Source: Acidobacteriota bacterium
Lineage (GTDB): Bacteria; Acidobacteriota; Terriglobia; Acidiferrales; UBA7541
NCBI GenBank assembly: GCA_021780215.1
Contig: JAJXZD010000174.1
Span: 3,286 to 67,285, forward strand
Direction of reading: 5' to 3'
Length of the DNA stretch: 64,000 nucleotides
Below the pieces are notes generated by a model. It worked only from the letters and a program-made list of their open reading frames with translations. It did not search any database and was not told the origin of the DNA. Every line of letters begins with the position of its first letter. Position 1 is the stretch's first letter. A program made the position numbers and the translations under genes. Positions 1 through 64,000 of this stretch are shown piece by piece.

Positions 1-369
1 TCCGGAAACGGGTGCGTCCATCATTTCCGCACCCGCTTCCCGTACGCGCTCTGCCAAGGCCCGGCTGGCCGCAGGGCTGATCGTGCTCATATCAAGGAGT
101 ACGGATCCCGGGCGCAAGCCGGCAAGCAGGCCATCGGGACCGTCGGCAATGGCAGAGAGCGCCGCTGCGTCCGAAACCATGGTGAAGACAATGCCGGCTG
201 CTGCGGCGAGGGATCGAGGCGTGTCGGCCCAGCGCATGCCTTTCTCAACGAGCCACCGGGCCTTTGCAGCGGTGCGGTTGTAGCCGGTAACCGTATGTCC
301 CTTGTCGAGCAACCGGCTGACCATCTGGCTGCCCATCACCCCCAGGCCGGCAAATGCGAGATCCGTCAT
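1..369 (-). CDS. NAD(P)-binding beta-hydroxyacid (3-hydroxyisobutyrate/6-phosphogluconate-like) dehydrogenase, N-terminal part; the gene runs off the window edge
   Basis: Not in the ORF track because there is no stop in the window. My own translation of the minus strand from the ATG at 369-367 gives MTDLAFAGLGVMGSQMVSRLLDKGHTVTGYNRTAAKARWLVEK. This places a Rossmann GxGxxG at the extreme N-terminus, as in MmsB/Gnd-like enzymes. Confidence 0.7.
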   Translation of the reverse strand, partial: MTDLAFAGLGVMGSQMVSRLLDKGHTVTGYNRTAAKARWLVEKGMRWADTPRSLAAAAGIVFTMVSDAAALSAIADGPDGLLAGLRPGSVLLDMSTISPAASRALAERVREAGAEMMDAPVSG

Positions 370-486
370 GGTAACGCTCCCTTCGCGAATCCCTCGCGAT
401 TCGGCGCATGATCCCACGAATGTTCGCGGAGTGTACAGGAGACGATGGCCTGAAAAATGGGAGCCTCGCGCAGGGCGCGCGTCCGG

Positions 487-828
487 TCAGGTCCGGTTGT
501 GCCGGTAGAAGCCGTAGAAGCTGAGCCCCAGCCCCGCCAGGAACAGGAGCGGGGTCAGGTAAGTCGTAATCAGCGGGGTGACGAACACCGGCATTGCAAT
601 GGGCCCGCTGTAGCCGCCCGCGAAATACTGGATTACCGCGGCCAGGAGCATGCATAGCAGCCCCCGGCGGATCTGGCGGCCTCCCGTTGCCGGAAACCGC
701 TTCTTCTCATGGACGGGCATGATGACCGGCGGTGCAGGCCCGGTCGGCAGCGCTTCCCGGCAGAAGGGACATTGCCTAAGAAGGTCCGAAATCGACTTTC
801 CACAAAAAGGGCACTCGCGTGCAGGCAT
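487..828 (-). CDS. Small membrane protein with an N-terminal zinc-ribbon
   Basis: 113-aa ORF. CPFC-X10-CPFC at the N-terminus is followed by two hydrophobic stretches (LLCMLLAAVIQYFAGG and LTPLLFLAGLGLSFYGF). I recognise no family. Confidence 0.45.
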   Translation of the reverse strand: MPARECPFCGKSISDLLRQCPFCREALPTGPAPPVIMPVHEKKRFPATGGRQIRRGLLCMLLAAVIQYFAGGYSGPIAMPVFVTPLITTYLTPLLFLAGLGLSFYGFYRHNRT

Positions 829-1034
829 CCCCGGACTCCTTGATTCATGCTAGGCGGCGCCGGCAGGCGGTGTCAAATCGCAGCGGTCAGAAGGTAAACA
901 GCCGTCACCCGTTGCCTGGCCCTGGCACCCATTGTATGAACACCCGGCGAGGGGAATAGTTCTTGGGCTTCGACAAGGCCTGAAGCAGCAGGCCATTGCG
1001 CGTGCTTCCGGAGTGGAAATTGTCCTCTAACCGC

Positions 1035-1499
1035 TCATTTGGCTTGAAGGGACTTGAGATAGTTCGTCAGGCGGCTGATGCGCAGGGAAACCTCGGCCCC
1101 GTCCGGTTTCTCCTGTGCTTGAAAAATCGTGCCCCATACGGGCATTTCCGCGGGGCCGTGGTTGGGGAGTCTAATCCCGCTGCGCAGGACCTGCTCCACG
1201 TACTCTTGCGGGAATTTTCCGCCGTGGCGGCGGGCCAGGGTGGTCAGGTCGGGCGGCATTTCCGTAAAAGGAGATGACGCGGGAGGGGGGCCGTTTCCTT
1301 TGCCGTCGTTTCCGTGGCACACCGCGCAATGTCTCTTGTAGAGTTCCGCACCGGAGAGGGCGGCGGCAGGGGACTTTTTCTTCGGCGTGTTTTTCTGCGC
1401 GGCCAGGGAAATGGCTGCCGCCGGGATCACGGTCAAGCAGATAGCCAGGGCGCCAATCGCTCGGATCCGTAGACGGGTTTTCCTGTTCGCTCTCGGCAT
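1035..1499 (-). CDS. Secreted mono-haem c-type cytochrome
   Basis: 154 aa with a signal-peptide-like N-terminus, a single CAVCHG haem motif and a distal Met region (PAEMPVWG). Confidence 0.8.
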   Translation of the reverse strand: MPRANRKTRLRIRAIGALAICLTVIPAAAISLAAQKNTPKKKSPAAALSGAELYKRHCAVCHGNDGKGNGPPPASSPFTEMPPDLTTLARRHGGKFPQEYVEQVLRSGIRLPNHGPAEMPVWGTIFQAQEKPDGAEVSLRISRLTNYLKSLQAK

Positions 1500-1608
1500 G
1501 GCTCTCTGCGTATGCGAAGTATCTCCCCGAAAAGTCCTGACCCATGTCCGGTAAAGCCATCGGGCTCTTTCCCCCAGGCGACGAAATCGAGCACGAAGGA
1601 CTACAATA

Positions 1609-3819
1609 GTGAATCAGATGGACCCGGCAATCAATCCCATGGTAGTCCACGGCGCCCGCCGCGCCGTGGACTTGCGCTTTGTCGAGCTGATGGACAAGGT
1701 GCGCCGCAACCGTCCGGGCGACGACCTGGGGCTTCTTCGCCGCGCCTATGATTTTGCCGCCGAGCAGCACAAATCCCAGCTGCGACTTTCCGGCGAGCCT
1801 TATCTCTCTCACCCCGTGGAAGTGGCGCACATTCTGGCGGACATGAAGCTGGATGTGACCTCGCTTTGCGCCGCTCTGCTTCACGATGTCGTCGAAGACA
1901 CCAAGATGCCGATCGAGCGGATTGCCGAGCAGTTCGGCCCGGATGTTGCCCGGCTGGTCGAGGGAGTGACCAAGATCAGCCGGCTCGATCTGCTGGCTCC
2001 GGAAGCGCGCCAGGCGGAAAACGTCCGCAAGATGCTGCTGGCCATGGTCAACGACGTGCGCGTGGTGATGGTGAAGCTCGCGGACCGCCTGCACAATATG
2101 CGCACGCTCGAATATCTCGACTCCGAACGCCAGCAGCGCATCGCGCGCGAGACCCTCGACATTTATGCCCCGGTCGCCAACCGGCTTGGCATGGGCCTGA
2201 TTCGCGGCGAACTGGAGGACATGGCCTTTCGCTATCTCGAGCCGGAGGCTTACTTCGAGCTGCAGAAAAAAGTCGCTTCGAAACAGAAGGTCTTCGACAA
2301 ATTTCTCGAGGAAGTGCAGAGCACCATCCGCGAGCGCATGATCGAAAGCGGCATCCCCGCCGAGGTGCAAGGACGCGTCAAGCGCCTGTATTCGCTCCAC
2401 CTCAAGATCCAGAAGCAGCAACGGATGCTCGACCAGATCTACGACCTGCTGGCCGTGCGGGTCATCACCGATACGGTGAAGAACTGCTACGCCGCGCTCG
2501 GCGTCATTCATCAGATTTGGCGTCCCGTGCCCGGGCGGTTCAAGGACTACATTGCCATGCCGCGGCCCAACCTCTACCAGTCCCTGCACACGGCCGTGAT
2601 CCATGCCGGCCAGCCTTTCGAGGTGCAGATCCGGACGCAGGAGATGCACCGCATTGCCGAGCAGGGCGTTGCGGCCCATTGGAAGTACAAGGATGGCGGT
2701 GGCGCGGCGTCCTCCAGCGACGACCAGCGCATCGTCTGGATGCGCCAGTTGATCGAGTGGGTGCAGGAGATGCAGGAGCCGAGCGAGTTTCTCTCGACGC
2801 TGCGCGTGGACCTGTATCCCGAGGAGGTTTATACGTTCACGCCCAAGGGGCGCGTGGTTGTGTTGCCGCGCGGAGCGACCCCCGTGGACTTTGCCTATGC
2901 CGTGCACACCGAGGTGGGCCACCAGTGTGCGGGGGCTAAGGTCAACGGTGAAATGGTCCCGTTGCGGCACGTCCTGGCCAACGGTGACGTGGTGGAAATC
3001 GTCACGCAAAAGGACCATCGGCCTTCGCGCGACTGGCTCTCGCTGGTACACACGTCGCGCGCGCGCACCAAAATCCGGCAGTGGATCCACCTGCACGAAC
3101 GCGAGGAGGCCACCGAAGTCGGCCGGCGCCTCCTTGAAAAGGAAGCCCGGCAGGCCGGCCTGAGCCTGAAGAGAATCTCGAACGAAGACTGGCAGCGCGT
3201 GGCCTCCGACTACGGCTGCTCGAAGGTGGAGGACCTCTACGCGGAGCTTGGCTACGGCAAATGGTCCGCGCGGCAGGCGCTGGCCAAGGCCACGGGGCAG
3301 CCGCTGGGAGAGGCGGCCGAGGAAAAGCACCGTCCCCTGGCTTCGTCCGTCAAGCATCTGCTCGGGATGGACGACGCGGCGATCGTGGTGCGCGGGCATG
3401 GTGACCTGATGGTCTACCGATCCAAGTGCTGCAACCCTATACCCGGTGACGATATTATCGGCTATGTCACGCGAGGACGGGGAATCGCGGTGCACAGCAA
3501 GAAGTGCCCCAACGTGGAAAACCTTCTCTACGAGCCGGAGCGGCGCATTCCGGTGGAATGGGCGGGTGGCGGCCGGGCCACATTCCCCGTGCGACTGCGT
3601 ATTTTCACCGAGGACCGCCCTGGCATGCTCGCCGCAATTACCAGCGTCATCAGCGAGGCGGGCGCCAATATCCGCACCTTCGAGAGCGGCGGCGTGGACA
3701 TCCGCGCGCGAATCGAGGTGGCACTCGACGTCCGCGACCGCAAGCAGCTTGAGCAGATCCTTTCGGGAGTCAGACGCATCCGGGGGGTATTCGATATCGA
3801 GCGCGTCTACAACGTCTAG
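1609..3819 (+). CDS. rel: Bifunctional (p)ppGpp synthetase/hydrolase, RelA/SpoT homologue family
   Basis: 736 aa. It has the HD hydrolase motif HDVVEDT, the synthetase region YIAMPRPNLYQSLHT, a TGS-like middle region and an ACT-like C-terminus. Confidence 0.95.
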   Translation: MNQMDPAINPMVVHGARRAVDLRFVELMDKVRRNRPGDDLGLLRRAYDFAAEQHKSQLRLSGEPYLSHPVEVAHILADMKLDVTSLCAALLHDVVEDTKMPIERIAEQFGPDVARLVEGVTKISRLDLLAPEARQAENVRKMLLAMVNDVRVVMVKLADRLHNMRTLEYLDSERQQRIARETLDIYAPVANRLGMGLIRGELEDMAFRYLEPEAYFELQKKVASKQKVFDKFLEEVQSTIRERMIESGIPAEVQGRVKRLYSLHLKIQKQQRMLDQIYDLLAVRVITDTVKNCYAALGVIHQIWRPVPGRFKDYIAMPRPNLYQSLHTAVIHAGQPFEVQIRTQEMHRIAEQGVAAHWKYKDGGGAASSSDDQRIVWMRQLIEWVQEMQEPSEFLSTLRVDLYPEEVYTFTPKGRVVVLPRGATPVDFAYAVHTEVGHQCAGAKVNGEMVPLRHVLANGDVVEIVTQKDHRPSRDWLSLVHTSRARTKIRQWIHLHEREEATEVGRRLLEKEARQAGLSLKRISNEDWQRVASDYGCSKVEDLYAELGYGKWSARQALAKATGQPLGEAAEEKHRPLASSVKHLLGMDDAAIVVRGHGDLMVYRSKCCNPIPGDDIIGYVTRGRGIAVHSKKCPNVENLLYEPERRIPVEWAGGGRATFPVRLRIFTEDRPGMLAAITSVISEAGANIRTFESGGVDIRARIEVALDVRDRKQLEQILSGVRRIRGVFDIERVYNV

Positions 3820-3890
3820 CGCTCCCGCTCGCCCGTGTCATTTGGGCTACATGAACTGTGGCGGCACGGCCCTTGGCGTACAATTTTTGT

Positions 3891-4556
3891 ATGCGGGCTA
3901 TCCGCGCACGCGCGCTCTCCTCGGCACGCCCTTCAGGTTGGGCTGCCCTTCTTGCATTCCGCGGCGCTTGGATGACTTGCTTGCTGGGCTTGGCCCTCTC
4001 CGCTGCTGGATGCCGCCACATTGCGCCGGTGGACACCGCTCCCCTTGACGCCATCGGCATGGGCTACGACGCAATTCAACAATTGCATGCGCTGCAAATC
4101 ACCCCTGCAGAGGTGGCGCAGATCGCCGAGATTCGCCGCACAGGTTTTTCCGACGACGATTGCATCGCCGTGATGAAAATTTACCGGCGGCACGGCGCTC
4201 CTTTTGATGGCGGCGATGCGATGACTGGCCTGGCGCAAGCCGGGATGGGCGACGATGACATCCTCGAGCTGGCCCGGCTGAATCAGCTTGGACTCGACTG
4301 GGGCGAGCTTCAGGCCATGCGCTTGGCCGGCCTCTCCGATCCCATCGTGCTCGAGGTGGCGCGCCACCATGCCGAGGGCAAGCCCGTCTTGGCCGGTGCC
4401 TCTCTTGCACGGCTGAAGAATGCCGGTATGCACAACGGGGCTCTACTGGATCTCGTGCAACACGGTGTTCCGGACTCGCAGGCCGCCGCAATCCTCTCCT
4501 ATCGCCGTCATGGGGTGAGCGATGCTCAAATCGTGCGCCACTTCACCGGCTCCTGA
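3891..4556 (+). CDS. Putative lipoprotein built from about five short helical repeats
   Basis: Lies inside ORF 3858-4556. The Met at 3891 gives a charged N-terminus, a hydrophobic core and the lipobox-like LSAAGC. The mature part repeats a pattern such as RRTGFSDDDCIAVMKIYRRHG / AQAGMGDDDILELARLNQLG / RLAGLSDPIVLEVARHHAEG. Confidence 0.5.
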   Translation: MRAIRARALSSARPSGWAALLAFRGAWMTCLLGLALSAAGCRHIAPVDTAPLDAIGMGYDAIQQLHALQITPAEVAQIAEIRRTGFSDDDCIAVMKIYRRHGAPFDGGDAMTGLAQAGMGDDDILELARLNQLGLDWGELQAMRLAGLSDPIVLEVARHHAEGKPVLAGASLARLKNAGMHNGALLDLVQHGVPDSQAAAILSYRRHGVSDAQIVRHFTGS

Positions 4557-4696
4557 ACCTTTCCGGAAGAGGCTGCCCGGGCCGGAAGCAGCGGTAAGCG
4601 GCTACTATCCCGGATCGCAGCCGGCCCGGGGTGCTTTCTAAAAAATCCTCTTTCCGGCTTTCGTACCTTGCTGGGTATCGGTAAAATCTCGATATC

Positions 4697-6178
4697 TTGA
4701 GCCGCACGATCTCCTGCTCGCTTGTCGCCGCCCTTGCTGCCACCGTAATCCTGTGCGCCTCTGCGTGCGCTGTCCCCTTGGCCCCGGCATATCGCATTGC
4801 GCGGGAGTCGCGCGAGGTTCGGTTCGTTTCAGGCGAAGTTCCATCGCTCGAGATCCGCTCTGAATTCAAGCTGGAAAATACAGGAACTACGGAGCTGCCC
4901 CTTCTCGATGTGGCTTTGCCGAAGGAGGAAATCTACGGCCGCAAGAATCTTCGCGTTCAGGTCAACGGCCGCACGATTGCGTCGGCGCCTCCATCTGCTG
5001 AGAAACCTCCGGAAGACGCTGACGTCGTGCGTATTCCGCTCGATCCACCCTGGAAGCGCAAGCAGGCCTTGACACTGGCGATTGCCTACACGCTGAGTGC
5101 GCCGCTTGATTCCGGGGCGCGGATTACCATCGGGCAAAACGAGTTCCATCTCGGCTGGCGCGGCTGGGCAGCGCGCCCGCTGCCCCCGAAGCATTTCATT
5201 GCGCCGTACCCCGGGCGGCCGGCCCGGATTCTTTGCGTGTATCGAGTTCCCACGGACTTTGCCGTACTATCCCGCGGCGCGTTCAAGGGCCGAAAAGTGC
5301 GGGGTAGCGAAGCGGAATACCTCTACGAGGTGAGGAAGAGCTCGCTCGCGCCTTTCGTCGTTGCCGGCAAGTACATCCAGTGGCCTCCCCGGAAGACGCC
5401 GCATATTCCCGTCTTTTGGACGAGAGATCCGCTCCCCACGGATCCCAGGCCGGTGGCGCAGCAGATTGCAGCGGCGTGGACTGCGCTCGAAAATGACTTT
5501 GGCTCGCTCGGCGCCGGGACAGCCGTTCCGCACATCGTCGAGGCGCCCGAATTGCGCGGGCATCTGGGGGGGCAGGCAGGTCCGGCTGCGGCGGCCTTTC
5601 CGGGGGGCGCGCTGGTCAATTCCCAGGCGCTGGCGCTGGGAATTTCCAGCGACCAATTTCTCGCCTTGGTGACACACGCGTTGGCGCACAACTGGTTTGG
5701 GGAAGAAATGTATCCGAGCGCAGATGCCTTCATTGGCATGGGCGAAGGCCTACCAGAATATGCCACGATTGTGGTGGACGAAACGCAGAACGGCTCCGCC
5801 GCGCGGCTGAGGCGAATTCACGAATATTTGCGCCGCTATGACGAGGCTGCGAAGCATGCCACGGAGATTCCCCTTGGCGTCATACGGCCCACGGATCCTG
5901 CCGGCGCGCGCCGCATTGCTCTGGCCAAGGCTCCTCTCTTTTTCATCGCTATCGAGGATGCTTGCGGCGAGGCTCCGGTTCGTGCCGGGTTGGCGCGCCT
6001 CGCGGTGACGCTGCGCGGACAGCAGGTAGACTACTCCGCGCTGCGCGCCGCGCTCGAGCAATCCACCGGCAGGGAACTGGGAAAACTATTTCGTGGGTGG
6101 CTCTATGGCACCGGCATTCCCGCCCATTTCCGCGACCGCTATCCTCTCGCCAGCGGCACGGAAGAGACAGGGGAATAG
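4697..6178 (+). CDS. M1 (aminopeptidase N-like) family homologue lacking both catalytic glutamates; probable pseudo-peptidase, secreted or lipoprotein
   Basis: 493 aa with a TTG start and a signal-like N-terminus. The region [13 protein letters not shown]12-GEGLPEY aligns by eye with the M1 signature HExxHxWFG-X18-E. GGALVN occupies the GAMEN position. Confidence 0.6.
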
Positions 6179-6284
6179 TTGCACGGGAGCACCGGCTCGC
6201 AGGGGCGGTTCGTGGTGCAGCTCGGCAATGAGCGGAAATGATTTTTTCGCGCAAGAGATTATCATCTCTTTTCGGGGAGGCGGC

Positions 6285-6662
6285 ATGAGGGAAATTATCG
6301 CAACGGAAAAGGGGCCGAAGGCCATTGGGCCGTATTCGCAGGCGGTCAAGGCGGGCGGATTCATCTTCACGGCGGGCCAGGTGGCGTTCGATCCGGCGAC
6401 GGGAAATCTTGTGGAGGGCGAAGTGGCCGTTCAGACGGCGCGCGTGCTCGACAATCTAAAGGCCATCGTGGAAGCGGCCGGCTCGTCGCTCGACCGGGCC
6501 GTGAAGGCGACGGTCTATCTGAAGGACATGAACGATTTTGCCGCGATGAACGAGGTGTATGCGCGCTATTTCCCGGCCAAGCCCCCCGCGCGGTCGACGG
6601 TGGAAGCGGCGCGGCTGCCGCGCGACGTCCGTGTCGAAATTGACCTCATTGTCCTGGCATAG
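6285..6662 (+). CDS. ridA: RidA/YjgF-family reactive enamine/imine deaminase
   Basis: Internal ATG at 6285 of ORF 6093-6662, preceded by GGGGAGG. The sequence [37 protein letters not shown] is the typical RidA N-terminus. The product is 125 aa. Confidence 0.9.
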
Positions 6663-6701
6663 AGCGCGGCCGTTTCGAGCGATGCGGATATTTGGAAACT
6701 T

Positions 6702-6727
6702 CCCGCCGGCTGTGAATCCGGTGCGGG
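6702..6727. terminator. Imperfect GC-rich hairpin between the convergent ridA and polB-like genes; possible bidirectional terminator
   Basis: The sequence CCCGCCGG-ctgtgaat-CCGGTGCGGG forms a stem with one bulge. It sits in the 69-nt gap between two convergent stop codons. There is no clear U-tract. Confidence 0.3.
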
Positions 6728-6731
6728 AGGG

Positions 6732-8996
6732 CTAGCTGTCGGCGGGGAAAAGCAAGGTTTGCCGGGGCGCGTCAGCCGGATGGATTCTCATGCACGGCGC
6801 GCGAGGCGTGATCCGGGAAAGTTCGCGGGAGCCGCACTCCAGCGACTGAAAAGCTTCCAGCAGCAGATCGCTGTATTTCTGGCGATCGTAGCTATGCCAC
6901 CCCTCCCATAGCGCGTAAGCCCGCACACGATCATTCGGAACGCTGGCGCCGGCCTGGGTGATGATGTACTCGACCGTCTGTCCCGGGCGGAGCCGGACGC
7001 CGCTGCCATAGAGCTGTTGCGCCGCGATGGCGGTGAGGGCGGCTTTCTGATACTCGCGCGGCGGGCGGGTCAGGCGCTTGCGGATGATCAAGTCCTCGAT
7101 GGCGACGTTTCCTTCGCGGAGGCATTCCAGATAGCGGGCCAGGACTGCGCGGGCCATCTCCAGTTTCCGCGCGTAGCTTTCCCCGTCGTGTGCGCCGGAG
7201 AGAATGGCCAGCGCTTCGTTTTGCATCCGGGCCACCAACGGCGGCGTGTCGTGGCGGCGCAATTCCAGCCCGCGGACTTTCATCGCGCCATCCTCGCCGG
7301 CGCAAAAAAAACGGTTCGGCACCGGCACATCGTCGAATTGCCGCGAAGGAAGAAACACGACGTAGCGATAGAGCGCTTCGAGTGCGATGGGCAGTTGCGT
7401 GGATGCGGTGATCTCCGCGGCGAGCGCTTCATAGTCGGCGCGGGTCGCGCCCGCCTTCCGCACATAGAGGGAGTCCACCAGGGCGTGCAGGATCTCATAG
7501 CCCTGGGCTTCGGCCTGTTCCTTGGCGGAAAGCAGCGTTTCGCGGGCGATGGCGTTGATGGCCTCGTGAGCCTCGATCTTTCCAAAGCGCGCGTTTTTGT
7601 ATCCGGTATAGCCGAAGCAGCAGACCAGGAGCCATTTGAGCGCGTCGCGCTGCAGGGTGTGCCGCTGCGCCAGTTTGGGAGAAGCGCTGCGCTGGCGGCG
7701 TTTCAGCTCGATCCGCTTGGCGATCAGCCGCTCCACCACGCGGCTAGTGATGCCGCGCCTCTTCTGGCAGACGCGGTAGCCCAGCTCCGGAACGCGGGGC
7801 GCATCGGGACAGCAGGGGCAATTCACGGTTTCCGGTGAGATGTTGAAGCGCGCCATGATGAACGGATACTCGCTGATGAAGTCCAGCTCGGCGACATTGT
7901 CGAAAAAGCCGAGCCGGGGCGTGAACACCAGGCCGCCGCGGTCCGCGCAGAGAAGTTCATCCGGTGATTTCAGATCTTCCGGCTCGGCCTTTTGCGCCGG
8001 GATGAGCACGCCATCGCGCCAGGCGAGCTCCATCTGCATATAGGAGATGCCGGTTCCCGTGGTGGTCCTGGCCGCGTATTGCACCGGAAGCTTGGTGACG
8101 CGGGCAAGCTCCCAAAGCCCTGCCAGCTCGCATTTATCGGCGATGAACGAATTGGCGCTGTCCACGTGCAAGCGGCCAAAAAGCGTGGTGGCGGAGCCTT
8201 TGAACAAAATGCGCCCGTAGCTCATGAAACTCCGCGCGCGGCTGCGCTGCACCGCCAAGTCGTCGCGGTTCAGACGGAGCGGGATGCGCCGTCTATCGGC
8301 CTGCTGGAGCAGAAGCGGCAGGATGGTGGAGTCGCCCCAGGCGGTGAGGAGCAGGTCGGGATCATAGCGTTTTATCAGTCGGGCAAACGCATCGGCGGCG
8401 GGCACGTCGGCGTCGTCCAGGACGTGTACTTCGCCTTCCGCTTCCACCTCCAAGGCGCCGCGCGGGCCGTGTTCGGGATTGACGCGCGTGCGTCCCGCGA
8501 TGCGCGCCTGCAGGATGCGCAGCGGCGGCAGCTCATAATCGAGCGCCCAGGGATCATCCCTGCAGGCCAGCGCCACAACGCGACGATCTTCCGTGGCCTC
8601 CGCCTCGACGCGCGCCAGGGGGAAGACGCCCTTTTCCCAGCAGTAGAGTGTTGCCAGCAGCAGGTCGGAGTTATACAGGCGGGCTTCCGGATTCATACGC
8701 TGCGCGGCGCGCACAGCGGCTGGAAAGCAGAGCGGCTCGTGAACGGCCACCTCGAGAACTGGCAGCGGTTTTGCCTGCCAGAGATCCCTGCGCTCCGTCA
8801 GGCGGCAATTGGCGCGGAATTGTGAGCCAATCTGATGCGCGAGGCGCCGCATGGCGGCTTCCTCCGCGTGGGCATAGAAAGCGGGACGAAATGAAGCATC
8901 CACCAGCTTGTGCGTGCTTTGGTCGGGCGCGAGCAGCCAGAGCGCCATACCCCGCGGACAGGGATAACAATCCAGGATCCATCCGTCAATCCGCAC
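6732..8996 (-). CDS. Divergent family-B DNA polymerase (PolB) with a C-terminal clamp-binding-like motif
   Basis: 754 aa. Motif A is LDFISEYPFIMARFNISPET (compare DxxSLYPS..NxSPDT). Motif B is KWLLVCCFGYTGY (compare KxxxNSxYG). Motif C is HALVDSLYV (compare YxDTDS). RGLELRRHD matches RGxExxRRD. The C-terminus reads QTLLFPADS. The gene overlaps the upstream gene by 11 nt. Confidence 0.9.
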   Translation of the reverse strand: MRIDGWILDCYPCPRGMALWLLAPDQSTHKLVDASFRPAFYAHAEEAAMRRLAHQIGSQFRANCRLTERRDLWQAKPLPVLEVAVHEPLCFPAAVRAAQRMNPEARLYNSDLLLATLYCWEKGVFPLARVEAEATEDRRVVALACRDDPWALDYELPPLRILQARIAGRTRVNPEHGPRGALEVEAEGEVHVLDDADVPAADAFARLIKRYDPDLLLTAWGDSTILPLLLQQADRRRIPLRLNRDDLAVQRSRARSFMSYGRILFKGSATTLFGRLHVDSANSFIADKCELAGLWELARVTKLPVQYAARTTTGTGISYMQMELAWRDGVLIPAQKAEPEDLKSPDELLCADRGGLVFTPRLGFFDNVAELDFISEYPFIMARFNISPETVNCPCCPDAPRVPELGYRVCQKRRGITSRVVERLIAKRIELKRRQRSASPKLAQRHTLQRDALKWLLVCCFGYTGYKNARFGKIEAHEAINAIARETLLSAKEQAEAQGYEILHALVDSLYVRKAGATRADYEALAAEITASTQLPIALEALYRYVVFLPSRQFDDVPVPNRFFCAGEDGAMKVRGLELRRHDTPPLVARMQNEALAILSGAHDGESYARKLEMARAVLARYLECLREGNVAIEDLIIRKRLTRPPREYQKAALTAIAAQQLYGSGVRLRPGQTVEYIITQAGASVPNDRVRAYALWEGWHSYDRQKYSDLLLEAFQSLECGSRELSRITPRAPCMRIHPADAPRQTLLFPADS

Positions 8997-9252
8997 TGGA
9001 ATTGCCCTCGCCGCGCAGCAGCCTTTCGATCATGGCCAGGCGCTTTTCCTGATCGAGCGCAATCGCGAGCAGGGTCGCCTCCATTGGATTATCGCTGCAC
9101 TGATAAGTTGCCGCCTGGGTATAGCTGCGAACACGCAGAAAAAGGCGGTCGAAATATTCCTGGTCTTCCCGCCGCAGCGCGCGGCGAAACTTCGCCCAGT
9201 GCTGCGCGGTTTCCTCGACGAGCTGGCAAAACGTGGGAAGCGTGCGGCCCAT
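8986..9252 (-). CDS. 88-aa predicted helical protein of unknown family, middle gene of the PolB operon
   Basis: Begins MGRTLPTFCQLVEETAQHWAKFRRALRREDQEYFDRLF. Its ATG (9252-9250) lies one nucleotide after the TGA of the upstream reading frame (TGAcATG). Its 3' end overlaps the PolB start. In the ORF track it is hidden inside the 289-aa ORF 8986-9855. Confidence 0.6.
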   Translation of the reverse strand: MGRTLPTFCQLVEETAQHWAKFRRALRREDQEYFDRLFLRVRSYTQAATYQCSDNPMEATLLAIALDQEKRLAMIERLLRGEGNSSAD

Positions 9253-9253
9253 G

Positions 9254-9855
9254 TCAGCTCCCCGCGGGAAGCGCCGCGCGCAGGGCGCCCCGGGCATCGG
9301 TGAGGGACAGTGTGCCGTCCTCGCGCTCGGCGAGCTTCCACACCTGCGCGGCGCGCGCGGCGACTTGCTGAAATAATTTCCGCCGTGGCGTGGCGAACGA
9401 GAAGGGATCGGAAAAGACGGCGACGGGCCGGCACGCAGCCCGCGCTGGAAGGATGACAAAGCGTCCGCCTCCCGCACGTCTTCATCGAAGTAGAGCTCCG
9501 GCATGGCGGTGAGAATCACCGCGTCCGCGGGGAAGCTCTGCAGCAGGCGCGGCGCGCGTACGAGGAGTTCGGTCAGTTGGAAGCAGGTGAAGGCGCGGGC
9601 CACGCGGATGCGACGGTTCCATTCCGCCGGAGAATCACCGCGCCGCCGGGCAAGGCGGGCCAGCAGCAGCGGGTCGAAACGGTTCGCCCCGTCCAGATAG
9701 AGCGCCCGCTGGCCTGCCTGGAGGGCGCGGGGCAGGACGTAATGCGACAGGCGCAAGACCTGCGGGCCGCCATAAAAAACGGCCAGGCCGCGCGCGGGAA
9801 GCGTCCACAGCTTGGCTTGCCAATGCGACAGGGCTGGCGCGGTGGGGAAGGACAT
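9254..9855 (-). CDS. RecA/RadA-fold protein with degenerate Walker A and B (ImuA-like by analogy); the reading frame is interrupted by an apparent single-base frameshift near 9420-9445
   Basis: The N-terminal frame reads LAVFYGGPQVLRLSH..ALYLDGANRFDP..RIRVARAFTCFQLTELL..AVILTAMPELYFDEDVREADALSSFQRGLRA. This is the RecA-core strand order without GK[ST] and without a Walker-B acidic residue. After about 9430 this frame becomes P/S/R-rich junk. The -1 frame reads CRPVAVFSDPFSFATPRRKLFQQVAARAAQVWKLAEREDGTLSLTDARGALRAALPAGS and stops at 9256-9254. The total span is 602 nt, which is 3n+2. Confidence 0.6.
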
Positions 9856-9890
9856 GGTTCCAGGCTCCCTCTGTGGGATTCTTCGGGAGC

Positions 9891-9919
9891 ATTATAGGCG
9901 AATAAAAAGCGAAATACAA
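9891..9919 (-). promoter_or_regulatory. Near-consensus sigma70-type promoter for the RecA-like/88-aa/PolB operon
   Basis: The minus strand reads TTGTAT-17 nt-TATAAT. The -35 element is at 9919-9914 and the -10 element at 9896-9891. It lies in an AT-rich patch about 35 nt upstream of the ATG at 9855. A GGGAG Shine-Dalgarno sequence lies about 8 nt before that ATG. Confidence 0.5.
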
Positions 9920-9967
9920 GGAGCCGCGATCAAGGGCCCTTGCGAACGCATGTAGTCCAAGAGGACC

Positions 9968-10129
9968 TTACTTGCTGTCGTTCCACCCGAGCAGCGGCTT
10001 CTTGTGCTTCGGCGGCTTGCGGCGCTTGTCGAGAATTACCCGCTCGGGTGGAGGAAGCCCGATGCCCAGGCGCGCACGGCGGCGCGCCTCCTTGGGGACT
10101 TTCAAAACTGGCTTTTTTCGGCGGGACAT
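9968..10129 (-). CDS. Possible 53-aa highly basic small protein (below the ORF-track length cutoff)
   Basis: My own translation gives MSRRKKPVLKVPKEARRRARLGIGLPPPERVILDKRRKPPKHKKPLLGWNDSK. About 4 in 5 codons end in G or C, and AAG is preferred over AAA, as expected for coding sequence here. There is no clear Shine-Dalgarno sequence. Confidence 0.3.
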   Translation of the reverse strand: MSRRKKPVLKVPKEARRRARLGIGLPPPERVILDKRRKPPKHKKPLLGWNDSK

Positions 10130-10249
10130 ATTTCACGCGACAGGGTACACCCAAGAATGCCCCGTCTGAAGGGCAGAACGCAAATGGCCCGGCCCGCGTC
10201 CGATGAGAACGCCGGCCAGGCCACTGCACTGCCGTAAAACAGCTCCCGC

Positions 10250-13200
10250 CTAGAAGATCAGTTTCAGAGCAAACTGAATCTCCCGGGCGGTTGTGGAGGT
10301 AGCCCCAATCGAGCCGGATTCACCCGGCAATCCGGAAGGAGACAAAACCGCAGGCACGAACGGGGGGAACCCCGTCGCAACCGCATAGGAGGAGGGCAGA
10401 CCCAGGTTCGTGTGGTTGAGGATATTGAAGAACTCCGCGCGAAACTGGGTATCCAACCTCTCCGTGATCTTTGTCTCTTTGATGATGGACGCATCCAACT
10501 CGAACAGAGCGGGCCCTCCCACCGAGGCTCGGCCCACGTTGCCGAGCGTTCCGTAGGGCTGAATGGCGTAGCAACTGGAGTTGAACCAGTTGTACCACTT
10601 GCCGAGAACCTGACCCTTTCCACCCGGGCAAGTGCCGGAGTAGTTCGGACGGTCGCCCTGAATCGCATTGATCCCCGCCTGCTGGACGCCTTCTTGTATC
10701 GTGACTGGCAGGCCGCTCATGGCGGTGAGGATGGAACCCACCTGCCAACCAGTGATCAGTCTGTTTCCATGGAAGGGAAGCATATATAGGCCATTGGCCG
10801 TCAGATTGTGGCGGATATCAAACGAGCAGAGCCCGTAGTCGTATTTCTTGTTATAGGGATCGGCCTGCTCATAGATCCCTTGCTGAAGCCCCGAGGACAC
10901 TGAACCATCCGTCAGGCACTTCGAGTAGGTGTAGGAAACCTGCCCTTGGAAGGACTGGCTGAACTGATGGTTGAGGCTCGCCTGCAAGGAATTGTAGTTT
11001 GAATTCATATCCGGCATAGCCGTGCTGAGAGAGGAGAAGTAGGGCTGCCCGCTGGCCGGGTTCACCACGGAGGATGTTCTCGGGTTATAGGGGAAGCCCG
11101 GACCGGGAACGGCGTTCGCGAAGATCGAAGTCGCCGGGTTTGCGCAATTCGAGGTGAATTGCCCGGCAGCTTCCTGCGCCGCGCTGTTCGCGCACAAGAC
11201 GGGATTCATGTCCGTTTCCGTGAACAGGTGGTGGCCCTGCGATCCGACGTAGCCAATGGAAAATACTGTGCCAGGGGTAATCTGCCGCTGGATGGTCAGG
11301 TTGTATTGCTCCTGATAGGGCGCCGAAGAAGCCTGATAGTCCACCCCGGCGAACTCCGTAATCGCTCCCGTCGGTCCACCGGCAACATAGCCGGGGAACG
11401 GGTTCGGGAAGGCTGCCGGGAAGAGCAGGGCGCTGGCGTACGGAGGGGCCAGATAGTATGCCGACGCGTACAGGGCAGGGAATATCTGGTCGTGGAATAT
11501 TCCGAAGCCTGCGCGCACCGAGGTTTTGTGATCTCCGAAGGGATCCCAGGCTACGCCGATGCGCGGATCAAAGTTTTCAGCATTCGGATTCGATGCGAAC
11601 ACGTGACTGACAGGGGTGAACCCGTTGCCATACGGCTGGCCGAGCGAGTTCACAAAGTAGTTGCGCGTGTCGGGGAAGGGAGGATTCACGATGGATGTTA
11701 GAGGCGTCCCGGTCGGGTTGGTGGCGTAGTCGTAGCGGATTCCGAAGTTGAAAGTCAGGCGCGACGTCGCCTTCCAATCGTCCTGGAAATAGGGGGCGTA
11801 GTCCATCTCCCGAAAATTGCGATTCGAATCGGCGTGTCCAGGATAGGTTCCCAGAAATCCAGCTGCCTGGCCCAGCAGGAAGCTTTCCTCCGTCCCGAAG
11901 ATCCACGAGCCTCCGTACACAAACGGAGCGGAGAGATTGCTTTGCACCCGCTTGATATCCACGCCCATCGTGAAGGTATGCGACCCGCGGGTCCAGACCA
12001 GGTCGTCTCCGCCGCCAAACCGATTTTGTGCGATGTCGTAGGGGAGCGCCGTGTTTGCACCGAGTCCCCCGCAACCGGGGCAGCCCGCGCTGATTGTTCC
12101 GTCCGGGAAGCCGGAAAAGAACTGCAAGATCGGGTTTGCCGCCGTCGGTGTTGTCGCGGCTTGGTACGTCCGAGTGTACTCGGCCCGAATCTGGTTGACC
12201 ACCGAGGCCGAAACGATGTGCCTTTCTTCCAAGGCGAAGTATTGGTTCCGGGAGTTGTCAACCTCCGGCCAATCCGGAAGGACTACTGAGCCGCCAAAGG
12301 GATTGGTGAGTTGCGAGTTGTCGTAGACGTAGCGGCCGAACAGGGAGTCATTGGAGGAGATGTTGTAATCAATTCGTCCAAGAACATAATCTTCGTTCTG
12401 AGTCACGGAACCGCTGGTCGTATACGGCCCGTAGCCCCCGAAGTCGGGAGCACCGGCCGTTGGAGATGGATATAGGCCTAGGATTCCTTGAACTCTCGCT
12501 GCCGCAGCCGCCTGTTGCGCGCCGGCGCCGCACCCAAAACCCACGAAGGTGTATGGTCCGCCTGTAGCAGGCGGAGGTGCTGACGCCGAGCCGCAGGGAG
12601 TAAAGGGAGCAGTCACCTGACTGGTCGGCAAGTATCCATTGGCGACGTATGGTTGGGGAACAAAGGTGTTGTTTGTCTGGCCGAGCGTGGCTCGCAACCC
12701 CTCATAGTTGGTGAAGAAGAACAGCTTGTCCTTCTTGATCGGGCCGCCCAGGCTGCCCCCAAACTGATTTTGTTCGAAGGGAGGCTTCTGGACAGGCGTC
12801 GGGTTGATCGTGCCGTTGTTCTGAAAATCGAAGAAATTGCGGGCGTCGAGCGCACTGTTGCGCACGTAATCGTATAGGGAGCCATGGTAGTCGTTGGTGC
12901 CGGATTTGCTGGCCATGTTGATGGCCGCGCCATTGCCCCCGAATTCGGCGCTGTAAGTATTGGTCAGGACCTGGAACTCCTGGATTGCCTCGGTTCCGAG
13001 CGTCGTGCCGGTCGCCGGTGCTCCGGGGCCGTGCTCCCAGAAATCCGTGATGTCCTCATTGTCGAGGAGGAAGGCCTGGCCCTCCGGCCGCGACCCTGCC
13101 ACGGTATAGACTTGTTGATTCCCGTAGAACCCTCCGGAAGCCCCGCCGCCGCCCACCCCTTGCTTCCCGCCATTCGAGCTGTTATTCAGCAGTTGCACGC

Positions 13201-13714
13201 CCGGAGACAGACTGATGAGTTGGGTGAAATTGCGGCCATTGAGAGGGAGTTGGCTTACCTGCTGCGAGCTGACTAATGAGGAGACCGCCGCGGTGGTTGT
13301 TTCCACCTGGGAGACTTGGCCCTCGACTGTGACGCTCGTGGTTGCTTCGCCGACGGACAAGGTAAAATCAACGACCGGCGTAGCGCCGATTGTCAACCGG
13401 ACCCCCTTATGCAGGACAGATTTGAATCCCGTGAGAGAAGCCTTCACCTCGTAGGTTCCGACGGGCAGCAATGCGACAAGATAGCGCCCTTGCGCATCGG
13501 TGGTCACGGTCTGACTCACTCCGGTTCCTGCGTTGGTCACCGTGACCGAAGCGCCCACCAGCACTGCTCCCGTTGCGTCCGTGATCGTCCCGGTGATGGA
13601 TCCGGTTTGCGTTTGCGCGATCGAGGGGTTCACTACGCATAGAAGAAGGAAGGTAAGTGCAAATATGGAAACAAGGACAGACCTCCAGAGCCCTGAACGG
13701 CTGAGTAACATCAC
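10250..13714 (-). CDS. TonB-dependent outer-membrane receptor with an N-terminal carboxypeptidase-regulatory-like domain
   Basis: 1154 aa with a signal peptide ending in IAQ. The stretch GSITGTITDATGAVLVGASVTVTN..DAQGRYLVALLPVGTYEV is a CarboxypepD_reg-like fold. A long barrel follows and ends in ALKLIF, with a terminal aromatic residue. Confidence 0.9.
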   Translation of the reverse strand: MMLLSRSGLWRSVLVSIFALTFLLLCVVNPSIAQTQTGSITGTITDATGAVLVGASVTVTNAGTGVSQTVTTDAQGRYLVALLPVGTYEVKASLTGFKSVLHKGVRLTIGATPVVDFTLSVGEATTSVTVEGQVSQVETTTAAVSSLVSSQQVSQLPLNGRNFTQLISLSPGVQLLNNSSNGGKQGVGGGGASGGFYGNQQVYTVAGSRPEGQAFLLDNEDITDFWEHGPGAPATGTTLGTEAIQEFQVLTNTYSAEFGGNGAAINMASKSGTNDYHGSLYDYVRNSALDARNFFDFQNNGTINPTPVQKPPFEQNQFGGSLGGPIKKDKLFFFTNYEGLRATLGQTNNTFVPQPYVANGYLPTSQVTAPFTPCGSASAPPPATGGPYTFVGFGCGAGAQQAAAAARVQGILGLYPSPTAGAPDFGGYGPYTTSGSVTQNEDYVLGRIDYNISSNDSLFGRYVYDNSQLTNPFGGSVVLPDWPEVDNSRNQYFALEERHIVSASVVNQIRAEYTRTYQAATTPTAANPILQFFSGFPDGTISAGCPGCGGLGANTALPYDIAQNRFGGGDDLVWTRGSHTFTMGVDIKRVQSNLSAPFVYGGSWIFGTEESFLLGQAAGFLGTYPGHADSNRNFREMDYAPYFQDDWKATSRLTFNFGIRYDYATNPTGTPLTSIVNPPFPDTRNYFVNSLGQPYGNGFTPVSHVFASNPNAENFDPRIGVAWDPFGDHKTSVRAGFGIFHDQIFPALYASAYYLAPPYASALLFPAAFPNPFPGYVAGGPTGAITEFAGVDYQASSAPYQEQYNLTIQRQITPGTVFSIGYVGSQGHHLFTETDMNPVLCANSAAQEAAGQFTSNCANPATSIFANAVPGPGFPYNPRTSSVVNPASGQPYFSSLSTAMPDMNSNYNSLQASLNHQFSQSFQGQVSYTYSKCLTDGSVSSGLQQGIYEQADPYNKKYDYGLCSFDIRHNLTANGLYMLPFHGNRLITGWQVGSILTAMSGLPVTIQEGVQQAGINAIQGDRPNYSGTCPGGKGQVLGKWYNWFNSSCYAIQPYGTLGNVGRASVGGPALFELDASIIKETKITERLDTQFRAEFFNILNHTNLGLPSSYAVATGFPPFVPAVLSPSGLPGESGSIGATSTTAREIQFALKLIF

Positions 13715-13900
13715 GCTACCCCCATTTAATATGACGTCTCTGCGCCCGCCCTTCTGGCGCGACTCAACACGTCAAGAACCCACCCGTGGCGAAACTTCTA
13801 CTATTCGGCCGGATACAGTGTCAAGAAGGAATTGGTGAGAGGGCAGGGGCAAAGAACGCGCCCGCGTGTGCGCCGGGGAGTGCATCGAAGGGCGACGGGT

Positions 13901-15175
13901 TTAGTGGATGTGGCGCGTTTTTCGCCCGAGGTAATCCATCAGCAGGTACTGGCCGAGCGTGTAGGGCGTGGTGAAATAGGCTTTGCCGCGGCAGAGCTCC
14001 GTGATTTTCTGCACGAAATGGACCAGGCTGTAGTCGCTGGCCAACATGAAGGTGTTAATCAGGATTCCCGCGCGCTTGCACTTGGCCACTTCTTCCATGG
14101 TCTGGCTGACCACCAGCGGATCGAGGCCGAAGGCATTTTTATAGATGCGCCCGTCCTCCAGCGTTAGCGCGGAGGGCTTGCCGTCGGTAATCATGACGAT
14201 CTGGCGCATGTCCTTCTTCTGTCGCGAGAGGATGCGCTGCGCGAGACGCAAGCCTTCGCGCGTGTTGGTGTAATACGGTCCCACCTGCACGCGGGCAAGC
14301 TTTTCGAGCGGAATTTCCTCCGCGCTGTCGTGGAAGAGGACGCAGTGCAGGGAATCGCCGGGGTATTGGGTGCGGATCAGATGGGAGAGCGCCAGGGCCA
14401 CGCGCTTGGCCGGTGTGAAGCGGTCCTCGCCATAGAGGATCATGCTGTGGCTGCAATCGAGCATCAGCACCGTGGCGCACGAGCTCTGGTATTCGCACTG
14501 ATGCACCATGAGGTCCGGATAGTCGAGTTCGATCGGCAGGCCCGCGCCGTTGCGCCGCACCGCGTTGAAGAGCGTCTCCGCGACATCCAGGTTGAGCGTA
14601 TCGCCGAACTCGTAGGGCTTCGAAGCCCCTCCGGATTCGATGCCGGTGGCCAGGTCGCGCGTGTCGTGGCGGCCGAAGCTGCTTTTGCCCAGGGAGGCGA
14701 GCAGATCGCGGAGCGTCTTGAAGCCCAGGAAGTCGAGCGCTTTGTCCGTGATTTCAAAGCGCGCCTCGCCGCTTGGCCCTTCTCCGGGGCCAACCTGTCC
14801 ACCGGGTGTCTCCGATGGCGGGGAAGTCACGCGCGCCGACTGCTGCTGGGTGAGATAGCCTTCCTCTTCCATTCGCTCGATGATCCGGTCAATCAGGTCC
14901 CGCAACTCCTGATTCTGGCTGAGGTCGGGATTTTCAAGCAGCTTATCCATCAGCTCCTGCGGAATTAGATCGCCCTCCTGCAGGGCGCGCAGGATGGCCT
15001 CGCGCAGCGCGTCCATGTGCTGCTCGCGTGCGCGCTCCGCGTCCATCTCATAAATTCCGTAGGGGGAGTCGAATCCGCTCTGCAGGAAAAAATCGGAAAG
15101 GCGTCCCAACAGGTCCTGCAGGTCAAGATCGTCCGCGGCCGCCGGAGAGTAGCGCGAATAGCGAGTATATTTCAT
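13901..15175 (-). CDS. VWA-domain protein (CoxE-like), partner of the upstream AAA+ ATPase
   Basis: Internal ATG at 15175 ([10 protein letters not shown]) of ORF 13901-15385. The MIDAS motif is DCSHSM, and ITDGKPSA lies later. The N-terminal half is acidic and helical. Confidence 0.8.
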
Positions 15176-15212
15176 CGAGTCACCTGCCTGCGCCAGCCGC
15201 GCAACCGCGCCT

Positions 15213-16703
15213 TTAGTTGAACTGCCGGCGCGGCATCCGCCCGCCCGAAGGCTCGCGCGGATCGCGCGGTTCGGGCGTTTTGCGACCCTCGGCGTAAAAG
15301 CCGCGTTCTTCGCTCCGATTGATCCGCTTGTGGGCCCACAACCCCTCGAGGATGAACTCCGCCGCGCTCGCCTGGAGGGCCGCATCGTCCTTCGCGCGGA
15401 CGCCCAGCGCGTCGAGGTGTTCGAGCAGCCCCTGAATTTTCTTGAGCTGTGCGAGGAGTTCGGAGCTGGAGGCGCCGGCGGCGACCTTGAGTTCTCCGCC
15501 CAGCTCGAACCATTGCACCACCGGCTGGAAATTCGCGTTGGCGAAATACTTGGAGAAGGTCTTGCCCACCGCAGCGCGAATCAGCTCGCGGGCGATGTTT
15601 TCCGCGCCGCGCATTTCCCCTTCGTATTCGAGCTCGAATTTTCCGGTCATTGCCGGGATGGCCGCGTAGATATCGGCCACACGGCTCACCACCGCCGTAT
15701 CGTGGGCGCACACGGTCCGCTGTTCCGCGCTGCTCAGCACATTCTCGAGTGTGCTGATGGGCAGGCGCTGGCTCACGCCGGAGCGCCGGTCAATCCGCTT
15801 GTCTTCCCGCGCCTGAAAGGCGATCTCTTCGACGATCTCGCGGATGTATTCGGGCACTTCCACGCGCCGCTTGCCGTCGCGACGGGTCCAGGCCTCCTGC
15901 ACCGTGATGGACATTCCTTCGGCAAGCGTCGCCGGATAGTGGGTGCGGATCTCGGAGCCGATGCGGTCCTTGAGAGGAGTAATGATTTTTCCGCGCGCCG
16001 TGTAATCTTCGGGGTTTGCGGTGAACACCAGGAGGACGTCGAGCGCCATGCGCACCGGATAACCCTTAATCTGCACGTCGCCTTCCTGCATGATGTTGAA
16101 CAAGCCGACCTGAATCTTGCCTGCCAGGTCGGGAAGTTCGTTGATGGCGAAGATTCCGCGATTAGCGCGCGGCAACAGCCCGTAGTGGATGGTCAGCTCA
16201 TCCGAGAGAGTCCGGCCGCCCCGTGCCGCCTTGATGGGGTCCACGTCGCCAATCATGTCGGCGATGGTGACGTCCGGTGTAGCGAGCTTTTCCACGTAGC
16301 GATGCTCGCGTCCCAGCCAGGCGATGGGGGTCGCGTCGCCCTCGGAAGCCACGCGCTCGCGGCAAGCGCGGCAGAGAGGGCGGTAGGGATTGTCGTTGAT
16401 CTCACAGCCGGCGATGACCGGAACCTGCGGGTCGAGAAACGTGGCCAGCCCGCGCAAAATTCGCGACTTCGCTTGCCCGCGCAGGCCCAGCAGGATGAAG
16501 TGATGCCGGGAGAGCAGGGCGTTGACGATCTGCGGGATGACCGTGTCGTCGTAACCGTAAACGCCGGGGAAGAGCGTCTCGCCCTTCTCCATCTTCAGCA
16601 GCAGGTTCTCCCGCAGTTCCTGCCGAACTCCTCGCCCGGCAATGCGATCCTCCGCCCACTGGCTGCGGCGAAGCTCGCCCAGGTTCTTTGGTTGTGCGCT
16701 CAT
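15213..16703 (-). CDS. BchI/ChlI-MoxR-like AAA+ ATPase
   Basis: 496 aa. The P-loop variant is LLGLRGQAKSRI, the Walker B region is GIFAINELPDL, and the Mg-chelatase-I-like core is VGLFNIMQEGDVQIKGYP. A VWA gene follows 38 nt downstream. Confidence 0.8.
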   Translation of the reverse strand: MSAQPKNLGELRRSQWAEDRIAGRGVRQELRENLLLKMEKGETLFPGVYGYDDTVIPQIVNALLSRHHFILLGLRGQAKSRILRGLATFLDPQVPVIAGCEINDNPYRPLCRACRERVASEGDATPIAWLGREHRYVEKLATPDVTIADMIGDVDPIKAARGGRTLSDELTIHYGLLPRANRGIFAINELPDLAGKIQVGLFNIMQEGDVQIKGYPVRMALDVLLVFTANPEDYTARGKIITPLKDRIGSEIRTHYPATLAEGMSITVQEAWTRRDGKRRVEVPEYIREIVEEIAFQAREDKRIDRRSGVSQRLPISTLENVLSSAEQRTVCAHDTAVVSRVADIYAAIPAMTGKFELEYEGEMRGAENIARELIRAAVGKTFSKYFANANFQPVVQWFELGGELKVAAGASSSELLAQLKKIQGLLEHLDALGVRAKDDAALQASAAEFILEGLWAHKRINRSEERGFYAEGRKTPEPRDPREPSGGRMPRRQFN

Positions 16704-16841
16704 TCGGCCACCGGTCCCTTGGAAGAGGATTTCCGAGCGCCCTCAAGCGCTTCGAGTCCATTATAAAAGAACAGCGCGCGCCCGCCTAATTTGGATTGGA
16801 GCGACGGGGGGAGCGTTGCCCGGGGCGATTGCCACGTCGTC

Positions 16842-17435
16842 TCATCGCCTGTAGCGGCACGCGAAATCCACCACCTGGCGCCCGACCGTCACGAGTGTGT
16901 CGAGCGTCTTTGGATTCGTGCAGGCGCCCGCCGGGTCGAAATTCGGCTCCGTGGTATTGATCGCCGCGCCGAGCGGCGTCGGCCATCCCCGCAGAGCGTG
17001 GACGATCGCGCGGAGAGATTCGAGCGTGGTCACGGAGGCCTGCCAGCCCGCGGCTGCCGCGATGCATCCTACGGCGCGGCCATCGAGATAGCTGCGCGCA
17101 TCTCCCCGCAGATCTTCGAGAAGGTCCAGCGCGTTTTTGACCAGGCCGGAGATGCCCCCGTGATAGCCGGGGCTGGCGAGAATCACGCCGTCGGCCTGGC
17201 GCACTGTTTCGACGAATTCGCGCTGCTCCTCGCTGCGGGCGGGGTGATCCGGAGCGAAGTGCGGGAGCCGCGCGAGGAACGGCCCGGTGAAGATGTGAGT
17301 GCGCGCACCGGCTTCCTCCGCGGCGCGCAGAGAAACGCGCAGCGCACGGTCGGTCGAAGAGCCTTCCCGCGTCGTCCCGCCGATTCCCACGACGAACAGC
17401 GCCCCGATCGCGGCGGGATCATTTGTCCGATTCAT
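16842..17435 (-). CDS. NAD(P)H-dependent FMN reductase family protein
   Basis: 197 aa. Contains ILASPGYHGGISGLVKNALDLL, which matches the FMN_red signature SPxYxGxxxGxLKNAxD. Confidence 0.8.
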   Translation of the reverse strand: MNRTNDPAAIGALFVVGIGGTTREGSSTDRALRVSLRAAEEAGARTHIFTGPFLARLPHFAPDHPARSEEQREFVETVRQADGVILASPGYHGGISGLVKNALDLLEDLRGDARSYLDGRAVGCIAAAAGWQASVTTLESLRAIVHALRGWPTPLGAAINTTEPNFDPAGACTNPKTLDTLVTVGRQVVDFACRYRR

Positions 17436-17478
17436 TCTTGTTTGCCCTCACGGCGCGACGCGCGCCTGGCCAGCGCCT

Positions 17479-18774
17479 TCAGCCCAGGCACACGCGCAGC
17501 GCATCTGTGACGCAATCATGGACAGAATGCAGCTCCTCGGAGGTAATCACATACGGAGGCAGAATGTAAATAATATTTCCGAGCGGGCGCAGCAGGACCC
17601 CTGCGTCGAGGAAAAATCTGTAGAGGATCGGACGCAGCCGCGAGGAATATCCCGGGTCGCTGGCGCGCAATTCGACGGCGGCCATGGTGCCGATCGAGCG
17701 CACGTCGCCCACGGCCGGGTGGTTGCGAATGGCGTCCAGCCGCTGGCGGTGAATTTCTGCGATTGTGCCGATGCGTTCAAACACCGGCTCGCTCTCGAAG
17801 ATTCCCAGGCTTGCCGCTCCCGCGGCCGCCGCGATGGGGTTTCCCGTGTAGGAATGGCCGTGGTAGAAGGTGCGGCCCGGACCTGCGAAAGCCTCTTGGA
17901 TCTCCGTCGTGCAAATCGTGGCGCCCATCGGCAGTACCCCGCCGGTGAGGCCCTTCGACAGGCACAGCAGATCGGGGACCACCCCCGCAATCTCGCACGC
18001 GAACATCTTGCCGCAGCGCCCGAATCCGGTGAGCACCTCGTCGGCAATCAGCAGAACGCCGTACTCGCTGCATAGCCGCCGCACTCGCTGCAAAAATTCC
18101 ACCGGATGGACGATCATTCCACCTGCGCCTTGCAGCAGCGGTTCGACGATCACCGCAGCGATTTGCCCGTGCTTTTCCTCGAGCAGATGGCGCAGTTTTC
18201 CGGTGCAATCAATGTCGCATTCCGCGCGCGTATTTCCCACCGGGCACCGGAAGCAATAGGCGGAATGGACGCGGTGCACGGGGAAGAGCATGCTCCGGAA
18301 TCCCTCCGTGAAGTCGGACTCCGCCCCGACGGACATCGCCCCGGCCGTGTCGCCATGATAGGCATGGTCGAGAGCGACGATCTCCTTCTTTTCCGGCCGG
18401 CCCGTGTTCTTCCAGTACTGCACCGCCATCTTGAGGGCTACCTCCACGGCGGTCGAACCGTCGTCAGAGAAGAAGATGTGGGTGAGGGGGGCCGGCAGGA
18501 AAGCCCGAAGGCGCGCCGCCAGCTCCTCAGCGGCCGGATGCGTGAAGCCGGCGAGGAGAACATGGTCAACCTTCGCGGCCTGCGCGGCAATTGCCTCCAC
18601 GATGGCCGGATGGCCGTGCCCGTGCAGGTTTACCCACCACGAGGAGATCGCGTCAATCAGCCGCCGGCCGTCATCCGTGTAGAGATAGACGCCTTCCGCT
18701 TTTCGAACCCGAAGCGGAGCCGGATCGAGCGCGCGGTTCGTGAATGGATGCCAGATTTGCAGCGGCGCGTTCAT
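17479..18774 (-). CDS. bioA: Adenosylmethionine-8-amino-7-oxononanoate aminotransferase
   Basis: 431 aa. Has the class-III aminotransferase pattern SSWWVNLHGHGHP. It lies in the bioB-F-D-A gene order and overlaps bioD by 4 nt. Confidence 0.9.
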   Translation of the reverse strand: MNAPLQIWHPFTNRALDPAPLRVRKAEGVYLYTDDGRRLIDAISSWWVNLHGHGHPAIVEAIAAQAAKVDHVLLAGFTHPAAEELAARLRAFLPAPLTHIFFSDDGSTAVEVALKMAVQYWKNTGRPEKKEIVALDHAYHGDTAGAMSVGAESDFTEGFRSMLFPVHRVHSAYCFRCPVGNTRAECDIDCTGKLRHLLEEKHGQIAAVIVEPLLQGAGGMIVHPVEFLQRVRRLCSEYGVLLIADEVLTGFGRCGKMFACEIAGVVPDLLCLSKGLTGGVLPMGATICTTEIQEAFAGPGRTFYHGHSYTGNPIAAAAGAASLGIFESEPVFERIGTIAEIHRQRLDAIRNHPAVGDVRSIGTMAAVELRASDPGYSSRLRPILYRFFLDAGVLLRPLGNIIYILPPYVITSEELHSVHDCVTDALRVCLG

Positions 18775-19412
18775 GCGAGGAAGGCCTTGTAGTCGAAGTG
18801 CCTGCGGAACGCATCGAGAAGCGTCGTGCGATGAAGCGATCGCAGGCGGGGCACGCGGCCGAGGATGGGTGCGCAGCCGTATTTCTCGATGGCCGCGGCA
18901 TTTTCCGGGTTCGCTGGGCCGGAAAAAATCACCCCGCGAACCGGAATCTTTGCGGCGCGCAGAATGGCGAGAGAGAGCAGCGTGTGGTTGATCGTGCCGA
19001 GCGAGGTCCGCGACACCAGCAGCGCGGGCAGGCGCAGATGGCGCATCAGGTCGGTCATGAACTGCGTTTCATTGATGGGCACCAGGACGCCGCCTGCCCC
19101 TTCGGCAATCAGATTGTCGCCTTGGGCGAGAGGTGGCATTTTGACCTCGCTCAAGCGGATGCGTACCCCCGCGCGGCGCGCGGCCAGGTGCGGCGAGACA
19201 GGTGGTGCGAAGCGGTAGCGCTCCGGAAGGGCGCGTTCGATTGGCAGGCCTGCCAGGCGAACTACGGTTTCCCGGTCCGTACCTTCTATCGTGCCCGTCT
19301 GGATCGGCTTCCAATACACGGCATCGAGTGCGGCGCAGAGCAGCGCGCAGACAGTGGTCTTGCCGACTCCCGTGTCGGTTCCCGTTACGAAAAAGCGGCT
19401 AGACATGGGCAA
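18771..19412 (-). CDS. bioD: Dethiobiotin synthase
   Basis: 213 aa with the N-terminal P-loop FVTGTDTGVGKT. It overlaps both neighbouring genes. Confidence 0.9.
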   Translation of the reverse strand: MPMSSRFFVTGTDTGVGKTTVCALLCAALDAVYWKPIQTGTIEGTDRETVVRLAGLPIERALPERYRFAPPVSPHLAARRAGVRIRLSEVKMPPLAQGDNLIAEGAGGVLVPINETQFMTDLMRHLRLPALLVSRTSLGTINHTLLSLAILRAAKIPVRGVIFSGPANPENAAAIEKYGCAPILGRVPRLRSLHRTTLLDAFRRHFDYKAFLA

Positions 19413-20586
19413 CGCCGGCGAACGTCCTCCTCCCTGATTGCCACGCCGCTTCCGCCCCGGCGATGAGGCGCCGGATATCCTCCTGCAAAATTCGGCTGGT
19501 CAGGGAAACGCGAATGCGCGCCGTGCCCGCGGGCACAGTGGGTGGACGGATTGCCTTCACTCCGAATCCAAGGCGCTGCAATTCGGCGGCCATGTGCAGG
19601 GCCATTTCGTTGCTACCGAGAAGGATGGGCACAATATGCGTGGAGCTGGTTCCGCAGGGAATTCCTGCGGCGGTCAGGCCCTTGCGCAAGGCCATCGAGA
19701 TGGCGCGCAAATGAGCGCGTTCAGCGTCCGCCGCGCGCGCCAGGCCGAGGGCCGCCTCGATCTGCCGCGCCAAATAGGGCGGCATGGCCGTGCCGAAAAT
19801 GAACGTCCGCGCGTGGTTGATGAGATAGTTTCGGAGCATCTTCCCGCCGCAGACGAATCCGCCAGCGCTCGCCAGAGCCTTCCCGCATGTGTGGACGATG
19901 GCGAGAACATTCCTTTCTGCGCCCAACTCCGCCGCGATTCCCCGGCCCCGTGGGCCGCGTGTGCCGGTGGCGTGCGCTTCGTCAAGGACGATCTCCGCCC
20001 CATGATCGCGGGCGAGCCGGAGCAGGTCCTCCAGTGGGGCAACATCGCCCTCCATGCTGAACACGGTTTCGCTGACAATCACGCGGGCGCCCGTCCCGCC
20101 GGAATGCTGGCGCAGGGCATGGGCGAGATACTCGGTATCGCGGTGGGGATAGATCACCTTGGTAGCGCCGGAAATTCGCATCCCGTCAATCAAGCTCGCG
20201 TGGTTCAGCGCATCGGAGAAGACCACGTCGCCCGGCTTCAGAAGGGACCCGAGCAGTCCGAGGTTCGCGGCGTAGCCGGAAGTGAAGTAGAGAGCTGCCT
20301 CCGTGCCGGAATACTCCGCGAAAGCGGATTCCAGTGCGGCCCACTCCGGCGCATTGCCGGAAAGAAGCCGGGAACCCGTCCCTCCGATGGCGGCGCTCTC
20401 CGCCAGCGCGCTGGCCACTGCTTGCTTGAGCCGTGGATCGTAAGCAAGGCCGAGATAATCATTCGAGCAGAGATTGATGCCCGGGGCCGTCTCAAGAGTG
20501 CGAAATTGCGACTTCTCGCGCAGCGAGTCGAGATCCGCTTCGATGCGGCGGCGCAGGACGGGGCCGCGATCTGCCGGTTCGGTCAT
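19399..20586 (-). CDS. bioF: 8-amino-7-oxononanoate synthase
   Basis: 395 aa. The alpha-oxoamine synthase pattern SNDYLGL is present, and the context is the bio operon. Confidence 0.9.
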   Translation of the reverse strand: MTEPADRGPVLRRRIEADLDSLREKSQFRTLETAPGINLCSNDYLGLAYDPRLKQAVASALAESAAIGGTGSRLLSGNAPEWAALESAFAEYSGTEAALYFTSGYAANLGLLGSLLKPGDVVFSDALNHASLIDGMRISGATKVIYPHRDTEYLAHALRQHSGGTGARVIVSETVFSMEGDVAPLEDLLRLARDHGAEIVLDEAHATGTRGPRGRGIAAELGAERNVLAIVHTCGKALASAGGFVCGGKMLRNYLINHARTFIFGTAMPPYLARQIEAALGLARAADAERAHLRAISMALRKGLTAAGIPCGTSSTHIVPILLGSNEMALHMAAELQRLGFGVKAIRPPTVPAGTARIRVSLTSRILQEDIRRLIAGAEAAWQSGRRTFAGVAHV

Positions 20587-20607
20587 TTCAATCTCCGGTT
20601 GACCCCT

Positions 20608-21555
20608 TCATTTCGCGGCTCTCATGCCGAGGCTCGCCAGCAGCCGTTCGTCGTCGTCCGGTTCGGGATTGGGAGTAGTGAGAAGCCTTTCGCCGGTAAA
20701 GATGGAATTGGCTCCGGCCAGAAGACAGAGTGCTACCGCTTCGCTTGACATCTCGCCGCGCCCGGCGGCAAGCCGCACGCGGGATGCCGGCATCAGAATC
20801 CGGGCGGTGGCAATGGTGCGGACCATCACCAGCGGGTCAAGCGCCGGAGCTGCGGCGAGCGGTGTGCCCGCGTTGGGCACCAGCATGTTGATGGGGACGC
20901 TTTCCGGATGAGGATCGAGCCGCGCGAGCTGGTGGAGCAGGCCAATGCGGTCTTCGTCGGATTCGCCCATTCCCAGGATGCCGCCGCAGCAGACCGTGAT
21001 GCCCGCCTTGCGGACGTGGGCAATGGTTTGCAGACGGTCATCGTAGGTGCGCGTGGTGACGATCTGCCCATAGAATTCCGGGGAAGTGTCGAGATTATGG
21101 TTGTAGGCCGTCAGCCCGGCCTCCTTCAGCCGCCCAGCTTGCGATTCCGTAAGCAGGCCCAGCGTGCAGCAGACCTCCATGTTCAGGGCCGCCACGCCGC
21201 GGACCATTTCGAGCAGGGTGTCGAATTCCCGGCCCTCGGGGGCTTGCCGCCATGCCGCTCCCATGCAGAAGCGGGTGGCGCCTTCGTCTTTGGCCCGCCG
21301 CGCAGCCTCGACCACTCCGGAAGGATCCATGAGCGGCTCGCGGGCCACGCCGGTCTTGTAATGGGCGCTCTGCGAACAATAGGCGCAATCTTCCGGACAC
21401 CCGCCGGTTTTGATGGAGAGAAGGCGGCACATCTGCACTTCCTCGGGCTGGTGAAACTGCCGATGAGCCCGTTGGGCCTGATAGACCAGCTCGGGAAAGG
21501 GCAGGTGGTAAATCTTCCGTATTTCGTCCCGGGTCCAGTCATGGCGAATCTGCAT
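20608..21555 (-). CDS. bioB: Biotin synthase (radical SAM)
   Basis: Internal ATG at 21555 ([16 protein letters not shown]) of ORF 20608-21663. The radical-SAM motif is [11 protein letters not shown]. Confidence 0.9.
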
Positions 21556-21754
21556 GGGCAAGAGTCCTCGTTTCCGCATTCCAAGATAGCAGAATGCGCC
21601 CTGCGGAGACGCGCGAAATGGCTGGCTGCGGCATGTCGCGGTCCGGCCTTTCGATTTCTGCATATCATACGCACATCTGGTTTAGGATGTTCGGCGCCAC
21701 GCCATGGAGTGGCCGTGCACGGACTATCCGTACCCATGGGGCGGGAGGGTTTAC

Positions 21755-22795
21755 ATGAACATCCAAGATTTGGTTCGTCTGCCCAGCACCGATCCCGCCG
21801 ACCTCTTCCGAGCGCGGGACGCGCTGTTCGGCCCGGAATTGCTGGGCGCTGCGGTGATTGGCCTGGATTTCTTTACTTGGATCGCCGGGTCCCCGGTCAC
21901 TGCGAAGTCCGTGTGCGAATCGCTTGGGCTTGCCGAACGCCCCGCGGATGTGATGCTCACGCTGTTTTGTGCCATGGGCTTGCTCGAGAAGCGGGCTGGG
22001 GTCTTTCATGCGACGCAGAAGGCCCGCGAATTCCTGGTGCGCGATTCCCCGTGGTATCTGGGGCCGTTCTATGCCTCGTTTGCCGAGCGGCCGGTGTGCC
22101 AGAGCCTGCTGCGGCTGCTACGCACCGGGAAACCTTCGCTGCCCTCGGGAAACATGGCGCGAAAGCCCTGGGCTGAGGCGATGAAAGACCAAACTTATGC
22201 TCAGGAATTCACCGGGATCATGGATGCGCGGGGCCTGTATCTGGGGCCCATCCTGGCGCGGAGGCTGGACCTGCGCGTGCACCGCCGCCTGCTTGATATT
22301 GCCGGAGGCTCCGGAATCTACGCGTGCTGCATTGTCGCGGGGCATCCGCACATGAAAGCCACTGTCTTCGAAAGGCCGCCCGTAGACCAGGTGACGCGGG
22401 AGTGCATTGCCCGGCGCGGCTGCGATGCCCGCGTAGATGTTGCCTCGGGAGACATGTTCGCCGGGCCGCTGGCCCCGGGATGCGATGTCCACCTGTGGTC
22501 CAACGCGCTGCACGACTGGGACGCGCCGACGGTGAAAATGCTGCTCGGAAAATCGTTCGCGGCCCTGCCGCCCAATGGCATGGTGGTGATTCATGACGGG
22601 CATATCAACCGCGAAAAGACGGGCCCGCTGGAAGTGGCGGCATACTCCGCGTTCTTGATGTCTTCGACGGAGGGGAAGTGCTATTCGGTCGGAGAAATCG
22701 AGGCCATCCTCGGTGAAATCGGCTATGTGGGGCCGTGCTTCCAAGAGATCGCCGTGGATCACAGCATCATCACGGCCCGGAGGCCCTCCGCCTAG
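21755..22795 (+). CDS. Class I SAM-dependent O-methyltransferase (COMT-like family 2 with an N-terminal dimerisation domain)
   Basis: The ATG at 21755 is preceded by GGGAGGG. The SAM-binding motif is LLDIAGGSGIY. The product is 346 aa. It is divergent from bioB. Confidence 0.7.
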   Translation: MNIQDLVRLPSTDPADLFRARDALFGPELLGAAVIGLDFFTWIAGSPVTAKSVCESLGLAERPADVMLTLFCAMGLLEKRAGVFHATQKAREFLVRDSPWYLGPFYASFAERPVCQSLLRLLRTGKPSLPSGNMARKPWAEAMKDQTYAQEFTGIMDARGLYLGPILARRLDLRVHRRLLDIAGGSGIYACCIVAGHPHMKATVFERPPVDQVTRECIARRGCDARVDVASGDMFAGPLAPGCDVHLWSNALHDWDAPTVKMLLGKSFAALPPNGMVVIHDGHINREKTGPLEVAAYSAFLMSSTEGKCYSVGEIEAILGEIGYVGPCFQEIAVDHSIITARRPSA

Positions 22796-22848
22796 GCGCG
22801 CCGGGAAGCTGAGACGTTTGCCAGGAAGATCGGCGGGCCAGACTTGTT

Positions 22849-24039
22849 TTAGCGCGATGAGGCCGTCACGGTCTTTCGTGCGGCGCGAGCGCGTTCCAGT
22901 TCCGCCAGGCCTTCGAGAAGGTCTTCCACCAGATCTTCCGTTCCCTCGCATCCGGGAGACAGGCGGATCAGCGTGTCGGAAAGGCCGAGCTCGGCCCGGG
23001 CCTCCGCAGGGATCGAGGCGTGCGTCATCGTGGCCGGATGGCAGATCAGCGCCTTCACTCCGCCAAGGCTTTCGCCCAGCGTGAAATAACGCCGTGAGGA
23101 GATGAAGGAAACGACTTCCTCCTTGCTGCCCTCCAGCTCAAAGGAGACCATGCCGCCAAAGCCAGTCATCTGGCGACGGGCAACGTCGTGTCCCGGATGG
23201 CTGGGCAATCCGGGGAAGTACACGCGGCGGACCAGCGGATGGGCCTTCAGCGCATTGGCAATCGCCGTTGCGTTCTGCTCGTGCCTCGCCATTCTCAATT
23301 CCAGCGTCTTGAGGCCCCGCAGGGTCAGCCAGCAGTCAAAAGGCGACGGCACCGCTCCCGTGGCATTCTGCAGGAACTTGATCGGCTCGAAGACCGCCGG
23401 ATCCTTGGCGAGCGCGGCCCCTTGGATGGTGTCCGAATGGCCGGCCAGATACTTTGTCACGCTGTGCACGACGATATCGGCACCCAGCGCGAAGGGCTGC
23501 TGGAAACAGGGAGTGGCAAAGGTGTTGTCTACCACTACCAGGGCGCCCCGCGCGTGAGCCAAGCGGGCAACGGCGGCGATGTCGTTGATAAGCAGGCGCG
23601 GATTGGTTGGGCTCTCGAGCCAGACCAGGCGCGTGCGTGCCGAAAGGGCTTCCTCAACCGCCGACGTGTTGCTGGTATCAATTTGCCGTGGGACGACGCC
23701 AATCGGCTGAAACACCCTGTTCAGGATGCGATAGGTGCCGCCATAGACGTCCAGCGGCATGATGACCTCATCGCCCGGGCGAAGATAGGCTTGCAGGACG
23801 GCGTTCTCCGCTGCGAGGCCCGACGAAAATACCGCCGCATGCTTGACCCCCTCGAGTTCGGCGAGCACCGCTTCGAGCCGCTCCCGCGTGGGATTGTTCG
23901 TGCGGGAATACGAGTAGCCTTTATCCTGGCCGGGTGCTTCCTGTTCGTAAGTCGAGGTCTGGAAAATCGGAGCGACCAGCGCTCCTGTTTCCGGTTCGGA
24001 AGGCTGGCCGGCGTGAATCGTCTTCGTAGCAAATTTCAT
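22849..24039 (-). CDS. Cys/Met-metabolism PLP enzyme (cystathionine gamma-synthase, gamma-lyase or beta-lyase family)
   Basis: 396 aa. Contains TKTIHAGQ..PIFQTSTY..YSRTNNPTR and SVTKYLAGHSD (the PLP lysine). A SAM-I riboswitch precedes it, which argues for a methionine-biosynthesis role. Confidence 0.85.
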   Translation of the reverse strand: MKFATKTIHAGQPSEPETGALVAPIFQTSTYEQEAPGQDKGYSYSRTNNPTRERLEAVLAELEGVKHAAVFSSGLAAENAVLQAYLRPGDEVIMPLDVYGGTYRILNRVFQPIGVVPRQIDTSNTSAVEEALSARTRLVWLESPTNPRLLINDIAAVARLAHARGALVVVDNTFATPCFQQPFALGADIVVHSVTKYLAGHSDTIQGAALAKDPAVFEPIKFLQNATGAVPSPFDCWLTLRGLKTLELRMARHEQNATAIANALKAHPLVRRVYFPGLPSHPGHDVARRQMTGFGGMVSFELEGSKEEVVSFISSRRYFTLGESLGGVKALICHPATMTHASIPAEARAELGLSDTLIRLSPGCEGTEDLVEDLLEGLAELERARAARKTVTASSR

Positions 24040-24226
24040 GGCATCACTCCCTGAAGCGCTGAATGCGGCGCGCGGGCCATCAGGTACGGGTTAGGCTGCG
24101 CTTCCGCCTCGAATGCGCTCCCCGCTGGTGTTGCGGGGTCCGCGTCCTGCGAAAACTCGTATCTTTATCAAATGCAGTTTGGGAGTTGAATCTTCAATCG
24201 GCCGGAGAAGCCGGCCAGTTGAGGAT

Positions 24227-24322
24227 CTTATCTCTCCCCACTGGGCAGGAATTAGCACCTTGGCTCTTGCACCAGGTTGCTGTGGCGTCCCCGGGCCTGT
24301 CCCCTCGGCCACTCTGGATAAG
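24227..24322 (-). promoter_or_regulatory. SAM-I (S-box) riboswitch aptamer in the 5' leader of the Cys/Met PLP enzyme gene
   Basis: The minus-strand RNA reads CUUAUCCAGAGUGGCCGAGGGGACAGGCCCGGGGACGCCACAGCAACCUGGUGCAAGAGCCAAGGUGCUAAUUCCUGCCCAGUGGGGAGAGAUAAG. It matches the conserved SAM-I blocks UUAUC.AGAG.GG..GAGGGA..GGCCC...GCAACC...GGUGCUAAUUCC...AGAUAAG. P1 closes as CUUAUC/GAUAAG. Confidence 0.8.
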
Positions 24323-24553
24323 CGCTGCCGGTCTGGCAGCGGGAAAATCGTAGCAAAAGCCGGAAACACGGTCAAGGCTCAGACTCACCGGCTTGGATTG
24401 GCCGTCGTCCTCTTAACGGGCTCTTGGGATATTGGGGTAGCTGGACGGTAATTCCCTCGCGTCCTAGGCTCTCAAATCATTGGACATCGGAGGAAGGCCC
24501 GGCTCTAATTGAATCAGGAAGGGATGGGCGTAAAGAGGGCTGGGGGAGCAGGC

Positions 24554-25252
24554 ATGAGACATGCAATATTCGTGTTCGGACTCGTAATGGCCCTATCCAT
24601 GGGCGCCAAGGCTCAAACGGGCCAACTGGCCCCACAAGGAAACGAAGCCGCGAAGTCGTTCGCCCTGACTGACGATTGGGAAGCCGGCCAACTCTTTGCC
24701 GTGGTCTCGTACCCTGCGCCAGAAGCCATGCCCGCCGCCTTCGCGGAGCCCTCGAGCGCTCCCGCCGAACCTCAAGGGGTTTACGGAGTCTTCCAGGAAT
24801 ATGATTGGCAGGCCTATGGCGGCTATACATTCATCCGGTTTCTTGAAGTTCCCGGGACCACGATCAACATGAACGGGTTTGACTTCTCCGTTGCCTATTC
24901 CCCGAACGGAAAATGGTTTGGACTGGAAGGAGCGCTTACGACGGGATTCGGGTCCTCTGCCGGGGTCAACTCACAATTGGTCGTCGGGATGGGCGGTCCG
25001 CGGCTTCGCTGGGCCACGGGGCGGGGAATTGATTTTTGGGTGCATGGGCTGGCAGGTGGAGCGCGTCTGACGCCCCAGACGCCCTACGGGAGCGGGGAGT
25101 CCTTCAGCTACGAGCTCGGCGGAGGAGTGGACCTCACCCGGCGCCATCAGCGCATCTCCTACCGAATCGAAGGAGATATGGTCGGGACCCTCCTTTTCGG
25201 CACCTATCAGGATAGCCCGAAGATTTCGGCGGGAATCGTTTATAGGTTCTAG
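24554..25252 (+). CDS. Small outer-membrane beta-barrel protein (OmpW/OmpA-barrel-like)
   Basis: The ATG at 24554 (MRHAIFVFGLVMALSMGAKAQ) follows GGGGGAG. The sequence shows alternating beta-strand patterns and ends in GIVYRF, with a terminal Phe. Confidence 0.65.
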   Translation: MRHAIFVFGLVMALSMGAKAQTGQLAPQGNEAAKSFALTDDWEAGQLFAVVSYPAPEAMPAAFAEPSSAPAEPQGVYGVFQEYDWQAYGGYTFIRFLEVPGTTINMNGFDFSVAYSPNGKWFGLEGALTTGFGSSAGVNSQLVVGMGGPRLRWATGRGIDFWVHGLAGGARLTPQTPYGSGESFSYELGGGVDLTRRHQRISYRIEGDMVGTLLFGTYQDSPKISAGIVYRF

Positions 25253-25266
25253 GCGCCTGCTCGTCC

Positions 25267-25749
25267 TTACAGCTTATAGCCCATCTTTCGGACGAACTCA
25301 TGACGCCGGTTTGTGTCCTCGGCGTTCTCCACGCCCTTCGGTGAATTGCCGTCCACCACGCCAAGAATGGCGCATCCCTGCTCCGTCCGGGCGAGGATGA
25401 CCTCGACCGGATTGGCCGTGGCGCAAAAAATCGTGCAGACCTCGAAGCAGTCCCGGACGCGGCTGAGCAGATTGATGGGATACGCGTTGCGCACCAGCAG
25501 GACGAAGGCATGGCCCGCCGCGGTGGCCAGCGCATTCGCAACGGCGGCCTGACGCAGTTCCTCGTCATTCGCTTCCACGCGGACCAGGCAGGGGCCGGAG
25601 GCCTCATTGAACGCAACGGCGAATTTCGCTCCCGGAACCGTGTTCACCACAACCTCGAAGAGGTCCTCGGCGGTCTTGATAAAGTGCGAATGGCCGAGAA
25701 TCAGATTGGCGCCCTCAGGAGTCTTCATCGGCACGCTCAATAGTTCCAT
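25267..25749 (-). CDS. Adenosine-specific-kinase-like protein (family I recall as Pfam PF04008/DUF355)
   Basis: 160 aa. The family was recognised from memory from LILGHSHFIKTAEDL and the overall pattern. It was not verified by a search. Confidence 0.55.
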   Translation of the reverse strand: MELLSVPMKTPEGANLILGHSHFIKTAEDLFEVVVNTVPGAKFAVAFNEASGPCLVRVEANDEELRQAAVANALATAAGHAFVLLVRNAYPINLLSRVRDCFEVCTIFCATANPVEVILARTEQGCAILGVVDGNSPKGVENAEDTNRRHEFVRKMGYKL

Positions 25750-25990
25750 TTTTCATTCCTCGCTGGATGAAATGTTCCACAATTGGGACGAATAGGTGCG
25801 GGCCGGACGACCGCCAGGACAAAAGCCCAGCGTTGGCAACGCGAAGGCATCGGATTGGAGCATGGCTCAATGGCAAGATGCGTGCAAGGACACTATTTGA
25901 AGCGTTTGCAGCGTGCCCGCATCAAAAGTAACAGAGGCGGCGCGGCACATAACTGGCAGCAGCCCGCAAGCAAGGGACTGGACCGGGACA

Positions 25991-26230
25991 ATGCTTGTGA
26001 AAACTCTCCAGCAAGCGAAGCGATATCTTCGCATCGTCTTCGGCTTTACGCTTCTGACCATCGGTGTCGTCATGATCGTAACTCCGGGTCCAGGCTGGCT
26101 GATAATTTTTCTCGGGCTGGGGATACTGGCTGCCGAATTTGTCTGGGCGCGCCGCCTCCTTGACCGGTTTAAGAAGCAGGGCGAGCGCCTCCGTGCTTCC
26201 GTGTTTCCTCCGGCCAACCCCGCCGATTGA
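25991..26230 (+). CDS. PGPGW-motif small membrane protein
   Basis: Internal ATG at 25991. The sequence LTIGVVMIVTPGPGWLIIFLGLGILAAEFVWARR is the PGPGW transmembrane signature. Confidence 0.6.
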   Translation: MLVKTLQQAKRYLRIVFGFTLLTIGVVMIVTPGPGWLIIFLGLGILAAEFVWARRLLDRFKKQGERLRASVFPPANPAD

Positions 26231-26370
26231 TTTCCGCCTTATCTCCTTTGCCGATTTCCGGCCTTTACCGGGTATAGTTTCATGACATCGGGTGGGCGTG
26301 CCTGCTGTGTTTCATGCCCGGCGGCGTTTCCGCGGGCCGAATAGGCCGAACCACCAGGACGGAGGATTTC

Positions 26371-27201
26371 GTGGCAGGCGATTCCACAAGACAACCGATC
26401 AAGCGTTGGGCAGGCAAATGGGCACTGGTGACCGGAGCAAGCGCTGGCATCGGTGTGGCGCTGGCGGAGCAATTGGCCGAGGGGGGAGCGCACCTAGTGC
26501 TGACGGCCCGGCGGACAGACCGGCTGCAAAGGCTGGCGTCTGACCTGGCGGCCACCTATGGCGTCCGGACCGAGGTGTTTCCCGCCGACCTGGTCCGCCC
26601 GGAAGCGCCAGCGCAAATCCGGGTGTTCACCGCCGAAAAGGGAATCGCCGTCGAACTGCTGGTGAACAACGCGGGCTTCGGAGCCTTCGGCTACCACCAT
26701 GAAATCTCCGAATCCCGACTGCAGGACATGATTTACGTGAATTGTGCAGCGGTGGCTCAGCTCACGCACATCTACCTCCCAGAAATGATCCAGCGGCGCA
26801 GCGGGGACATCCTCATCGTGGCCTCGACGGCGGCGTTTCAGGCCGTGCCTTTCATTTCGGCGTATGCGGCGACCAAGGCCTTCGATCTGATCTTCGCGGA
26901 AGGAATCGCGGAGGAGGTCCGGCCGTTCGGCATTCGCGTCTGCGCACTGTGTCCGGGCTCAACCAACACGGAATTTCAGCGAGTCGCGGAGCAGCCGGAC
27001 CGGGTGTTCCGTTACGCCGAGACGGCGGAGAAAGTGGCGCGAACGGGCCTGCAGGGATTGGCGCATGGCAGGACGTGTGTGGTCTCCGGGGGAGGGAACC
27101 GGGCGATGGTCATGGCGGAGCGGCTGGCGCCGCGCAGCTTCGTCGCCAAGATGGCCGCCAGGGTGATGCGGCCCGAGGGCGGGCCAGGAAAACCTGCCTG
27201 A
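26371..27201 (+). CDS. Short-chain dehydrogenase/reductase (SDR)
   Basis: TGASAGIG is the cofactor-binding motif and YAATKAF is the YxxxK catalytic motif. I prefer the GTG at 26371 because GGAGG lies 5 nt upstream. The ORF-track start is 26314. Confidence 0.8.
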   Translation: MAGDSTRQPIKRWAGKWALVTGASAGIGVALAEQLAEGGAHLVLTARRTDRLQRLASDLAATYGVRTEVFPADLVRPEAPAQIRVFTAEKGIAVELLVNNAGFGAFGYHHEISESRLQDMIYVNCAAVAQLTHIYLPEMIQRRSGDILIVASTAAFQAVPFISAYAATKAFDLIFAEGIAEEVRPFGIRVCALCPGSTNTEFQRVAEQPDRVFRYAETAEKVARTGLQGLAHGRTCVVSGGGNRAMVMAERLAPRSFVAKMAARVMRPEGGPGKPA

Positions 27202-27243
27202 GACCATCCGGGACCGGTTTGTCCGTCAGAGGCGACTACTCTC

Positions 27244-28068
27244 TCACCCTTCCGCACGGGGTTTAACCGCGCGGATGAACGCACTCAAGAACTTTCCGTC
27301 CGCCTGCAAGCCAAGCGTGTCCGGATCGATCCCAGCGGTCGAGAAAAGCTCTCGCGCCTCCTCGACGCGGTAGATCCTCGTTGGTTCGACCGTGATCTGC
27401 TCGAAGCCGGCTGAGGCGAGTTTCCTCCGGTAGTCGTCCTCGTCCAAGGCGCCAGCCACGCACCCAATCCACAGCAGGATGCTTTCGCGGGCCTCGGGAG
27501 CCATTTCTCCGCGTGTGACCACATCGGAAACTGCGAACCGCCCGCCGGGCTTCAGCACTCGCCACGCCTCTCGCAGCGCACGGTCCTTGTCCGTGGAAAG
27601 ATTGATGACGCAATTCGAAATCACGGCATCCACGCTGTTATCCGGCAGGGGGATGTGTTCCAACTCGCCCTTGAGGAATTCCACGTTTCCCACGCCGGCC
27701 TTCTTTTTATTTTCGTTCGCCAGAGCCAGCATCTCGTCGGTCATATCCAAACCGTAGGCTTTACCGGTTGGCCCAATGCGCCGGGCCGAGAGGAGCACGT
27801 CAATGCCTCCGCCCGATCCAAGATCGAGCACGATATCCCCAGGGTTCAGTGCGGCGAGGGCCGTGGGATTGCCGCAGCCAAGCGACGCGCGGACGGCCGC
27901 TTCCGGGATTCCAGCCGTCTCGACATGATCGTAGAGTCCCGAGCTGATCGGATCGCTGCAGCTCGAATCGGACGCGGAGCCGCAACAGGGCTTCCTTCCG
28001 ACGCTCGCCTGGAGCGCCATCTCGGCATATTTTTTCCTGACCTGTTCTTTGAGTTCCGCATTTGCCAT
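27244..28068 (-). CDS. arsM: Arsenite S-adenosylmethionine methyltransferase-like protein
   Basis: 274 aa. It has an N-terminal Cys cluster ([14 protein letters not shown]), the SAM motif [11 protein letters not shown], and [10 protein letters not shown] containing the conserved Cys. Confidence 0.75.
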
Positions 28069-28154
28069 CGCGGTTCTCCCCTGCAGTTAAGACTAGCGCC
28101 CAACGATAAAAATGGCAAAGGAGGGCTTGTGGAGGTTCGCTTGCGAGCGATTCC

Positions 28155-29087
28155 TCAGCCTCGCACGGTCAGGACGGGGCAGGTAGCCTGGGTCACAATC
28201 CTGTACAGTGCGGACCGGTGGGATTTCTGCGCGAGCCGCGCCTTGGTGCTCGGCACTCCCAGGACGAGCATGTCCGCCCCATGCCCTTCGGCGACTTCGA
28301 GGACCTTTTCTCCGTGGGAACCGCGTTCAGCAACGCAAATAGGTTCAGAGCGAAGGTCGGCCCCAAAGGGAATCAGTTCCTGGAGGGTCTGCAGCATCGC
28401 GGATACCTCGGCGCCGTCTTCAATGCAATGGAAAAGGATCAGATTGGAGCGGTGTTCCCGGGCGAGTGAAATGGCATACGGCGCACCTGCCAGCGATTCA
28501 GGGCTGAAATCCGTGGCATAGAGAATCCGGGTGAGCCCGACGTGGCGAGCCGTCCTCGGAGAGACGTCGGGTCCGACCGTGAGCACGGGGCAGGGAGAAT
28601 TCCGAAAGATTTCCTCGGCGGCGGAGCCCAGGATGGCCTTTTGAAGCCCTTTGCGGCCGTGCGTGCTCAGAATGAGGAGGTCAATCTGCTTTTCAGCGAT
28701 AATTTCGGAAACGACCGGCCAGACTTCTCCAGCCCGGAAAATCAGCTCATGTGAAACTCCGGCTAGTTGCCTTTCGAGGACCTGCTGAGCCCGCTCCCGG
28801 TATTCCCGCTCCTGCTCGGCCATCGTGGCCCAGGCGGCGGGGGGCATAAGCGGAAGAAGTTCCGGCTGGATCACGTGCGCGGCGAAGAGCATGGCTCCGT
28901 AGCGCCGGGCAATGCCCATGGCGTAGGGAAGGGCGCGCTCTGCTGTGGAGGAGAGATCGGTCGCGTAGAGCAGATTCGCCAGCCGCAAGCGGCTCGTCGT
29001 GTCCAAAATCCTCATAGGATGCCTCGTGGAGGGGGCGCCCCCGGGGGTTGTGGGGGCGTTTGGTAAAGTCGTTCTCGGAGTTGCCAT
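28155..29087 (-). CDS. Tandem-domain universal stress protein (UspA family)
   Basis: There are two Usp domains. Each ends in G(S/T)HGR..LGS..E and CPVLTV. The ATG at 29087 (MATPRTT) has GGAGG 5 nt upstream and lies 13 nt after the groEL stop. Confidence 0.85.
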   Translation of the reverse strand: MATPRTTLPNAPTTPGGAPSTRHPMRILDTTSRLRLANLLYATDLSSTAERALPYAMGIARRYGAMLFAAHVIQPELLPLMPPAAWATMAEQEREYRERAQQVLERQLAGVSHELIFRAGEVWPVVSEIIAEKQIDLLILSTHGRKGLQKAILGSAAEEIFRNSPCPVLTVGPDVSPRTARHVGLTRILYATDFSPESLAGAPYAISLAREHRSNLILFHCIEDGAEVSAMLQTLQELIPFGADLRSEPICVAERGSHGEKVLEVAEGHGADMLVLGVPSTKARLAQKSHRSALYRIVTQATCPVLTVRG

Positions 29088-29100
29088 ATGGTCCTCCGCA

Positions 29101-30729
29101 TCATTCCGCCAGGGCAACCTCGCGGCCCTGTGCCTGGTCCGATTTGGGCTCGGGGATTTCAGTCAGAGTCGCCTCAGTTAGCAGCAGCACGCCGGCTACG
29201 GACACGGCATTCTCTAGCGCCATGCGGACGACCTTGGTCGGGTCAATGATGCCGGTTTTCACAAGGTCCACGTATTCGTTCCGGGAGGCGTCAAATCCAA
29301 AATTGCCCGTGCCGCTCTTCATCCGGTCTACGACCACACCCCCGTCGGCGCTCGAGTTTTCCGCGATCTGGCGCGTCGGCGCTTCGAGCGCCCGTCTGAG
29401 AATGCGGAGTCCCGTCTGCTCGTCGCCGGAGCATTCCGGCTCTGCGGCCTGCACCGCATCTATGGCGCGGAGCAGAGCTAGCCCTCCGCCGGGGACGATT
29501 CCCTCGGCCATGGCGGCCTTTGTGGAGCTGACGGCGTCCTCGAACGCTTCCTTCCGGTTTTTCAGCTCGGTTTCCGAGGGCGCTCCCACATGGATGACGG
29601 CGACGCCGCCGGCAAGCTTGGCCAAGCGTTCCTGGAGCTTTTCCTTGTCGTAATCGGAAGCAGTTTCCTCGATCTGCTTGCGAATTTCGTTGCAGCGGCC
29701 CTCGATGGACTGGCGGCTTCCCGCGCCCTGGATGATGGTCGTCTTTTCCCGGTCAATGAGCACGCGCTTGGCCTTGCCGAGCTCCCCGAGTTGGAGGCTC
29801 TCGATCTTCATGCCCAGCTCTTCGGCGAGCACTTTTCCGCCGGTAAGAATGGCGATGTCCTGCAAGATTTCCTTTCGGCGGTCGCCGAACCCCGGCGCTT
29901 TCACGGCCGCGGACAGCAGGACGCCGCGAATTTTGTTGACCACGAGAGTCGCCAGCGCTTCGCCCTCGACATCCTCGGCGATGATCAGAAGTGGCTGCGC
30001 GGCCTTGGCCACCTGTTCCAGGAAAGGAAGCAGGTCCTTGAGGCTGGTGATTCTCTTTTCATGGATCAGAATCAGCGGGTCCTCGAGGTTTACGGTCATT
30101 TTCTCGGGGTCGGTGATGAAGTAAGGAGAGAGATAGCCCCGGTCAAATTGCATTCCCTCGACCACTTCCAGAGAGGTCTCCGTCCCCTTCGCCTCGTCCA
30201 GAGTTACCACCCCGTCCTTGCCGACCTTTTCCATGGCGTCAGCCACCATTTCCCCAATGGCCGGGTCGTTGTGGGCCGAGACAGTGGCAATCTGCACTTT
30301 TTCCCAGCGGCTAAACACAGGACGCGAGAGCTTGTGCAGCGACTCGACCGACGCCCGCATTCCGCGTTCGAGGCCGCGCTTGAGTTCGATAGCGCTGGCG
30401 CCGGCAGCCACGTTGTGCAATCCCTCGGCGAAAATGGCATGTGCGAGGACGATGGAGGTCGTGGTGCCGTCGCCGACGGCATCGCCCGTGCGCTCCGCCG
30501 CTTCCCGCATCATTCTCGCGCCCAGATTCTCCTCGTGGTCGGTCAGCTCCACTTCCTTGGCAATCGTCACCCCGTCGTTGCTGACAATCGGCCGGCCCCA
30601 CTTCTTCTCGATCAGCACGCATTTGGACTTCGGCCCCAGGGTGACGCGCACGGCGTCGGCAAGGGCCGAGGCGCCCTTGAGAACCTTTTCCCGGGCAGCC
30701 GACTTGAACAACAACTGCTTGCTGGTCAT
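29101..30729 (-). CDS. groL: Chaperonin GroEL paralogue (no adjacent groES, no GGM tail)
   Basis: Internal ATG at 30729 ([19 protein letters not shown]). The hallmark [14 protein letters not shown] is present. The product is 542 aa and its C-terminus reads [19 protein letters not shown]. Confidence 0.9.
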
Positions 30730-30785
30730 GAACGTTCTCCGAATGCCGGTGCAAGTCAAAAGTAGCGAATGGAACCACGGGAAGG

Positions 30786-30801
30786 AATGATAGGTGTCAC
30801 C
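30786..30801. promoter_or_regulatory. CRP/FNR-type half-degenerate site AATGA-TAGGTG-TCACC (site A)
   Basis: Lies in the groEL/hsp20 divergent region. It shares the exact 13-mer TGATAGGTGTCAC with site C at 32697-32712. Confidence 0.35.
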
Positions 30802-30807
30802 GGCGTG

Positions 30808-30823
30808 TGTGATGCGCCTCACT
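30808..30823. promoter_or_regulatory. CRP-type site TGTGA-TGCGCC-TCACT (site B)
   Basis: Matches TGTGA-N6-TCACA at 9 of 10 positions. It lies 121-136 nt upstream of the hsp20 ATG. Confidence 0.4.
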
Positions 30824-30943
30824 GCCGCGCGCGGAGATGCCATTAACATGGATGTATATTCCCCACTGAAAAGCGGGTCTCCCCATGCTTGCAAGGCAGG
30901 CCGGCAGTGGCGGGCAGGCAGGGGGAGCGAAGGAGAAGTTGAA

Positions 30944-31471
30944 ATGAGCGAGAAATCCACTGCAGTACAAACGGCCCCAGCGGGCACTTCCCTTAGGGTT
31001 GTCGAACCCCAAACTCTTTTCGACCGAATCAATCGGTTGCACGACCGCATCGCGCGGCGCGCATTCGAAATTTTCGAGGGCGACGGCGGGTTTTTCGGCC
31101 GTGAACTCGACCACTGGTTCAAAGCAGAGAGAGAGCTGCTTCATCCGGTTCATTTGAACATTCGCGAGACGGACGACGAGCTGCGCGTGGAGGCCGAGGT
31201 CCCCGGATTCGAAGCGAAGGACCTCGAGGTCAGCATCGAGCCCCGGCGGCTCACCATCAGCGGAAAGAAGGAAACCACCAAGGAGCGTGGGGAAAAGGGA
31301 AAGGTTGTCTACGAGGAACAGCGCTCCAGCGAACTTCTTCGCATGGTGGATCTGCCGGCGGAAGTGGATGCGGCCCGGGCGACTGCCACGCTGAAGAATG
31401 GCGTCCTGGAACTCGCCCTGCCAAAGAGCTCGGCAGCGAAAAGCACGCGCGTGGGGGTAAAGGCGGCGTGA
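30944..31471 (+). CDS. Hsp20/alpha-crystallin small heat-shock protein
   Basis: The ATG at 30944 follows GGAGAAG. The alpha-crystallin domain reads [30 protein letters not shown]...[14 protein letters not shown]. Confidence 0.85.
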
Positions 31472-31656
31472 TGGCTAGCGGATTCCGCCGATTGGCAGTC
31501 GAGGATGGGCTCCATGGCAGGTAGCGCCGGGAGGTTCAAAGCGCGGGTGCCCGCGCACGTCCCGCAGGCGGCGCTGCGGGTTGCCGGAGTGGCGAGAGTC
31601 GCAGGACACTCGCGGAGCAGCGGCCGGCCCGCCCCGTCGGGCGAGCCTCGGCTTCC

Positions 31657-32628
31657 ATGATGCGGGTCGCGGTCATCACAAGCGGAGGAGACGCTCCGGG
31701 AATGAACGCGGGAATCCGGGCAGTAGTCCGGACTGCGGTCTCCCGGGGATGGGAAGTCCTGGGTGTGCGCCATGGCTACGCCGGGCTGGCCTGCGGCGAT
31801 TTTATTCCGCTGGGACGGCGCGACGTCAGCGGGGTGATCGGGCGGGGCGGCACGATGCTGGGCAGCACGCGGAGTCCAGCATTTTTGCTCGCGGAGACGC
31901 AGGAGCGGGCAATTCGTATCCTGCGCGAGCGCGCGGTTGACGCGGCGGTCGTCATTGGCGGAGACGGTTCACAGGCCGGGGCGTTGGCCCTCTGGCAAAG
32001 GGGCTTTCCCGTGGTGGGCGTCGCCTCCACCATTGACAACGATCTGCACGGCTCCGACATCACCATCGGCGTGGATACAGCGCTTAACATCGCGTTGGAA
32101 GCGATTGACCGGATCAAAGTCACTGCCTCTTCGCATGAACGCGCGTTCCTCGTCGAAGTGATGGGCAGGAACTGCGGGTATCTGGCCTTGATGTCTGGAA
32201 TCGCCGGCGGGGCAGAGTGCATCGTGCTGCCGGAGGTGAAGACCGATCCCGAAACCGTCGCGCGCGATTTGCGGGCGGCTTACGAGAGGGGCAAGGCCCA
32301 TGCCATTGTGGTCGTGGCCGAAGGAGCGCAGTACAACGCCGAGGGCTTGTCCAACTTTTTTCGCGAGCACAGCGAAAGGCTCGGTTTTGACTTAAGAGTG
32401 GTCAAGCTTGGGCACGTCCAGAGAGGCGGCGCGCCGGGAGTCTTCGATCGCGTGCTGGCCACCCGAATGGGCGCCGCGGCCACCGAAAGCATCCAGCAGG
32501 GCCGTTTCGGTGTGCTCATGGGGCTGATCGGAGGAGAAATCGCGGCCACCCCGCTTGCTGAAGTGGTTGGCAAAGAGCACCCTTTGGACATGAAGTTGGT
32601 GGACTTGGCTGCTGTCCTGGCGCAGTGA
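31657..32628 (+). CDS. pfkA: ATP-dependent 6-phosphofructokinase
   Basis: 323 aa. Contains VAVITSGGDAPGMNAGIR, VIGGDGS, TIDNDL and MGRNCGYLAL. Confidence 0.9.
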   Translation: MMRVAVITSGGDAPGMNAGIRAVVRTAVSRGWEVLGVRHGYAGLACGDFIPLGRRDVSGVIGRGGTMLGSTRSPAFLLAETQERAIRILRERAVDAAVVIGGDGSQAGALALWQRGFPVVGVASTIDNDLHGSDITIGVDTALNIALEAIDRIKVTASSHERAFLVEVMGRNCGYLALMSGIAGGAECIVLPEVKTDPETVARDLRAAYERGKAHAIVVVAEGAQYNAEGLSNFFREHSERLGFDLRVVKLGHVQRGGAPGVFDRVLATRMGAAATESIQQGRFGVLMGLIGGEIAATPLAEVVGKEHPLDMKLVDLAAVLAQ

Positions 32629-32696
32629 ATAAATGGATCGTTGCTTCTCCGGCCGGGCCACGGGTGTTGCGGGGATAGAGAGAAGGCTATTGGTGG

Positions 32697-32712
32697 TGTG
32701 ATAGGTGTCACT
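32697..32712. promoter_or_regulatory. CRP-type site TGTGA-TAGGTG-TCACT (site C)
   Basis: Matches the consensus at 9 of 10 positions. It lies 76-91 nt upstream of the second USP gene. Confidence 0.45.
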
Positions 32713-32787
32713 GGTTAGGGTGCGCGCAGGCACCGAGAAGCAGGTCAAACAGGACTAAACGTTAAGCAGCAGTAGCGGGAGACGAAC

Positions 32788-33681
32788 ATGGCAACGCCAA
32801 GCGCAAAGACAAGAGTTTCCCTGAGCAACATTCTCTACGCAACGGATTTCTCGTCCATTGCCGGCGCCGCTGTTCCCTACGCCGCTGAGATTGCCCGGCG
32901 CTACGGAGGCAGGGTTCATGCCGTACACGTCCGGTCGATACAGGCGTATGGTATCGCCCCGCCCGAGTCCTGGCCCGCGCTCAAGGAGGCGGCTGAGGTG
33001 CAGGCGAAAGAGGAGGCGGAGCGCCTCGACCGATTGTTCCAGGGGGTCGAGCACGATTCGACGGTCACCGAAGGCGATGTGTGGGAAGTGCTGTCGAGAT
33101 TGATTGACGAGAAGCACGCGGATCTCATCGTCATGGGAACGCATGGCCGCGAAGGCCTTGGCAAAATCCTGCTCGGGTCGGTTGCGGAGAATGTGCTTCG
33201 GCGAGCAGCGTGCCCGGTGCTGACGGTGGGGCCGCGCGTGCTCGTTAGCCCGGAGCGTGCTGTGGAGATGAAGCGGATTCTCTTCCCGACTGATTTTTCT
33301 GCCGCCTCCCAAGCCGCTGCGGCCTACGCCATATCGCTGGCGCAGGAAAACCAGGCCTATCTGGACCTCTTGCATGTAATTGAAAAGCGCAAGACGGGCG
33401 AACTTGTGCTTGCGCAGGAACTGGTGCCAGGAACTAAGGGGCGGATGCGCGCCCTTCTGCCGCCGGAGGCGGACCTGTGGTGCGAGCCGACCTATCTGGT
33501 TGAGGAGGGGGATCCCGCCGAGTCAATCCTGAAGACCGCCAAGGAGCATGGCGCGGACATGATTGTTCTGGGAGTGAAGCGCCTGCAAGGTGGGTTCAGC
33601 CCAGCGGCCCGTGCCCCATGGGCCACGGCGCACAAGATTATCGTTGGCGCTCCGTGCCCGGTGCTGACGGTTCACGGCTAA
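32788..33681 (+). CDS. Tandem-domain universal stress protein (UspA family)
   Basis: 297 aa. It has the same two-domain layout as the USP at 28155-29087. Shared segments include MATP..LSNILYATDFS, GTHGREGLGKILLGSVAE and CPVLTV. Confidence 0.9.
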   Translation: MATPSAKTRVSLSNILYATDFSSIAGAAVPYAAEIARRYGGRVHAVHVRSIQAYGIAPPESWPALKEAAEVQAKEEAERLDRLFQGVEHDSTVTEGDVWEVLSRLIDEKHADLIVMGTHGREGLGKILLGSVAENVLRRAACPVLTVGPRVLVSPERAVEMKRILFPTDFSAASQAAAAYAISLAQENQAYLDLLHVIEKRKTGELVLAQELVPGTKGRMRALLPPEADLWCEPTYLVEEGDPAESILKTAKEHGADMIVLGVKRLQGGFSPAARAPWATAHKIIVGAPCPVLTVHG

Positions 33682-33966
33682 CAAACTCGGACACTGGCTG
33701 CGGACGCGGCAGCAAGAGGACAACGCCTTGCCAAGCCTTGAACTCCGCAGAGGCCCCGCCCGCAGCCAGATTCGGCCAGGTCACGTCAGCTCCGTCTCGT
33801 GTAGGCTCCCGAAGGTGGACCCGTTTCTTGCTTCGATAATATCTTTCCTCTCCGCGGTTCACGGCCATAGAATTCCTTTTTGCCGGCCGCTTCCTGAAGC
33901 GGGCGACATGGAAATAATCCAATTCGCGAGTCCTCAAGAGTGATCCACCGCGCCTCATTGGAATGC

Positions 33967-36636
33967 ATGTTCAGCCCGAAATCTGTAGCCGTCATTGGGG
34001 CCACCGAGGCCGAGGGAAGCGTTGGCCGGACGCTCGTTCTGAATCTTCGTCAGGGAGGTTTTACCGGGCGCATTTATGCGGTGAATCCAAAACACAAGGA
34101 GGTATTGGGGCTACCCTGCCATGCTCGGATAGGCGACTTGCGGGGAGAGGTGGACCTAGCGGTGATTGCCACGCCTGCCGCGACAGTTCCGGGCGTCGTA
34201 GGCGAGTGCCTCGAAGCGGAAGTTCGCGGAGCGGTAGTGATCTCCGCGGGATTTCGGGAGCGAGGGCCGGAAGGGGCCGATTTGGAGAGGCAAATTCAGG
34301 AGCGCCTGCGCGGCGGGGCAATGCGTCTGGTCGGCCCGAATTGCCTGGGAATCATGATTCCGGGGATAGGCCTGAACGCGACCTTTGCGCACGACATGGG
34401 GCGGCCGGGGCGCATTGCCTTCCTGAGCCAGAGCGGGGCGCTGGAGACGGCGATTCTCGATTGGAGTATCGGGGAGCGCGTGGGCTTCAGCGCAATCGTT
34501 TCCACCGGCTCAATGGTCGATGTGGGCTGGGGCGACTTGATTGACTACTTCGCAGGCGATCCGGACACCCAGGCCATCTTGTTGTACATGGAGTCCGTGG
34601 GCGACGCGCGCTTGTTTCTTTCCGCCGCGCGAGAAGCGGCGCTCCGAAAGCCCATTCTGGTGATCAAGGCGGGCCGCTCCGAAGTTGCTGCCCGCGCGGC
34701 CGCCTCCCATACCGGGGCAATGACGGGAAGCGACGAGGTGTTCGATGCCGCGCTCCGCCGCTGCGGCGTTCTGCGCGTGCAAAGTATCAGCGATCTCTTC
34801 CATCTGGCGGAAACGCTGGCTCGCCAGCCACGGCCAGCCGGGCCGAAGCTGACCATCGTGACGAATGCGGGCGGCCCGGCCGTGCTGGCCACGGATGCCC
34901 TGATTGCGGGTGGCGGGGAACTGGCCCCGCTGCCGGAAGCCTCGGTAAATGCACTCAGCGAGTTCCTGTCCCCGCACTGGAGCCATGCAAACCCGATTGA
35001 CGTGCTGGGAGACGCTGGCTCGGAGGAATATGCCCGGACACTCGACGTTGCGATCCGCGACCCGCAGAGCGACGGTCTGCTGGCCATTTTGGCGCCGCAA
35101 GGGATGACTGACCCCGCGGAGGTGGCCAATAAGCTGAAGCCCTATGCGCGCGGATTCGGAAAACCGATTCTTGCCAGTTGGATGGGCGGCAAGCTGATGG
35201 CGCGCGGAGTAGAAATTCTGAACGAGGCCGGGATTCCAACTTTCGCCTACGCCGACACGGCGGCGCGAGCCTTCTGCTACATGTGGCGCTACAGCGACAA
35301 TCTCCGCGCCTTATACGAAACGCCCAGTTTTGGAGAGGATGTGGAGGGAGGCAACGCCCCGGGGCTGGAAGCGCGGGAGATTCTGGAAGAAGTCCGCGCC
35401 GGCCGCCGTACGATCCTCAGCGAAATTGAATCGAAGCGTGTGCTGGCCCTGTATGGAATTCCGGTCGTCGAAACGCACCGTGCGCAATCCCCGGACGAGG
35501 CGGTGGCAAAGGCGCGAGCCTGCGGTTTCCCGGTTGTTCTGAAGGTGTTTTCCGAGTTCATCACCCATAAGACGGAGGCTGGCGGCGTCAAGCTGAGTTT
35601 GGCGGACGAGGATGCCGTGCGCCGAGCCTATGCCGGGATCGAGCAGTCGGTTCGGGAAAGAGCCGGGGCGGACAAGTTCCAGGGAGTTTCAGTGCAGCGC
35701 ATGGTGCGTATGGAGGGCTATGAGCTGATCATCGGCAGCAGCGTGGATTCGCAGTTTGGGCCGGTGATTCTGTTTGGTTCTGGCGGCCAACTCGTGGAGG
35801 TTTACCGGGACCGCGCCCTGGCGCTTCCTCCTCTCAATGCCACTTTGGCACAGCGGCTGATTGAACGGACCCGTGTCTATCGGGCGCTGCAGGGCGTGCG
35901 AGGACGTGCCGCCGTGAATCTCGACGAGTTGAAGCTGATCTTGGTCCGGTTCAGCCGTCTGCTTGCGGAGCAGCCGTGGATCAAGGAAGTGGACGTGAAT
36001 CCGCTGCTCGCCTCACCCGGGGGAATTGTCGCCCTCGACGCGCGCATCGTCCTTCATTCTCCGGAGACCCTCCCGGAGACGCTGCCGCGACTGGCGATCC
36101 GGCCGTATCCGATGCGCTACGTTGGCCAGTGGACGATGAAAAACGGAGATACGGTGGTGATCCGTCCGATTCGTCCAGAGGACGAGCCGCTCATGGTGAA
36201 ATTTCACCAGGCGCTCTCCGACCGCAGCGTCTATCTTCGCTATTTCCATATGATGCGGCTCAGCGCGCGCGTCTCCCACGAGCGAATGATCCAACGATGC
36301 TTCGTTGACTACGACCGGGAGATCGCCCTGGTTGCCGACTTTGAGGACCCACGGACTTCCGCCCACGAGATTCTGGCGGTCGGCCGCCTGACCAAGCTGC
36401 CCGGCGAGCAGGAGGCGGAGGTGGGAGTGATCGTTCGCGACGACCGTCAGAAACAGGGCCTCGGCGTGGAAATGCTCCGCCGGCTGATCGAGGTGGCCCG
36501 GCATGAGAAAGTGGGACGCATTGTGGCGCATACTCTTCCCGAAAACCTGGAGATGCGGTCTCTGGCAGAACGGTTCGGATTTCAGGTTCGCAAGACGGAG
36601 GAGATGGACACGGTCGTGGCGGTCCTCGACTTATAG
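33967..36636 (+). CDS. Pat/YfiQ-type protein lysine acetyltransferase (NDP-forming acyl-CoA synthetase-like N-terminus plus C-terminal GNAT)
   Basis: Contains a CoA-binding segment (SVAVIGATEAEGSVG), succinyl-CoA-synthetase-like and ATP-grasp-like segments, and a C-terminal GNAT (RDDRQKQGLGVEMLRRLIEVAR). I prefer the start at 33967 (MFSPKSVAVIGA). The track ORF starts at a GTG at 33940. Confidence 0.85.
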   Translation: MFSPKSVAVIGATEAEGSVGRTLVLNLRQGGFTGRIYAVNPKHKEVLGLPCHARIGDLRGEVDLAVIATPAATVPGVVGECLEAEVRGAVVISAGFRERGPEGADLERQIQERLRGGAMRLVGPNCLGIMIPGIGLNATFAHDMGRPGRIAFLSQSGALETAILDWSIGERVGFSAIVSTGSMVDVGWGDLIDYFAGDPDTQAILLYMESVGDARLFLSAAREAALRKPILVIKAGRSEVAARAAASHTGAMTGSDEVFDAALRRCGVLRVQSISDLFHLAETLARQPRPAGPKLTIVTNAGGPAVLATDALIAGGGELAPLPEASVNALSEFLSPHWSHANPIDVLGDAGSEEYARTLDVAIRDPQSDGLLAILAPQGMTDPAEVANKLKPYARGFGKPILASWMGGKLMARGVEILNEAGIPTFAYADTAARAFCYMWRYSDNLRALYETPSFGEDVEGGNAPGLEAREILEEVRAGRRTILSEIESKRVLALYGIPVVETHRAQSPDEAVAKARACGFPVVLKVFSEFITHKTEAGGVKLSLADEDAVRRAYAGIEQSVRERAGADKFQGVSVQRMVRMEGYELIIGSSVDSQFGPVILFGSGGQLVEVYRDRALALPPLNATLAQRLIERTRVYRALQGVRGRAAVNLDELKLILVRFSRLLAEQPWIKEVDVNPLLASPGGIVALDARIVLHSPETLPETLPRLAIRPYPMRYVGQWTMKNGDTVVIRPIRPEDEPLMVKFHQALSDRSVYLRYFHMMRLSARVSHERMIQRCFVDYDREIALVADFEDPRTSAHEILAVGRLTKLPGEQEAEVGVIVRDDRQKQGLGVEMLRRLIEVARHEKVGRIVAHTLPENLEMRSLAERFGFQVRKTEEMDTVVAVLDL

Positions 36637-36685
36637 GACGGGCAGGGCGACGTGTCCCGCGAAGGACAATCCGTGGCAGGCGGAG

Positions 36686-36940
36686 TCAGGCCGCGGCAAT
36701 CACGCGGGGTTTCGTGCGTGGGGGAGCCTGCTGCGTCCAATCCATCAGCACGATTCCGGCATTGTTCCGGTATTCGAGCCAATAGCGGCGCGAGCAGGGG
36801 CCGCACAGCCAGAAGTGCTGGACAGAATGGAGGTTGGCTTCCGGATCGCCTTCGCTTTGCTGTTTATGGAACCGGAAGAATGTCCCCTGGTGATAATCGA
36901 AGTTCGCTCCGCAGATTGGGTTGGCACATTTTGAAAACAT
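36686..36940 (-). CDS. Small zinc-ribbon protein (84 aa), unknown function
   Basis: Internal ATG at 36940. The sequence MFSKCANPICGANF...HFWLCGPCSRRY contains CxxC..CxxC. It is divergent from the eRF1-like gene. Confidence 0.5.
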   Translation of the reverse strand: MFSKCANPICGANFDYHQGTFFRFHKQQSEGDPEANLHSVQHFWLCGPCSRRYWLEYRNNAGIVLMDWTQQAPPRTKPRVIAAA

Positions 36941-37042
36941 GATCTCCCCCGTCGCGGTCCGCACCATTCGACAGAAAAACCGAATAGTGAGATGCATAAT
37001 CCAGGGGAAAGGTTGAAATCAAGAGGCGATGTCACATAATAC

Positions 37043-37058
37043 TGTGATCAGGATCATA
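37043..37058. promoter_or_regulatory. CRP-type site TGTGA-TCAGGA-TCATA (site D)
   Basis: Matches the consensus at 9 of 10 positions. It lies in the divergent region between the zinc-ribbon gene and the eRF1-like gene. Confidence 0.4.
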
Positions 37059-37083
37059 CGGTCGCGACCAGTGTGAGAGTACG

Positions 37084-38319
37084 GTGCCGATAGATTCCTC
37101 GAGGGCACGGCTGCACCAGCGGACCGGCTCTCGTGTCGCGACCGAAAGGGGACGGCCCGTGGAGATTGCCTTACTGCAAGAGAAGCTTTCCCAAACCTCG
37201 GAACCAATGCTCACCCTGTATATGGACACCAACCCGCCCGACCGCAGCAGCCATGGGCGAACTCCCGCATATCTTGCCTGGCTGAAGAAGGAAATGAAGC
37301 ATGTGGCGAGCGGCGTGCCTCCGTCGGAGCTGCAATCCTTTCAGGAGCAGATGCGCCGGACGGAGCGGTCGCTGCGCGACATGACGCCCCGTGAGCGCGG
37401 GATTGTCGTCTTCGCCGGCCCGACGACCTGGATCCGCATGTCTCTCCCGCAGGCCTTCGCCAATCAGCTTCAATGGGGCCGGCCGGCACTTGAGCAGTTG
37501 CTCGGAATCGCCACGGGGCGGAAGAACTCCTGCGTAGTAGCGATAGACCGAGCTGGAGCACGTTTCTTCCGGGGAGAAGACGGGGACATGGCTGAACTTC
37601 CCGAGGAGAGATTCGAAATTGACGCTTCGCAGTGGAAGCAGAAGGATCTGGGGCACATGGCGCCGCGAGATACGCACATGCCGCACGGGCCTCAGCGCGA
37701 TCTCTACAAGCGCCGGGTGGATGAGCAATACCGCCGCCTGTGCAAGCACGTGGCGGACCGTACGCGTGCGCTTTGTAGCAAGGAGCTGCCGGCAGCGATT
37801 TTTCTGGTTGGCTCTAGAAAACTCACAGAACTGATCGAGGGGGGACTGCCGACGGATTTGCGCGAGCGCGTCGAGACGATCGTCGAAAACCTGGCGCGGG
37901 TGCCGCCCGAGGATCTGGAACGCCATCTGGGTCCTAGAATGGCCGAGTGGACTTGGGATTTTGCAAAGAGACGCGCGGGCCAGTTGATTGAAGCGGAGCG
38001 CGGAGCGGTGACCGGTCTCGATGAAACTTTGGCCGAGTTGCAAAAGGGAAACATCCGAAGCGTGCTGGTCGTCCGGGGCTTCGACGCCACGCTGCGGCAA
38101 TGCACCAACTGCGGAGCGGTGGGGCGCTCAGCGGATCCGGCCTGCCCCGTGTGCGGTGGAGAGAGGCGGGAAGTAAAGCTCGGCGAAATCCTGCCGGTGC
38201 TGGCGCGGGACCGGAATACCATTCTTGAGGTTCTCGATCGGGAGCCAGCGAAGAAGCTCGTCGAGGCTGGCGGAATCGGCGGCTGGCTCCGTCCCGCACA
38301 GCCAAAGAGGGCGAGATAA
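37084..38319 (+). CDS. Bacterial archaeo-eukaryotic release-factor-like protein (baeRF1/eRF1-Pelota-Vms1 fold) with a C-terminal zinc-ribbon insert
   Basis: The three-domain pattern was recognised by eye: LTLYMDTNP at the N-terminus, VVAIDRAGARFF in the central domain, and the loop HMPHGPQRD with GPQ in the GGQ position (37687-37695). The C-terminal domain carries CTNCGAVGRSADPACPVCGG. The true start may be the GTG at 37159, which has AAGGGGA upstream. Confidence 0.6.
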   Translation: MPIDSSRARLHQRTGSRVATERGRPVEIALLQEKLSQTSEPMLTLYMDTNPPDRSSHGRTPAYLAWLKKEMKHVASGVPPSELQSFQEQMRRTERSLRDMTPRERGIVVFAGPTTWIRMSLPQAFANQLQWGRPALEQLLGIATGRKNSCVVAIDRAGARFFRGEDGDMAELPEERFEIDASQWKQKDLGHMAPRDTHMPHGPQRDLYKRRVDEQYRRLCKHVADRTRALCSKELPAAIFLVGSRKLTELIEGGLPTDLRERVETIVENLARVPPEDLERHLGPRMAEWTWDFAKRRAGQLIEAERGAVTGLDETLAELQKGNIRSVLVVRGFDATLRQCTNCGAVGRSADPACPVCGGERREVKLGEILPVLARDRNTILEVLDREPAKKLVEAGGIGGWLRPAQPKRAR

Positions 38320-38375
38320 AGGCGACCGCATGGATTTCGGGGTAGGATGCAAGCGCAGTGGGCCTCACACCAGGA

Positions 38376-38391
38376 GGTGACCTAGGTCACT
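38376..38391. promoter_or_regulatory. CRP-type site GGTGA-CCTAGG-TCACT containing the perfect 14-bp palindrome GTGACCTAGGTCAC (site E)
   Basis: Matches the consensus at 8 of 10 positions with perfect dyad symmetry. It lies in a 385-bp gap with no annotated gene, upstream of the ACD-like gene. Confidence 0.4.
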
Positions 38392-38704
38392 GAAAGGCTG
38401 CCGGAGCGGCGTGATCCTCTTTTTGGGGAGAGTCGAGCGCATCGCGTCCGGCTAGCATCCCGGTTCAGGCGGCGGTCGAACGACGCGCGAAGTCTCCAGT
38501 GCCCTTGAAAGAAGGGGCGTCCAACATGATGAGAAAGCTGGCAACACCAAGGAGAAAGCGCAAGGCCGGCGTGAGCGTGAAAAGGCGGCATGCAAGGCCG
38601 CGAGTGCGAGGGAAGCAACTTTCGAAACTCGAGTTGACCAACTACCTACTCGAGAATCATCCGGAAATCGGTTCTTAGGGCGCTTCCGAAAGGGCGAACT
38701 GCGA

Positions 38705-39199
38705 ATGGAAGGCAGAGCAGCCAATGCGGGCACAGGTGGAGTCGGCTTCGCAAAGGTGACGGTTGGCGATGCCGCTCAATGCGAACAGCGCCTCTCCGCC
38801 GCTATCGCCCGGCGCGCCGAGGAAATTGCCCGGCATCGCGGGGCGTCCGCTGGCGACGCTGCGGAAGACCGGCGGCTTGCGGAGAAGGACATTGTGCGTC
38901 CCTTTTGCGGCGGCATCTTGGAATCCAAGGAAGGATTCACCGTTTCGCTGTGCAGGTCGAGTTTTGCCCCGGAGGAAATCGAGGTGTGCGCCGAGCCCCG
39001 GCGTTTGATCGTAATCGAGATGAAGAAGACCCCTGCGGAAGCGAGCGAGCGACCCACGGTTTTTCGGGTTCTGCCTTTGCACCGCGAGTGCGATCCTTCC
39101 TCGCTGGCCATCCATAGGCGGGGCTCCATCTTCGAACTCGAGTTGCACAATCCACCGGTCTCGAAGGAACAGAGGTACGCCGCGCGCGGCAAGCCATGA
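38705..39199 (+). CDS. Hypothetical protein with a possible alpha-crystallin-like C-terminal domain
   Basis: 164 aa. The C-terminal part (FTVSLCRSSFAPEEIEVCAEPRRLIVIEMKK..VFRVLPLHRECDPSSLAIHRRGSIFELELH) resembles the Hsp20 strand pattern. The competing minus-strand ORFs are R/P/S-rich. Confidence 0.4.
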   Translation: MEGRAANAGTGGVGFAKVTVGDAAQCEQRLSAAIARRAEEIARHRGASAGDAAEDRRLAEKDIVRPFCGGILESKEGFTVSLCRSSFAPEEIEVCAEPRRLIVIEMKKTPAEASERPTVFRVLPLHRECDPSSLAIHRRGSIFELELHNPPVSKEQRYAARGKP

Positions 39200-39364
39200 T
39201 ACTTTTCTGCGGCAGGATGCCGCGCGTCCGGCAAATCCGTTTGCGGCTCTTCGGGGAGTGAGGCACAATAAACGCATGCGGAGCAGCAAGCTGGGTTTCG
39301 GGCCAGCCGCGGCCGCAAATTGAGGCGCGCCTGGCCAGGGATTCTACAGGCAAAAGGAGGCTGG

Positions 39365-39754
39365 ATGCTGATCAGCAAGCAGTCCATATCCTCGGGCGTT
39401 TCGCATTTGAGCAGGAAAGCCTGGCTTCGGGGCATTGGGGGGTTAGGAATCATAGCGTTGGCGATTGCCATGCCGGTTTCGCTGGCGAAGGGCGCAACCG
39501 ACGAGGCCGGGAAGTCGTTGTTCAAGGCGAACTGTGCCGTCTGCCATGGGGATGACGGAACCGGCACGGCAACGGGCAGGGCATTGAACGCTCCTGATTT
39601 GCATTCGGAGGCCGTCCAGAAGTTGACGGACGCCCAGATTGCAGATCAGATCAACAGCGGAAAGAACAACATGCCCCCGTTCCGGAACTCGCTGAGCCAG
39701 GCGCAAGTGAAAGAGCTTGTCTCTTTTGTCCGCACTTTCGGCAAGAAGAAGTAG
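39365..39754 (+). CDS. Secreted class-I c-type cytochrome
   Basis: The ATG at 39365 follows AAAGGAGG. It has a signal peptide, a CAVCHG motif and the distal segment NNMPPF. Confidence 0.8.
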   Translation: MLISKQSISSGVSHLSRKAWLRGIGGLGIIALAIAMPVSLAKGATDEAGKSLFKANCAVCHGDDGTGTATGRALNAPDLHSEAVQKLTDAQIADQINSGKNNMPPFRNSLSQAQVKELVSFVRTFGKKK

Positions 39755-39885
39755 GGGTTTTCCCCATCGGCCTTTTTGTCCCACGGTCTGTGTTGCCGGG
39801 AAGTGCAGATTTCCAGAGAGGGGTCACGCCACGAGGCTGGCCCCCTGAACCTTCCGCGTTGAGTGTTCTTGAGGGCGCGGTCAGC

Positions 39886-41073
39886 TTATAGACTGGCAAG
39901 GCAATCCAGCAGCCGGCGGCTTCCTTCCTCGAACACTTCGGCCGGCGTAAGCAGGCTGAGGACTAGAAACCCGTCGCCCGGGAAATTGTAGAAATGTCCC
40001 GGGTGGACCGAAACAAGGTGCTGCTCCAGCAGTCGGATGGCGAGCGCCTCGTCCGATTCCACAGCAGGAACGCGCAAGACGGCGTACCATCCCCCCTCCA
40101 ATTCCAGGCGCGTGGCGCAATTTCGGGCTGCAAGGCGTGTGTCGAGATAATCGAGGTTGGTCTGAATACGGCGCCGGATCTGCGCCTGCATCGAGGCACG
40201 CTGGCCGAGGAGCGTAGGCAGAGCACGCTGCACCGGGGAATTGAGTGAAAGAAATGTGTCGGCAATGATTTCGAGCCGAGCCAGTGCGTCCTGCACCAGT
40301 GAATCAGGGCCCTCCGCAGCGATCCACGCCACCTTGCATTGCGGCAGCGCGGATATTTTGCTCAGCCCGCTCAAGACAAATGTCAGCGCGGAGGCATTGG
40401 AGGCGAAAGTTCCGCAGCGCATCTGGCTAGCTGCGGGGGGCGGCACCGCGTAGTCAAAGAACACTTCGTCCACTACGAGCGCGAGTCCGCGCTCGCGGCA
40501 GATGTCGTTCAATTGTGCGGCCTCATCCGTCTTTACAAAGTGCCCCGTGGGATTATTCGGATGGACGAGCAGGATTGCACGGGTCCGCGCGCTGATGGCC
40601 TCGCGCAGCGCGTGAAAATCCATCTGCCAGCCGTGGTCATACAGCAGGTGAAATGGGCGAAGTTGCACATCCTGAATGTCCGCCAGGAAATCGAACAGGG
40701 GATAGCTCGGGTGGGCGATAACGACCTCATCCCCCGGCTCGCACAGCAGGCGAAAGAGGAAGGAGTATGCCTCACTCGTCCCCGTGGTCAGGATGAGATG
40801 GGCCGGATCGAAATGTGCGCCCGGCACCTTGTCCTGGTAATAGCCGGCGACGGCCTCCCGGGCTGAGAGCAGGCCCTTCGGATCCGGCGAATAAACCAGC
40901 GCGGCCGGATCTCGCAGAGACTCCAAAATCATTTCAGCATCATAATGGAATCCGCAGGTGGTAGGGTTCGAGACGGTCAGGTCGAGGATGGGCTCTCCGC
41001 TCTGCCGGAGGCGATGCAGAGCGCGCGTGTAAGCGTTTTCGTCGAGCTTCCAGTTCGTGCGTCTGGCAAACAT
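39886..41073 (-). CDS. Class I/II PLP-dependent aminotransferase
   Basis: Internal ATG at 41073 (MFARRTNWKLDENAY). Contains LVHPNNPTG and LSGLSKISALPQ, which carries the PLP lysine. Confidence 0.8.
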   Translation of the reverse strand: MFARRTNWKLDENAYTRALHRLRQSGEPILDLTVSNPTTCGFHYDAEMILESLRDPAALVYSPDPKGLLSAREAVAGYYQDKVPGAHFDPAHLILTTGTSEAYSFLFRLLCEPGDEVVIAHPSYPLFDFLADIQDVQLRPFHLLYDHGWQMDFHALREAISARTRAILLVHPNNPTGHFVKTDEAAQLNDICRERGLALVVDEVFFDYAVPPPAASQMRCGTFASNASALTFVLSGLSKISALPQCKVAWIAAEGPDSLVQDALARLEIIADTFLSLNSPVQRALPTLLGQRASMQAQIRRRIQTNLDYLDTRLAARNCATRLELEGGWYAVLRVPAVESDEALAIRLLEQHLVSVHPGHFYNFPGDGFLVLSLLTPAEVFEEGSRRLLDCLASL

Positions 41074-41161
41074 GGCGGCTCTCTTGGGCCCGGCTTGCTC
41101 TTCCCTCTGCGCCCATCCGGGAGAACTCCCGCACTTGCTCTTCCGGTTGATGAGCCGGGAG

Positions 41162-41596
41162 CTAAGAAGATTTTCTGCCGGGGCTGTCCAGCAACATATA
41201 AGTGACGAGCGCGGTACCCGCCATCCGTTTATGCCCGTCCATGATGTCCACACGCCCGACACACAGCGTGGAGCCCACGCGGAGAAGCCGGCAGCGTGCG
41301 AAGACGCGCCCGCCGGAAACAGGGCGCAGATAATTGATTTTCAGCTCGACGGTGGTGAAAGGACGCTGGCTGCCCAGGTGCCAATGGAGCCCGGCCCCGA
41401 CGGCTACGTCCGCCAGAGAGGCGCCCACTCCGCCATGGAGAACTCCCACGCTGTTCTGCAGGCCCTTGCGAATTCTGCATTCGATGGTGATGCCGTCGCG
41501 ATGAATTTGGGTGAGCCGGATCCCCAGCAGACCGGCGAAATGAATTTTGTGGAGGACGCGGCGGAGCTGGGCTGCGGTGAGCTTGCGATGGCTCAT
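41162..41596 (-). CDS. PaaI-family hotdog-fold thioesterase
   Basis: Internal ATG at 41596. The motif VLHGGVGASLADVAVG is characteristic of the family. Confidence 0.75.
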   Translation of the reverse strand: MSHRKLTAAQLRRVLHKIHFAGLLGIRLTQIHRDGITIECRIRKGLQNSVGVLHGGVGASLADVAVGAGLHWHLGSQRPFTTVELKINYLRPVSGGRVFARCRLLRVGSTLCVGRVDIMDGHKRMAGTALVTYMLLDSPGRKSS

Positions 41597-41677
41597 GAGA
41601 CTGGCTAGCGCCGCCCGCCCAAAATGCGAACGCCACGATGAGAAAGGGACGCTTTCCACGAGGCTCGTCGCAGTACT

Positions 41678-42886
41678 TTACAGCACGCGTTCATGGGGGT
41701 AGCCTGCCGCATCGAGAGCGGTCGTAAGTTCGTCCACCTGGTCGGGGCCGCGGGTTTCCATCGTGATGTCAATCACGGTATCTCCGAGGACCACTCCGTA
41801 GTAGGCCCGGTCGTAGTTGGTTTCGACGATGTTGGCCTTGTGATCTGCGATCACCGTCGCCAGCCTGGCCAGGGCGCCGGGGTGGTCCGGCAGATGGATT
41901 CGCAGCCGCACCAGGCGGCCATCCTGGACCAAGCCGCGCTCGATGATGCGTGACAGTAGCGAGACATCAATGTTTCCACCGCCCACGAAGACTCCGATGC
42001 GCTTGCCCCGATGCGGAATCTTGTGCCGAACAACGGCGGCCGTGGCCACTGCGCCGGCGCCTTCCGTGAGCGTCTTTTCCTTTTCGAGGAGCAGGAGGAT
42101 GGCGTTGGCGATCTCTTCGTCTTCCACGGTGACGATGTCGTCCACGTACTTCTGCACCATCGGCAAGGTGAGGTCTCCGGCGCGCCGGACCGCGATGCCG
42201 TCCGCGATCGTCATTTTGGCGGGCAGCGTGACGGGGGCCTTGCTCTCAAGCGCCGCCTTCATGGAAGGGAGTTTCGAGGTCTGCACGCCGATCACCTGCA
42301 CCTTTGGATTGATCTCCTTGACGGCGCAGGCTACCCCGGCAATCAACCCTCCTCCACCCACCGGGACAACGAAAACCTCGATATCCGGCTGCTGTTGCAG
42401 CATCTCGATGCCTGCGGTGCCCTGGCCGGCAATGACCGCTTCGTCGTCAAACGGATGGATGAATGTGAGATGTTGCTCGGAGCAGCGGCGCAGCGCCTCT
42501 TCGCACGCCTCATCGTAATTTGCGCCGCAGAGAATCACTTCGGCGCCGTAGTCCCGCGTGGCGGACACTTTGACGAGGGGAGTCGTCAGCGGCATGCAGA
42601 TCTGCGCCGCGATGCCGCGCTTGGACGAGTGGTACGCGACGGCCTGCGCGTGATTGCCGGCCGACGCGGCGATCACGCCGCGCCGTCGCTCCTCTTCAGA
42701 GAGCAGGAGAATCTTGTTGAGCGCTCCGCGCTCCTTGAAGGCGCCGGTCATTTGCAGGTTATCCAGCTTGAAATAGACCGAATTCCCGGTGAGCTTCGAG
42801 AAGGTCTCGGAGCGCATGAAGGGGGAGAGAAAGACGGAATCGCGGATTCGTTCCGTGGCCTTCCGAATTGATTCGAGAGTCACCAT
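41678..42886 (-). CDS. ilvA: Threonine ammonia-lyase (threonine dehydratase) with a C-terminal ACT-like domain
   Basis: Internal ATG at 42886 (MVTLESIRKA). The PLP lysine motif is TGAFKERGA. SAGNHAQ and GGGGL are also present. Confidence 0.85.
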   Translation of the reverse strand: MVTLESIRKATERIRDSVFLSPFMRSETFSKLTGNSVYFKLDNLQMTGAFKERGALNKILLLSEEERRRGVIAASAGNHAQAVAYHSSKRGIAAQICMPLTTPLVKVSATRDYGAEVILCGANYDEACEEALRRCSEQHLTFIHPFDDEAVIAGQGTAGIEMLQQQPDIEVFVVPVGGGGLIAGVACAVKEINPKVQVIGVQTSKLPSMKAALESKAPVTLPAKMTIADGIAVRRAGDLTLPMVQKYVDDIVTVEDEEIANAILLLLEKEKTLTEGAGAVATAAVVRHKIPHRGKRIGVFVGGGNIDVSLLSRIIERGLVQDGRLVRLRIHLPDHPGALARLATVIADHKANIVETNYDRAYYGVVLGDTVIDITMETRGPDQVDELTTALDAAGYPHERVL

Positions 42887-42953
42887 AACGCAAGGGCCCG
42901 TGCGCCGGGCACAAGCACTCGATTTTACACGGGATGAGCGGCGGTGGGGTTCT

Positions 42954-42990
42954 GAAAATGAAACCGGCCACCAAGCGGGGCCGCCGGCTT
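42954..42990 (-). terminator. Possible intrinsic terminator after the LLM oxidoreductase gene
   Basis: The minus strand reads AAGCCGGC-14 nt loop-GCCGGUUU followed by CAUUUUC. It lies in the gap between the stop at 43017 and the ilvA start. Confidence 0.35.
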
Positions 42991-43016
42991 TTCGCACCCG
43001 GCCGAGTCGTCGGGAA

Positions 43017-44147
43017 TCAGGAGGCTCTGGCAAAGGGCTGGCGCAGCCCCGCCTGCTCCAGCAGAGGCAGCACCTCCCGGCAAAAACGCTCCAGACCGTC
43101 CACGTAATCCACCCAGGTCATAATGATGCCGTCAATGCCGACGCGAGAGATGGCCGCCAGTTCTTCGGCGATGCTTTGCGCCGTTCCAATCAGCGGGTGC
43201 CCCGCGCCGACGGCCATTCTGCGGCGCATGGCGGCGAGCAGCTCCGACCCGGCGGGAATGTTGTTCTCCATGCTGATGGTTCGCATGATGCTGTCGAGGC
43301 ATTCCACGTCGAGGTACTCGACGGAATAGCGGTGCAGGTAGGCTTGGGCGGCCTCCAGCGTCTCGCGTTGGACCACCGCAACGTTCGTCCACAGCTGGAT
43401 TTCACGCCCAAACTCCTCACGGGCCATCCGCTTATAATTTTCAACCTGAGGACGCCAGTCCTCCGGGCGCTCTCCCTGCGGGCTGATCAGCCCGATGTCG
43501 GAATTTTTTGCCGAGAAGCGCATCCCGGTGGGGGAGAGCGCCGCGTTCATGATCGGAACCCCTCCCTGCTGGAGCGGCTGAGGGCGGGAAAGAGCTTTTT
43601 TCATCCGGAAAAACCGCGACTCGATGTCGAACTCGCCCGGATCGGTCCAGAGCCTGCGCACCAGCTGAAGCCATTCCTCGAGATAGACGTAGCGCTGGTC
43701 GTGCTCCATCAGGTTGATGCCGAACATGTCGAATTCGCGCCGGTTCCAGCCGCCCACAATATTGAGCGAACAACGTCCTCCGGAGATGGCATCAATCGTG
43801 GCGCACTGCTTGGCCACGACGAGCGGATGGATCGTGGGAGCGTGCGAAGTGGCGAAAATGGAGGAATAGCGGGTGGCTTGGGCCAAACCGGCCGCCCAGG
43901 TGAAAACGTCGAACACGTCATTCGAAAAGTGCTCGGGGCGGCCATCGAGATAGCCCTTCCAGCGGGCGATGGGAACAATGGCTTCCAAACCGGCATTGTC
44001 CGCCAGACGCGCCGCGGCCAGAGAATTTGCCCAGGAAGCGTCGCGCCTTTCGGGTACAAAGGTCATGTTGGAGACCGTATTGGTGCAAAATGTGCCCAGT
44101 TTTAGCTTATTGTTGTTGAAGATGGGGTTGGTGTCTGCACGTGTCAT
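43017..44147 (-). CDS. Luciferase-like (LLM class) flavin-dependent monooxygenase
   Basis: MTRADTNPIFNNNKLKLGTFCTN is the typical NtaA/DszA/SnaA-like N-terminus. The start could instead be 44156 or 44204. Confidence 0.75.
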   Translation of the reverse strand: MTRADTNPIFNNNKLKLGTFCTNTVSNMTFVPERRDASWANSLAAARLADNAGLEAIVPIARWKGYLDGRPEHFSNDVFDVFTWAAGLAQATRYSSIFATSHAPTIHPLVVAKQCATIDAISGGRCSLNIVGGWNRREFDMFGINLMEHDQRYVYLEEWLQLVRRLWTDPGEFDIESRFFRMKKALSRPQPLQQGGVPIMNAALSPTGMRFSAKNSDIGLISPQGERPEDWRPQVENYKRMAREEFGREIQLWTNVAVVQRETLEAAQAYLHRYSVEYLDVECLDSIMRTISMENNIPAGSELLAAMRRRMAVGAGHPLIGTAQSIAEELAAISRVGIDGIIMTWVDYVDGLERFCREVLPLLEQAGLRQPFARAS

Positions 44148-44261
44148 GCCGGACATTCTGCCAAAGTTCATTCGCTTTACCAACGTGAACATGCGGCAGT
44201 TCAATCTCCGGGTGTGTTTGAGCTATTCTAGCGGCGGCGGAGCATACAGGAGGCGCCGATC

Positions 44262-45746
44262 ATGATGAGGTTGCAGCAGCGGACGGGCGGGCAATGGCTG
44301 GCGGCGGTGTTAATCATTACCCTGGCTGCGGCGACCTTGTCGGCCGGCACCGTAGTCCCCCAATTTCCCGATCCCGGGAATCCGAGCATGACCCGGGAAC
44401 AGCAGGAGCAGCTCGGGCTGAAAGCCGCGGCCCAGGTCTATCAGCAGATGCCCATTCTTCCCGATACAAGTCCGGAGACGAAATATATTCAGGCGCTGGG
44501 CAAGCGTCTCGTCGCCACCATCCCGCCGGAGCATTCCTGGCCCTTTCAATTTCACACCGTCGCGGAGAAAGATATCAACGCCTTCGCGCTTCCCGGCGGC
44601 CCGATGTTTGTGAACGTGGGGACGATCCGGGCGGCGGACAACGAAGCGGAGCTGGCCGGCGTGATGGCCCATGAGATGGGCCACGTCTACATGCAGCACA
44701 CCGCCAAGCAGCAGGGAAAACAGTCGGTGCTTGGCGGCATCGCGGACATCGTTGGGGCGATCGCGGGCGGGCTGGGCGGCGCCTGGGGAGGGCTGGCGCA
44801 GACGGGAATCCAGTTTGGAGCGGGCACGCTGCTGCTGAAATATTCGCGCGAGGATGAAGCGCAGGCGGACGCCGTGGGCGCCATCATCCTTTGGAAGGCA
44901 GGATATGACCCCGTTGCTCTGGCGGATTTTTTTGAAAAGATCGCGGCGCAGGGAGGCACGGGGCCTCAGTTTCTCAGCGACCACCCCAACCCGGGCAATC
45001 GCCGGGCAGCCATCGAGAAGGAGGCCAAGAATTGGCCTCCGAAAACATATATGGGCAATACCGCCCAATTTGCGGCCGTGCGGAAGGACGCCGAGAGCGT
45101 GCGCGTCTATACCGCGCAGGAAATCGCCGACGGGGCCAAGGCGGGTAAATGGGCGGCGATGAATCAGAAGAATGGCGCCGTGTTTCCCGGCGCGGCGGCA
45201 GCAGCGACTGCCGGGGCATCTGGCGGGGCGAGCGTTCCGTCCGCCGCTATCACGGACGTCCAGCCCAACTCGGTCTTCGTCAACGCGAACCTGGGAACGC
45301 TGACCATCAATCGCCCTGATAACTGGCCCGTAATGCAGGGGCGGCAATCCGATTCCGCCACGATCGCTCCGGCGGCGGGAGTGTCCGGCAGCGCGGTGGC
45401 CTATGGCGTGGTGATTCAGACCGTCGCGGAGCCGAGCCCGAACGCGAGTCTGGACGAGCTCATTGCCTCGGTGGTCAAGACTCTGGAAAGTGGCGATAAG
45501 AACATGAAGCAGGACGGCGGCGTGCAATCAGTGACCGTGAACGGAATCTCTGCAGCCTCCATGTATCTGAAAACGGTCTCTCCGATGCCCGGCTCGGATG
45601 GCAAGCCGCAGCCCGAGCGCGATCGGCTCGTCACGGTTCCGCGCGGAGGAGGAAAAGCCATCGCTCTTATCTTCGTTGCGCCGCTCGCCCATTTCGAGCA
45701 GATGAGGCCGACGTTCGAGAAAATGCTCTACAGCGTTCAGTTTTAA
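44262..45746 (+). CDS. Secreted M48-family zinc metallopeptidase with a C-terminal extension
   Basis: 494 aa with a signal peptide. The zinc motif is AGVMAHEMGHV, and EDEAQAD lies downstream. Confidence 0.85.
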   Translation: MMRLQQRTGGQWLAAVLIITLAAATLSAGTVVPQFPDPGNPSMTREQQEQLGLKAAAQVYQQMPILPDTSPETKYIQALGKRLVATIPPEHSWPFQFHTVAEKDINAFALPGGPMFVNVGTIRAADNEAELAGVMAHEMGHVYMQHTAKQQGKQSVLGGIADIVGAIAGGLGGAWGGLAQTGIQFGAGTLLLKYSREDEAQADAVGAIILWKAGYDPVALADFFEKIAAQGGTGPQFLSDHPNPGNRRAAIEKEAKNWPPKTYMGNTAQFAAVRKDAESVRVYTAQEIADGAKAGKWAAMNQKNGAVFPGAAAAATAGASGGASVPSAAITDVQPNSVFVNANLGTLTINRPDNWPVMQGRQSDSATIAPAAGVSGSAVAYGVVIQTVAEPSPNASLDELIASVVKTLESGDKNMKQDGGVQSVTVNGISAASMYLKTVSPMPGSDGKPQPERDRLVTVPRGGGKAIALIFVAPLAHFEQMRPTFEKMLYSVQF

Positions 45747-45767
45747 GGGAAGCGGGAGCTCGGCCAT

Positions 45768-46625
45768 TCAGGATCGAAGGAATGCGGCTGTCTCCCGAAG
45801 AAAAATCTCCAGCTGATCGTGATGCAGCCAGTGTCCCGCGCCGGGCACTCTCACAATCCGGCTGTTGCGGATGGCCTTTCTCCGCGGGTCCTCGTCGGGG
45901 ACGGGTAGAAAGCTCTCCAGTCCCCAGAAAAACAGCACCGGGCATTCGATGCGCTGGTAGAGCCCAATCGCATCTTCCCGGCGAAGCCCGTAGGGGGGAA
46001 TGACGCGCACGTAGTTGTCGAACTTCCAGACCAGCGAGCCGTCGGGGTCCCAGTTGGTTCCGTGCAGCGTCAGATGTTGTGCAACCTCGTCGGAGAGGTG
46101 CGGGTTGGCTTCCTTCATGCGCGCAACGGCGGCATCGAGGTTTGGATAGCTCTTCGAATGGCGCTTTTCCGCATCGCGAACCGCTTCGATCCAATTCAGG
46201 ATGCGCTGCCAGGGAGGCGCGTGGAGGGAGTGTTCGGGAGTGAAGGCCAGCCCTTCGATGGACACCGCCTTGCCCACGCGGGCCGGATAGACGCCGGCGT
46301 ATTCCAGCACGACGCATCCGCCCAGCGAATGTCCGATCAGGCGGGTGGGAAAATCGTTAATGATGTCGAGCAGGGCAGAGAGGTCGAGGACGTGCTCCGC
46401 GAGACTGTACATGGCTCCGGGCGCCCAGGCGCTGTTGCCATGGCCGCGCAGATCGAGCGCGTAGACGTGATAGTCCTTGCGCAGCGAGCGCGCCACCCAG
46501 TCCCAGTTCCTGGCATGGTCAAGCCCGCCATGAACCAGCACAAGGGACGGCTTATCGTTCTGTCCGTAATCCCAGAATTGCAGTTTGAGGCGGTCGGAGT
46601 AGAAAAAGTGGGAGATAGGTTCCAT
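45768..46625 (-). CDS. Alpha/beta-fold hydrolase
   Basis: 285 aa. Contains VLVHGG and the nucleophile elbow LIGHSLGG. Confidence 0.8.
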   Translation of the reverse strand: MEPISHFFYSDRLKLQFWDYGQNDKPSLVLVHGGLDHARNWDWVARSLRKDYHVYALDLRGHGNSAWAPGAMYSLAEHVLDLSALLDIINDFPTRLIGHSLGGCVVLEYAGVYPARVGKAVSIEGLAFTPEHSLHAPPWQRILNWIEAVRDAEKRHSKSYPNLDAAVARMKEANPHLSDEVAQHLTLHGTNWDPDGSLVWKFDNYVRVIPPYGLRREDAIGLYQRIECPVLFFWGLESFLPVPDEDPRRKAIRNSRIVRVPGAGHWLHHDQLEIFLRETAAFLRS

Positions 46626-46870
46626 GGGGCGATCGAGATGTCGTGTCCGCCGCTGCGGCCGCCTGCCAATCTATCACAACTCGCCGGGAAGCGTGATGGA
46701 GCTCCGCGGTCGGCGTGACGCATGGGAGAAAGGAAAATGCCGGGGCAGCCTCTCTCCTGTTGTAACCTTCTAAGTACGAGAGATAGCCGCGGTGCCATCG
46801 GTCAACCGAAAAGAGGTATTCTAAACAAAGTGCCGCGGACGACGCGGTGAGGGTTTGCTAGGACAAGACA

Positions 46871-48085
46871 ATGGCCGAGTTTGTCTGCAAAGTGGGGGAC
46901 GCTTCCGGGCGGATTCTCCAGCAGATTGAGTCAGCGCAATCGGAGAGCGAAGTACGCCAGAAGCTGTCCGAGCGGGGCCTGTATGTCTATTCCGTACGCA
47001 CCCATCTCAATCTGCTGACGAATTTCAGCCGGTCGCGCTCGGCGCGCACCATTCGGCCGAATGACTTCCTGATCTTCAACCAGCAGTTCAATACGCTCAT
47101 CAAAGCCGGACTGCCGATTATGAAAGCTCTCGATCTATTGGCGGAGCGGGCCGGAGCGCCCTGCCTTCGTCCGATCCTGGCCGACGTGCGGCAGCGCGTG
47201 CGCGAGGGAGCCTTGCTCTCGGACGCGCTGGCGGCGCAGGGGTCGTTTCCTCCAGTGTACGTGGCAACCATTACGGCAGGGGAGCGCAGCGGCAGCCTGC
47301 CTGGCGTGCTCGACCAATATATTGCGTATCTGCGGGTCAGCACGGGGTTTCGGAGCCGCCTGATTACCACCCTGATCTATCCGGCGGTGCTGATCCTGAC
47401 GGCGCTGCTGGTGGTCAGCTATGTGGTGACCTATGCGATGCCGCGTTTTGCGGAGCTCTACCACGGCTTGGATGTTCCCCTGCCGGCTCCCACGCGCATC
47501 CTTTTGTCGCTGGCCATGCCCCTTCGCGACTATTTTGTCGTTTTCCTGATAGCCATCGTTTTGAGCGGCTTTTTCCTATACCTCTGGACACGATCGGAAC
47601 GCGGCGCCCTGACGGTTGACCGCTTCAAGCCGCGCTTGCCGGTCTTTGGCGACGTCTGGGTGAAGACGCAGGTCTCTCAGCTTGTGCGCACGCTCTCGAC
47701 GCTGCTGGGCGGCGGCACTCCTTTGGTGCCCGCGCTGCAGACGTCGGCGGCGGCCATCGGCAGCCGGCTGATGGCGAGGTCCATCGAGCAGGCGGCCGAG
47801 CAGGTGAAGCAAGGCCAGCCGCTCCATTCCAGCCTGGCGAATACCCGCCTGATTCCGGACATGGCCCTGGAGATGATCGAAGTCGGCGAAGCATCGGGCG
47901 CCCTCGGCCCCATGCTGACCAGCGTCGCCGAATTTTATGAGGAAGAAGTGGGAACCAGCCTGCAGCGGATCCTTACCTGGATTCCGATCGTGGTTTTAGC
48001 CGTCATGGCCGTTGTGGTAGGCTTCATTTTGATCTCCCTTTATCTGCCCATGTTCTCGCTGCAGGTCGGAGCCGGCGGAGGATAA
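46871..48085 (+). CDS. GspF/PilC-family inner-membrane platform protein
   Basis: 404 aa with a duplicated T2SSF-domain pattern and three TM segments. It lies immediately upstream of the GspE-like ATPase gene. Confidence 0.85.
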   Translation: MAEFVCKVGDASGRILQQIESAQSESEVRQKLSERGLYVYSVRTHLNLLTNFSRSRSARTIRPNDFLIFNQQFNTLIKAGLPIMKALDLLAERAGAPCLRPILADVRQRVREGALLSDALAAQGSFPPVYVATITAGERSGSLPGVLDQYIAYLRVSTGFRSRLITTLIYPAVLILTALLVVSYVVTYAMPRFAELYHGLDVPLPAPTRILLSLAMPLRDYFVVFLIAIVLSGFFLYLWTRSERGALTVDRFKPRLPVFGDVWVKTQVSQLVRTLSTLLGGGTPLVPALQTSAAAIGSRLMARSIEQAAEQVKQGQPLHSSLANTRLIPDMALEMIEVGEASGALGPMLTSVAEFYEEEVGTSLQRILTWIPIVVLAVMAVVVGFILISLYLPMFSLQVGAGGG

Positions 48086-48090
48086 GCGTC

Positions 48091-49722
48091 ATGTCCGTGA
48101 CATCGAGGAACCCGGCCGAGGTCGGCCCCGGCGACAGCGCCTCCGAACGCGAAGAGGCGCAGCGGCTGGCCGAGCGGTACCGTTGCCCCTTTGTGGACCT
48201 CAACGAGCAGCGGATTGATCCCGAGCTGTTCCGCAGCATTCCCGCGGAAATGATGTTCCGCTATAACTTCGTGCCGCTCGAGGCGCACGATTCCACGCTG
48301 GTGGTGGCCCTGGTTGATCCCAGCCAGCTGCCGCTGATCGACGAGCTCTCGTCGTTACTGGGAAAGCGCCTCCAGATCAAGGTGGCCACGGCCTCGCAGG
48401 TCGGGGATCTGCTGAAGCGCACCGAGCAATCCCAGCGGGTGCTCGACCAGGCGACGGAAGGCTTCACGCTGCAGGTGGTGCGCGACGAGGAGGATAACGA
48501 CGAGAGCATCACCATGGAGAAGCTCACGAGCGAGAGCGGCGTGAGCCCCGTGGTTCGCCTCGTGGATACGGTCCTCTTCACCGCCCTCGAGCGGCGTGCC
48601 AGCGACATTCACATCGAGACCCGCAGTTCCGAAGTAGTGGTGAAATACCGCATTGATGGCGTGCTGCAATATGCGATGAAACCGTTGGACAAGGACTGGC
48701 ACGCCACTATCCTCTCGCGCATCAAGGTGATGAGCGAGCTCGATATCGCCGAACGGCGCGTGCCGCAGGATGGACGCTTCCGTGTGGGTTACAAGGGGCG
48801 CGACGTGGACTTTCGCGTCTCCATCATGCCCTCCGTACACGGCGAGGACGCGGTTCTGCGAATTCTGGACAAGGAAACTCTCAGCGAGAAGTTTCGCAAC
48901 CTTACCCTCGACGTCGTTGGATTCGAGCCCGAAGAAGTGACCCGATTCCGGCGCTACATCCACGAGCCGTACGGCATGGTGCTGGTCACCGGCCCGACCG
49001 GCTCCGGAAAAACCACCACGCTCTACGCCGCGATCAATGAAATCAAAAACGACGAGGACAAGATCATCACCATCGAGGATCCCGTCGAATACCAGGTGCG
49101 GGGCATTACGCAAATTCCTGTGAACGAGAAGAAGGGCCTGACGTTCGCCCGGGGCCTTCGTTCGATTCTGCGCCACGATCCGGACAAGATCATGGTCGGG
49201 GAAATCCGCGATCAGGAAACGGCCCAGATCGCCATCAACTCCGCCCTCACCGGCCATCTGGTCTTCACCACTGTCCACGCCAACAACGTGACCGACGTGA
49301 TCGGCCGTTTCATCAACATGGGCGTCGAGCCGTACAACTTCGTCTCCGCGCTCAATTGTATTATGGCGCAGCGCCTGGTGCGCACCATTTGCGAGAACTG
49401 CAAGAAAAGAGTGACGCTATCGCCGGAAATCCTCCGGCAATCTGGCCTCGATCCCGCGGAATGGGAACAGGTGCCGTTGTACGATGGCGCGGGGTGCCTC
49501 GAATGCTCGGGAAGCGGATATCGCGGCCGCACGGCCATCACGGAACTGCTCGATCTTTCCGACCGCATTCGCGATATGGTCATCAGCCGCCGTCCGACCT
49601 CCGAGATCAAGAACGCGGCGCGGGAGGAAGGAATGACCTTTCTGCGAGAATCGGGCCTGCGCAAGATCCGCGCCGGCTTGACGACGCTGCGTGAAATCAA
49701 CAAGGTGACTTTTCTTGACTAG
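48091..49722 (+). CDS. GspE/PilB-family secretion ATPase
   Basis: 543 aa. It has an N-terminal T2SSE_N-like domain, the Walker A motif GPTGSGKTTT, the Asp box, and the tetracysteine CENC..CLEC. Confidence 0.9.
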   Translation: MSVTSRNPAEVGPGDSASEREEAQRLAERYRCPFVDLNEQRIDPELFRSIPAEMMFRYNFVPLEAHDSTLVVALVDPSQLPLIDELSSLLGKRLQIKVATASQVGDLLKRTEQSQRVLDQATEGFTLQVVRDEEDNDESITMEKLTSESGVSPVVRLVDTVLFTALERRASDIHIETRSSEVVVKYRIDGVLQYAMKPLDKDWHATILSRIKVMSELDIAERRVPQDGRFRVGYKGRDVDFRVSIMPSVHGEDAVLRILDKETLSEKFRNLTLDVVGFEPEEVTRFRRYIHEPYGMVLVTGPTGSGKTTTLYAAINEIKNDEDKIITIEDPVEYQVRGITQIPVNEKKGLTFARGLRSILRHDPDKIMVGEIRDQETAQIAINSALTGHLVFTTVHANNVTDVIGRFINMGVEPYNFVSALNCIMAQRLVRTICENCKKRVTLSPEILRQSGLDPAEWEQVPLYDGAGCLECSGSGYRGRTAITELLDLSDRIRDMVISRRPTSEIKNAAREEGMTFLRESGLRKIRAGLTTLREINKVTFLD

Positions 49723-50704
49723 CGCTATCACTCTGGCAAACCTGGAAAGCCGCCTCTATCAGATGCCGTTGGTTCGCGCCGCGGACCGCTGGCTGCACGC
49801 AATGCCGCATCCGAGTTTGGTGGTGGAAATCGCCGCAGCGCATGTTGCGGCAGCGCGATGGGGCGGCGTACGAGGCGCGCTGGAGGGGACTTCCGTCGAA
49901 CCGCTGCCTGCCGGCTCGCTGATGCCCTCGCCGGTAGAGACGAACTTAGCTCAGCCCGAGGCGGTGCGTTCGGCGGTCCGCCGTGTTTTGAGTCGCGTTC
50001 CTCACCATGGCGCGCCGGTGGCTCTGCTGGTACCTGACCCCGTGGTCCGCGTTTTCGTCCTCCCCTATGAAACGCTACCGCGAAAAGCGGCGGATGCCTT
50101 GCCCCTGCTGCGCTGGCGGCTCAAGAAGAGCGTGCCCTTTGACGTCGAGGAGGCTGCGGTTTCCTGGATGAGGCAGAGCGGCCGGAGCGGGGGCCTGGAG
50201 GTCGTGACGGCCGTTGCGCGACAGAAGATCCTTCGTGAGTATGAGGAAATTGTCGAAGCAGAGGGGGCACGCGTCGGCGTCGTGCTGAGTTCGACTCTGG
50301 CCGTTCTGCCGCTTCTCGATGAGCGCGGGTCCACCCTGCTGGTCCGGCTCAGCGGAAGAACGCTCACCACCGCGATCGTATCCGGTGGATCGCTGTGCGT
50401 CTACCGTTCCACGGAAATGCCCGGCGAAGCGGAGAGTCTTAACCCGCAGGCCATGCTCGAAGAAGTCTTTCCGGCGGTTGCTTATTACCAGGACAGTTGG
50501 GGAGGGGAACTGGACCGGGCCATTCTGACAGGATTCGGGGAGAGGGAAGGCCTACTTCGGGAAACGCTGGCCCGCGAGCTGAAGACCCGCACCATCTCAC
50601 TCGCCGAAACTGAGGAGACGCGTGGCTTGGCCTCACCTGCCCAGGAGATTCTTCAGCGGGGCCTCGATAGTATGGCCGGTTGGGCCTTGAACAGGGGACG
50701 TTAA
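49715..50704 (+). CDS. PilM/GspL-like actin-fold assembly protein
   Basis: 329 aa. The call rests on its position ahead of the PilN/O-like genes and on the pattern LLVPDPVVRVFVLPYE..LRWRLKKSVPFDVEE. The start is uncertain: a TTG at 49715 or an ATG at 49763. Confidence 0.6.
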   Translation: MTSAITLANLESRLYQMPLVRAADRWLHAMPHPSLVVEIAAAHVAAARWGGVRGALEGTSVEPLPAGSLMPSPVETNLAQPEAVRSAVRRVLSRVPHHGAPVALLVPDPVVRVFVLPYETLPRKAADALPLLRWRLKKSVPFDVEEAAVSWMRQSGRSGGLEVVTAVARQKILREYEEIVEAEGARVGVVLSSTLAVLPLLDERGSTLLVRLSGRTLTTAIVSGGSLCVYRSTEMPGEAESLNPQAMLEEVFPAVAYYQDSWGGELDRAILTGFGEREGLLRETLARELKTRTISLAETEETRGLASPAQEILQRGLDSMAGWALNRGR

Positions 50705-50720
50705 ACCTTCAGGCGATCCG

Positions 50721-51287
50721 ATGAAGCTGCGCCTTAATCTCGCTACCTCACCGCAGGCGAACAATCGTCCGTTCCTCCTGGCTGCAACGCTGGCAGGCGC
50801 CGTGGGTCTCGTGGCGCTCTTCCTTCTTTCGCGTGCGGCCTACGTCTCCTGGCAAGCGCAGAGCGAGCTTCGCCTGCAAACCGCGCGCTGGGAGACTCAA
50901 ATTCGAGGAGATCAGCTGCAATATCAGCAGCTCGAAGCCTACTTTCGCGGCCCCGCGGCTAAGCAGGTCCTGGACCGGTCGGCCTTCCTGAACTCCCTGA
51001 TTGATGCGCGAAGCTTTCCCTGGACCCGGATTTTCATGGACCTCGAGCAGACTCTTCCCCCCGGCGTCCGGGTGGTAAGCATCTCTCCGCGCCTGAAAAA
51101 CGGCCGGGCGGAAGTGGAGCTGGAAGTGGGGGCCAGCAGCGACGAAAGCAAGATCGAGTTTCTGAAGGCCATGGAGACTTCCCGGATGTTTTCAGGTTTG
51201 ATCGTGAAGGGCGAGCGGCAGCCGCAGCAGCCCGGCGCAGGGGACAAGATTGTGCTTGACCTGACAGTCTGGTATTCGACGACATGA
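50721..51287 (+). CDS. PilN-like (fimbrial assembly) bitopic membrane protein
   Basis: 188 aa. The N-terminus MKLRLNLATSP is followed by a single TM helix and a coiled coil. Confidence 0.65.
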   Translation: MKLRLNLATSPQANNRPFLLAATLAGAVGLVALFLLSRAAYVSWQAQSELRLQTARWETQIRGDQLQYQQLEAYFRGPAAKQVLDRSAFLNSLIDARSFPWTRIFMDLEQTLPPGVRVVSISPRLKNGRAEVELEVGASSDESKIEFLKAMETSRMFSGLIVKGERQPQQPGAGDKIVLDLTVWYSTT

Positions 51288-51820
51288 TACCTCGCTGGAA
51301 AAAATGGATTGGCGCGTGTCTGGCCGCCTTGGCGATTGCCGATATCGGCTTGGGCCTGTTTCTCTGGAAAATGGCCAGTGAGGGGCCGGCCACCATGCGC
51401 GCCCGGCGGGATCGCTTGGCGGCACAGGCGAAGCTGCTTCGTGCGGACGTCCAGCGCGGCCAAAAGATACGCGTCTCGCTTCCTCAGGTAGGGAAGGATT
51501 GCGACACGTTCTATCACGTGTCCTTTCTCGACTCCTCGACGGGCTATTCCCAGATCGAGGGGGATTTGGACAACATCGCCCAGAGCGCGGGAGTTCGAAT
51601 CTCGGATTTGACGTACACGCAAAAAGAAGTGAAGGACCGCGGGGTCGCTCTTGTTTCGATCACTTCCAAGGTCGAGGCCGATTACCCGGCCATCATCCGG
51701 TTTATCAATGGCCTGGAGCGCTCCAAGAATTTTTACCTCCTCGACAGCCTGCAGCTCGCCTCCGCGAACGCCGGCGGAATTCGGCTGGAGATGAAGCTGC
51801 ACACATTTTTCAGGACCTGA
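51284..51820 (+). CDS. PilO/GspM-like bitopic membrane protein
   Basis: 178 aa. It overlaps the upstream gene by 4 nt, has a single N-terminal TM helix, and sits in the expected position in the cluster. Confidence 0.55.
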   Translation: MIPRWKKWIGACLAALAIADIGLGLFLWKMASEGPATMRARRDRLAAQAKLLRADVQRGQKIRVSLPQVGKDCDTFYHVSFLDSSTGYSQIEGDLDNIAQSAGVRISDLTYTQKEVKDRGVALVSITSKVEADYPAIIRFINGLERSKNFYLLDSLQLASANAGGIRLEMKLHTFFRT

Positions 51821-51823
51821 CGC

Positions 51824-52372
51824 ATGTCGCGACGCATTCAGAGCTACGTCCTTGCCGGACTGCTGGTGATCCTGGCGATTGTGCTGCTCCGCAGCAGGCA
51901 CTCAGAGGTTGCGAGCATTCCGGGCGTTTTTGCCGCCGACGCGCAATACCAGCCGCTGGACGTGCAGGAGCCTCAGCTTCGGGTTGATCTGCTGCAAAAA
52001 ATTCGGAAGCTCGAGTACGCGGGCGTTCATCGCAATATTTTTCTGGCGGCTCCGCCTCCGCTGCCCGTTCCCGCAGGACAGAAAGCGGCCAAGGCCGCCG
52101 AGGTGTTTGTCGGCCCGCGACTGCCGCCCCCGCCGCCCCCGCTGCAGGTCCCGGCGGAATTTTTCGGTTATGCTTCCGAGCGGGAAAGCGGAAGGCGCCT
52201 GGCCTTTTTCACGAGCGGCGATGATGTTCTGGTCGTCGCCGAGGGCGACACGTTCCTGAACCGATTCCGCTTGATCCACATTGGCAACGATTCGGCCGAC
52301 GTGGAAGAGATATCGAGCGGCCGCCACGCCATGATTCCGATGGTGCAGCCTCCCGGACAATCGACGCCATGA
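51824..52372 (+). CDS. PilP/GspC-like protein with a proline-rich linker (hypothetical)
   Basis: 182 aa. It has an N-terminal TM helix, a PPPLPVP..PPPPPPL linker and a small C-terminal beta domain. The assignment is by position only. Confidence 0.4.
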   Translation: MSRRIQSYVLAGLLVILAIVLLRSRHSEVASIPGVFAADAQYQPLDVQEPQLRVDLLQKIRKLEYAGVHRNIFLAAPPPLPVPAGQKAAKAAEVFVGPRLPPPPPPLQVPAEFFGYASERESGRRLAFFTSGDDVLVVAEGDTFLNRFRLIHIGNDSADVEEISSGRHAMIPMVQPPGQSTP

Positions 52373-53367
52373 GCAGCGTTTCAGCAACCTCCAGCATGCC
52401 TGCTGCCGCGCGGAGCAGCCCCCGCCGCTCCCGCGAGTCGGGCTACGCCTATCTCATGGCGCTGTTCATGATCATGGTCATGATTATCGGGTCGGAGGTG
52501 GTGATACAGAATCTGGCCACGAAAGGGCGCCGCACCCGCGAAGAAGAGATGATTTGGCGCGGCAACCAGTGCAAGCGCGCCATCCGGCTCTACTACCATA
52601 AGGCCGGCAAATACCCGCAGACCCTGGATGATTTGAAATCCGGCCTCCCGGACCTTCACTTTCTTCGGATCGAAGCTTATAAGGACCCGATGAATTCGGA
52701 TGACGGCAAGTGGCGGTTCATCTACACCAACGCGACGGGGCAGATCATCGGCAGCGTCAAGTACGCCACCTTGCAGCAGATGGCCATGATGGATATGAAT
52801 GGCGGGCAGTTGCCGACCACCGGAACAATTCCCGGCGCCGTACCTGTCTCTAGCATGAGTTCCTCCCCGGGACAAACCGGTCAAGGGGGGCAGGCAGGCC
52901 AAACAGGGCAGGCTGGCCAGACAGGGCAGGCAGACCAGACCAGCTCTCAGGGCGGTACCAGCACGCAGCAATCGGGTTCTTCTAGCTCGACCTCGTCGTC
53001 TCAGCCGGGCCAGACACCTCCCAATCCTTTTGCGGGACTGAAGCCGACAGGGCCGGTGGACGGCCCGGTCTTGGGAGGGTTCCTGACGGGCGTGGCGAGC
53101 AAGATTGACCGTCCCTCGGTCAAATTTTACAACGGTGGAAAGAAGTATTTGGATTGGGAGTTTATCTGGAACCCGATAGAGGACCAGGCGCGAGCTGCCC
53201 TCCAGCAAGGGCAAGGGGGGCAGGGGGTGGTCCCTGGCCAGCCCGGCCAGCCAATCATGCCCGGAGGAATCGGAGGGAGTCCATCGGTCGGACTCTCGGG
53301 GCCGGGAGGCCCTGGTGTATCAGCAAGCCCCGGTTCTCCCCAGCAGTCTCCCACTCCAGGGCCGTAG
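52369..53367 (+). CDS. Atypical GspG/pseudopilin-like protein with long Gly/Gln/Ser/Thr-rich low-complexity regions
   Basis: 332 aa. The hydrophobic helix is SGYAYLMALFMIMVMIIGSE, which lacks the canonical G/FTLxE prepilin site. A GspG-like segment follows (AIRLYYHKAGKYPQTLDDL), then GQTGQGGQAGQTGQAGQTGQADQT repeats. Confidence 0.5.
   Translation: MSSVSATSSMPAAARSSPRRSRESGYAYLMALFMIMVMIIGSEVVIQNLATKGRRTREEEMIWRGNQCKRAIRLYYHKAGKYPQTLDDLKSGLPDLHFLRIEAYKDPMNSDDGKWRFIYTNATGQIIGSVKYATLQQMAMMDMNGGQLPTTGTIPGAVPVSSMSSSPGQTGQGGQAGQTGQAGQTGQADQTSSQGGTSTQQSGSSSSTSSSQPGQTPPNPFAGLKPTGPVDGPVLGGFLTGVASKIDRPSVKFYNGGKKYLDWEFIWNPIEDQARAALQQGQGGQGVVPGQPGQPIMPGGIGGSPSVGLSGPGGPGVSASPGSPQQSPTPGP
52869..52941 (+). 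repeat. In-frame imperfect tandem repeat (9/18-bp periodicity) encoding (GQ[TA])n
   Basis: The sequence ggacaaaccggtcaaggggggcaggcaggccaaacagggcaggctggccagacagggcaggcagaccagacc lies within the pseudopilin-like CDS. Confidence 0.7.
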
Positions 53368-53556
53368 CTGTCGGCTCAAGCTTGTGGGGTGCGAGAACAA
53401 GCCTCAAGCGGTGGAGGTGACAAAGGCATCGCGGGCCTTGAGCCGATGCCGGAGACCCGCAGAACGGACTTTGCAAATTTTTCCGCGAAGATGCAAAATG
53501 GGTTTTGACAGATGCGGAATGGGACGACCGGATCCGCGAAGGAGTTGAATTCGGCC

Positions 53557-54102
53557 ATGGCTAGGGAAATAGCGCGGGGGGTTACCCTGGAAAAGCCCGG
53601 TGAGGATGGGGACTTTCTCAAGGACGGGGGAATTCTGTTTACCTCGCTCGACAAGCTGGTGAACTGGGCGCGGCGAAGTTCAATCTGGCCGATGTCCTTC
53701 GGCCTGGCCTGCTGTGCGATCGAGATGATGTCCATGGCTGCCTCGCGCTACGATATTTCCCGGTTTGGCGCCGAAGTTTTCCGGGGTTCTCCACGCCAGT
53801 CGGACATGATGATCATTGCCGGCCGCGTTTCCCAGAAGATGGCCCCGGTAATCAAGCAGCTCTATGCGCAGATGCCGGAGCCGAAATGGGCGATTTCCAT
53901 GGGTGCCTGCGCCACGTCGGGCGGCGTATTCAACAACTACGCGGTGGTCCAGGGGGTCAATCAGGTGATTCCCATTGATGTGTACGTCCCTGGCTGCCCG
54001 CCTCGTCCCGAGGCGCTTCTTTACGCAGTGTTCCAGATCCAGAAGAAGATTGATTCGGAGCGGGGCAGCTTCCTTCGCTCTCTGAATCTCTCAAAGAGCT
54101 AA
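53557..54102 (+). CDS. nuoB: NADH-quinone oxidoreductase subunit B (NuoB/NQO6), encoded without other nuo genes nearby
   Basis: Internal ATG at 53557. Contains the Fe-S motifs [18 protein letters not shown] and VPGCPPRPE. Confidence 0.9.
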
Positions 54103-54129
54103 ACCGTCCTAGAGGGCGCAGGTTTTCTC

Positions 54130-55194
54130 CTACCCGCGTACTTCTGCCTTTCCGCCGTCGAATTCCAGCGTGGTTCCTGCTTCCCAATGTTCCCTGCGGA
54201 CGTAGCCCATTCCAATTGACGCGCCGGCCGAGGGAGAGTAGGCCGCACTCGTCACGAAACCTGCTTCGGTGGCTCCCGCGAGCAGCTTTGTTCCGGGCGC
54301 GGGCGGCGCGGCGGCCGAAAATTGCAGCTGGACACGCTTGCGGTTCACGTGTCCGCGTGAACGTACCCGTTCGACGATTTCCTGTCCGGTATAGCAGCCC
54401 TTGTTGAAGCTGACGTGGGTATTCTCAAGTCCGGCTTCGTGCGGGATCATTTGGTCATAGAAGTCTGCGGGGAACCAGGGGACACCCGCTTCGAGCCGCA
54501 AGGCATGGAACGCATCGTGGCCGATGGGCGTGCCGCCGACCGCTTGTACTCGTAGAAGCGCTGTGCGCCAGACGGATGCCAGCGCATCGCGCGGGACGAT
54601 CAGTTGTGCTCCGGGCTGTCCGAAAAGCGAACGCCGCAGCAGGAAGCCTGCGGCACCTTCCCACTGGATTTCCTGCACCGCCATTTCCGGCAGGGTGCCT
54701 ATCGCCACGCCGCACAGCTGTTCAATCGCCTCCGGGGCCCGGGGCCCTTCGATGGCCAGGCTGCCCATGGCGGGCGTCACGTCTTCAATCACGACCTTCG
54801 AGGCGATCACGTATTTTCGTAGCGTGGTGACGGTTCGCTCTTGCAGCGAGGCGTGCGAGAGCAGAAGCAGATTGTCGGGCAGCGAGTATACCTCAAGTTC
54901 GGCCAGGATATGCCCCTGCGGATTCAGGAGAAGCGCAAGCAAACCGCGGCCGGTGGCGAGTGCCTTGATGTTATTGGACGTGATCGCGTGCAGATATTGC
55001 ACCCGGTCGCTTCCGGCGAGGCGCAGGATGGCGTGCCAGTTGGTGTCCAGCAACGCGGCGGCCTCGCGCCCTGCGCGATACTCCTCTTCGAAGCCGGCGA
55101 AGCGCTGCGGCAAGAGGCAGCCGTCGAATGCAGCGAGCTGCGCGCCCGCGGCGCGGTGGATTTCCAGTAAGGGCGTCTCCATGATCAGCGGCAC
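54130..55194 (-). CDS. ygfZ: Folate-binding YgfZ/CAF17-family protein (GcvT-like fold)
   Basis: 354 aa. Carries the signature KGCYTGQEIVERVRSRG. Confidence 0.8.
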   Translation of the reverse strand: MPLIMETPLLEIHRAAGAQLAAFDGCLLPQRFAGFEEEYRAGREAAALLDTNWHAILRLAGSDRVQYLHAITSNNIKALATGRGLLALLLNPQGHILAELEVYSLPDNLLLLSHASLQERTVTTLRKYVIASKVVIEDVTPAMGSLAIEGPRAPEAIEQLCGVAIGTLPEMAVQEIQWEGAAGFLLRRSLFGQPGAQLIVPRDALASVWRTALLRVQAVGGTPIGHDAFHALRLEAGVPWFPADFYDQMIPHEAGLENTHVSFNKGCYTGQEIVERVRSRGHVNRKRVQLQFSAAAPPAPGTKLLAGATEAGFVTSAAYSPSAGASIGMGYVRREHWEAGTTLEFDGGKAEVRG

Positions 55195-55293
55195 ACAATT
55201 CTCCCTTTTGTGATGGTATCAGATGCGCGGGAGAAAGTGCTGCTGCGGGCTGCGCGGCGCGTCGCCAGAGCTGTGGTAAATTCAAATGGACCC

Positions 55294-56451
55294 ATGACAC
55301 TCGGCGTATACATCCAGATTCCGTTCTGCCAGACGAAGTGCACCTATTGCAATTTTCATACCGGCGTGGTCCCGCGCGACCGCTACCAGCCCTATGCCGA
55401 CGCGCTGTGCCGGGAGATTCGCGAATCCGCCGCGCACGGAGCGCAGCCGGTGGATACGGTCTATTTCGGAGGCGGGACGCCGAGCCTGCTGGACCCGGCC
55501 GCCCTGGCGCGCATCCTCGATGCCCTGCGGGCCGCGCACGCCGTCGAGTCTCCCGAAATCACCCTCGAGGCCGATCCGGAGACTGTGACGGCGGAAAAAG
55601 CGTCGGCATGGGAGCGGATGGGAATCAACCGCATCAGCCTGGGTGTGCAGTCCTTTCATGATGCGGAGCTTCGCTCCACCGGGCGGCTGCACCGCCGCGA
55701 GGATATCTTTCGCGCCACCGACCTTCTGCGTACGGCCGGCCTGCGCAATATCAGCATGGACCTGATCGCCGGGCTCCCGCATCAGACCGCGAAAACCTGG
55801 GAAGAGTCCCTGAATCAGCTCCTGCGCCTCTATCCCGAGCACGTCTCCATTTACATGCTCGAGCTCGACGAGGGCAGCCGCCTGGGAAGGGAATCGCTGG
55901 CCGGAGGAACGCGCTACAGCGTGGGGGCGATTCCCGATGATGACGCGATCGCCGGGTTCTACGAATCCGCACGGGTCGCGCTGGCGAAGGCGGGCTATGA
56001 TCACTACGAAATTTCCAACTGGGGACTGCCGGGCTTTCCTTCGCGGCACAATTTGAAATACTGGCACCGCGAGCCTTATTACGGCGCAGGGGCGGGTGCC
56101 CATTCCTTCGACGGGATCGTGCGCTGGGCCAACGTACACGAAGCGTCGCGCTACGTCACTTTGATCCAGCAAGGCGGAAGCGTTCACGAACTGACTGAGA
56201 CCGTCACGCCACTCAATGCCTTGAGCGAAATGTTTTTCCTGGGTTTGCGCCTGCTGGCCGGAGTGGACCTGGCATGGATTGAGCGGCAATGTCAGGCCGA
56301 TGAGATTCTGAGAGGGCGCTGGGAAGTGCTTCGGCAGCGGGTCGATACGCTGCAGCGCCATGGGATGATCGAGCTTGCGGGCGACCGCCTGCGCATTCCT
56401 CCCGACCGGCTCACCATCTCCAACGAGATCTTTCTCGAATTGCTGGGCTGA
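55294..56451 (+). CDS. hemW: Radical-SAM HemN-like protein, probable haem chaperone HemW
   Basis: Internal ATG at 55294. The radical-SAM motif is IPFCQTKCTYCNF, and the length of 385 aa is typical of HemW. Confidence 0.8.
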   Translation: MTLGVYIQIPFCQTKCTYCNFHTGVVPRDRYQPYADALCREIRESAAHGAQPVDTVYFGGGTPSLLDPAALARILDALRAAHAVESPEITLEADPETVTAEKASAWERMGINRISLGVQSFHDAELRSTGRLHRREDIFRATDLLRTAGLRNISMDLIAGLPHQTAKTWEESLNQLLRLYPEHVSIYMLELDEGSRLGRESLAGGTRYSVGAIPDDDAIAGFYESARVALAKAGYDHYEISNWGLPGFPSRHNLKYWHREPYYGAGAGAHSFDGIVRWANVHEASRYVTLIQQGGSVHELTETVTPLNALSEMFFLGLRLLAGVDLAWIERQCQADEILRGRWEVLRQRVDTLQRHGMIELAGDRLRIPPDRLTISNEIFLELLG

Positions 56452-56467
56452 TTATCCCGCCAGGCGC

Positions 56468-57883
56468 TTAGTTTTCGAGGCCCAGGGCGCGAATCTTATG
56501 CAGGAGAGTTTTGTAGGAGACCCCCAATTTTTCCGCGGCGCGCGTCTTATTCCACTTGGCCTCGCGCAGCGCACCCTGGATTTTGAAGCGCTCGACGTGC
56601 GCTAGCGCCCGCTGGGAGACCTCCTCGAGCGGGCCGTCCCACAGGAAATGACCGGCGAGCATGTCTTCGGGCACATCGGCCGGCTCGGGCTTCGCCGTCG
56701 CGAGTTGCAGTGATTCGGCATCAATCTCCGTCCCGTTCGCCAGGATGGCCGCGCGCTCCATCGTGTTCTGCAACTCTCGGACGTTGCCGGGCCAGGCATA
56801 TCCGCGCAAACGAGCGCGCGCTTCCGGAGTCAGGGCCAGCGATGCCTTGCGGAACTCGCGCTTGAAACGCTCGAGGAAATGATCCGCCAATAGAAGGACA
56901 TCCTCCCCGCGCTCGCGCAGAGGAGGGATGAGGATGGGCACAGCCGCGATGCGGAAGTAGAGATCGTCGCGGAACGTCTTGGCGGCGACCGCGGCGTGCA
57001 GGTCCTTGTTTGTGGCGGCCACGATGCGGACGTTGACCTCGATCTCCGCCGTTCCTCCCACCCGCTCGAACCGCTTCTCTTCGAGGACGCGCAATAGCTT
57101 GCTCTGCGCCGCCGGCGGCATTTCGCCGATTTCGTCAAGAAAGAGCGTGCCGCGATGCGCAAGCTCGATTTTCCCGATCTTCCGGGAGCCGGCCCCTGTG
57201 TAGGCGCCGCGTTCGTGGCCGAAAAGCTCGTTTTCGATCAATCCTTCGGGGATGGCCGCACAATTCAGGGCGACAAAGGGGCGGTCCGCCCGCGGGCTCA
57301 AATGATGGATAGCCCGTGCGAAAAGCTCCTTGCCGGTGCCGCTTTCCCCCAGCAGCAGGACAGTCGAATCCGCCGCAGCCACGCGTTGGGCCATCTGGCT
57401 GGCTTCCTTCATCGCCGGACTTTCGCCGACAATTCGGGGGAAACCGTACCGGGACGCGTATTCCTCGCGGAGGAGCAGATTTTCTCGCAGCAACTCCTGC
57501 TGCTTCGTCGCGCGATCCAGAAGCAGCTTCAGGTGGTCCAGATCCACCGGCTTCTGGATGAAGTCAAACGCACCCTCTTTCATCGCCGTGACGGCTTCCG
57601 TGACCGACCCATAGGCGGTCACCAGGATCACAGGAAGAGTCGGCTCGGCTCGGCGCGCCTCCTGCAGGACCTCAATTCCGGAATGGCCGGGCATCTTCAG
57701 GTCGGATAGAACTAGCAGGTAGCGCCGGGAACGCAGCTTCTCGATTGCGGAGCTTCCGTCCGGGGCTTCCTCGACCGAATAGCCGGCGCGCTCGAGCGCT
57801 TTGCGGAGCATGGCTCGCAATTCAGGCTTGTCTTCTACCAGGAGGACGGGTTCCATTGTGGTCGGGGCGTTTAGTGGGCCCAT
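56468..57883 (-). CDS. Sigma54-dependent response regulator (NtrC family: REC, AAA+ and Fis-type HTH domains)
   Basis: Contains the REC segment LLVEDK..SDLKMPG, the Walker A motif GESGTGKE, a GAFTGA-type loop (ERGAYTGA), and a C-terminal HTH (AAEKLGVSYKTLLHKI). The start is either 57883 or 57856. Confidence 0.9.
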   Translation of the reverse strand: MGPLNAPTTMEPVLLVEDKPELRAMLRKALERAGYSVEEAPDGSSAIEKLRSRRYLLVLSDLKMPGHSGIEVLQEARRAEPTLPVILVTAYGSVTEAVTAMKEGAFDFIQKPVDLDHLKLLLDRATKQQELLRENLLLREEYASRYGFPRIVGESPAMKEASQMAQRVAAADSTVLLLGESGTGKELFARAIHHLSPRADRPFVALNCAAIPEGLIENELFGHERGAYTGAGSRKIGKIELAHRGTLFLDEIGEMPPAAQSKLLRVLEEKRFERVGGTAEIEVNVRIVAATNKDLHAAVAAKTFRDDLYFRIAAVPILIPPLRERGEDVLLLADHFLERFKREFRKASLALTPEARARLRGYAWPGNVRELQNTMERAAILANGTEIDAESLQLATAKPEPADVPEDMLAGHFLWDGPLEEVSQRALAHVERFKIQGALREAKWNKTRAAEKLGVSYKTLLHKIRALGLEN

Positions 57884-58488
57884 CCGGGATCGCCGCCCGA
57901 CTTCCGCAGCGCGTCCTCGGCATCGGCGATTGCCTGCTTGTCGGCTTCGATGTCTTTCTTCTTCTTGTCAATTTGCGCGGTCTTCTTGTTGATGTCCTCG
58001 CGGGTCAATTCCTGCATCATGGTCTTGGTGGGGTCGCTGTAGTATTGCACGTTGGCCACGCCCAGTTCCCGCTGCAACACGGCCAGGTCGGACTGGTCCT
58101 GCTGGAGCTTTTGGCGCAACTGGGCGAACTTGGCTCGCCAGGTCTTCTCGTCGTTTGCCCCGGGCGCTGCCGCCGCAGCGCCTTCTCCCCCCGCGCTGCC
58201 CACGGAGGAAATGCCGCCCTGCGTGGGGAGATTGTCGTTGGTGTAAACCTTTGCAGCCTTCGGCCCTTTTTCCCGCTCCTTCCGTGCGCGGCGCGCCGCC
58301 TCGACCAAGGGACTCTCTTGGGGAGCGGCTTGCGATTTCGGCGGGGTTTTCTGGCTGTCCGTCGCCTGTTTCTTCGATTGTTCGGAGGCCGCGGGTTGGG
58401 CGGATTGTCCCTCCGACTGGCGGCATAAAGCAGCGGCCGGAAAGACGGCCAGTGCCGCCAGAAAAATCCAAAGAAGTTTGCGCATCAT
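57871..58488 (-). CDS. Secreted Lys/Gln-rich coiled-coil protein (205 aa) encoded between the kinase and the regulator
   Basis: Internal ATG-ATG at 58488 (MMRKLLWIFLAALAVFPAAALC). A low-complexity region and heptad-like QLRQKLQQDQSDLAVLQRELG / IDKKKKDIEADKQAIADAEDAL follow. The upstream part of ORF 57871-58833 overlaps the kinase and was rejected. Confidence 0.6.
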   Translation of the reverse strand: MMRKLLWIFLAALAVFPAAALCRQSEGQSAQPAASEQSKKQATDSQKTPPKSQAAPQESPLVEAARRARKEREKGPKAAKVYTNDNLPTQGGISSVGSAGGEGAAAAAPGANDEKTWRAKFAQLRQKLQQDQSDLAVLQRELGVANVQYYSDPTKTMMQELTREDINKKTAQIDKKKKDIEADKQAIADAEDALRKSGGDPGWAH

Positions 58489-58531
58489 AGGGACCTCCCT
58501 ACCCATGCACCCCAATTCGCTCTCTTTCAGT

Positions 58532-59929
58532 TTAGATGCGGGCTGCCTGGGAGGGGAATAGGGACGGCGAAACCTCCTGCCCCAAAGGTAACCACAGAAA
58601 CAGCGCCGCTCCGCCTCCGGGCAGGTTGCGGGCCTCGATGCTGCCGCCATGTTGCAGAGCGACTTTTTGGACGACTGCGAGGCCGAGGCCGGTGCCTTCT
58701 GATTTTGTGGTGAAGAACGGAAGGAAAATTTTTGGCAGGTCTTTTTCGGGAATTCCCAGTCCGTTGTCGGCAACGCTGATGCGTTGCCATTTCCGTCCTC
58801 CGAGCTCTTCGATTGTGCCGGTGATTTGCACATGCGGAGCGGCGCCGCTCTCCCGCGCGGATTCCGCTCCGTTGCGGGCCAGATTCACGAGCGCCTGGCG
58901 AAGCAGCGCTTCATCCCCGGGCAGGTCGCTGAAGGAGCCTTCGCACGTCACGCTGCATTGCGGCATGCTCTCGCGCAACTCCTGCGCAACTCGCTCGACG
59001 AGCGCCGCCAGGGGCACGGTTTCAAAGCAGAGATCGAGCGGCTTGGCGAAGCGCAGGAATTCCGTGACGACGTGAGTGAGGGCGCGGACCTGGTCGAGCA
59101 GCTTGTCGGCAGAATCGCGCATGTCCCCGGGCACCGCTTCACTCCGGATCATTTGCGCGTATCCGGAAATGGTGGCCAGCGCGTTTTTGAATTCGTGGGC
59201 GATCCCAGCGGACATTTCGCCGAGCGCGGCCAGATTTTCCTTCCACCTGATCTGCTTCTGGAGCGCCGCCAGCTCGGTCAAATCGCTGAGCAGGCAAAGC
59301 GCACCGCTGGCTTTCTTCTCGGCGCGTCCCATCGGCCTTCGCGTGCCGCGGAAAATCGGAGAAATCGTGACGCCAAGGCGCCGCGCCTCGCCGTCCGCGG
59401 TCAGGTGCTCGACTTCGCTGCGATGAAAGGTCTTTCCTTCGCGCAGGGACGTTCCGATCATCCGGGCAAGCTCCGAATCCGCCCCGAGGATTTCCTTGTA
59501 GCCGCGGTAGTGCAGGCGGCGGATTCCGAGGGCCTGTTCCGCGGCGGGGTTGGCGGAGCCGATGGCCCCCGTGGCGTTGACGAGCAGCAGGCCGGTCGGC
59601 ATGTTGCGCGTCACCTCTTCCGTCAGGTGCTCGGATTCCTGTGCGCGCTCCTGTGCCAGTTGGTGCAGCCGAGCCAGCTCCTTTTCCTGGGCACGAAGCC
59701 TTTCGATCACTCCCTGCATCGAGGCAGCGGCGAAGGCGGAGGCATTCTCGGTCACCGCATTCGCGTTCGGCCAGACCCCGTGCGGGGCTTCCGCGCGCGG
59801 TCGAAGGAATCTCCGCGCCACGGCAGCAAGGAGCGCGATTACGACGAGCAGCAGAATGAATCCCACCGCGACATAGACCAGCCCCGGCGGTGCGTGCAGG
59901 GATTGGTGAATGGATGACTGTGGGTTCAT
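58532..59929 (-). CDS. Sensor histidine kinase (TM, PAS-like, HisKA and HATPase_c domains)
   Basis: The H-box is AGIAHEFKNAL. The N and G boxes are NLARNGAE, DNGLGI and GTGLGL. There is a single N-terminal TM helix. The start is either 59929 or 59965. Confidence 0.9.
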   Translation of the reverse strand: MNPQSSIHQSLHAPPGLVYVAVGFILLLVVIALLAAVARRFLRPRAEAPHGVWPNANAVTENASAFAAASMQGVIERLRAQEKELARLHQLAQERAQESEHLTEEVTRNMPTGLLLVNATGAIGSANPAAEQALGIRRLHYRGYKEILGADSELARMIGTSLREGKTFHRSEVEHLTADGEARRLGVTISPIFRGTRRPMGRAEKKASGALCLLSDLTELAALQKQIRWKENLAALGEMSAGIAHEFKNALATISGYAQMIRSEAVPGDMRDSADKLLDQVRALTHVVTEFLRFAKPLDLCFETVPLAALVERVAQELRESMPQCSVTCEGSFSDLPGDEALLRQALVNLARNGAESARESGAAPHVQITGTIEELGGRKWQRISVADNGLGIPEKDLPKIFLPFFTTKSEGTGLGLAVVQKVALQHGGSIEARNLPGGGAALFLWLPLGQEVSPSLFPSQAARI

Positions 59930-60050
59930 CGGCGCACAGCGGGAATCCGCCCCTAAATTTCGCACACTCTCGCGTGCGCCTCAAGCCGGTTTCCCGGAGG
60001 GATGCTCGACTGCTAACGCCCGCTGCGGCTGGCAGGGCGCTCCGCCGGGT

Positions 60051-61568
60051 TTAGCGCAGGAGCCGCGCGAAGCGGTCTTGCTGAATTGCTGCGGAAACCG
60101 CTTCGATATCCGGGGCGAGGGAGCGGTCGCCGTGGACGCTGTCCGATATCGAGCGGACGATTGCATGCGCCCGGCGCGCTTCGAGGCCCGGCTGCAAGGG
60201 CGCCAGCAGGTCAATGCCCTGGCACGAGGCGAGCAGTTCAATGGCGAGGATATTCCGCAAATTGGCGAGCAGGGAATCGAGCCGTCGGGCCGCCCCCATC
60301 CCCATCGAGACGTAGTCCTCCTGGTTGGCCGAGGTGGGAATGGAATCCACTGCATGGGGCGCCGACAGTGCCTTCATTTCGCTGGCCAGCGCGGCCGCCG
60401 CAACCTGCAGGATCATGAAGCCCGAGTGCAGCCCTGCCTCCCGAGTGAGGAAGGCGGGCAGCCGGCTGGTATGGGGGTTGGTCATCTGTTCGGTGCGGCG
60501 TTCGGAAATTCCTCCGAGCACGGCGAGAGCGGACGCCATCTGGTCGGCGGCCATGGCGAGCGGCTGACCATGGAAATTGCCGCCACTGAGCACCTCGCCG
60601 GTATCCGCGAAAACCAGCGGGTTATCGGTAGCGCTATTGAGTTCGATGGAGAGGGTGGCGCGGATGTGGGCGAGAGCGTCGCGCGTCGCTCCATGCACCT
60701 GCGGGGCGCAGCGCAGACTGTACGGGTCCTGCACCCGAGGGTCGTTCTCCGGGGAGCGGTGCGATTCGCGAATGGTGCTGCCGCGGACGAGCCGCTCGAG
60801 GTTCCGCGCCACGGCGGCGTGGCCGGGATGCGGGCGCAGCGCGGCGATGCGAGGGTCGAACGCCACCGGGCTGCCCCGCAGCGCGTCGAGCGACAGGGCT
60901 GCCGCCACGTCGGCGGTATCGGCGCAGATTTCGGCGTCGCGCAAGGCCAGAGCCAGCAGAGCCAGCATGGCCTGTGTGCCATTGAGCAGCGCGAGTCCTT
61001 CCTTGGCATCGAGAGCCAGCGGAGCAATCCCTGCGGCCCGCATGGCTTCGCCGCCGTCCTGCGCGCGCCCCTGGTAGATCGCTCTTCCTTCGCCGATCAC
61101 AACCTGGGCGAGATGCGCCAGCGGAGCGAGATCTCCGGACGCTCCTACCGATCCCTGCGACGGGATGATCGGATGCACGCCGCAATTGAGCATGGCCGTG
61201 AGCGTGTCCAACAACTCCGGGCGAACGCCCGAATATCCCTTGGCCAGCGCGTTGATGCGGAGCGCAAGGACAGCGCGAGTGGCCGGCTCGCCGAGCGGCG
61301 CGCCTACGCCGCAGGCGTGGCTGCGAACGAGATTCAGTTGCAGAATTCGGATCTGATCCCGGGAAATCCGCGTGGAGGCCATCTTGCCGAAGCCAGTATT
61401 GACTCCATACACCCTATTTTCGGATTCCATCATGCGCTCGATGACGGCTCGCGAAGCGGCCATTTTCTGGCGCGCCGTGGGGGCAATTCCCGCGGTTGCG
61501 CCGCCGAACACGAGCGCGTCGAGAGCCTCGAGCGAAAAATGCTCGCCATCCAGGACGACATGGTTCAT
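60051..61568 (-). CDS. hutH: Histidine ammonia-lyase
   Basis: The MIO-forming motif GSVGASGDLAPL is present. The selectivity region LVRSHACGVG is of the Ser-His (HAL) type. I prefer the start at 61568 (MNHVVLDG). Confidence 0.85.
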   Translation of the reverse strand: MNHVVLDGEHFSLEALDALVFGGATAGIAPTARQKMAASRAVIERMMESENRVYGVNTGFGKMASTRISRDQIRILQLNLVRSHACGVGAPLGEPATRAVLALRINALAKGYSGVRPELLDTLTAMLNCGVHPIIPSQGSVGASGDLAPLAHLAQVVIGEGRAIYQGRAQDGGEAMRAAGIAPLALDAKEGLALLNGTQAMLALLALALRDAEICADTADVAAALSLDALRGSPVAFDPRIAALRPHPGHAAVARNLERLVRGSTIRESHRSPENDPRVQDPYSLRCAPQVHGATRDALAHIRATLSIELNSATDNPLVFADTGEVLSGGNFHGQPLAMAADQMASALAVLGGISERRTEQMTNPHTSRLPAFLTREAGLHSGFMILQVAAAALASEMKALSAPHAVDSIPTSANQEDYVSMGMGAARRLDSLLANLRNILAIELLASCQGIDLLAPLQPGLEARRAHAIVRSISDSVHGDRSLAPDIEAVSAAIQQDRFARLLR

Positions 61569-62632
61569 GGCTGGGATGCTCCCGGGCGAGGATGCTCGCG
61601 CCATTTCATATAGAGATCGAATCGGTTGATGACGATCAGGATTGTCCTTGTCAGGGCCACGTACTCATCGAGGCTGTCATCGGAGATCGAGCGCACCGAT
61701 TTTCGGCGTGCCTCCATCAGTTCAGGCAGGTCCGCCGGAGTCAACTGCGCACCGGCGCTCACGTCGAAGGCCTGATCTCCCGCCACGTATGGCGGATTGG
61801 CGGGATCAATGTGTCCGAAATCGCCGTGGATGACGGCGGCGAGACGTCGCAGGACGCGGGCCCGGGAAAGCGGCGTGTGCGGCACGTCCGGGACAGGCGT
61901 GTACCGGAGCACGGATCGCACGATCTCCTCGTCCTTGTCCGAAAGGCCGTCGAGGGAAAGACCGGCGTGGAGGGTCTCGAACGCCGGCTCGGTCAAATTC
62001 AGCGCCAGGGCGAATACTGCAGCCGGGCGGGCCCGCGAATCGTCTCCCTGCGCGAGAAGGGCCAGATACTTTGCCGCCAGTTCCGGCTCCATGCTTCCGT
62101 ACAGCAGCATGGCGTTGTCTATTCGATGGAGTGCGTGGGAGTTTCCCGGCGAGATGGATGCGGCGTCAGGGGGAGACTTCATGTACTTCTCCGCGAGCGG
62201 TCCGATATCCACTCCACGGCGGGAAAGCCGAAGGAGCAGGGAAACGTAAGCGGCGGGATCAACGGCCTTCAAGTCGGCGGCGCGCAGAGCTGCGGAGATG
62301 GCCGCGAGCGAGGGCGCGGAGGTGTCCAGGCTGAGCAGGAGAGTGGACCCATCGAGCAGGAAAGGCGGCGGTTGATTCTGGCGGACGAGCATTTCCTGGA
62401 AGCATGGAACCGCTTCGGGTCCAAGCTGCTTTGCGGCAGCGCGGAGCCTCGCCACGTTTTGAGTCGAATTTCCAGTGCGCTGGCCGGCTGCATGCAGGGA
62501 AGGGCCGCCATACACGAGGCGCTCGGCAGAGTTCAAAGGAGCGCACGGGTCGGGTTGTGCCCGGAGAGGCGCTATGAAACCGAGCATCACGAGGATAGAC
62601 AAGATTGCGGCGCGGAGTTGGCGCAGGCGCAT
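61565..62632 (-). CDS. Secreted hypothetical protein, translationally coupled to hutH
   Basis: Internal ATG at 62632 (MRLRQLRAAILSILVMLGFIAPLRAQ). It is helical and Ala/Leu-rich. Its stop overlaps the hutH start in an ATGA arrangement. I recognise no family. Confidence 0.5.
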   Translation of the reverse strand: MRLRQLRAAILSILVMLGFIAPLRAQPDPCAPLNSAERLVYGGPSLHAAGQRTGNSTQNVARLRAAAKQLGPEAVPCFQEMLVRQNQPPPFLLDGSTLLLSLDTSAPSLAAISAALRAADLKAVDPAAYVSLLLRLSRRGVDIGPLAEKYMKSPPDAASISPGNSHALHRIDNAMLLYGSMEPELAAKYLALLAQGDDSRARPAAVFALALNLTEPAFETLHAGLSLDGLSDKDEEIVRSVLRYTPVPDVPHTPLSRARVLRRLAAVIHGDFGHIDPANPPYVAGDQAFDVSAGAQLTPADLPELMEARRKSVRSISDDSLDEYVALTRTILIVINRFDLYMKWREHPRPGASQP

Positions 62633-62669
62633 GGAATGAAAGCCTGCCGACATGCCCCGCGCGTGTCGC

Positions 62670-63119
62670 CTAGCGGACGCCTTTCCCTTGCCCATCGCTG
62701 GATGTCTCCGGCGCGTTTCCTGGGAAATAGGCCTGGTATTTCTCCGGGAGGGAGCGTGGCCGGCCGAGGCGATCGCAAATAATGTGCAGAGTCTCGCCCG
62801 TGGCAATCCGCTCGCCGGAATCCTGGTTCAGAATCTCGTAGCTGAAGCGGATGGTTCGCCGACGCGTTTCGGTCACCCAAGCCCGAATCGTGAGGATGTC
62901 ATCGTAGCGCGCCGGGCGGACATAGCGGCAACTGGCTTCAGCGACCACCAGAAAGAGGCCGTCCTCCATCTCCATCCGCTTATACTCCAATCCCCGTTGG
63001 CGGCAGAACTCGACGCGGCCGATTTCAAACCAGGTGAAATAGTTTCCATAGTAGGCGACGTGCATCTGGTCGGTTTCGGCATAGCGCACGCGAATCGTGG
63101 TGTCCGTTGAGGTATGCAT
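62670..63119 (-). CDS. YbgC/4HBT-family acyl-CoA thioesterase
   Basis: Internal ATG at 63119. The sequence RVRYAETDQMHVAYYGNYFTWFEIGR is the hotdog 4HBT signature. Confidence 0.8.
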   Translation of the reverse strand: MHTSTDTTIRVRYAETDQMHVAYYGNYFTWFEIGRVEFCRQRGLEYKRMEMEDGLFLVVAEASCRYVRPARYDDILTIRAWVTETRRRTIRFSYEILNQDSGERIATGETLHIICDRLGRPRSLPEKYQAYFPGNAPETSSDGQGKGVR

Positions 63120-63126
63120 GATCGGG

Positions 63127-63909
63127 CTAATGTCCGCTCCATTTGGGCGCGCGCTTTTCGAGAAAGGCCGCGATGCCCTCCTGAAAATCCGCGGTCGAAC
63201 GGATCGCGGCATTGGCTTCAATGGCAGCTTCAAGTGCGGCGCGCACGGCCATATCGTCAAAACCCAGGAGAAATTTCTTGGTGCGCGTGACCGCCGTGGG
63301 ACTGGCTTCGAGCAGCCCGGCGGCAATCTCGCGGGCGCGGTTCATAAGAGTCTCCGCGGGAACAACCTCTGTCACGAGGCCAAGCCGGAACGCCTCGGCA
63401 GCGCCGATCAGGCGTCCGCTCATCAGAAGCTCGCGCGCGCGCTTTTCCCCCACCTGCCGGCGCAGAAACACTCCCACCACCGCCGGAATGAAGCCGATCC
63501 TCACCTCCGTGTATCCGAACTTCGCCTCCGGAACGGCCAGTGTGAAGTCCGCCAGAGTAGCAATCCCGCAGCCTCCGGCAATGGCGTGGCCATTCACCGC
63601 AGCGATCACGGGTTTCGGAAACGCGTACAGGCGGTAAAACATCTTCGAGATGCGCCGGGAGTCCTCGAGATTTTTGGCTTGCGTCTGCCGAGAGATGACT
63701 TGTAGTTCGTCGAGGTCCATGCCCGCGCAGAAGGCTTTTCCGGAGCCGGTGAGAATCACGACGCGCGCGTTGGCCGATTCGGCCTCGTCCAGCGCTCCCA
63801 TCAGATCCGCGATCATTTGCGAGGAGATGGCATTGCGCCTTTCCGGGAGGCTGAGCGCGAGAGTGGCGATCCCCCCGTCCATCTGGTACGTCAGCGTTGA
63901 AAATCGCAT
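63127..63909 (-). CDS. Enoyl-CoA hydratase/isomerase (crotonase) family protein
   Basis: 260 aa. Contains VILTGSGKAFCAGMDL and AAVNGHAIAGG, the oxyanion-hole segments. Confidence 0.85.
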   Translation of the reverse strand: MRFSTLTYQMDGGIATLALSLPERRNAISSQMIADLMGALDEAESANARVVILTGSGKAFCAGMDLDELQVISRQTQAKNLEDSRRISKMFYRLYAFPKPVIAAVNGHAIAGGCGIATLADFTLAVPEAKFGYTEVRIGFIPAVVGVFLRRQVGEKRARELLMSGRLIGAAEAFRLGLVTEVVPAETLMNRAREIAAGLLEASPTAVTRTKKFLLGFDDMAVRAALEAAIEANAAIRSTADFQEGIAAFLEKRAPKWSGH

Positions 63910-63928
63910 CGCGTTGCTGCTCTGCCGC

Positions 63929-64000
63929 CTAATCCTGCGCCGATGCCTGCGGCGCTTCGGCGTATTTTTCGCGCAACTCTCCGGTCATGGCGCAGGCGAC
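63929..64000 (-). CDS. C-terminal 23 codons of an unidentified gene entering from the right edge
   Basis: My own translation of the minus strand gives VACAMTGELREKYAEAPQASAQD followed by a stop (TAG at 63931-63929). This is too short to identify. Confidence 0.3.
   Translation of the reverse strand, partial: VACAMTGELREKYAEAPQASAQD

Follow-up and report, generated by a model that had tools for sequence, protein, structure and literature searches.

Within the window, that is, the entire 64,000-nt stretch of DNA of an uncultured acidobacterium that was analysed here, positions 27244-39754 form an island of stress-related genes. Profile and sequence searches recovered all 11 genes that an earlier note had named in this region, each at the position assigned to it there, and in the intergenic regions of the island we detected five operators of the form TGTGA-N6-TCACA (O1 to O5). 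The features, in the order of their location, are as follows.

27244..28068, minus strand: ArsM-subfamily arsenite methyltransferase (NCBIfam NF008823, 342 bits, cut-off 263; Pfam Methyltransf_31)
28155..29117, minus strand: USP1, tandem-domain universal stress protein (USP; Pfam Usp, two stretches, E=2.7e-41)
29101..30729, minus strand: GroEL, second paralogue, 542 aa (TIGR02348, 760 bits, cut-off 582)
30786..30801: operator O1, AATGATAGGTGTCACC, facing GroEL, 22 bp from O2
30808..30823: operator O2, TGTGATGCGCCTCACT, facing Hsp20, 9/10 matches to TGTGA-N6-TCACA
30944..31471, plus strand: Hsp20/alpha-crystallin with an N-terminal DUF2934 (Pfam HSP20, E=2.3e-18; DUF2934, E=9e-9)
31657..32628, plus strand: ATP-dependent 6-phosphofructokinase (PFK) of the PfkA type (Pfam PFK, E=3.8e-102; NF002872, 389 bits, cut-off 253)
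32697..32712: operator O3, TGTGATAGGTGTCACT, 77 nt upstream of USP2
32788..33681, plus strand: USP2, tandem-domain USP (Pfam Usp, two stretches, E=2.4e-58)
33940..36636, plus strand: Pat-type protein acetyltransferase (Pfam CoA_binding_2, Succ_CoA_lig, Ligase_CoA_2, ATP-grasp_5, Acetyltransf_3/1)
36686..36940, minus strand: small four-Cys (zinc-ribbon-like) protein, CxxxxC...CxxC, divergent from the Balon gene
37043..37058: operator O4, TGTGATCAGGATCATA, between the Zn-ribbon gene and Balon, 9/10 matches
37159..38319, plus strand: baeRF family 10, Balon-type aeRF1-like factor, 386 aa (Pfam PF18854, 46.7 bits, cut-off 27.1)
38376..38391: operator O5, GGTGACCTAGGTCACT, including a perfect 14-bp palindrome
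38526..38678, plus strand: very basic small open reading frame (ORF) of 50 codons, conserved (tblastn to related loci)
38705..39199, plus strand: ACD-like protein, divergent paralogue of Hsp20 (BLASTP against Hsp20, E=2e-10, 27% identity over 144 aa)
39320..39754, plus strand: mono-haem c-type cytochrome (Pfam Cytochrome_CBB3, E=2.4e-16)

The ArsM gene closes a GroEL-USP1-ArsM unit in which USP1 is located directly downstream of GroEL, with the longest USP1 ORF overlapping the GroEL stop; the actual start of USP1 is probably near 29006. The GroEL-USP pair is present also at the related locus L035, and a 71%-identical copy of ArsM was found in an Hsp20-PFK-ArsM unit of a genome from the same genus (G160). 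The ATG of the Hsp20 gene is preceded by GAAGGAG, and the start of the cytochrome c gene is likely the ATG at 39365, which follows AAGGAGG. The first domain of USP2 contains the ATP-binding motif G-2x-G-9x-GS in the form GTHGREGLGKILLGS. Judging from the Pfam matches, the acetyltransferase, with the expected length of about 890 aa, has the Pat architecture, in which an NDP-forming acyl-CoA-synthetase-like region precedes a GNAT domain at the C-terminus. The small four-Cys protein had no family match in searches of Pfam and NCBIfam, and the ACD-like protein had no match to Pfam HSP20 and a weak one to DUF2934.

All three sites in the 64-kb window with at least 9/10 matches to the operator consensus lie in intergenic DNA of the island, and there are two weaker sites besides; operators with the exact core number three in the approximately 1.6 kb of island intergenic DNA, against about 0.2 expected from the genome-wide intergenic density. 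The search of the rest of the genome that had been suggested on the basis of the island yielded 43 intergenic occurrences of GTGA-N6-TCAC compared to 0-3 for spacings of 3-5 and 7-10, counts that depend on gene calls made with our own rough caller. Around 24 Balon orthologues, which represent independent loci from Acidobacteriota, Terriglobia or 'Ca. Acidiferrales' (435 kb altogether), there are 68 sites with this spacing and 1-14 with others. The operator is found upstream of Balon in 16 of the 24 loci, USP in 12/21, Hsp20 in 6/7, PFK in 4/5, GroEL in 2/2 and the Zn-ribbon gene in 4/4, but upstream of none of the flanking aminotransferase (0/5) and PALP (0/3) genes; the cytochrome c gene has no operator of its own (0/5). 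The remaining eight Balon orthologues lack an operator within 400 nt, and several Balon orthologues have no stress neighbours. The sites upstream of Balon orthologues are often tandem, 22 bp apart, and a site downstream of Balon that matches O5 in position is present in L034, L039, L042 and L043. The proposal that the aeRF1-like gene is an integral member of a co-regulated module agrees with the operators upstream of 16/24 of its orthologues, and with an operator that is common to the units and conserved across lineages, the genes are very probably co-regulated.

The neighbours themselves are also recurrent. Among the 24 independent loci, 13 have USP, seven have Hsp20 and five have PFK no more than 10 kb away from the baeRF orthologue. 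The small four-Cys gene lies beside Pat and Balon in L034, L039, L042 and L043 as well as at loci of the genus, the cytochrome c gene is downstream of Balon in L034, L038, L039, L042 and L043, and homologues of the ACD-like gene adjoin Balon in L034 and L041 and Pat in G161. With regard to the synteny test suggested in the earlier note, neighbours and operators recur in relatives, with operators remaining between the units, but the gene order differs between lineages and most of the parts are accessory within the genus. The stable core in the genus is operator-USP-Pat, the Pat gene invariably following a tandem USP and the pair being preceded by an operator at 10 of 10 same-genus loci (and also in L042 and L043), whereas Balon, PFK, the second GroEL and ArsM are patchy accessories. 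PFK, in particular, was found in just three of 26 genomes from the genus, and always within the module.

Hexamers resembling a -10 element start about 30 nt from the centre of O1 (TACTTT, minus strand), O2 (TAACAT, plus strand) and O4 (TACGGT), which is class II geometry, and across 61 target-side windows, TANNNT begins at a distance of 29-31 nt from the centre of the operator in 11, versus approximately 0.5 per offset elsewhere. This spacing fits the Hsp20, GroEL and Balon promoters of the island, and most promoters of Balon orthologues have the hexamer at +30 or +52. Going by this statistical test and with the transcription starts predicted, operator centres near -41.5 fit class II geometry. 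For O3 and O5, there is no recognisable -10 element at the class II distance.

The earlier note had also called for a search for the regulator, and a candidate emerged from the genome sequence. Of three Crp/Fnr genes in the genome, identified by matches to PF13545 (HTH_Crp_2), two encode the CRP-type recognition helix RETVTR together with an N-terminal C-x2-C-x8-C motif; one of these, here denoted CrpA (C186:7157-7876), has cNMP-like and HTH_Crp_2 domains, and its paralogue is on contig C123. In 18 homologues, C13, C16, C25, C64, C148 and RETVTR are invariant. The closest relative of CrpA with a solved structure is M. tuberculosis CRP, in which SRETVNKAL aligns with TRETVTRTL of CrpA, but the cAMP-site sequence PRTSSA is replaced by PYEVTA, so that Tyr-Glu takes the place of the phosphate-binding Arg-Thr. 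Genes of the crpA type adjoin Balon (L040) or USP (C186), or come directly after USP-Pat in genus relatives. Recognition-helix logic and this gene adjacency suggest that CrpA binds TGTGAY-N4-RTCACA operators, and the likely regulator of the island is a Crp/Fnr-family protein rather than DosR. E. coli FNR and CRP as well as M. tuberculosis CRP (Rv3676) and Cmr share with the island the TGA-N6-TCA palindromic core, and the FNR/CRP regulons are similar to the present one also in the class II (-41.5) geometry, the R-E-x-x-x-R recognition helix, and the respiratory and stress targets. Unlike these systems, CrpA joins an N-terminus that is FNR-like and rich in Cys (C-x2-C-x8-C, with C64 and C148 in addition) to CRP-type DNA specificity and lacks the cAMP phosphate-binding pair, and tandem sites with a spacing of exactly 22 bp are recurrent. 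FNR is a [4Fe-4S] oxygen sensor whose cluster is bound by N-terminal cysteines and one central Cys. Alignments of CrpA begin at residue 12 with solved FNR and at residue 43 with CRP. The cysteine spacing of E. coli FNR differs from C-x2-C-x8-C and the N-terminus of CrpA, searched alone, matched no solved FNR, so an Fe-S cluster in CrpA is a candidate only. Among mycobacterial Crp/Fnr proteins, Cmr responds to redox conditions and provides input to DosR (PMC5499769).

With at least 43 operators in the genome, the island is one dense node rather than a self-contained regulon. Behind the shared operator are three USPs, Hsp20, PFK, the Balon homologue, an HPF-CSD fusion and ferredoxin; the respiratory and NO/O2-related members further include a terminal oxidase (COX2), cytochromes, RIC/ScdA, NnrS and hemerythrins, and others are H+-PPase, glycogen synthase, beta-oxidation genes and three AMP-forming acyl-CoA synthetases. 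With the beta-oxidation genes, acyl-CoA synthetases and glycogen synthase, starvation for carbon or energy is as good a fit as hypoxia. On balance, we consider it reasonably probable that the island belongs, as a dense node, to a Crp/Fnr-family regulon that is activated by CrpA, with limitation of oxygen, redox or NO as the signal; the latter is suggested by the cysteines, by the lack of a cAMP site and by the other regulon members.

Several other explanations have to be weighed against activation by CrpA. The presence of GroEL and two small-HSP-like genes would suit a cluster for heat shock or proteotoxic stress in general, or else a chance neighbourhood without common control, but we regard this as very improbable. 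The only groES of the genome is on contig C217, beside a groEL whose product is 59% identical to the island GroEL, and the single CIRCE element (C217:5899) belongs to this canonical groESL. Unlike a canonical heat-shock groESL, with its adjacent groES and upstream CIRCE, the island GroEL has neither, lacks a GGM tail and faces CRP-type sites. A chance assembly is excluded by the enrichment and conservation of the operators, and the same neighbours recur across lineages in shuffled order. A different objection concerns the sign of regulation. A sigma-70-like promoter, TTGAAA-16-CATAAT (10/12), conserved in L034, stops 3 nt short of O4, which makes O4 a potential repressor site for that promoter, and if repression held for the operators in general, including O3 and O5 with no -10 at the class II distance, CrpA would keep the module off until stress de-represses it. 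Such repression appears quite unlikely, given that -10-like hexamers peak significantly at exactly the class II distance and that this distance, or one 22 nt longer, occurs in most of the Balon orthologue promoters; Crp/Fnr proteins with class II geometry act as activators.

The remaining alternatives concern the identity of the regulatory system and its signal. DosR is a NarL-type response regulator with the haem-GAF kinases DosS and DosT, its regulon is induced by hypoxia, NO or CO, and the core of its box is GGGAC-N4-GTCCC. At 9/10 matches or better, this box is absent from the island, the exact sequence occurs just once in the genome, and the 8/10 matches in the island are either coding or the CRP-type operator itself. 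This operator test speaks strongly against DosR as the island regulator; at all island promoters, the operator is of the CRP type. The likeness to the mycobacterial DosR regulon that the earlier note had pointed out does hold for the content, which in both cases combines several tandem USPs with alpha-crystallin, phosphofructokinase, a Balon/Rv2629 homologue, an HPF/RaiA-type protein (Rv0079) and ferredoxin (PMC8044303, PMC10901736), and for the likely theme of survival without growth under O2/NO limitation. However, the regulators differ (NarL-type with the DosR box versus Crp/Fnr-family with TGTGA-N6-TCACA), the mycobacterial DosR PFK is a PfkB whereas that of the island is PfkA-type, and the island Balon-type protein scores far below the NCBIfam equivalog cut-offs of the MSMEG_1130 and Rv2629 families (37.7 versus 480 and 35.7 versus 320 bits, respectively). 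The second GroEL, Pat, ArsM and cytochrome c lie beyond the DosR repertoire. The resemblance is one of content, convergent or analogous, and not membership, and to homology with a NarL-family two-component dormancy regulon we give hardly any credence. A classical cAMP-CRP carbon-starvation regulon, with the same operator and regulator but with cAMP instead of oxygen or redox as the switch, deserves more attention although it, too, seems unlikely. Among proteins of solved structure, CrpA is closest to M. tuberculosis CRP and to further CRPs that bind cAMP, the operator corresponds to the CRP consensus, and the beta-oxidation, acyl-CoA synthetase and glycogen synthase genes are in the regulon. 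Furthermore, Pat-type acetyltransferases are tied to cAMP in other bacteria, and the cAMP-regulated mycobacterial Pat (MSMEG_5458/Rv0998) is functionally linked to a USP and a cNMP-domain regulator (PMC8556138). The USP-Pat combination is, likewise, an invariant pair here, behind a CRP-type operator and often followed by the regulator gene; yet the mycobacterial Pat has a cAMP-binding domain whereas the island Pat has the large acyl-CoA-synthetase-like N-terminal region, and the tie between USP and Pat, which in mycobacteria includes acetylation of the USP, consists here of gene order and predicted joint transcription. Against cAMP as the switch are the Tyr-Glu substitution in the CrpA pocket, the five invariant cysteines, the RIC/ScdA, NnrS, hemerythrin, COX2 and cytochrome genes in the regulon, and the absence of a class III adenylate cyclase (PF00211, the class covered by the search) from the 93%-complete genome.

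For the protein that the earlier note described as a translation-rescue factor, a role in ribosome hibernation as a factor of the Balon type (PMC10901736) is more likely, despite the retained G-x-Q loop, as suggested by its remote full-length homology to Balon. The baeRF10 family profile matches the solved structures of Balon MSMEG_1130 (PDB 8v9j_z, E=4.8e-14, positions 42-378 of 386) and Rv2629 (8v9k_z, E=2.8e-4), which bears out the parallel with Rv2629 that had been drawn. The island protein has the conserved loop G-x-Q-R-D, a Zn ribbon with four Cys, and GGIGGWLR at its C-terminus; in the loop HGPQRD, G177 is invariant and Q179 is kept in most of 25 homologues, falling two residues past the GGQ glutamine in the alignment with aRF1. 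Hibernation factors of the Balon type occupy the A site of the ribosome together with EF-Tu, inhibit translation, and have lost the GGQ (catalytic) and NIKS motifs. The Zn ribbon, as in archaeal aRF1, and the G-x-Q loop set the island protein apart from Rv2629 of the DosR regulon and from the described Balon factors. Burroughs and Aravind took the loop glutamine of family 10 as an indication of possible peptidyl-hydrolase activity (PMC6514570). Published Balon genes are located near Hsp20 and HPF-type factors in stress operons (PMC10901736); Hsp20 is among the neighbours of the island gene as well, and an HPF-type factor is nearby in relatives. In the literature searched, we found no description of a conserved CRP-type operator upstream of Balon.

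If CrpA is indeed the activator, it would probably act in a class II manner, the centres of most operators lying about 41.5 nt ahead of where transcription would start, as the spacing suggests, and in some promoters with a second site 22 bp further upstream. Limitation of oxygen, redox or NO would then induce five units together, namely, GroEL2-USP1-ArsM, Hsp20(-PFK), USP2-Pat, the Zn-ribbon gene with the divergent Balon, and the small basic ORF with the ACD-like and cytochrome c genes. From what is known of the respective families, the Balon-type factor and HPF may park ribosomes, Hsp20, the ACD-like protein and GroEL2 may hold proteins, PFK could supply glycolytic ATP, and the USP-Pat pair could reset enzyme activity by acetylation. 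With stress, chaperone, kinase, acetyltransferase and ribosome-silencing genes sharing one operator type, this acidobacterium likely has a programme for energy or oxygen limitation.

The small basic ORF was absent from the list in the earlier note. In tblastn searches, it has full-length counterparts at the corresponding position downstream of Balon in L034 (72% identity), L039 (46%), L042 (47%) and L043 (44%), and in L039, it corresponds to a called gene of 49 aa.

The stress/hibernation gene island of the window lies in a region of high GC content with many spurious open reading frames, and its genes were resolved by family scans. All the genes that the earlier note had listed for the island were recovered in this way, and its inventory is correct. 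The genes are as follows.

27244-28068, minus strand: ArsM (NF008823: 342 bits, cut-off 263)
28155-29117, minus strand: tandem USP1
29101-30729, minus strand: GroEL
30944-31471, plus strand: Hsp20 with DUF2934
31657-32628, plus strand: PfkA-type ATP-dependent phosphofructokinase (PFK)
32788-33681, plus strand: tandem USP2
33940-36636, plus strand: Pat-type acetyltransferase
36686-36940, minus strand: four-Cys (zinc-ribbon-like) small protein, hereinafter the Zn-ribbon gene
37159-38319, plus strand: baeRF family 10 (eRF1-like) protein (Pfam baeRF family 10)
38526-38678, plus strand: very basic 50-codon ORF (four further loci have it at the same position 3' of baeRF)
38705-39199, plus strand: ACD-like protein (aligned to the island Hsp20, E=2e-10 over 144 residues; no Pfam HSP20 match in the family scan)
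39320-39754, plus strand: cytochrome c

Base composition is even along the window, so there is no sign that the island DNA was recently acquired. Scans for terminators and promoters performed at chance level and, accordingly, operon boundaries are inferred from spacing only. The island GroEL is a second copy; the sole groES of the genome is on contig C217, beside a 59%-identical groEL. Control of the island gene by CIRCE/HrcA was rejected because the single CIRCE element of the genome (C217:5899, 17/18 matches) is located upstream of the canonical groES-groEL and none is present at the island gene, which places the latter outside heat-shock control. The 50-codon ORF, about 150 nt downstream of the operator at 38376, is extremely Arg/Lys-rich and has full-length matches (44-72% identity) after the baeRF gene in loci L034, L039, L042 and L043; its product could be a small protein that binds ribosomes or nucleic acids. 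Two further ORFs, 31309-31773(-) and 31776-32222(-), show gene-like GC3 but overlap the PFK gene and belong to no family, and were rejected.

The intergenic regions of the island contain palindromes resembling TGTGA-N6-TCACA. The three sites in the window with at least nine of ten matches (30808, 32697 and 37043; hereinafter O2, O3 and O4) are all in island intergenic DNA, and weaker sites are found at 30786 (O1) and 38376 (O5). A generic repeat search over 24-43 kb detected no operator, only the USP paralogy, and in the whole genome, sites with at least nine of ten matches showed no excess over shuffled sequences (49 versus 37-54). This pooled count is uninformative, and the signal became evident once coding and intergenic DNA were separated, using, outside the window, rough approximate gene calls from our own caller: intergenic DNA (355 kb) contains 43 copies of GTGA-N6-TCAC, compared to 0-3 copies for each other spacing from 3 to 10. 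Within coding sequence, codon periodicity makes spacings 3 and 9 of the exact core frequent as well. The operator, with the consensus cTGTGAY-N4-RTCACAg, is real and not limited to the island. With three exact-core sites in 7.6 kb, the island ties for the densest cluster genome-wide. An exact core also occurs at an equivalent place within the 3' part of a PALP/ACT (threonine-dehydratase-like) gene in three loci (window 41762, L034:7252 and L039:14016), where it is probably merely conserved coding sequence.

Annotation of 50 genes flanking the other operators outlines a wider predicted regulon. Among these genes are a third tandem USP, next to the gene for the candidate regulator CrpA, and a fusion of HPF (S30AE) with a cold-shock domain (C35:4431-5168, operator at 4355). 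All three tandem USPs of the genome are behind the operator. Other genes of the set encode a PAS hybrid kinase, ferredoxin, cytochrome oxidase subunit II, an NrfD-type subunit, and multi-haem and mono-haem cytochromes; a RIC/ScdA-hemerythrin, another hemerythrin and NnrS; H+-pyrophosphatase, glycogen synthase and cyclopropane-fatty-acid synthase; beta-oxidation enzymes and three AMP-forming acyl-CoA synthetases; and KdpA, thioredoxin, and ArsR-type and MarR-type regulators. As judged from these annotations, the predicted regulon is one of respiration, NO/O2 repair and energy economy, with the window cluster as its stress/hibernation node.

The position of the operators points to activation, in a class II arrangement. 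In 11 of 61 cases, a TANNNT hexamer begins 29-31 nt from the operator centre on the side of the target gene, compared to an average of about 0.5 cases for each of the other offsets; a -10 hexamer at that distance corresponds to a Crp/Fnr dimer centred at -41.5, that is, class II activation. Such hexamers are found at O1, which faces GroEL (TACTTT), at O2, which faces Hsp20 (TAACAT) and is 22 bp from O1, and at O4, which faces the baeRF gene (TACGGT). Most promoters of baeRF orthologues contain a -10-like hexamer at +30, or at +52 with a second site 22 bp downstream of the first. Pairs of operators whose centres are exactly 22 bp apart recur in the source genome (C37:6074/6096, C123:13074/13096, C159:10701/10723 and window 30786/30808) and in its relatives (L040-L043, L048 and L054); in some of these, each operator serves one of two divergent promoters, and in others, a distal and a proximal operator are arranged in tandem at about -63.5 and -41.5. 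No obvious -10 hexamer was found at the class II distance from O3 or O5, and a sigma-70-like promoter (TTGAAA-16-CATAAT, 10/12 matches, window 37013-37040(+)) ends 3 nt before O4, which makes repression possible at some promoters. Transcription from this sigma-70-like promoter, which is conserved upstream of the operator in L034, an 81% orthologous locus, would start within O4, a hint of dual control of the baeRF gene.

The genome encodes three Crp/Fnr-family proteins. Two of these, CrpA (C186:7157-7876) and its 61%-identical paralogue on C123, combine an N-terminal C-x2-C-x8-C motif with an S/T-R-E-T-V-T-R recognition helix, the CRP pattern that reads TGTGA; the third has the FNR-type E-x-x-S-R helix. 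Cysteines C13, C16, C25, C64 and C148, along with the helix, are invariant in 18 CrpA homologues with 61-79% identity. The closest solved structure is that of M. tuberculosis CRP, in which SRETVNKAL aligns with TRETVTRTL of CrpA; in place of the cAMP phosphate-binding PRTSSA, CrpA has PYEVTA. Alignments with solved FNR start at residue 12, within the Cys motif, and those with CRP at residue 43; the N-terminal 58 residues alone retrieved no solved FNR. A search of the genome for class III adenylate cyclases found none. From these features, we infer that CrpA binds the operator and that it would sense O2, NO or redox state via its cysteines rather than cAMP. A search for sigma-54 promoters gave none, either in front of crpA or within the island. 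The crpA gene belongs to a regulatory cassette (C186:3842-8898), in which the FNR-type (E-x-x-S-R) gene, a PAS-PAS sigma-54 activator, crpA and the third tandem USP with its operator follow one another in this order. In L035, L036 and L040, PAS and sigma-54 activator genes likewise adjoin genes for baeRF, USP or Crp. Separately, the FNR-type core TTGA-N6-TCAA has 10 intergenic copies in the source genome, compared to 0-4 at other spacings, and none in the island, which suggests a second, smaller regulon of the E-x-x-S-R regulator.

The baeRF protein of the island scores far below the NCBIfam equivalog cut-offs and was assigned to Pfam baeRF family 10. When a 25-sequence profile of this family was compared with solved structures, it matched 'Ribosome hibernation factor Balon (MSMEG_1130)' over the full length (E=4.8e-14), and it also matched Rv2629 (E=2.8e-4); these matches rank ahead of or level with archaeal and eukaryotic RF1, so the protein is a remote member of the Balon superfamily. 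Helena-Bueno et al. (PMC10901736) showed that translation is inhibited by Balon, MSMEG_1130 and Rv2629, which sit in the A site of the ribosome, and that Balon genes are found in stress operons, often beside RaiA or Hsp20. Unlike the solved Balons, the island protein has an invariant four-Cys Zn ribbon, as archaeal aRF1 does, and a conserved G-x-Q-R-D loop. Burroughs and Aravind (PMC6514570) singled out family 10 as possibly keeping peptidyl-hydrolase activity, and also noted an HPF neighbourhood for several baeRF families. The earlier note saw a translation-rescue factor as an integral part of the island: an eRF1-like protein does belong to the module, and a role as a rescue hydrolase is possible, but hibernation is better supported, given the profile matches to Balon.

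At 38-81% identity, the homologues of the island baeRF protein belong to assemblies of Acidobacteriota, Terriglobia or 'Ca. Acidiferrales'. When at most 10 kb of flank on each side of the baeRF gene was searched by tblastn for island proteins in 24 distinct loci, the neighbours included tandem USP in 13 loci, Hsp20 in 7, PFK and cytochrome c in 5 each, Pat, Zn-ribbon, ACD-like and Crp/Fnr genes in 4 each, and GroEL in 2; with about five USP loci in the 3 Mb of this genome, a USP would be expected in about 3% of random 20-kb windows. Further neighbours, seen in the Pfam maps of seven loci, are cytochrome bd, the HPF-cold-shock fusion, phosphoribosyltransferases, a CBS protein, a P-type ATPase, trehalose synthesis genes, phosphoketolase and PEP-utilising enzymes. 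In L040, the HPF fusion (9256-9903) lies directly 3' of the baeRF orthologue, which is preceded by a Crp/Fnr gene. Gene order varies between lineages:

L042 and L043: operator-Hsp20-operator-USP-Pat-Zn ribbon-operator-baeRF-operator-cytochrome c
L049: baeRF, PFK, GroEL, operators, USP, USP
L035: USP, operators, baeRF ... Hsp20, operator, GroEL-USP

Despite this shuffling, operators remain between transcription units. An operator is found upstream of baeRF in 16/24 cases, USP in 12/21, Hsp20 in 6/7, PFK in 4/5, GroEL in 2/2 and the Zn-ribbon gene in 4/4, and upstream of none of the flanking aminotransferase or PALP genes in the related loci; the 68 core sites in 435 kb of these loci amount to about 6 times the whole-genome density.

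Of 26 genomes of the same genus, 2 have the baeRF family 10 gene, 3 have the PfkA-type PFK, 16 have Pat and 18 have CrpA. The rare genes are again clustered: genome G160 has baeRF ... ArsM-PFK-Hsp20, operator and USP, so ArsM is not an accidental neighbour, and in G151, PFK adjoins Pat-USP. The island genes are thus not scattered in close relatives, being mostly absent there and clustered where present. All ten same-genus loci fetched around Pat (L063-L072, from G151, G155, G157, G158, G161, G166, G170, G171, G173 and G191) retain the arrangement operator-tandem USP-Pat, followed by a Zn-ribbon gene and/or an operator with crpA. In six of the ten, a CrpA-type gene that is itself preceded by an operator is found no more than about 5 kb from USP-Pat, and in three of these it comes directly after Pat. 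In the source genome, the position after Pat is occupied by the Zn-ribbon and baeRF genes. The stable core is, therefore, operator-USP-Pat(-crpA), and baeRF, PFK, the island GroEL and ArsM are accessory cargo.

The parallel with the mycobacterial DosR regulon drawn in the earlier note is real in gene content, and wider than listed there, but control differs. In the loci of relatives, the likeness extends to a CBS protein, a P-type ATPase and phosphoribosyltransferases; some of these shared gene kinds are DosR-regulon members. USPs, alpha-crystallin, PFK, a Balon/Rv2629 homologue, HPF and ferredoxin are common to both systems (PMC8044303). By contrast, no DosR box is present in the island, and the operator and candidate regulator are of the Crp/Fnr type. 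Literature searches on Acidobacteria turned up nothing about this regulon or about Balon together with USP, and these genes go unmentioned in the main text of a paper on an acidobacterial transcriptome at low O2 (PMC8407424).

Conceivably, although we hold this reading only tentatively and consider it rather doubtful as a whole, many Acidobacteriota possess an undescribed global switch, in which a Crp/Fnr protein with an FNR-like cysteine (Fe-S or thiol) sensor and CRP-type DNA specificity would activate a DosR-convergent dormancy programme when oxygen or redox energy runs out. Within that programme, baeRF family 10 would be Balon-like with retained peptidyl-tRNA hydrolase activity, both clearing and parking ribosomes, and the invariant pair of USP and Pat would act as an acetylation switch that senses ATP. 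The Acidobacteriota rank among the most abundant bacteria of soils and are mostly slow-growing or uncultured, and little is known of how they survive anoxia and starvation. The predicted regulon is a concrete proposal, with an operator consensus, a candidate sensor-regulator and about 50 target genes including a Balon-type factor, in which ribosome hibernation, chaperones, glycolysis and protein acetylation would be wired to one switch. As an independent, non-actinobacterial case of a Balon homologue in a dormancy-like regulon, it supports the general role proposed for Balon, and baeRF family 10 is a family in which hydrolase and hibernation functions could be told apart.

The pairing of USP with Pat is reminiscent of mycobacteria, in which a cAMP-dependent Pat acetylates a USP (PMC8556138), but the USP-Pat link here is genomic and this Pat has a different regulatory domain. 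Elsewhere in the genome (C121:16756-21232), a second NDP-forming acyl-CoA-synthetase-like gene, 35% identical to Pat and without GNAT, is adjacent to a gene for an AMP-forming acyl-CoA synthetase, after which comes one for cytochrome c; a perfect TGTGACCCAGGTCACA operator separates the synthetase and cytochrome c genes.
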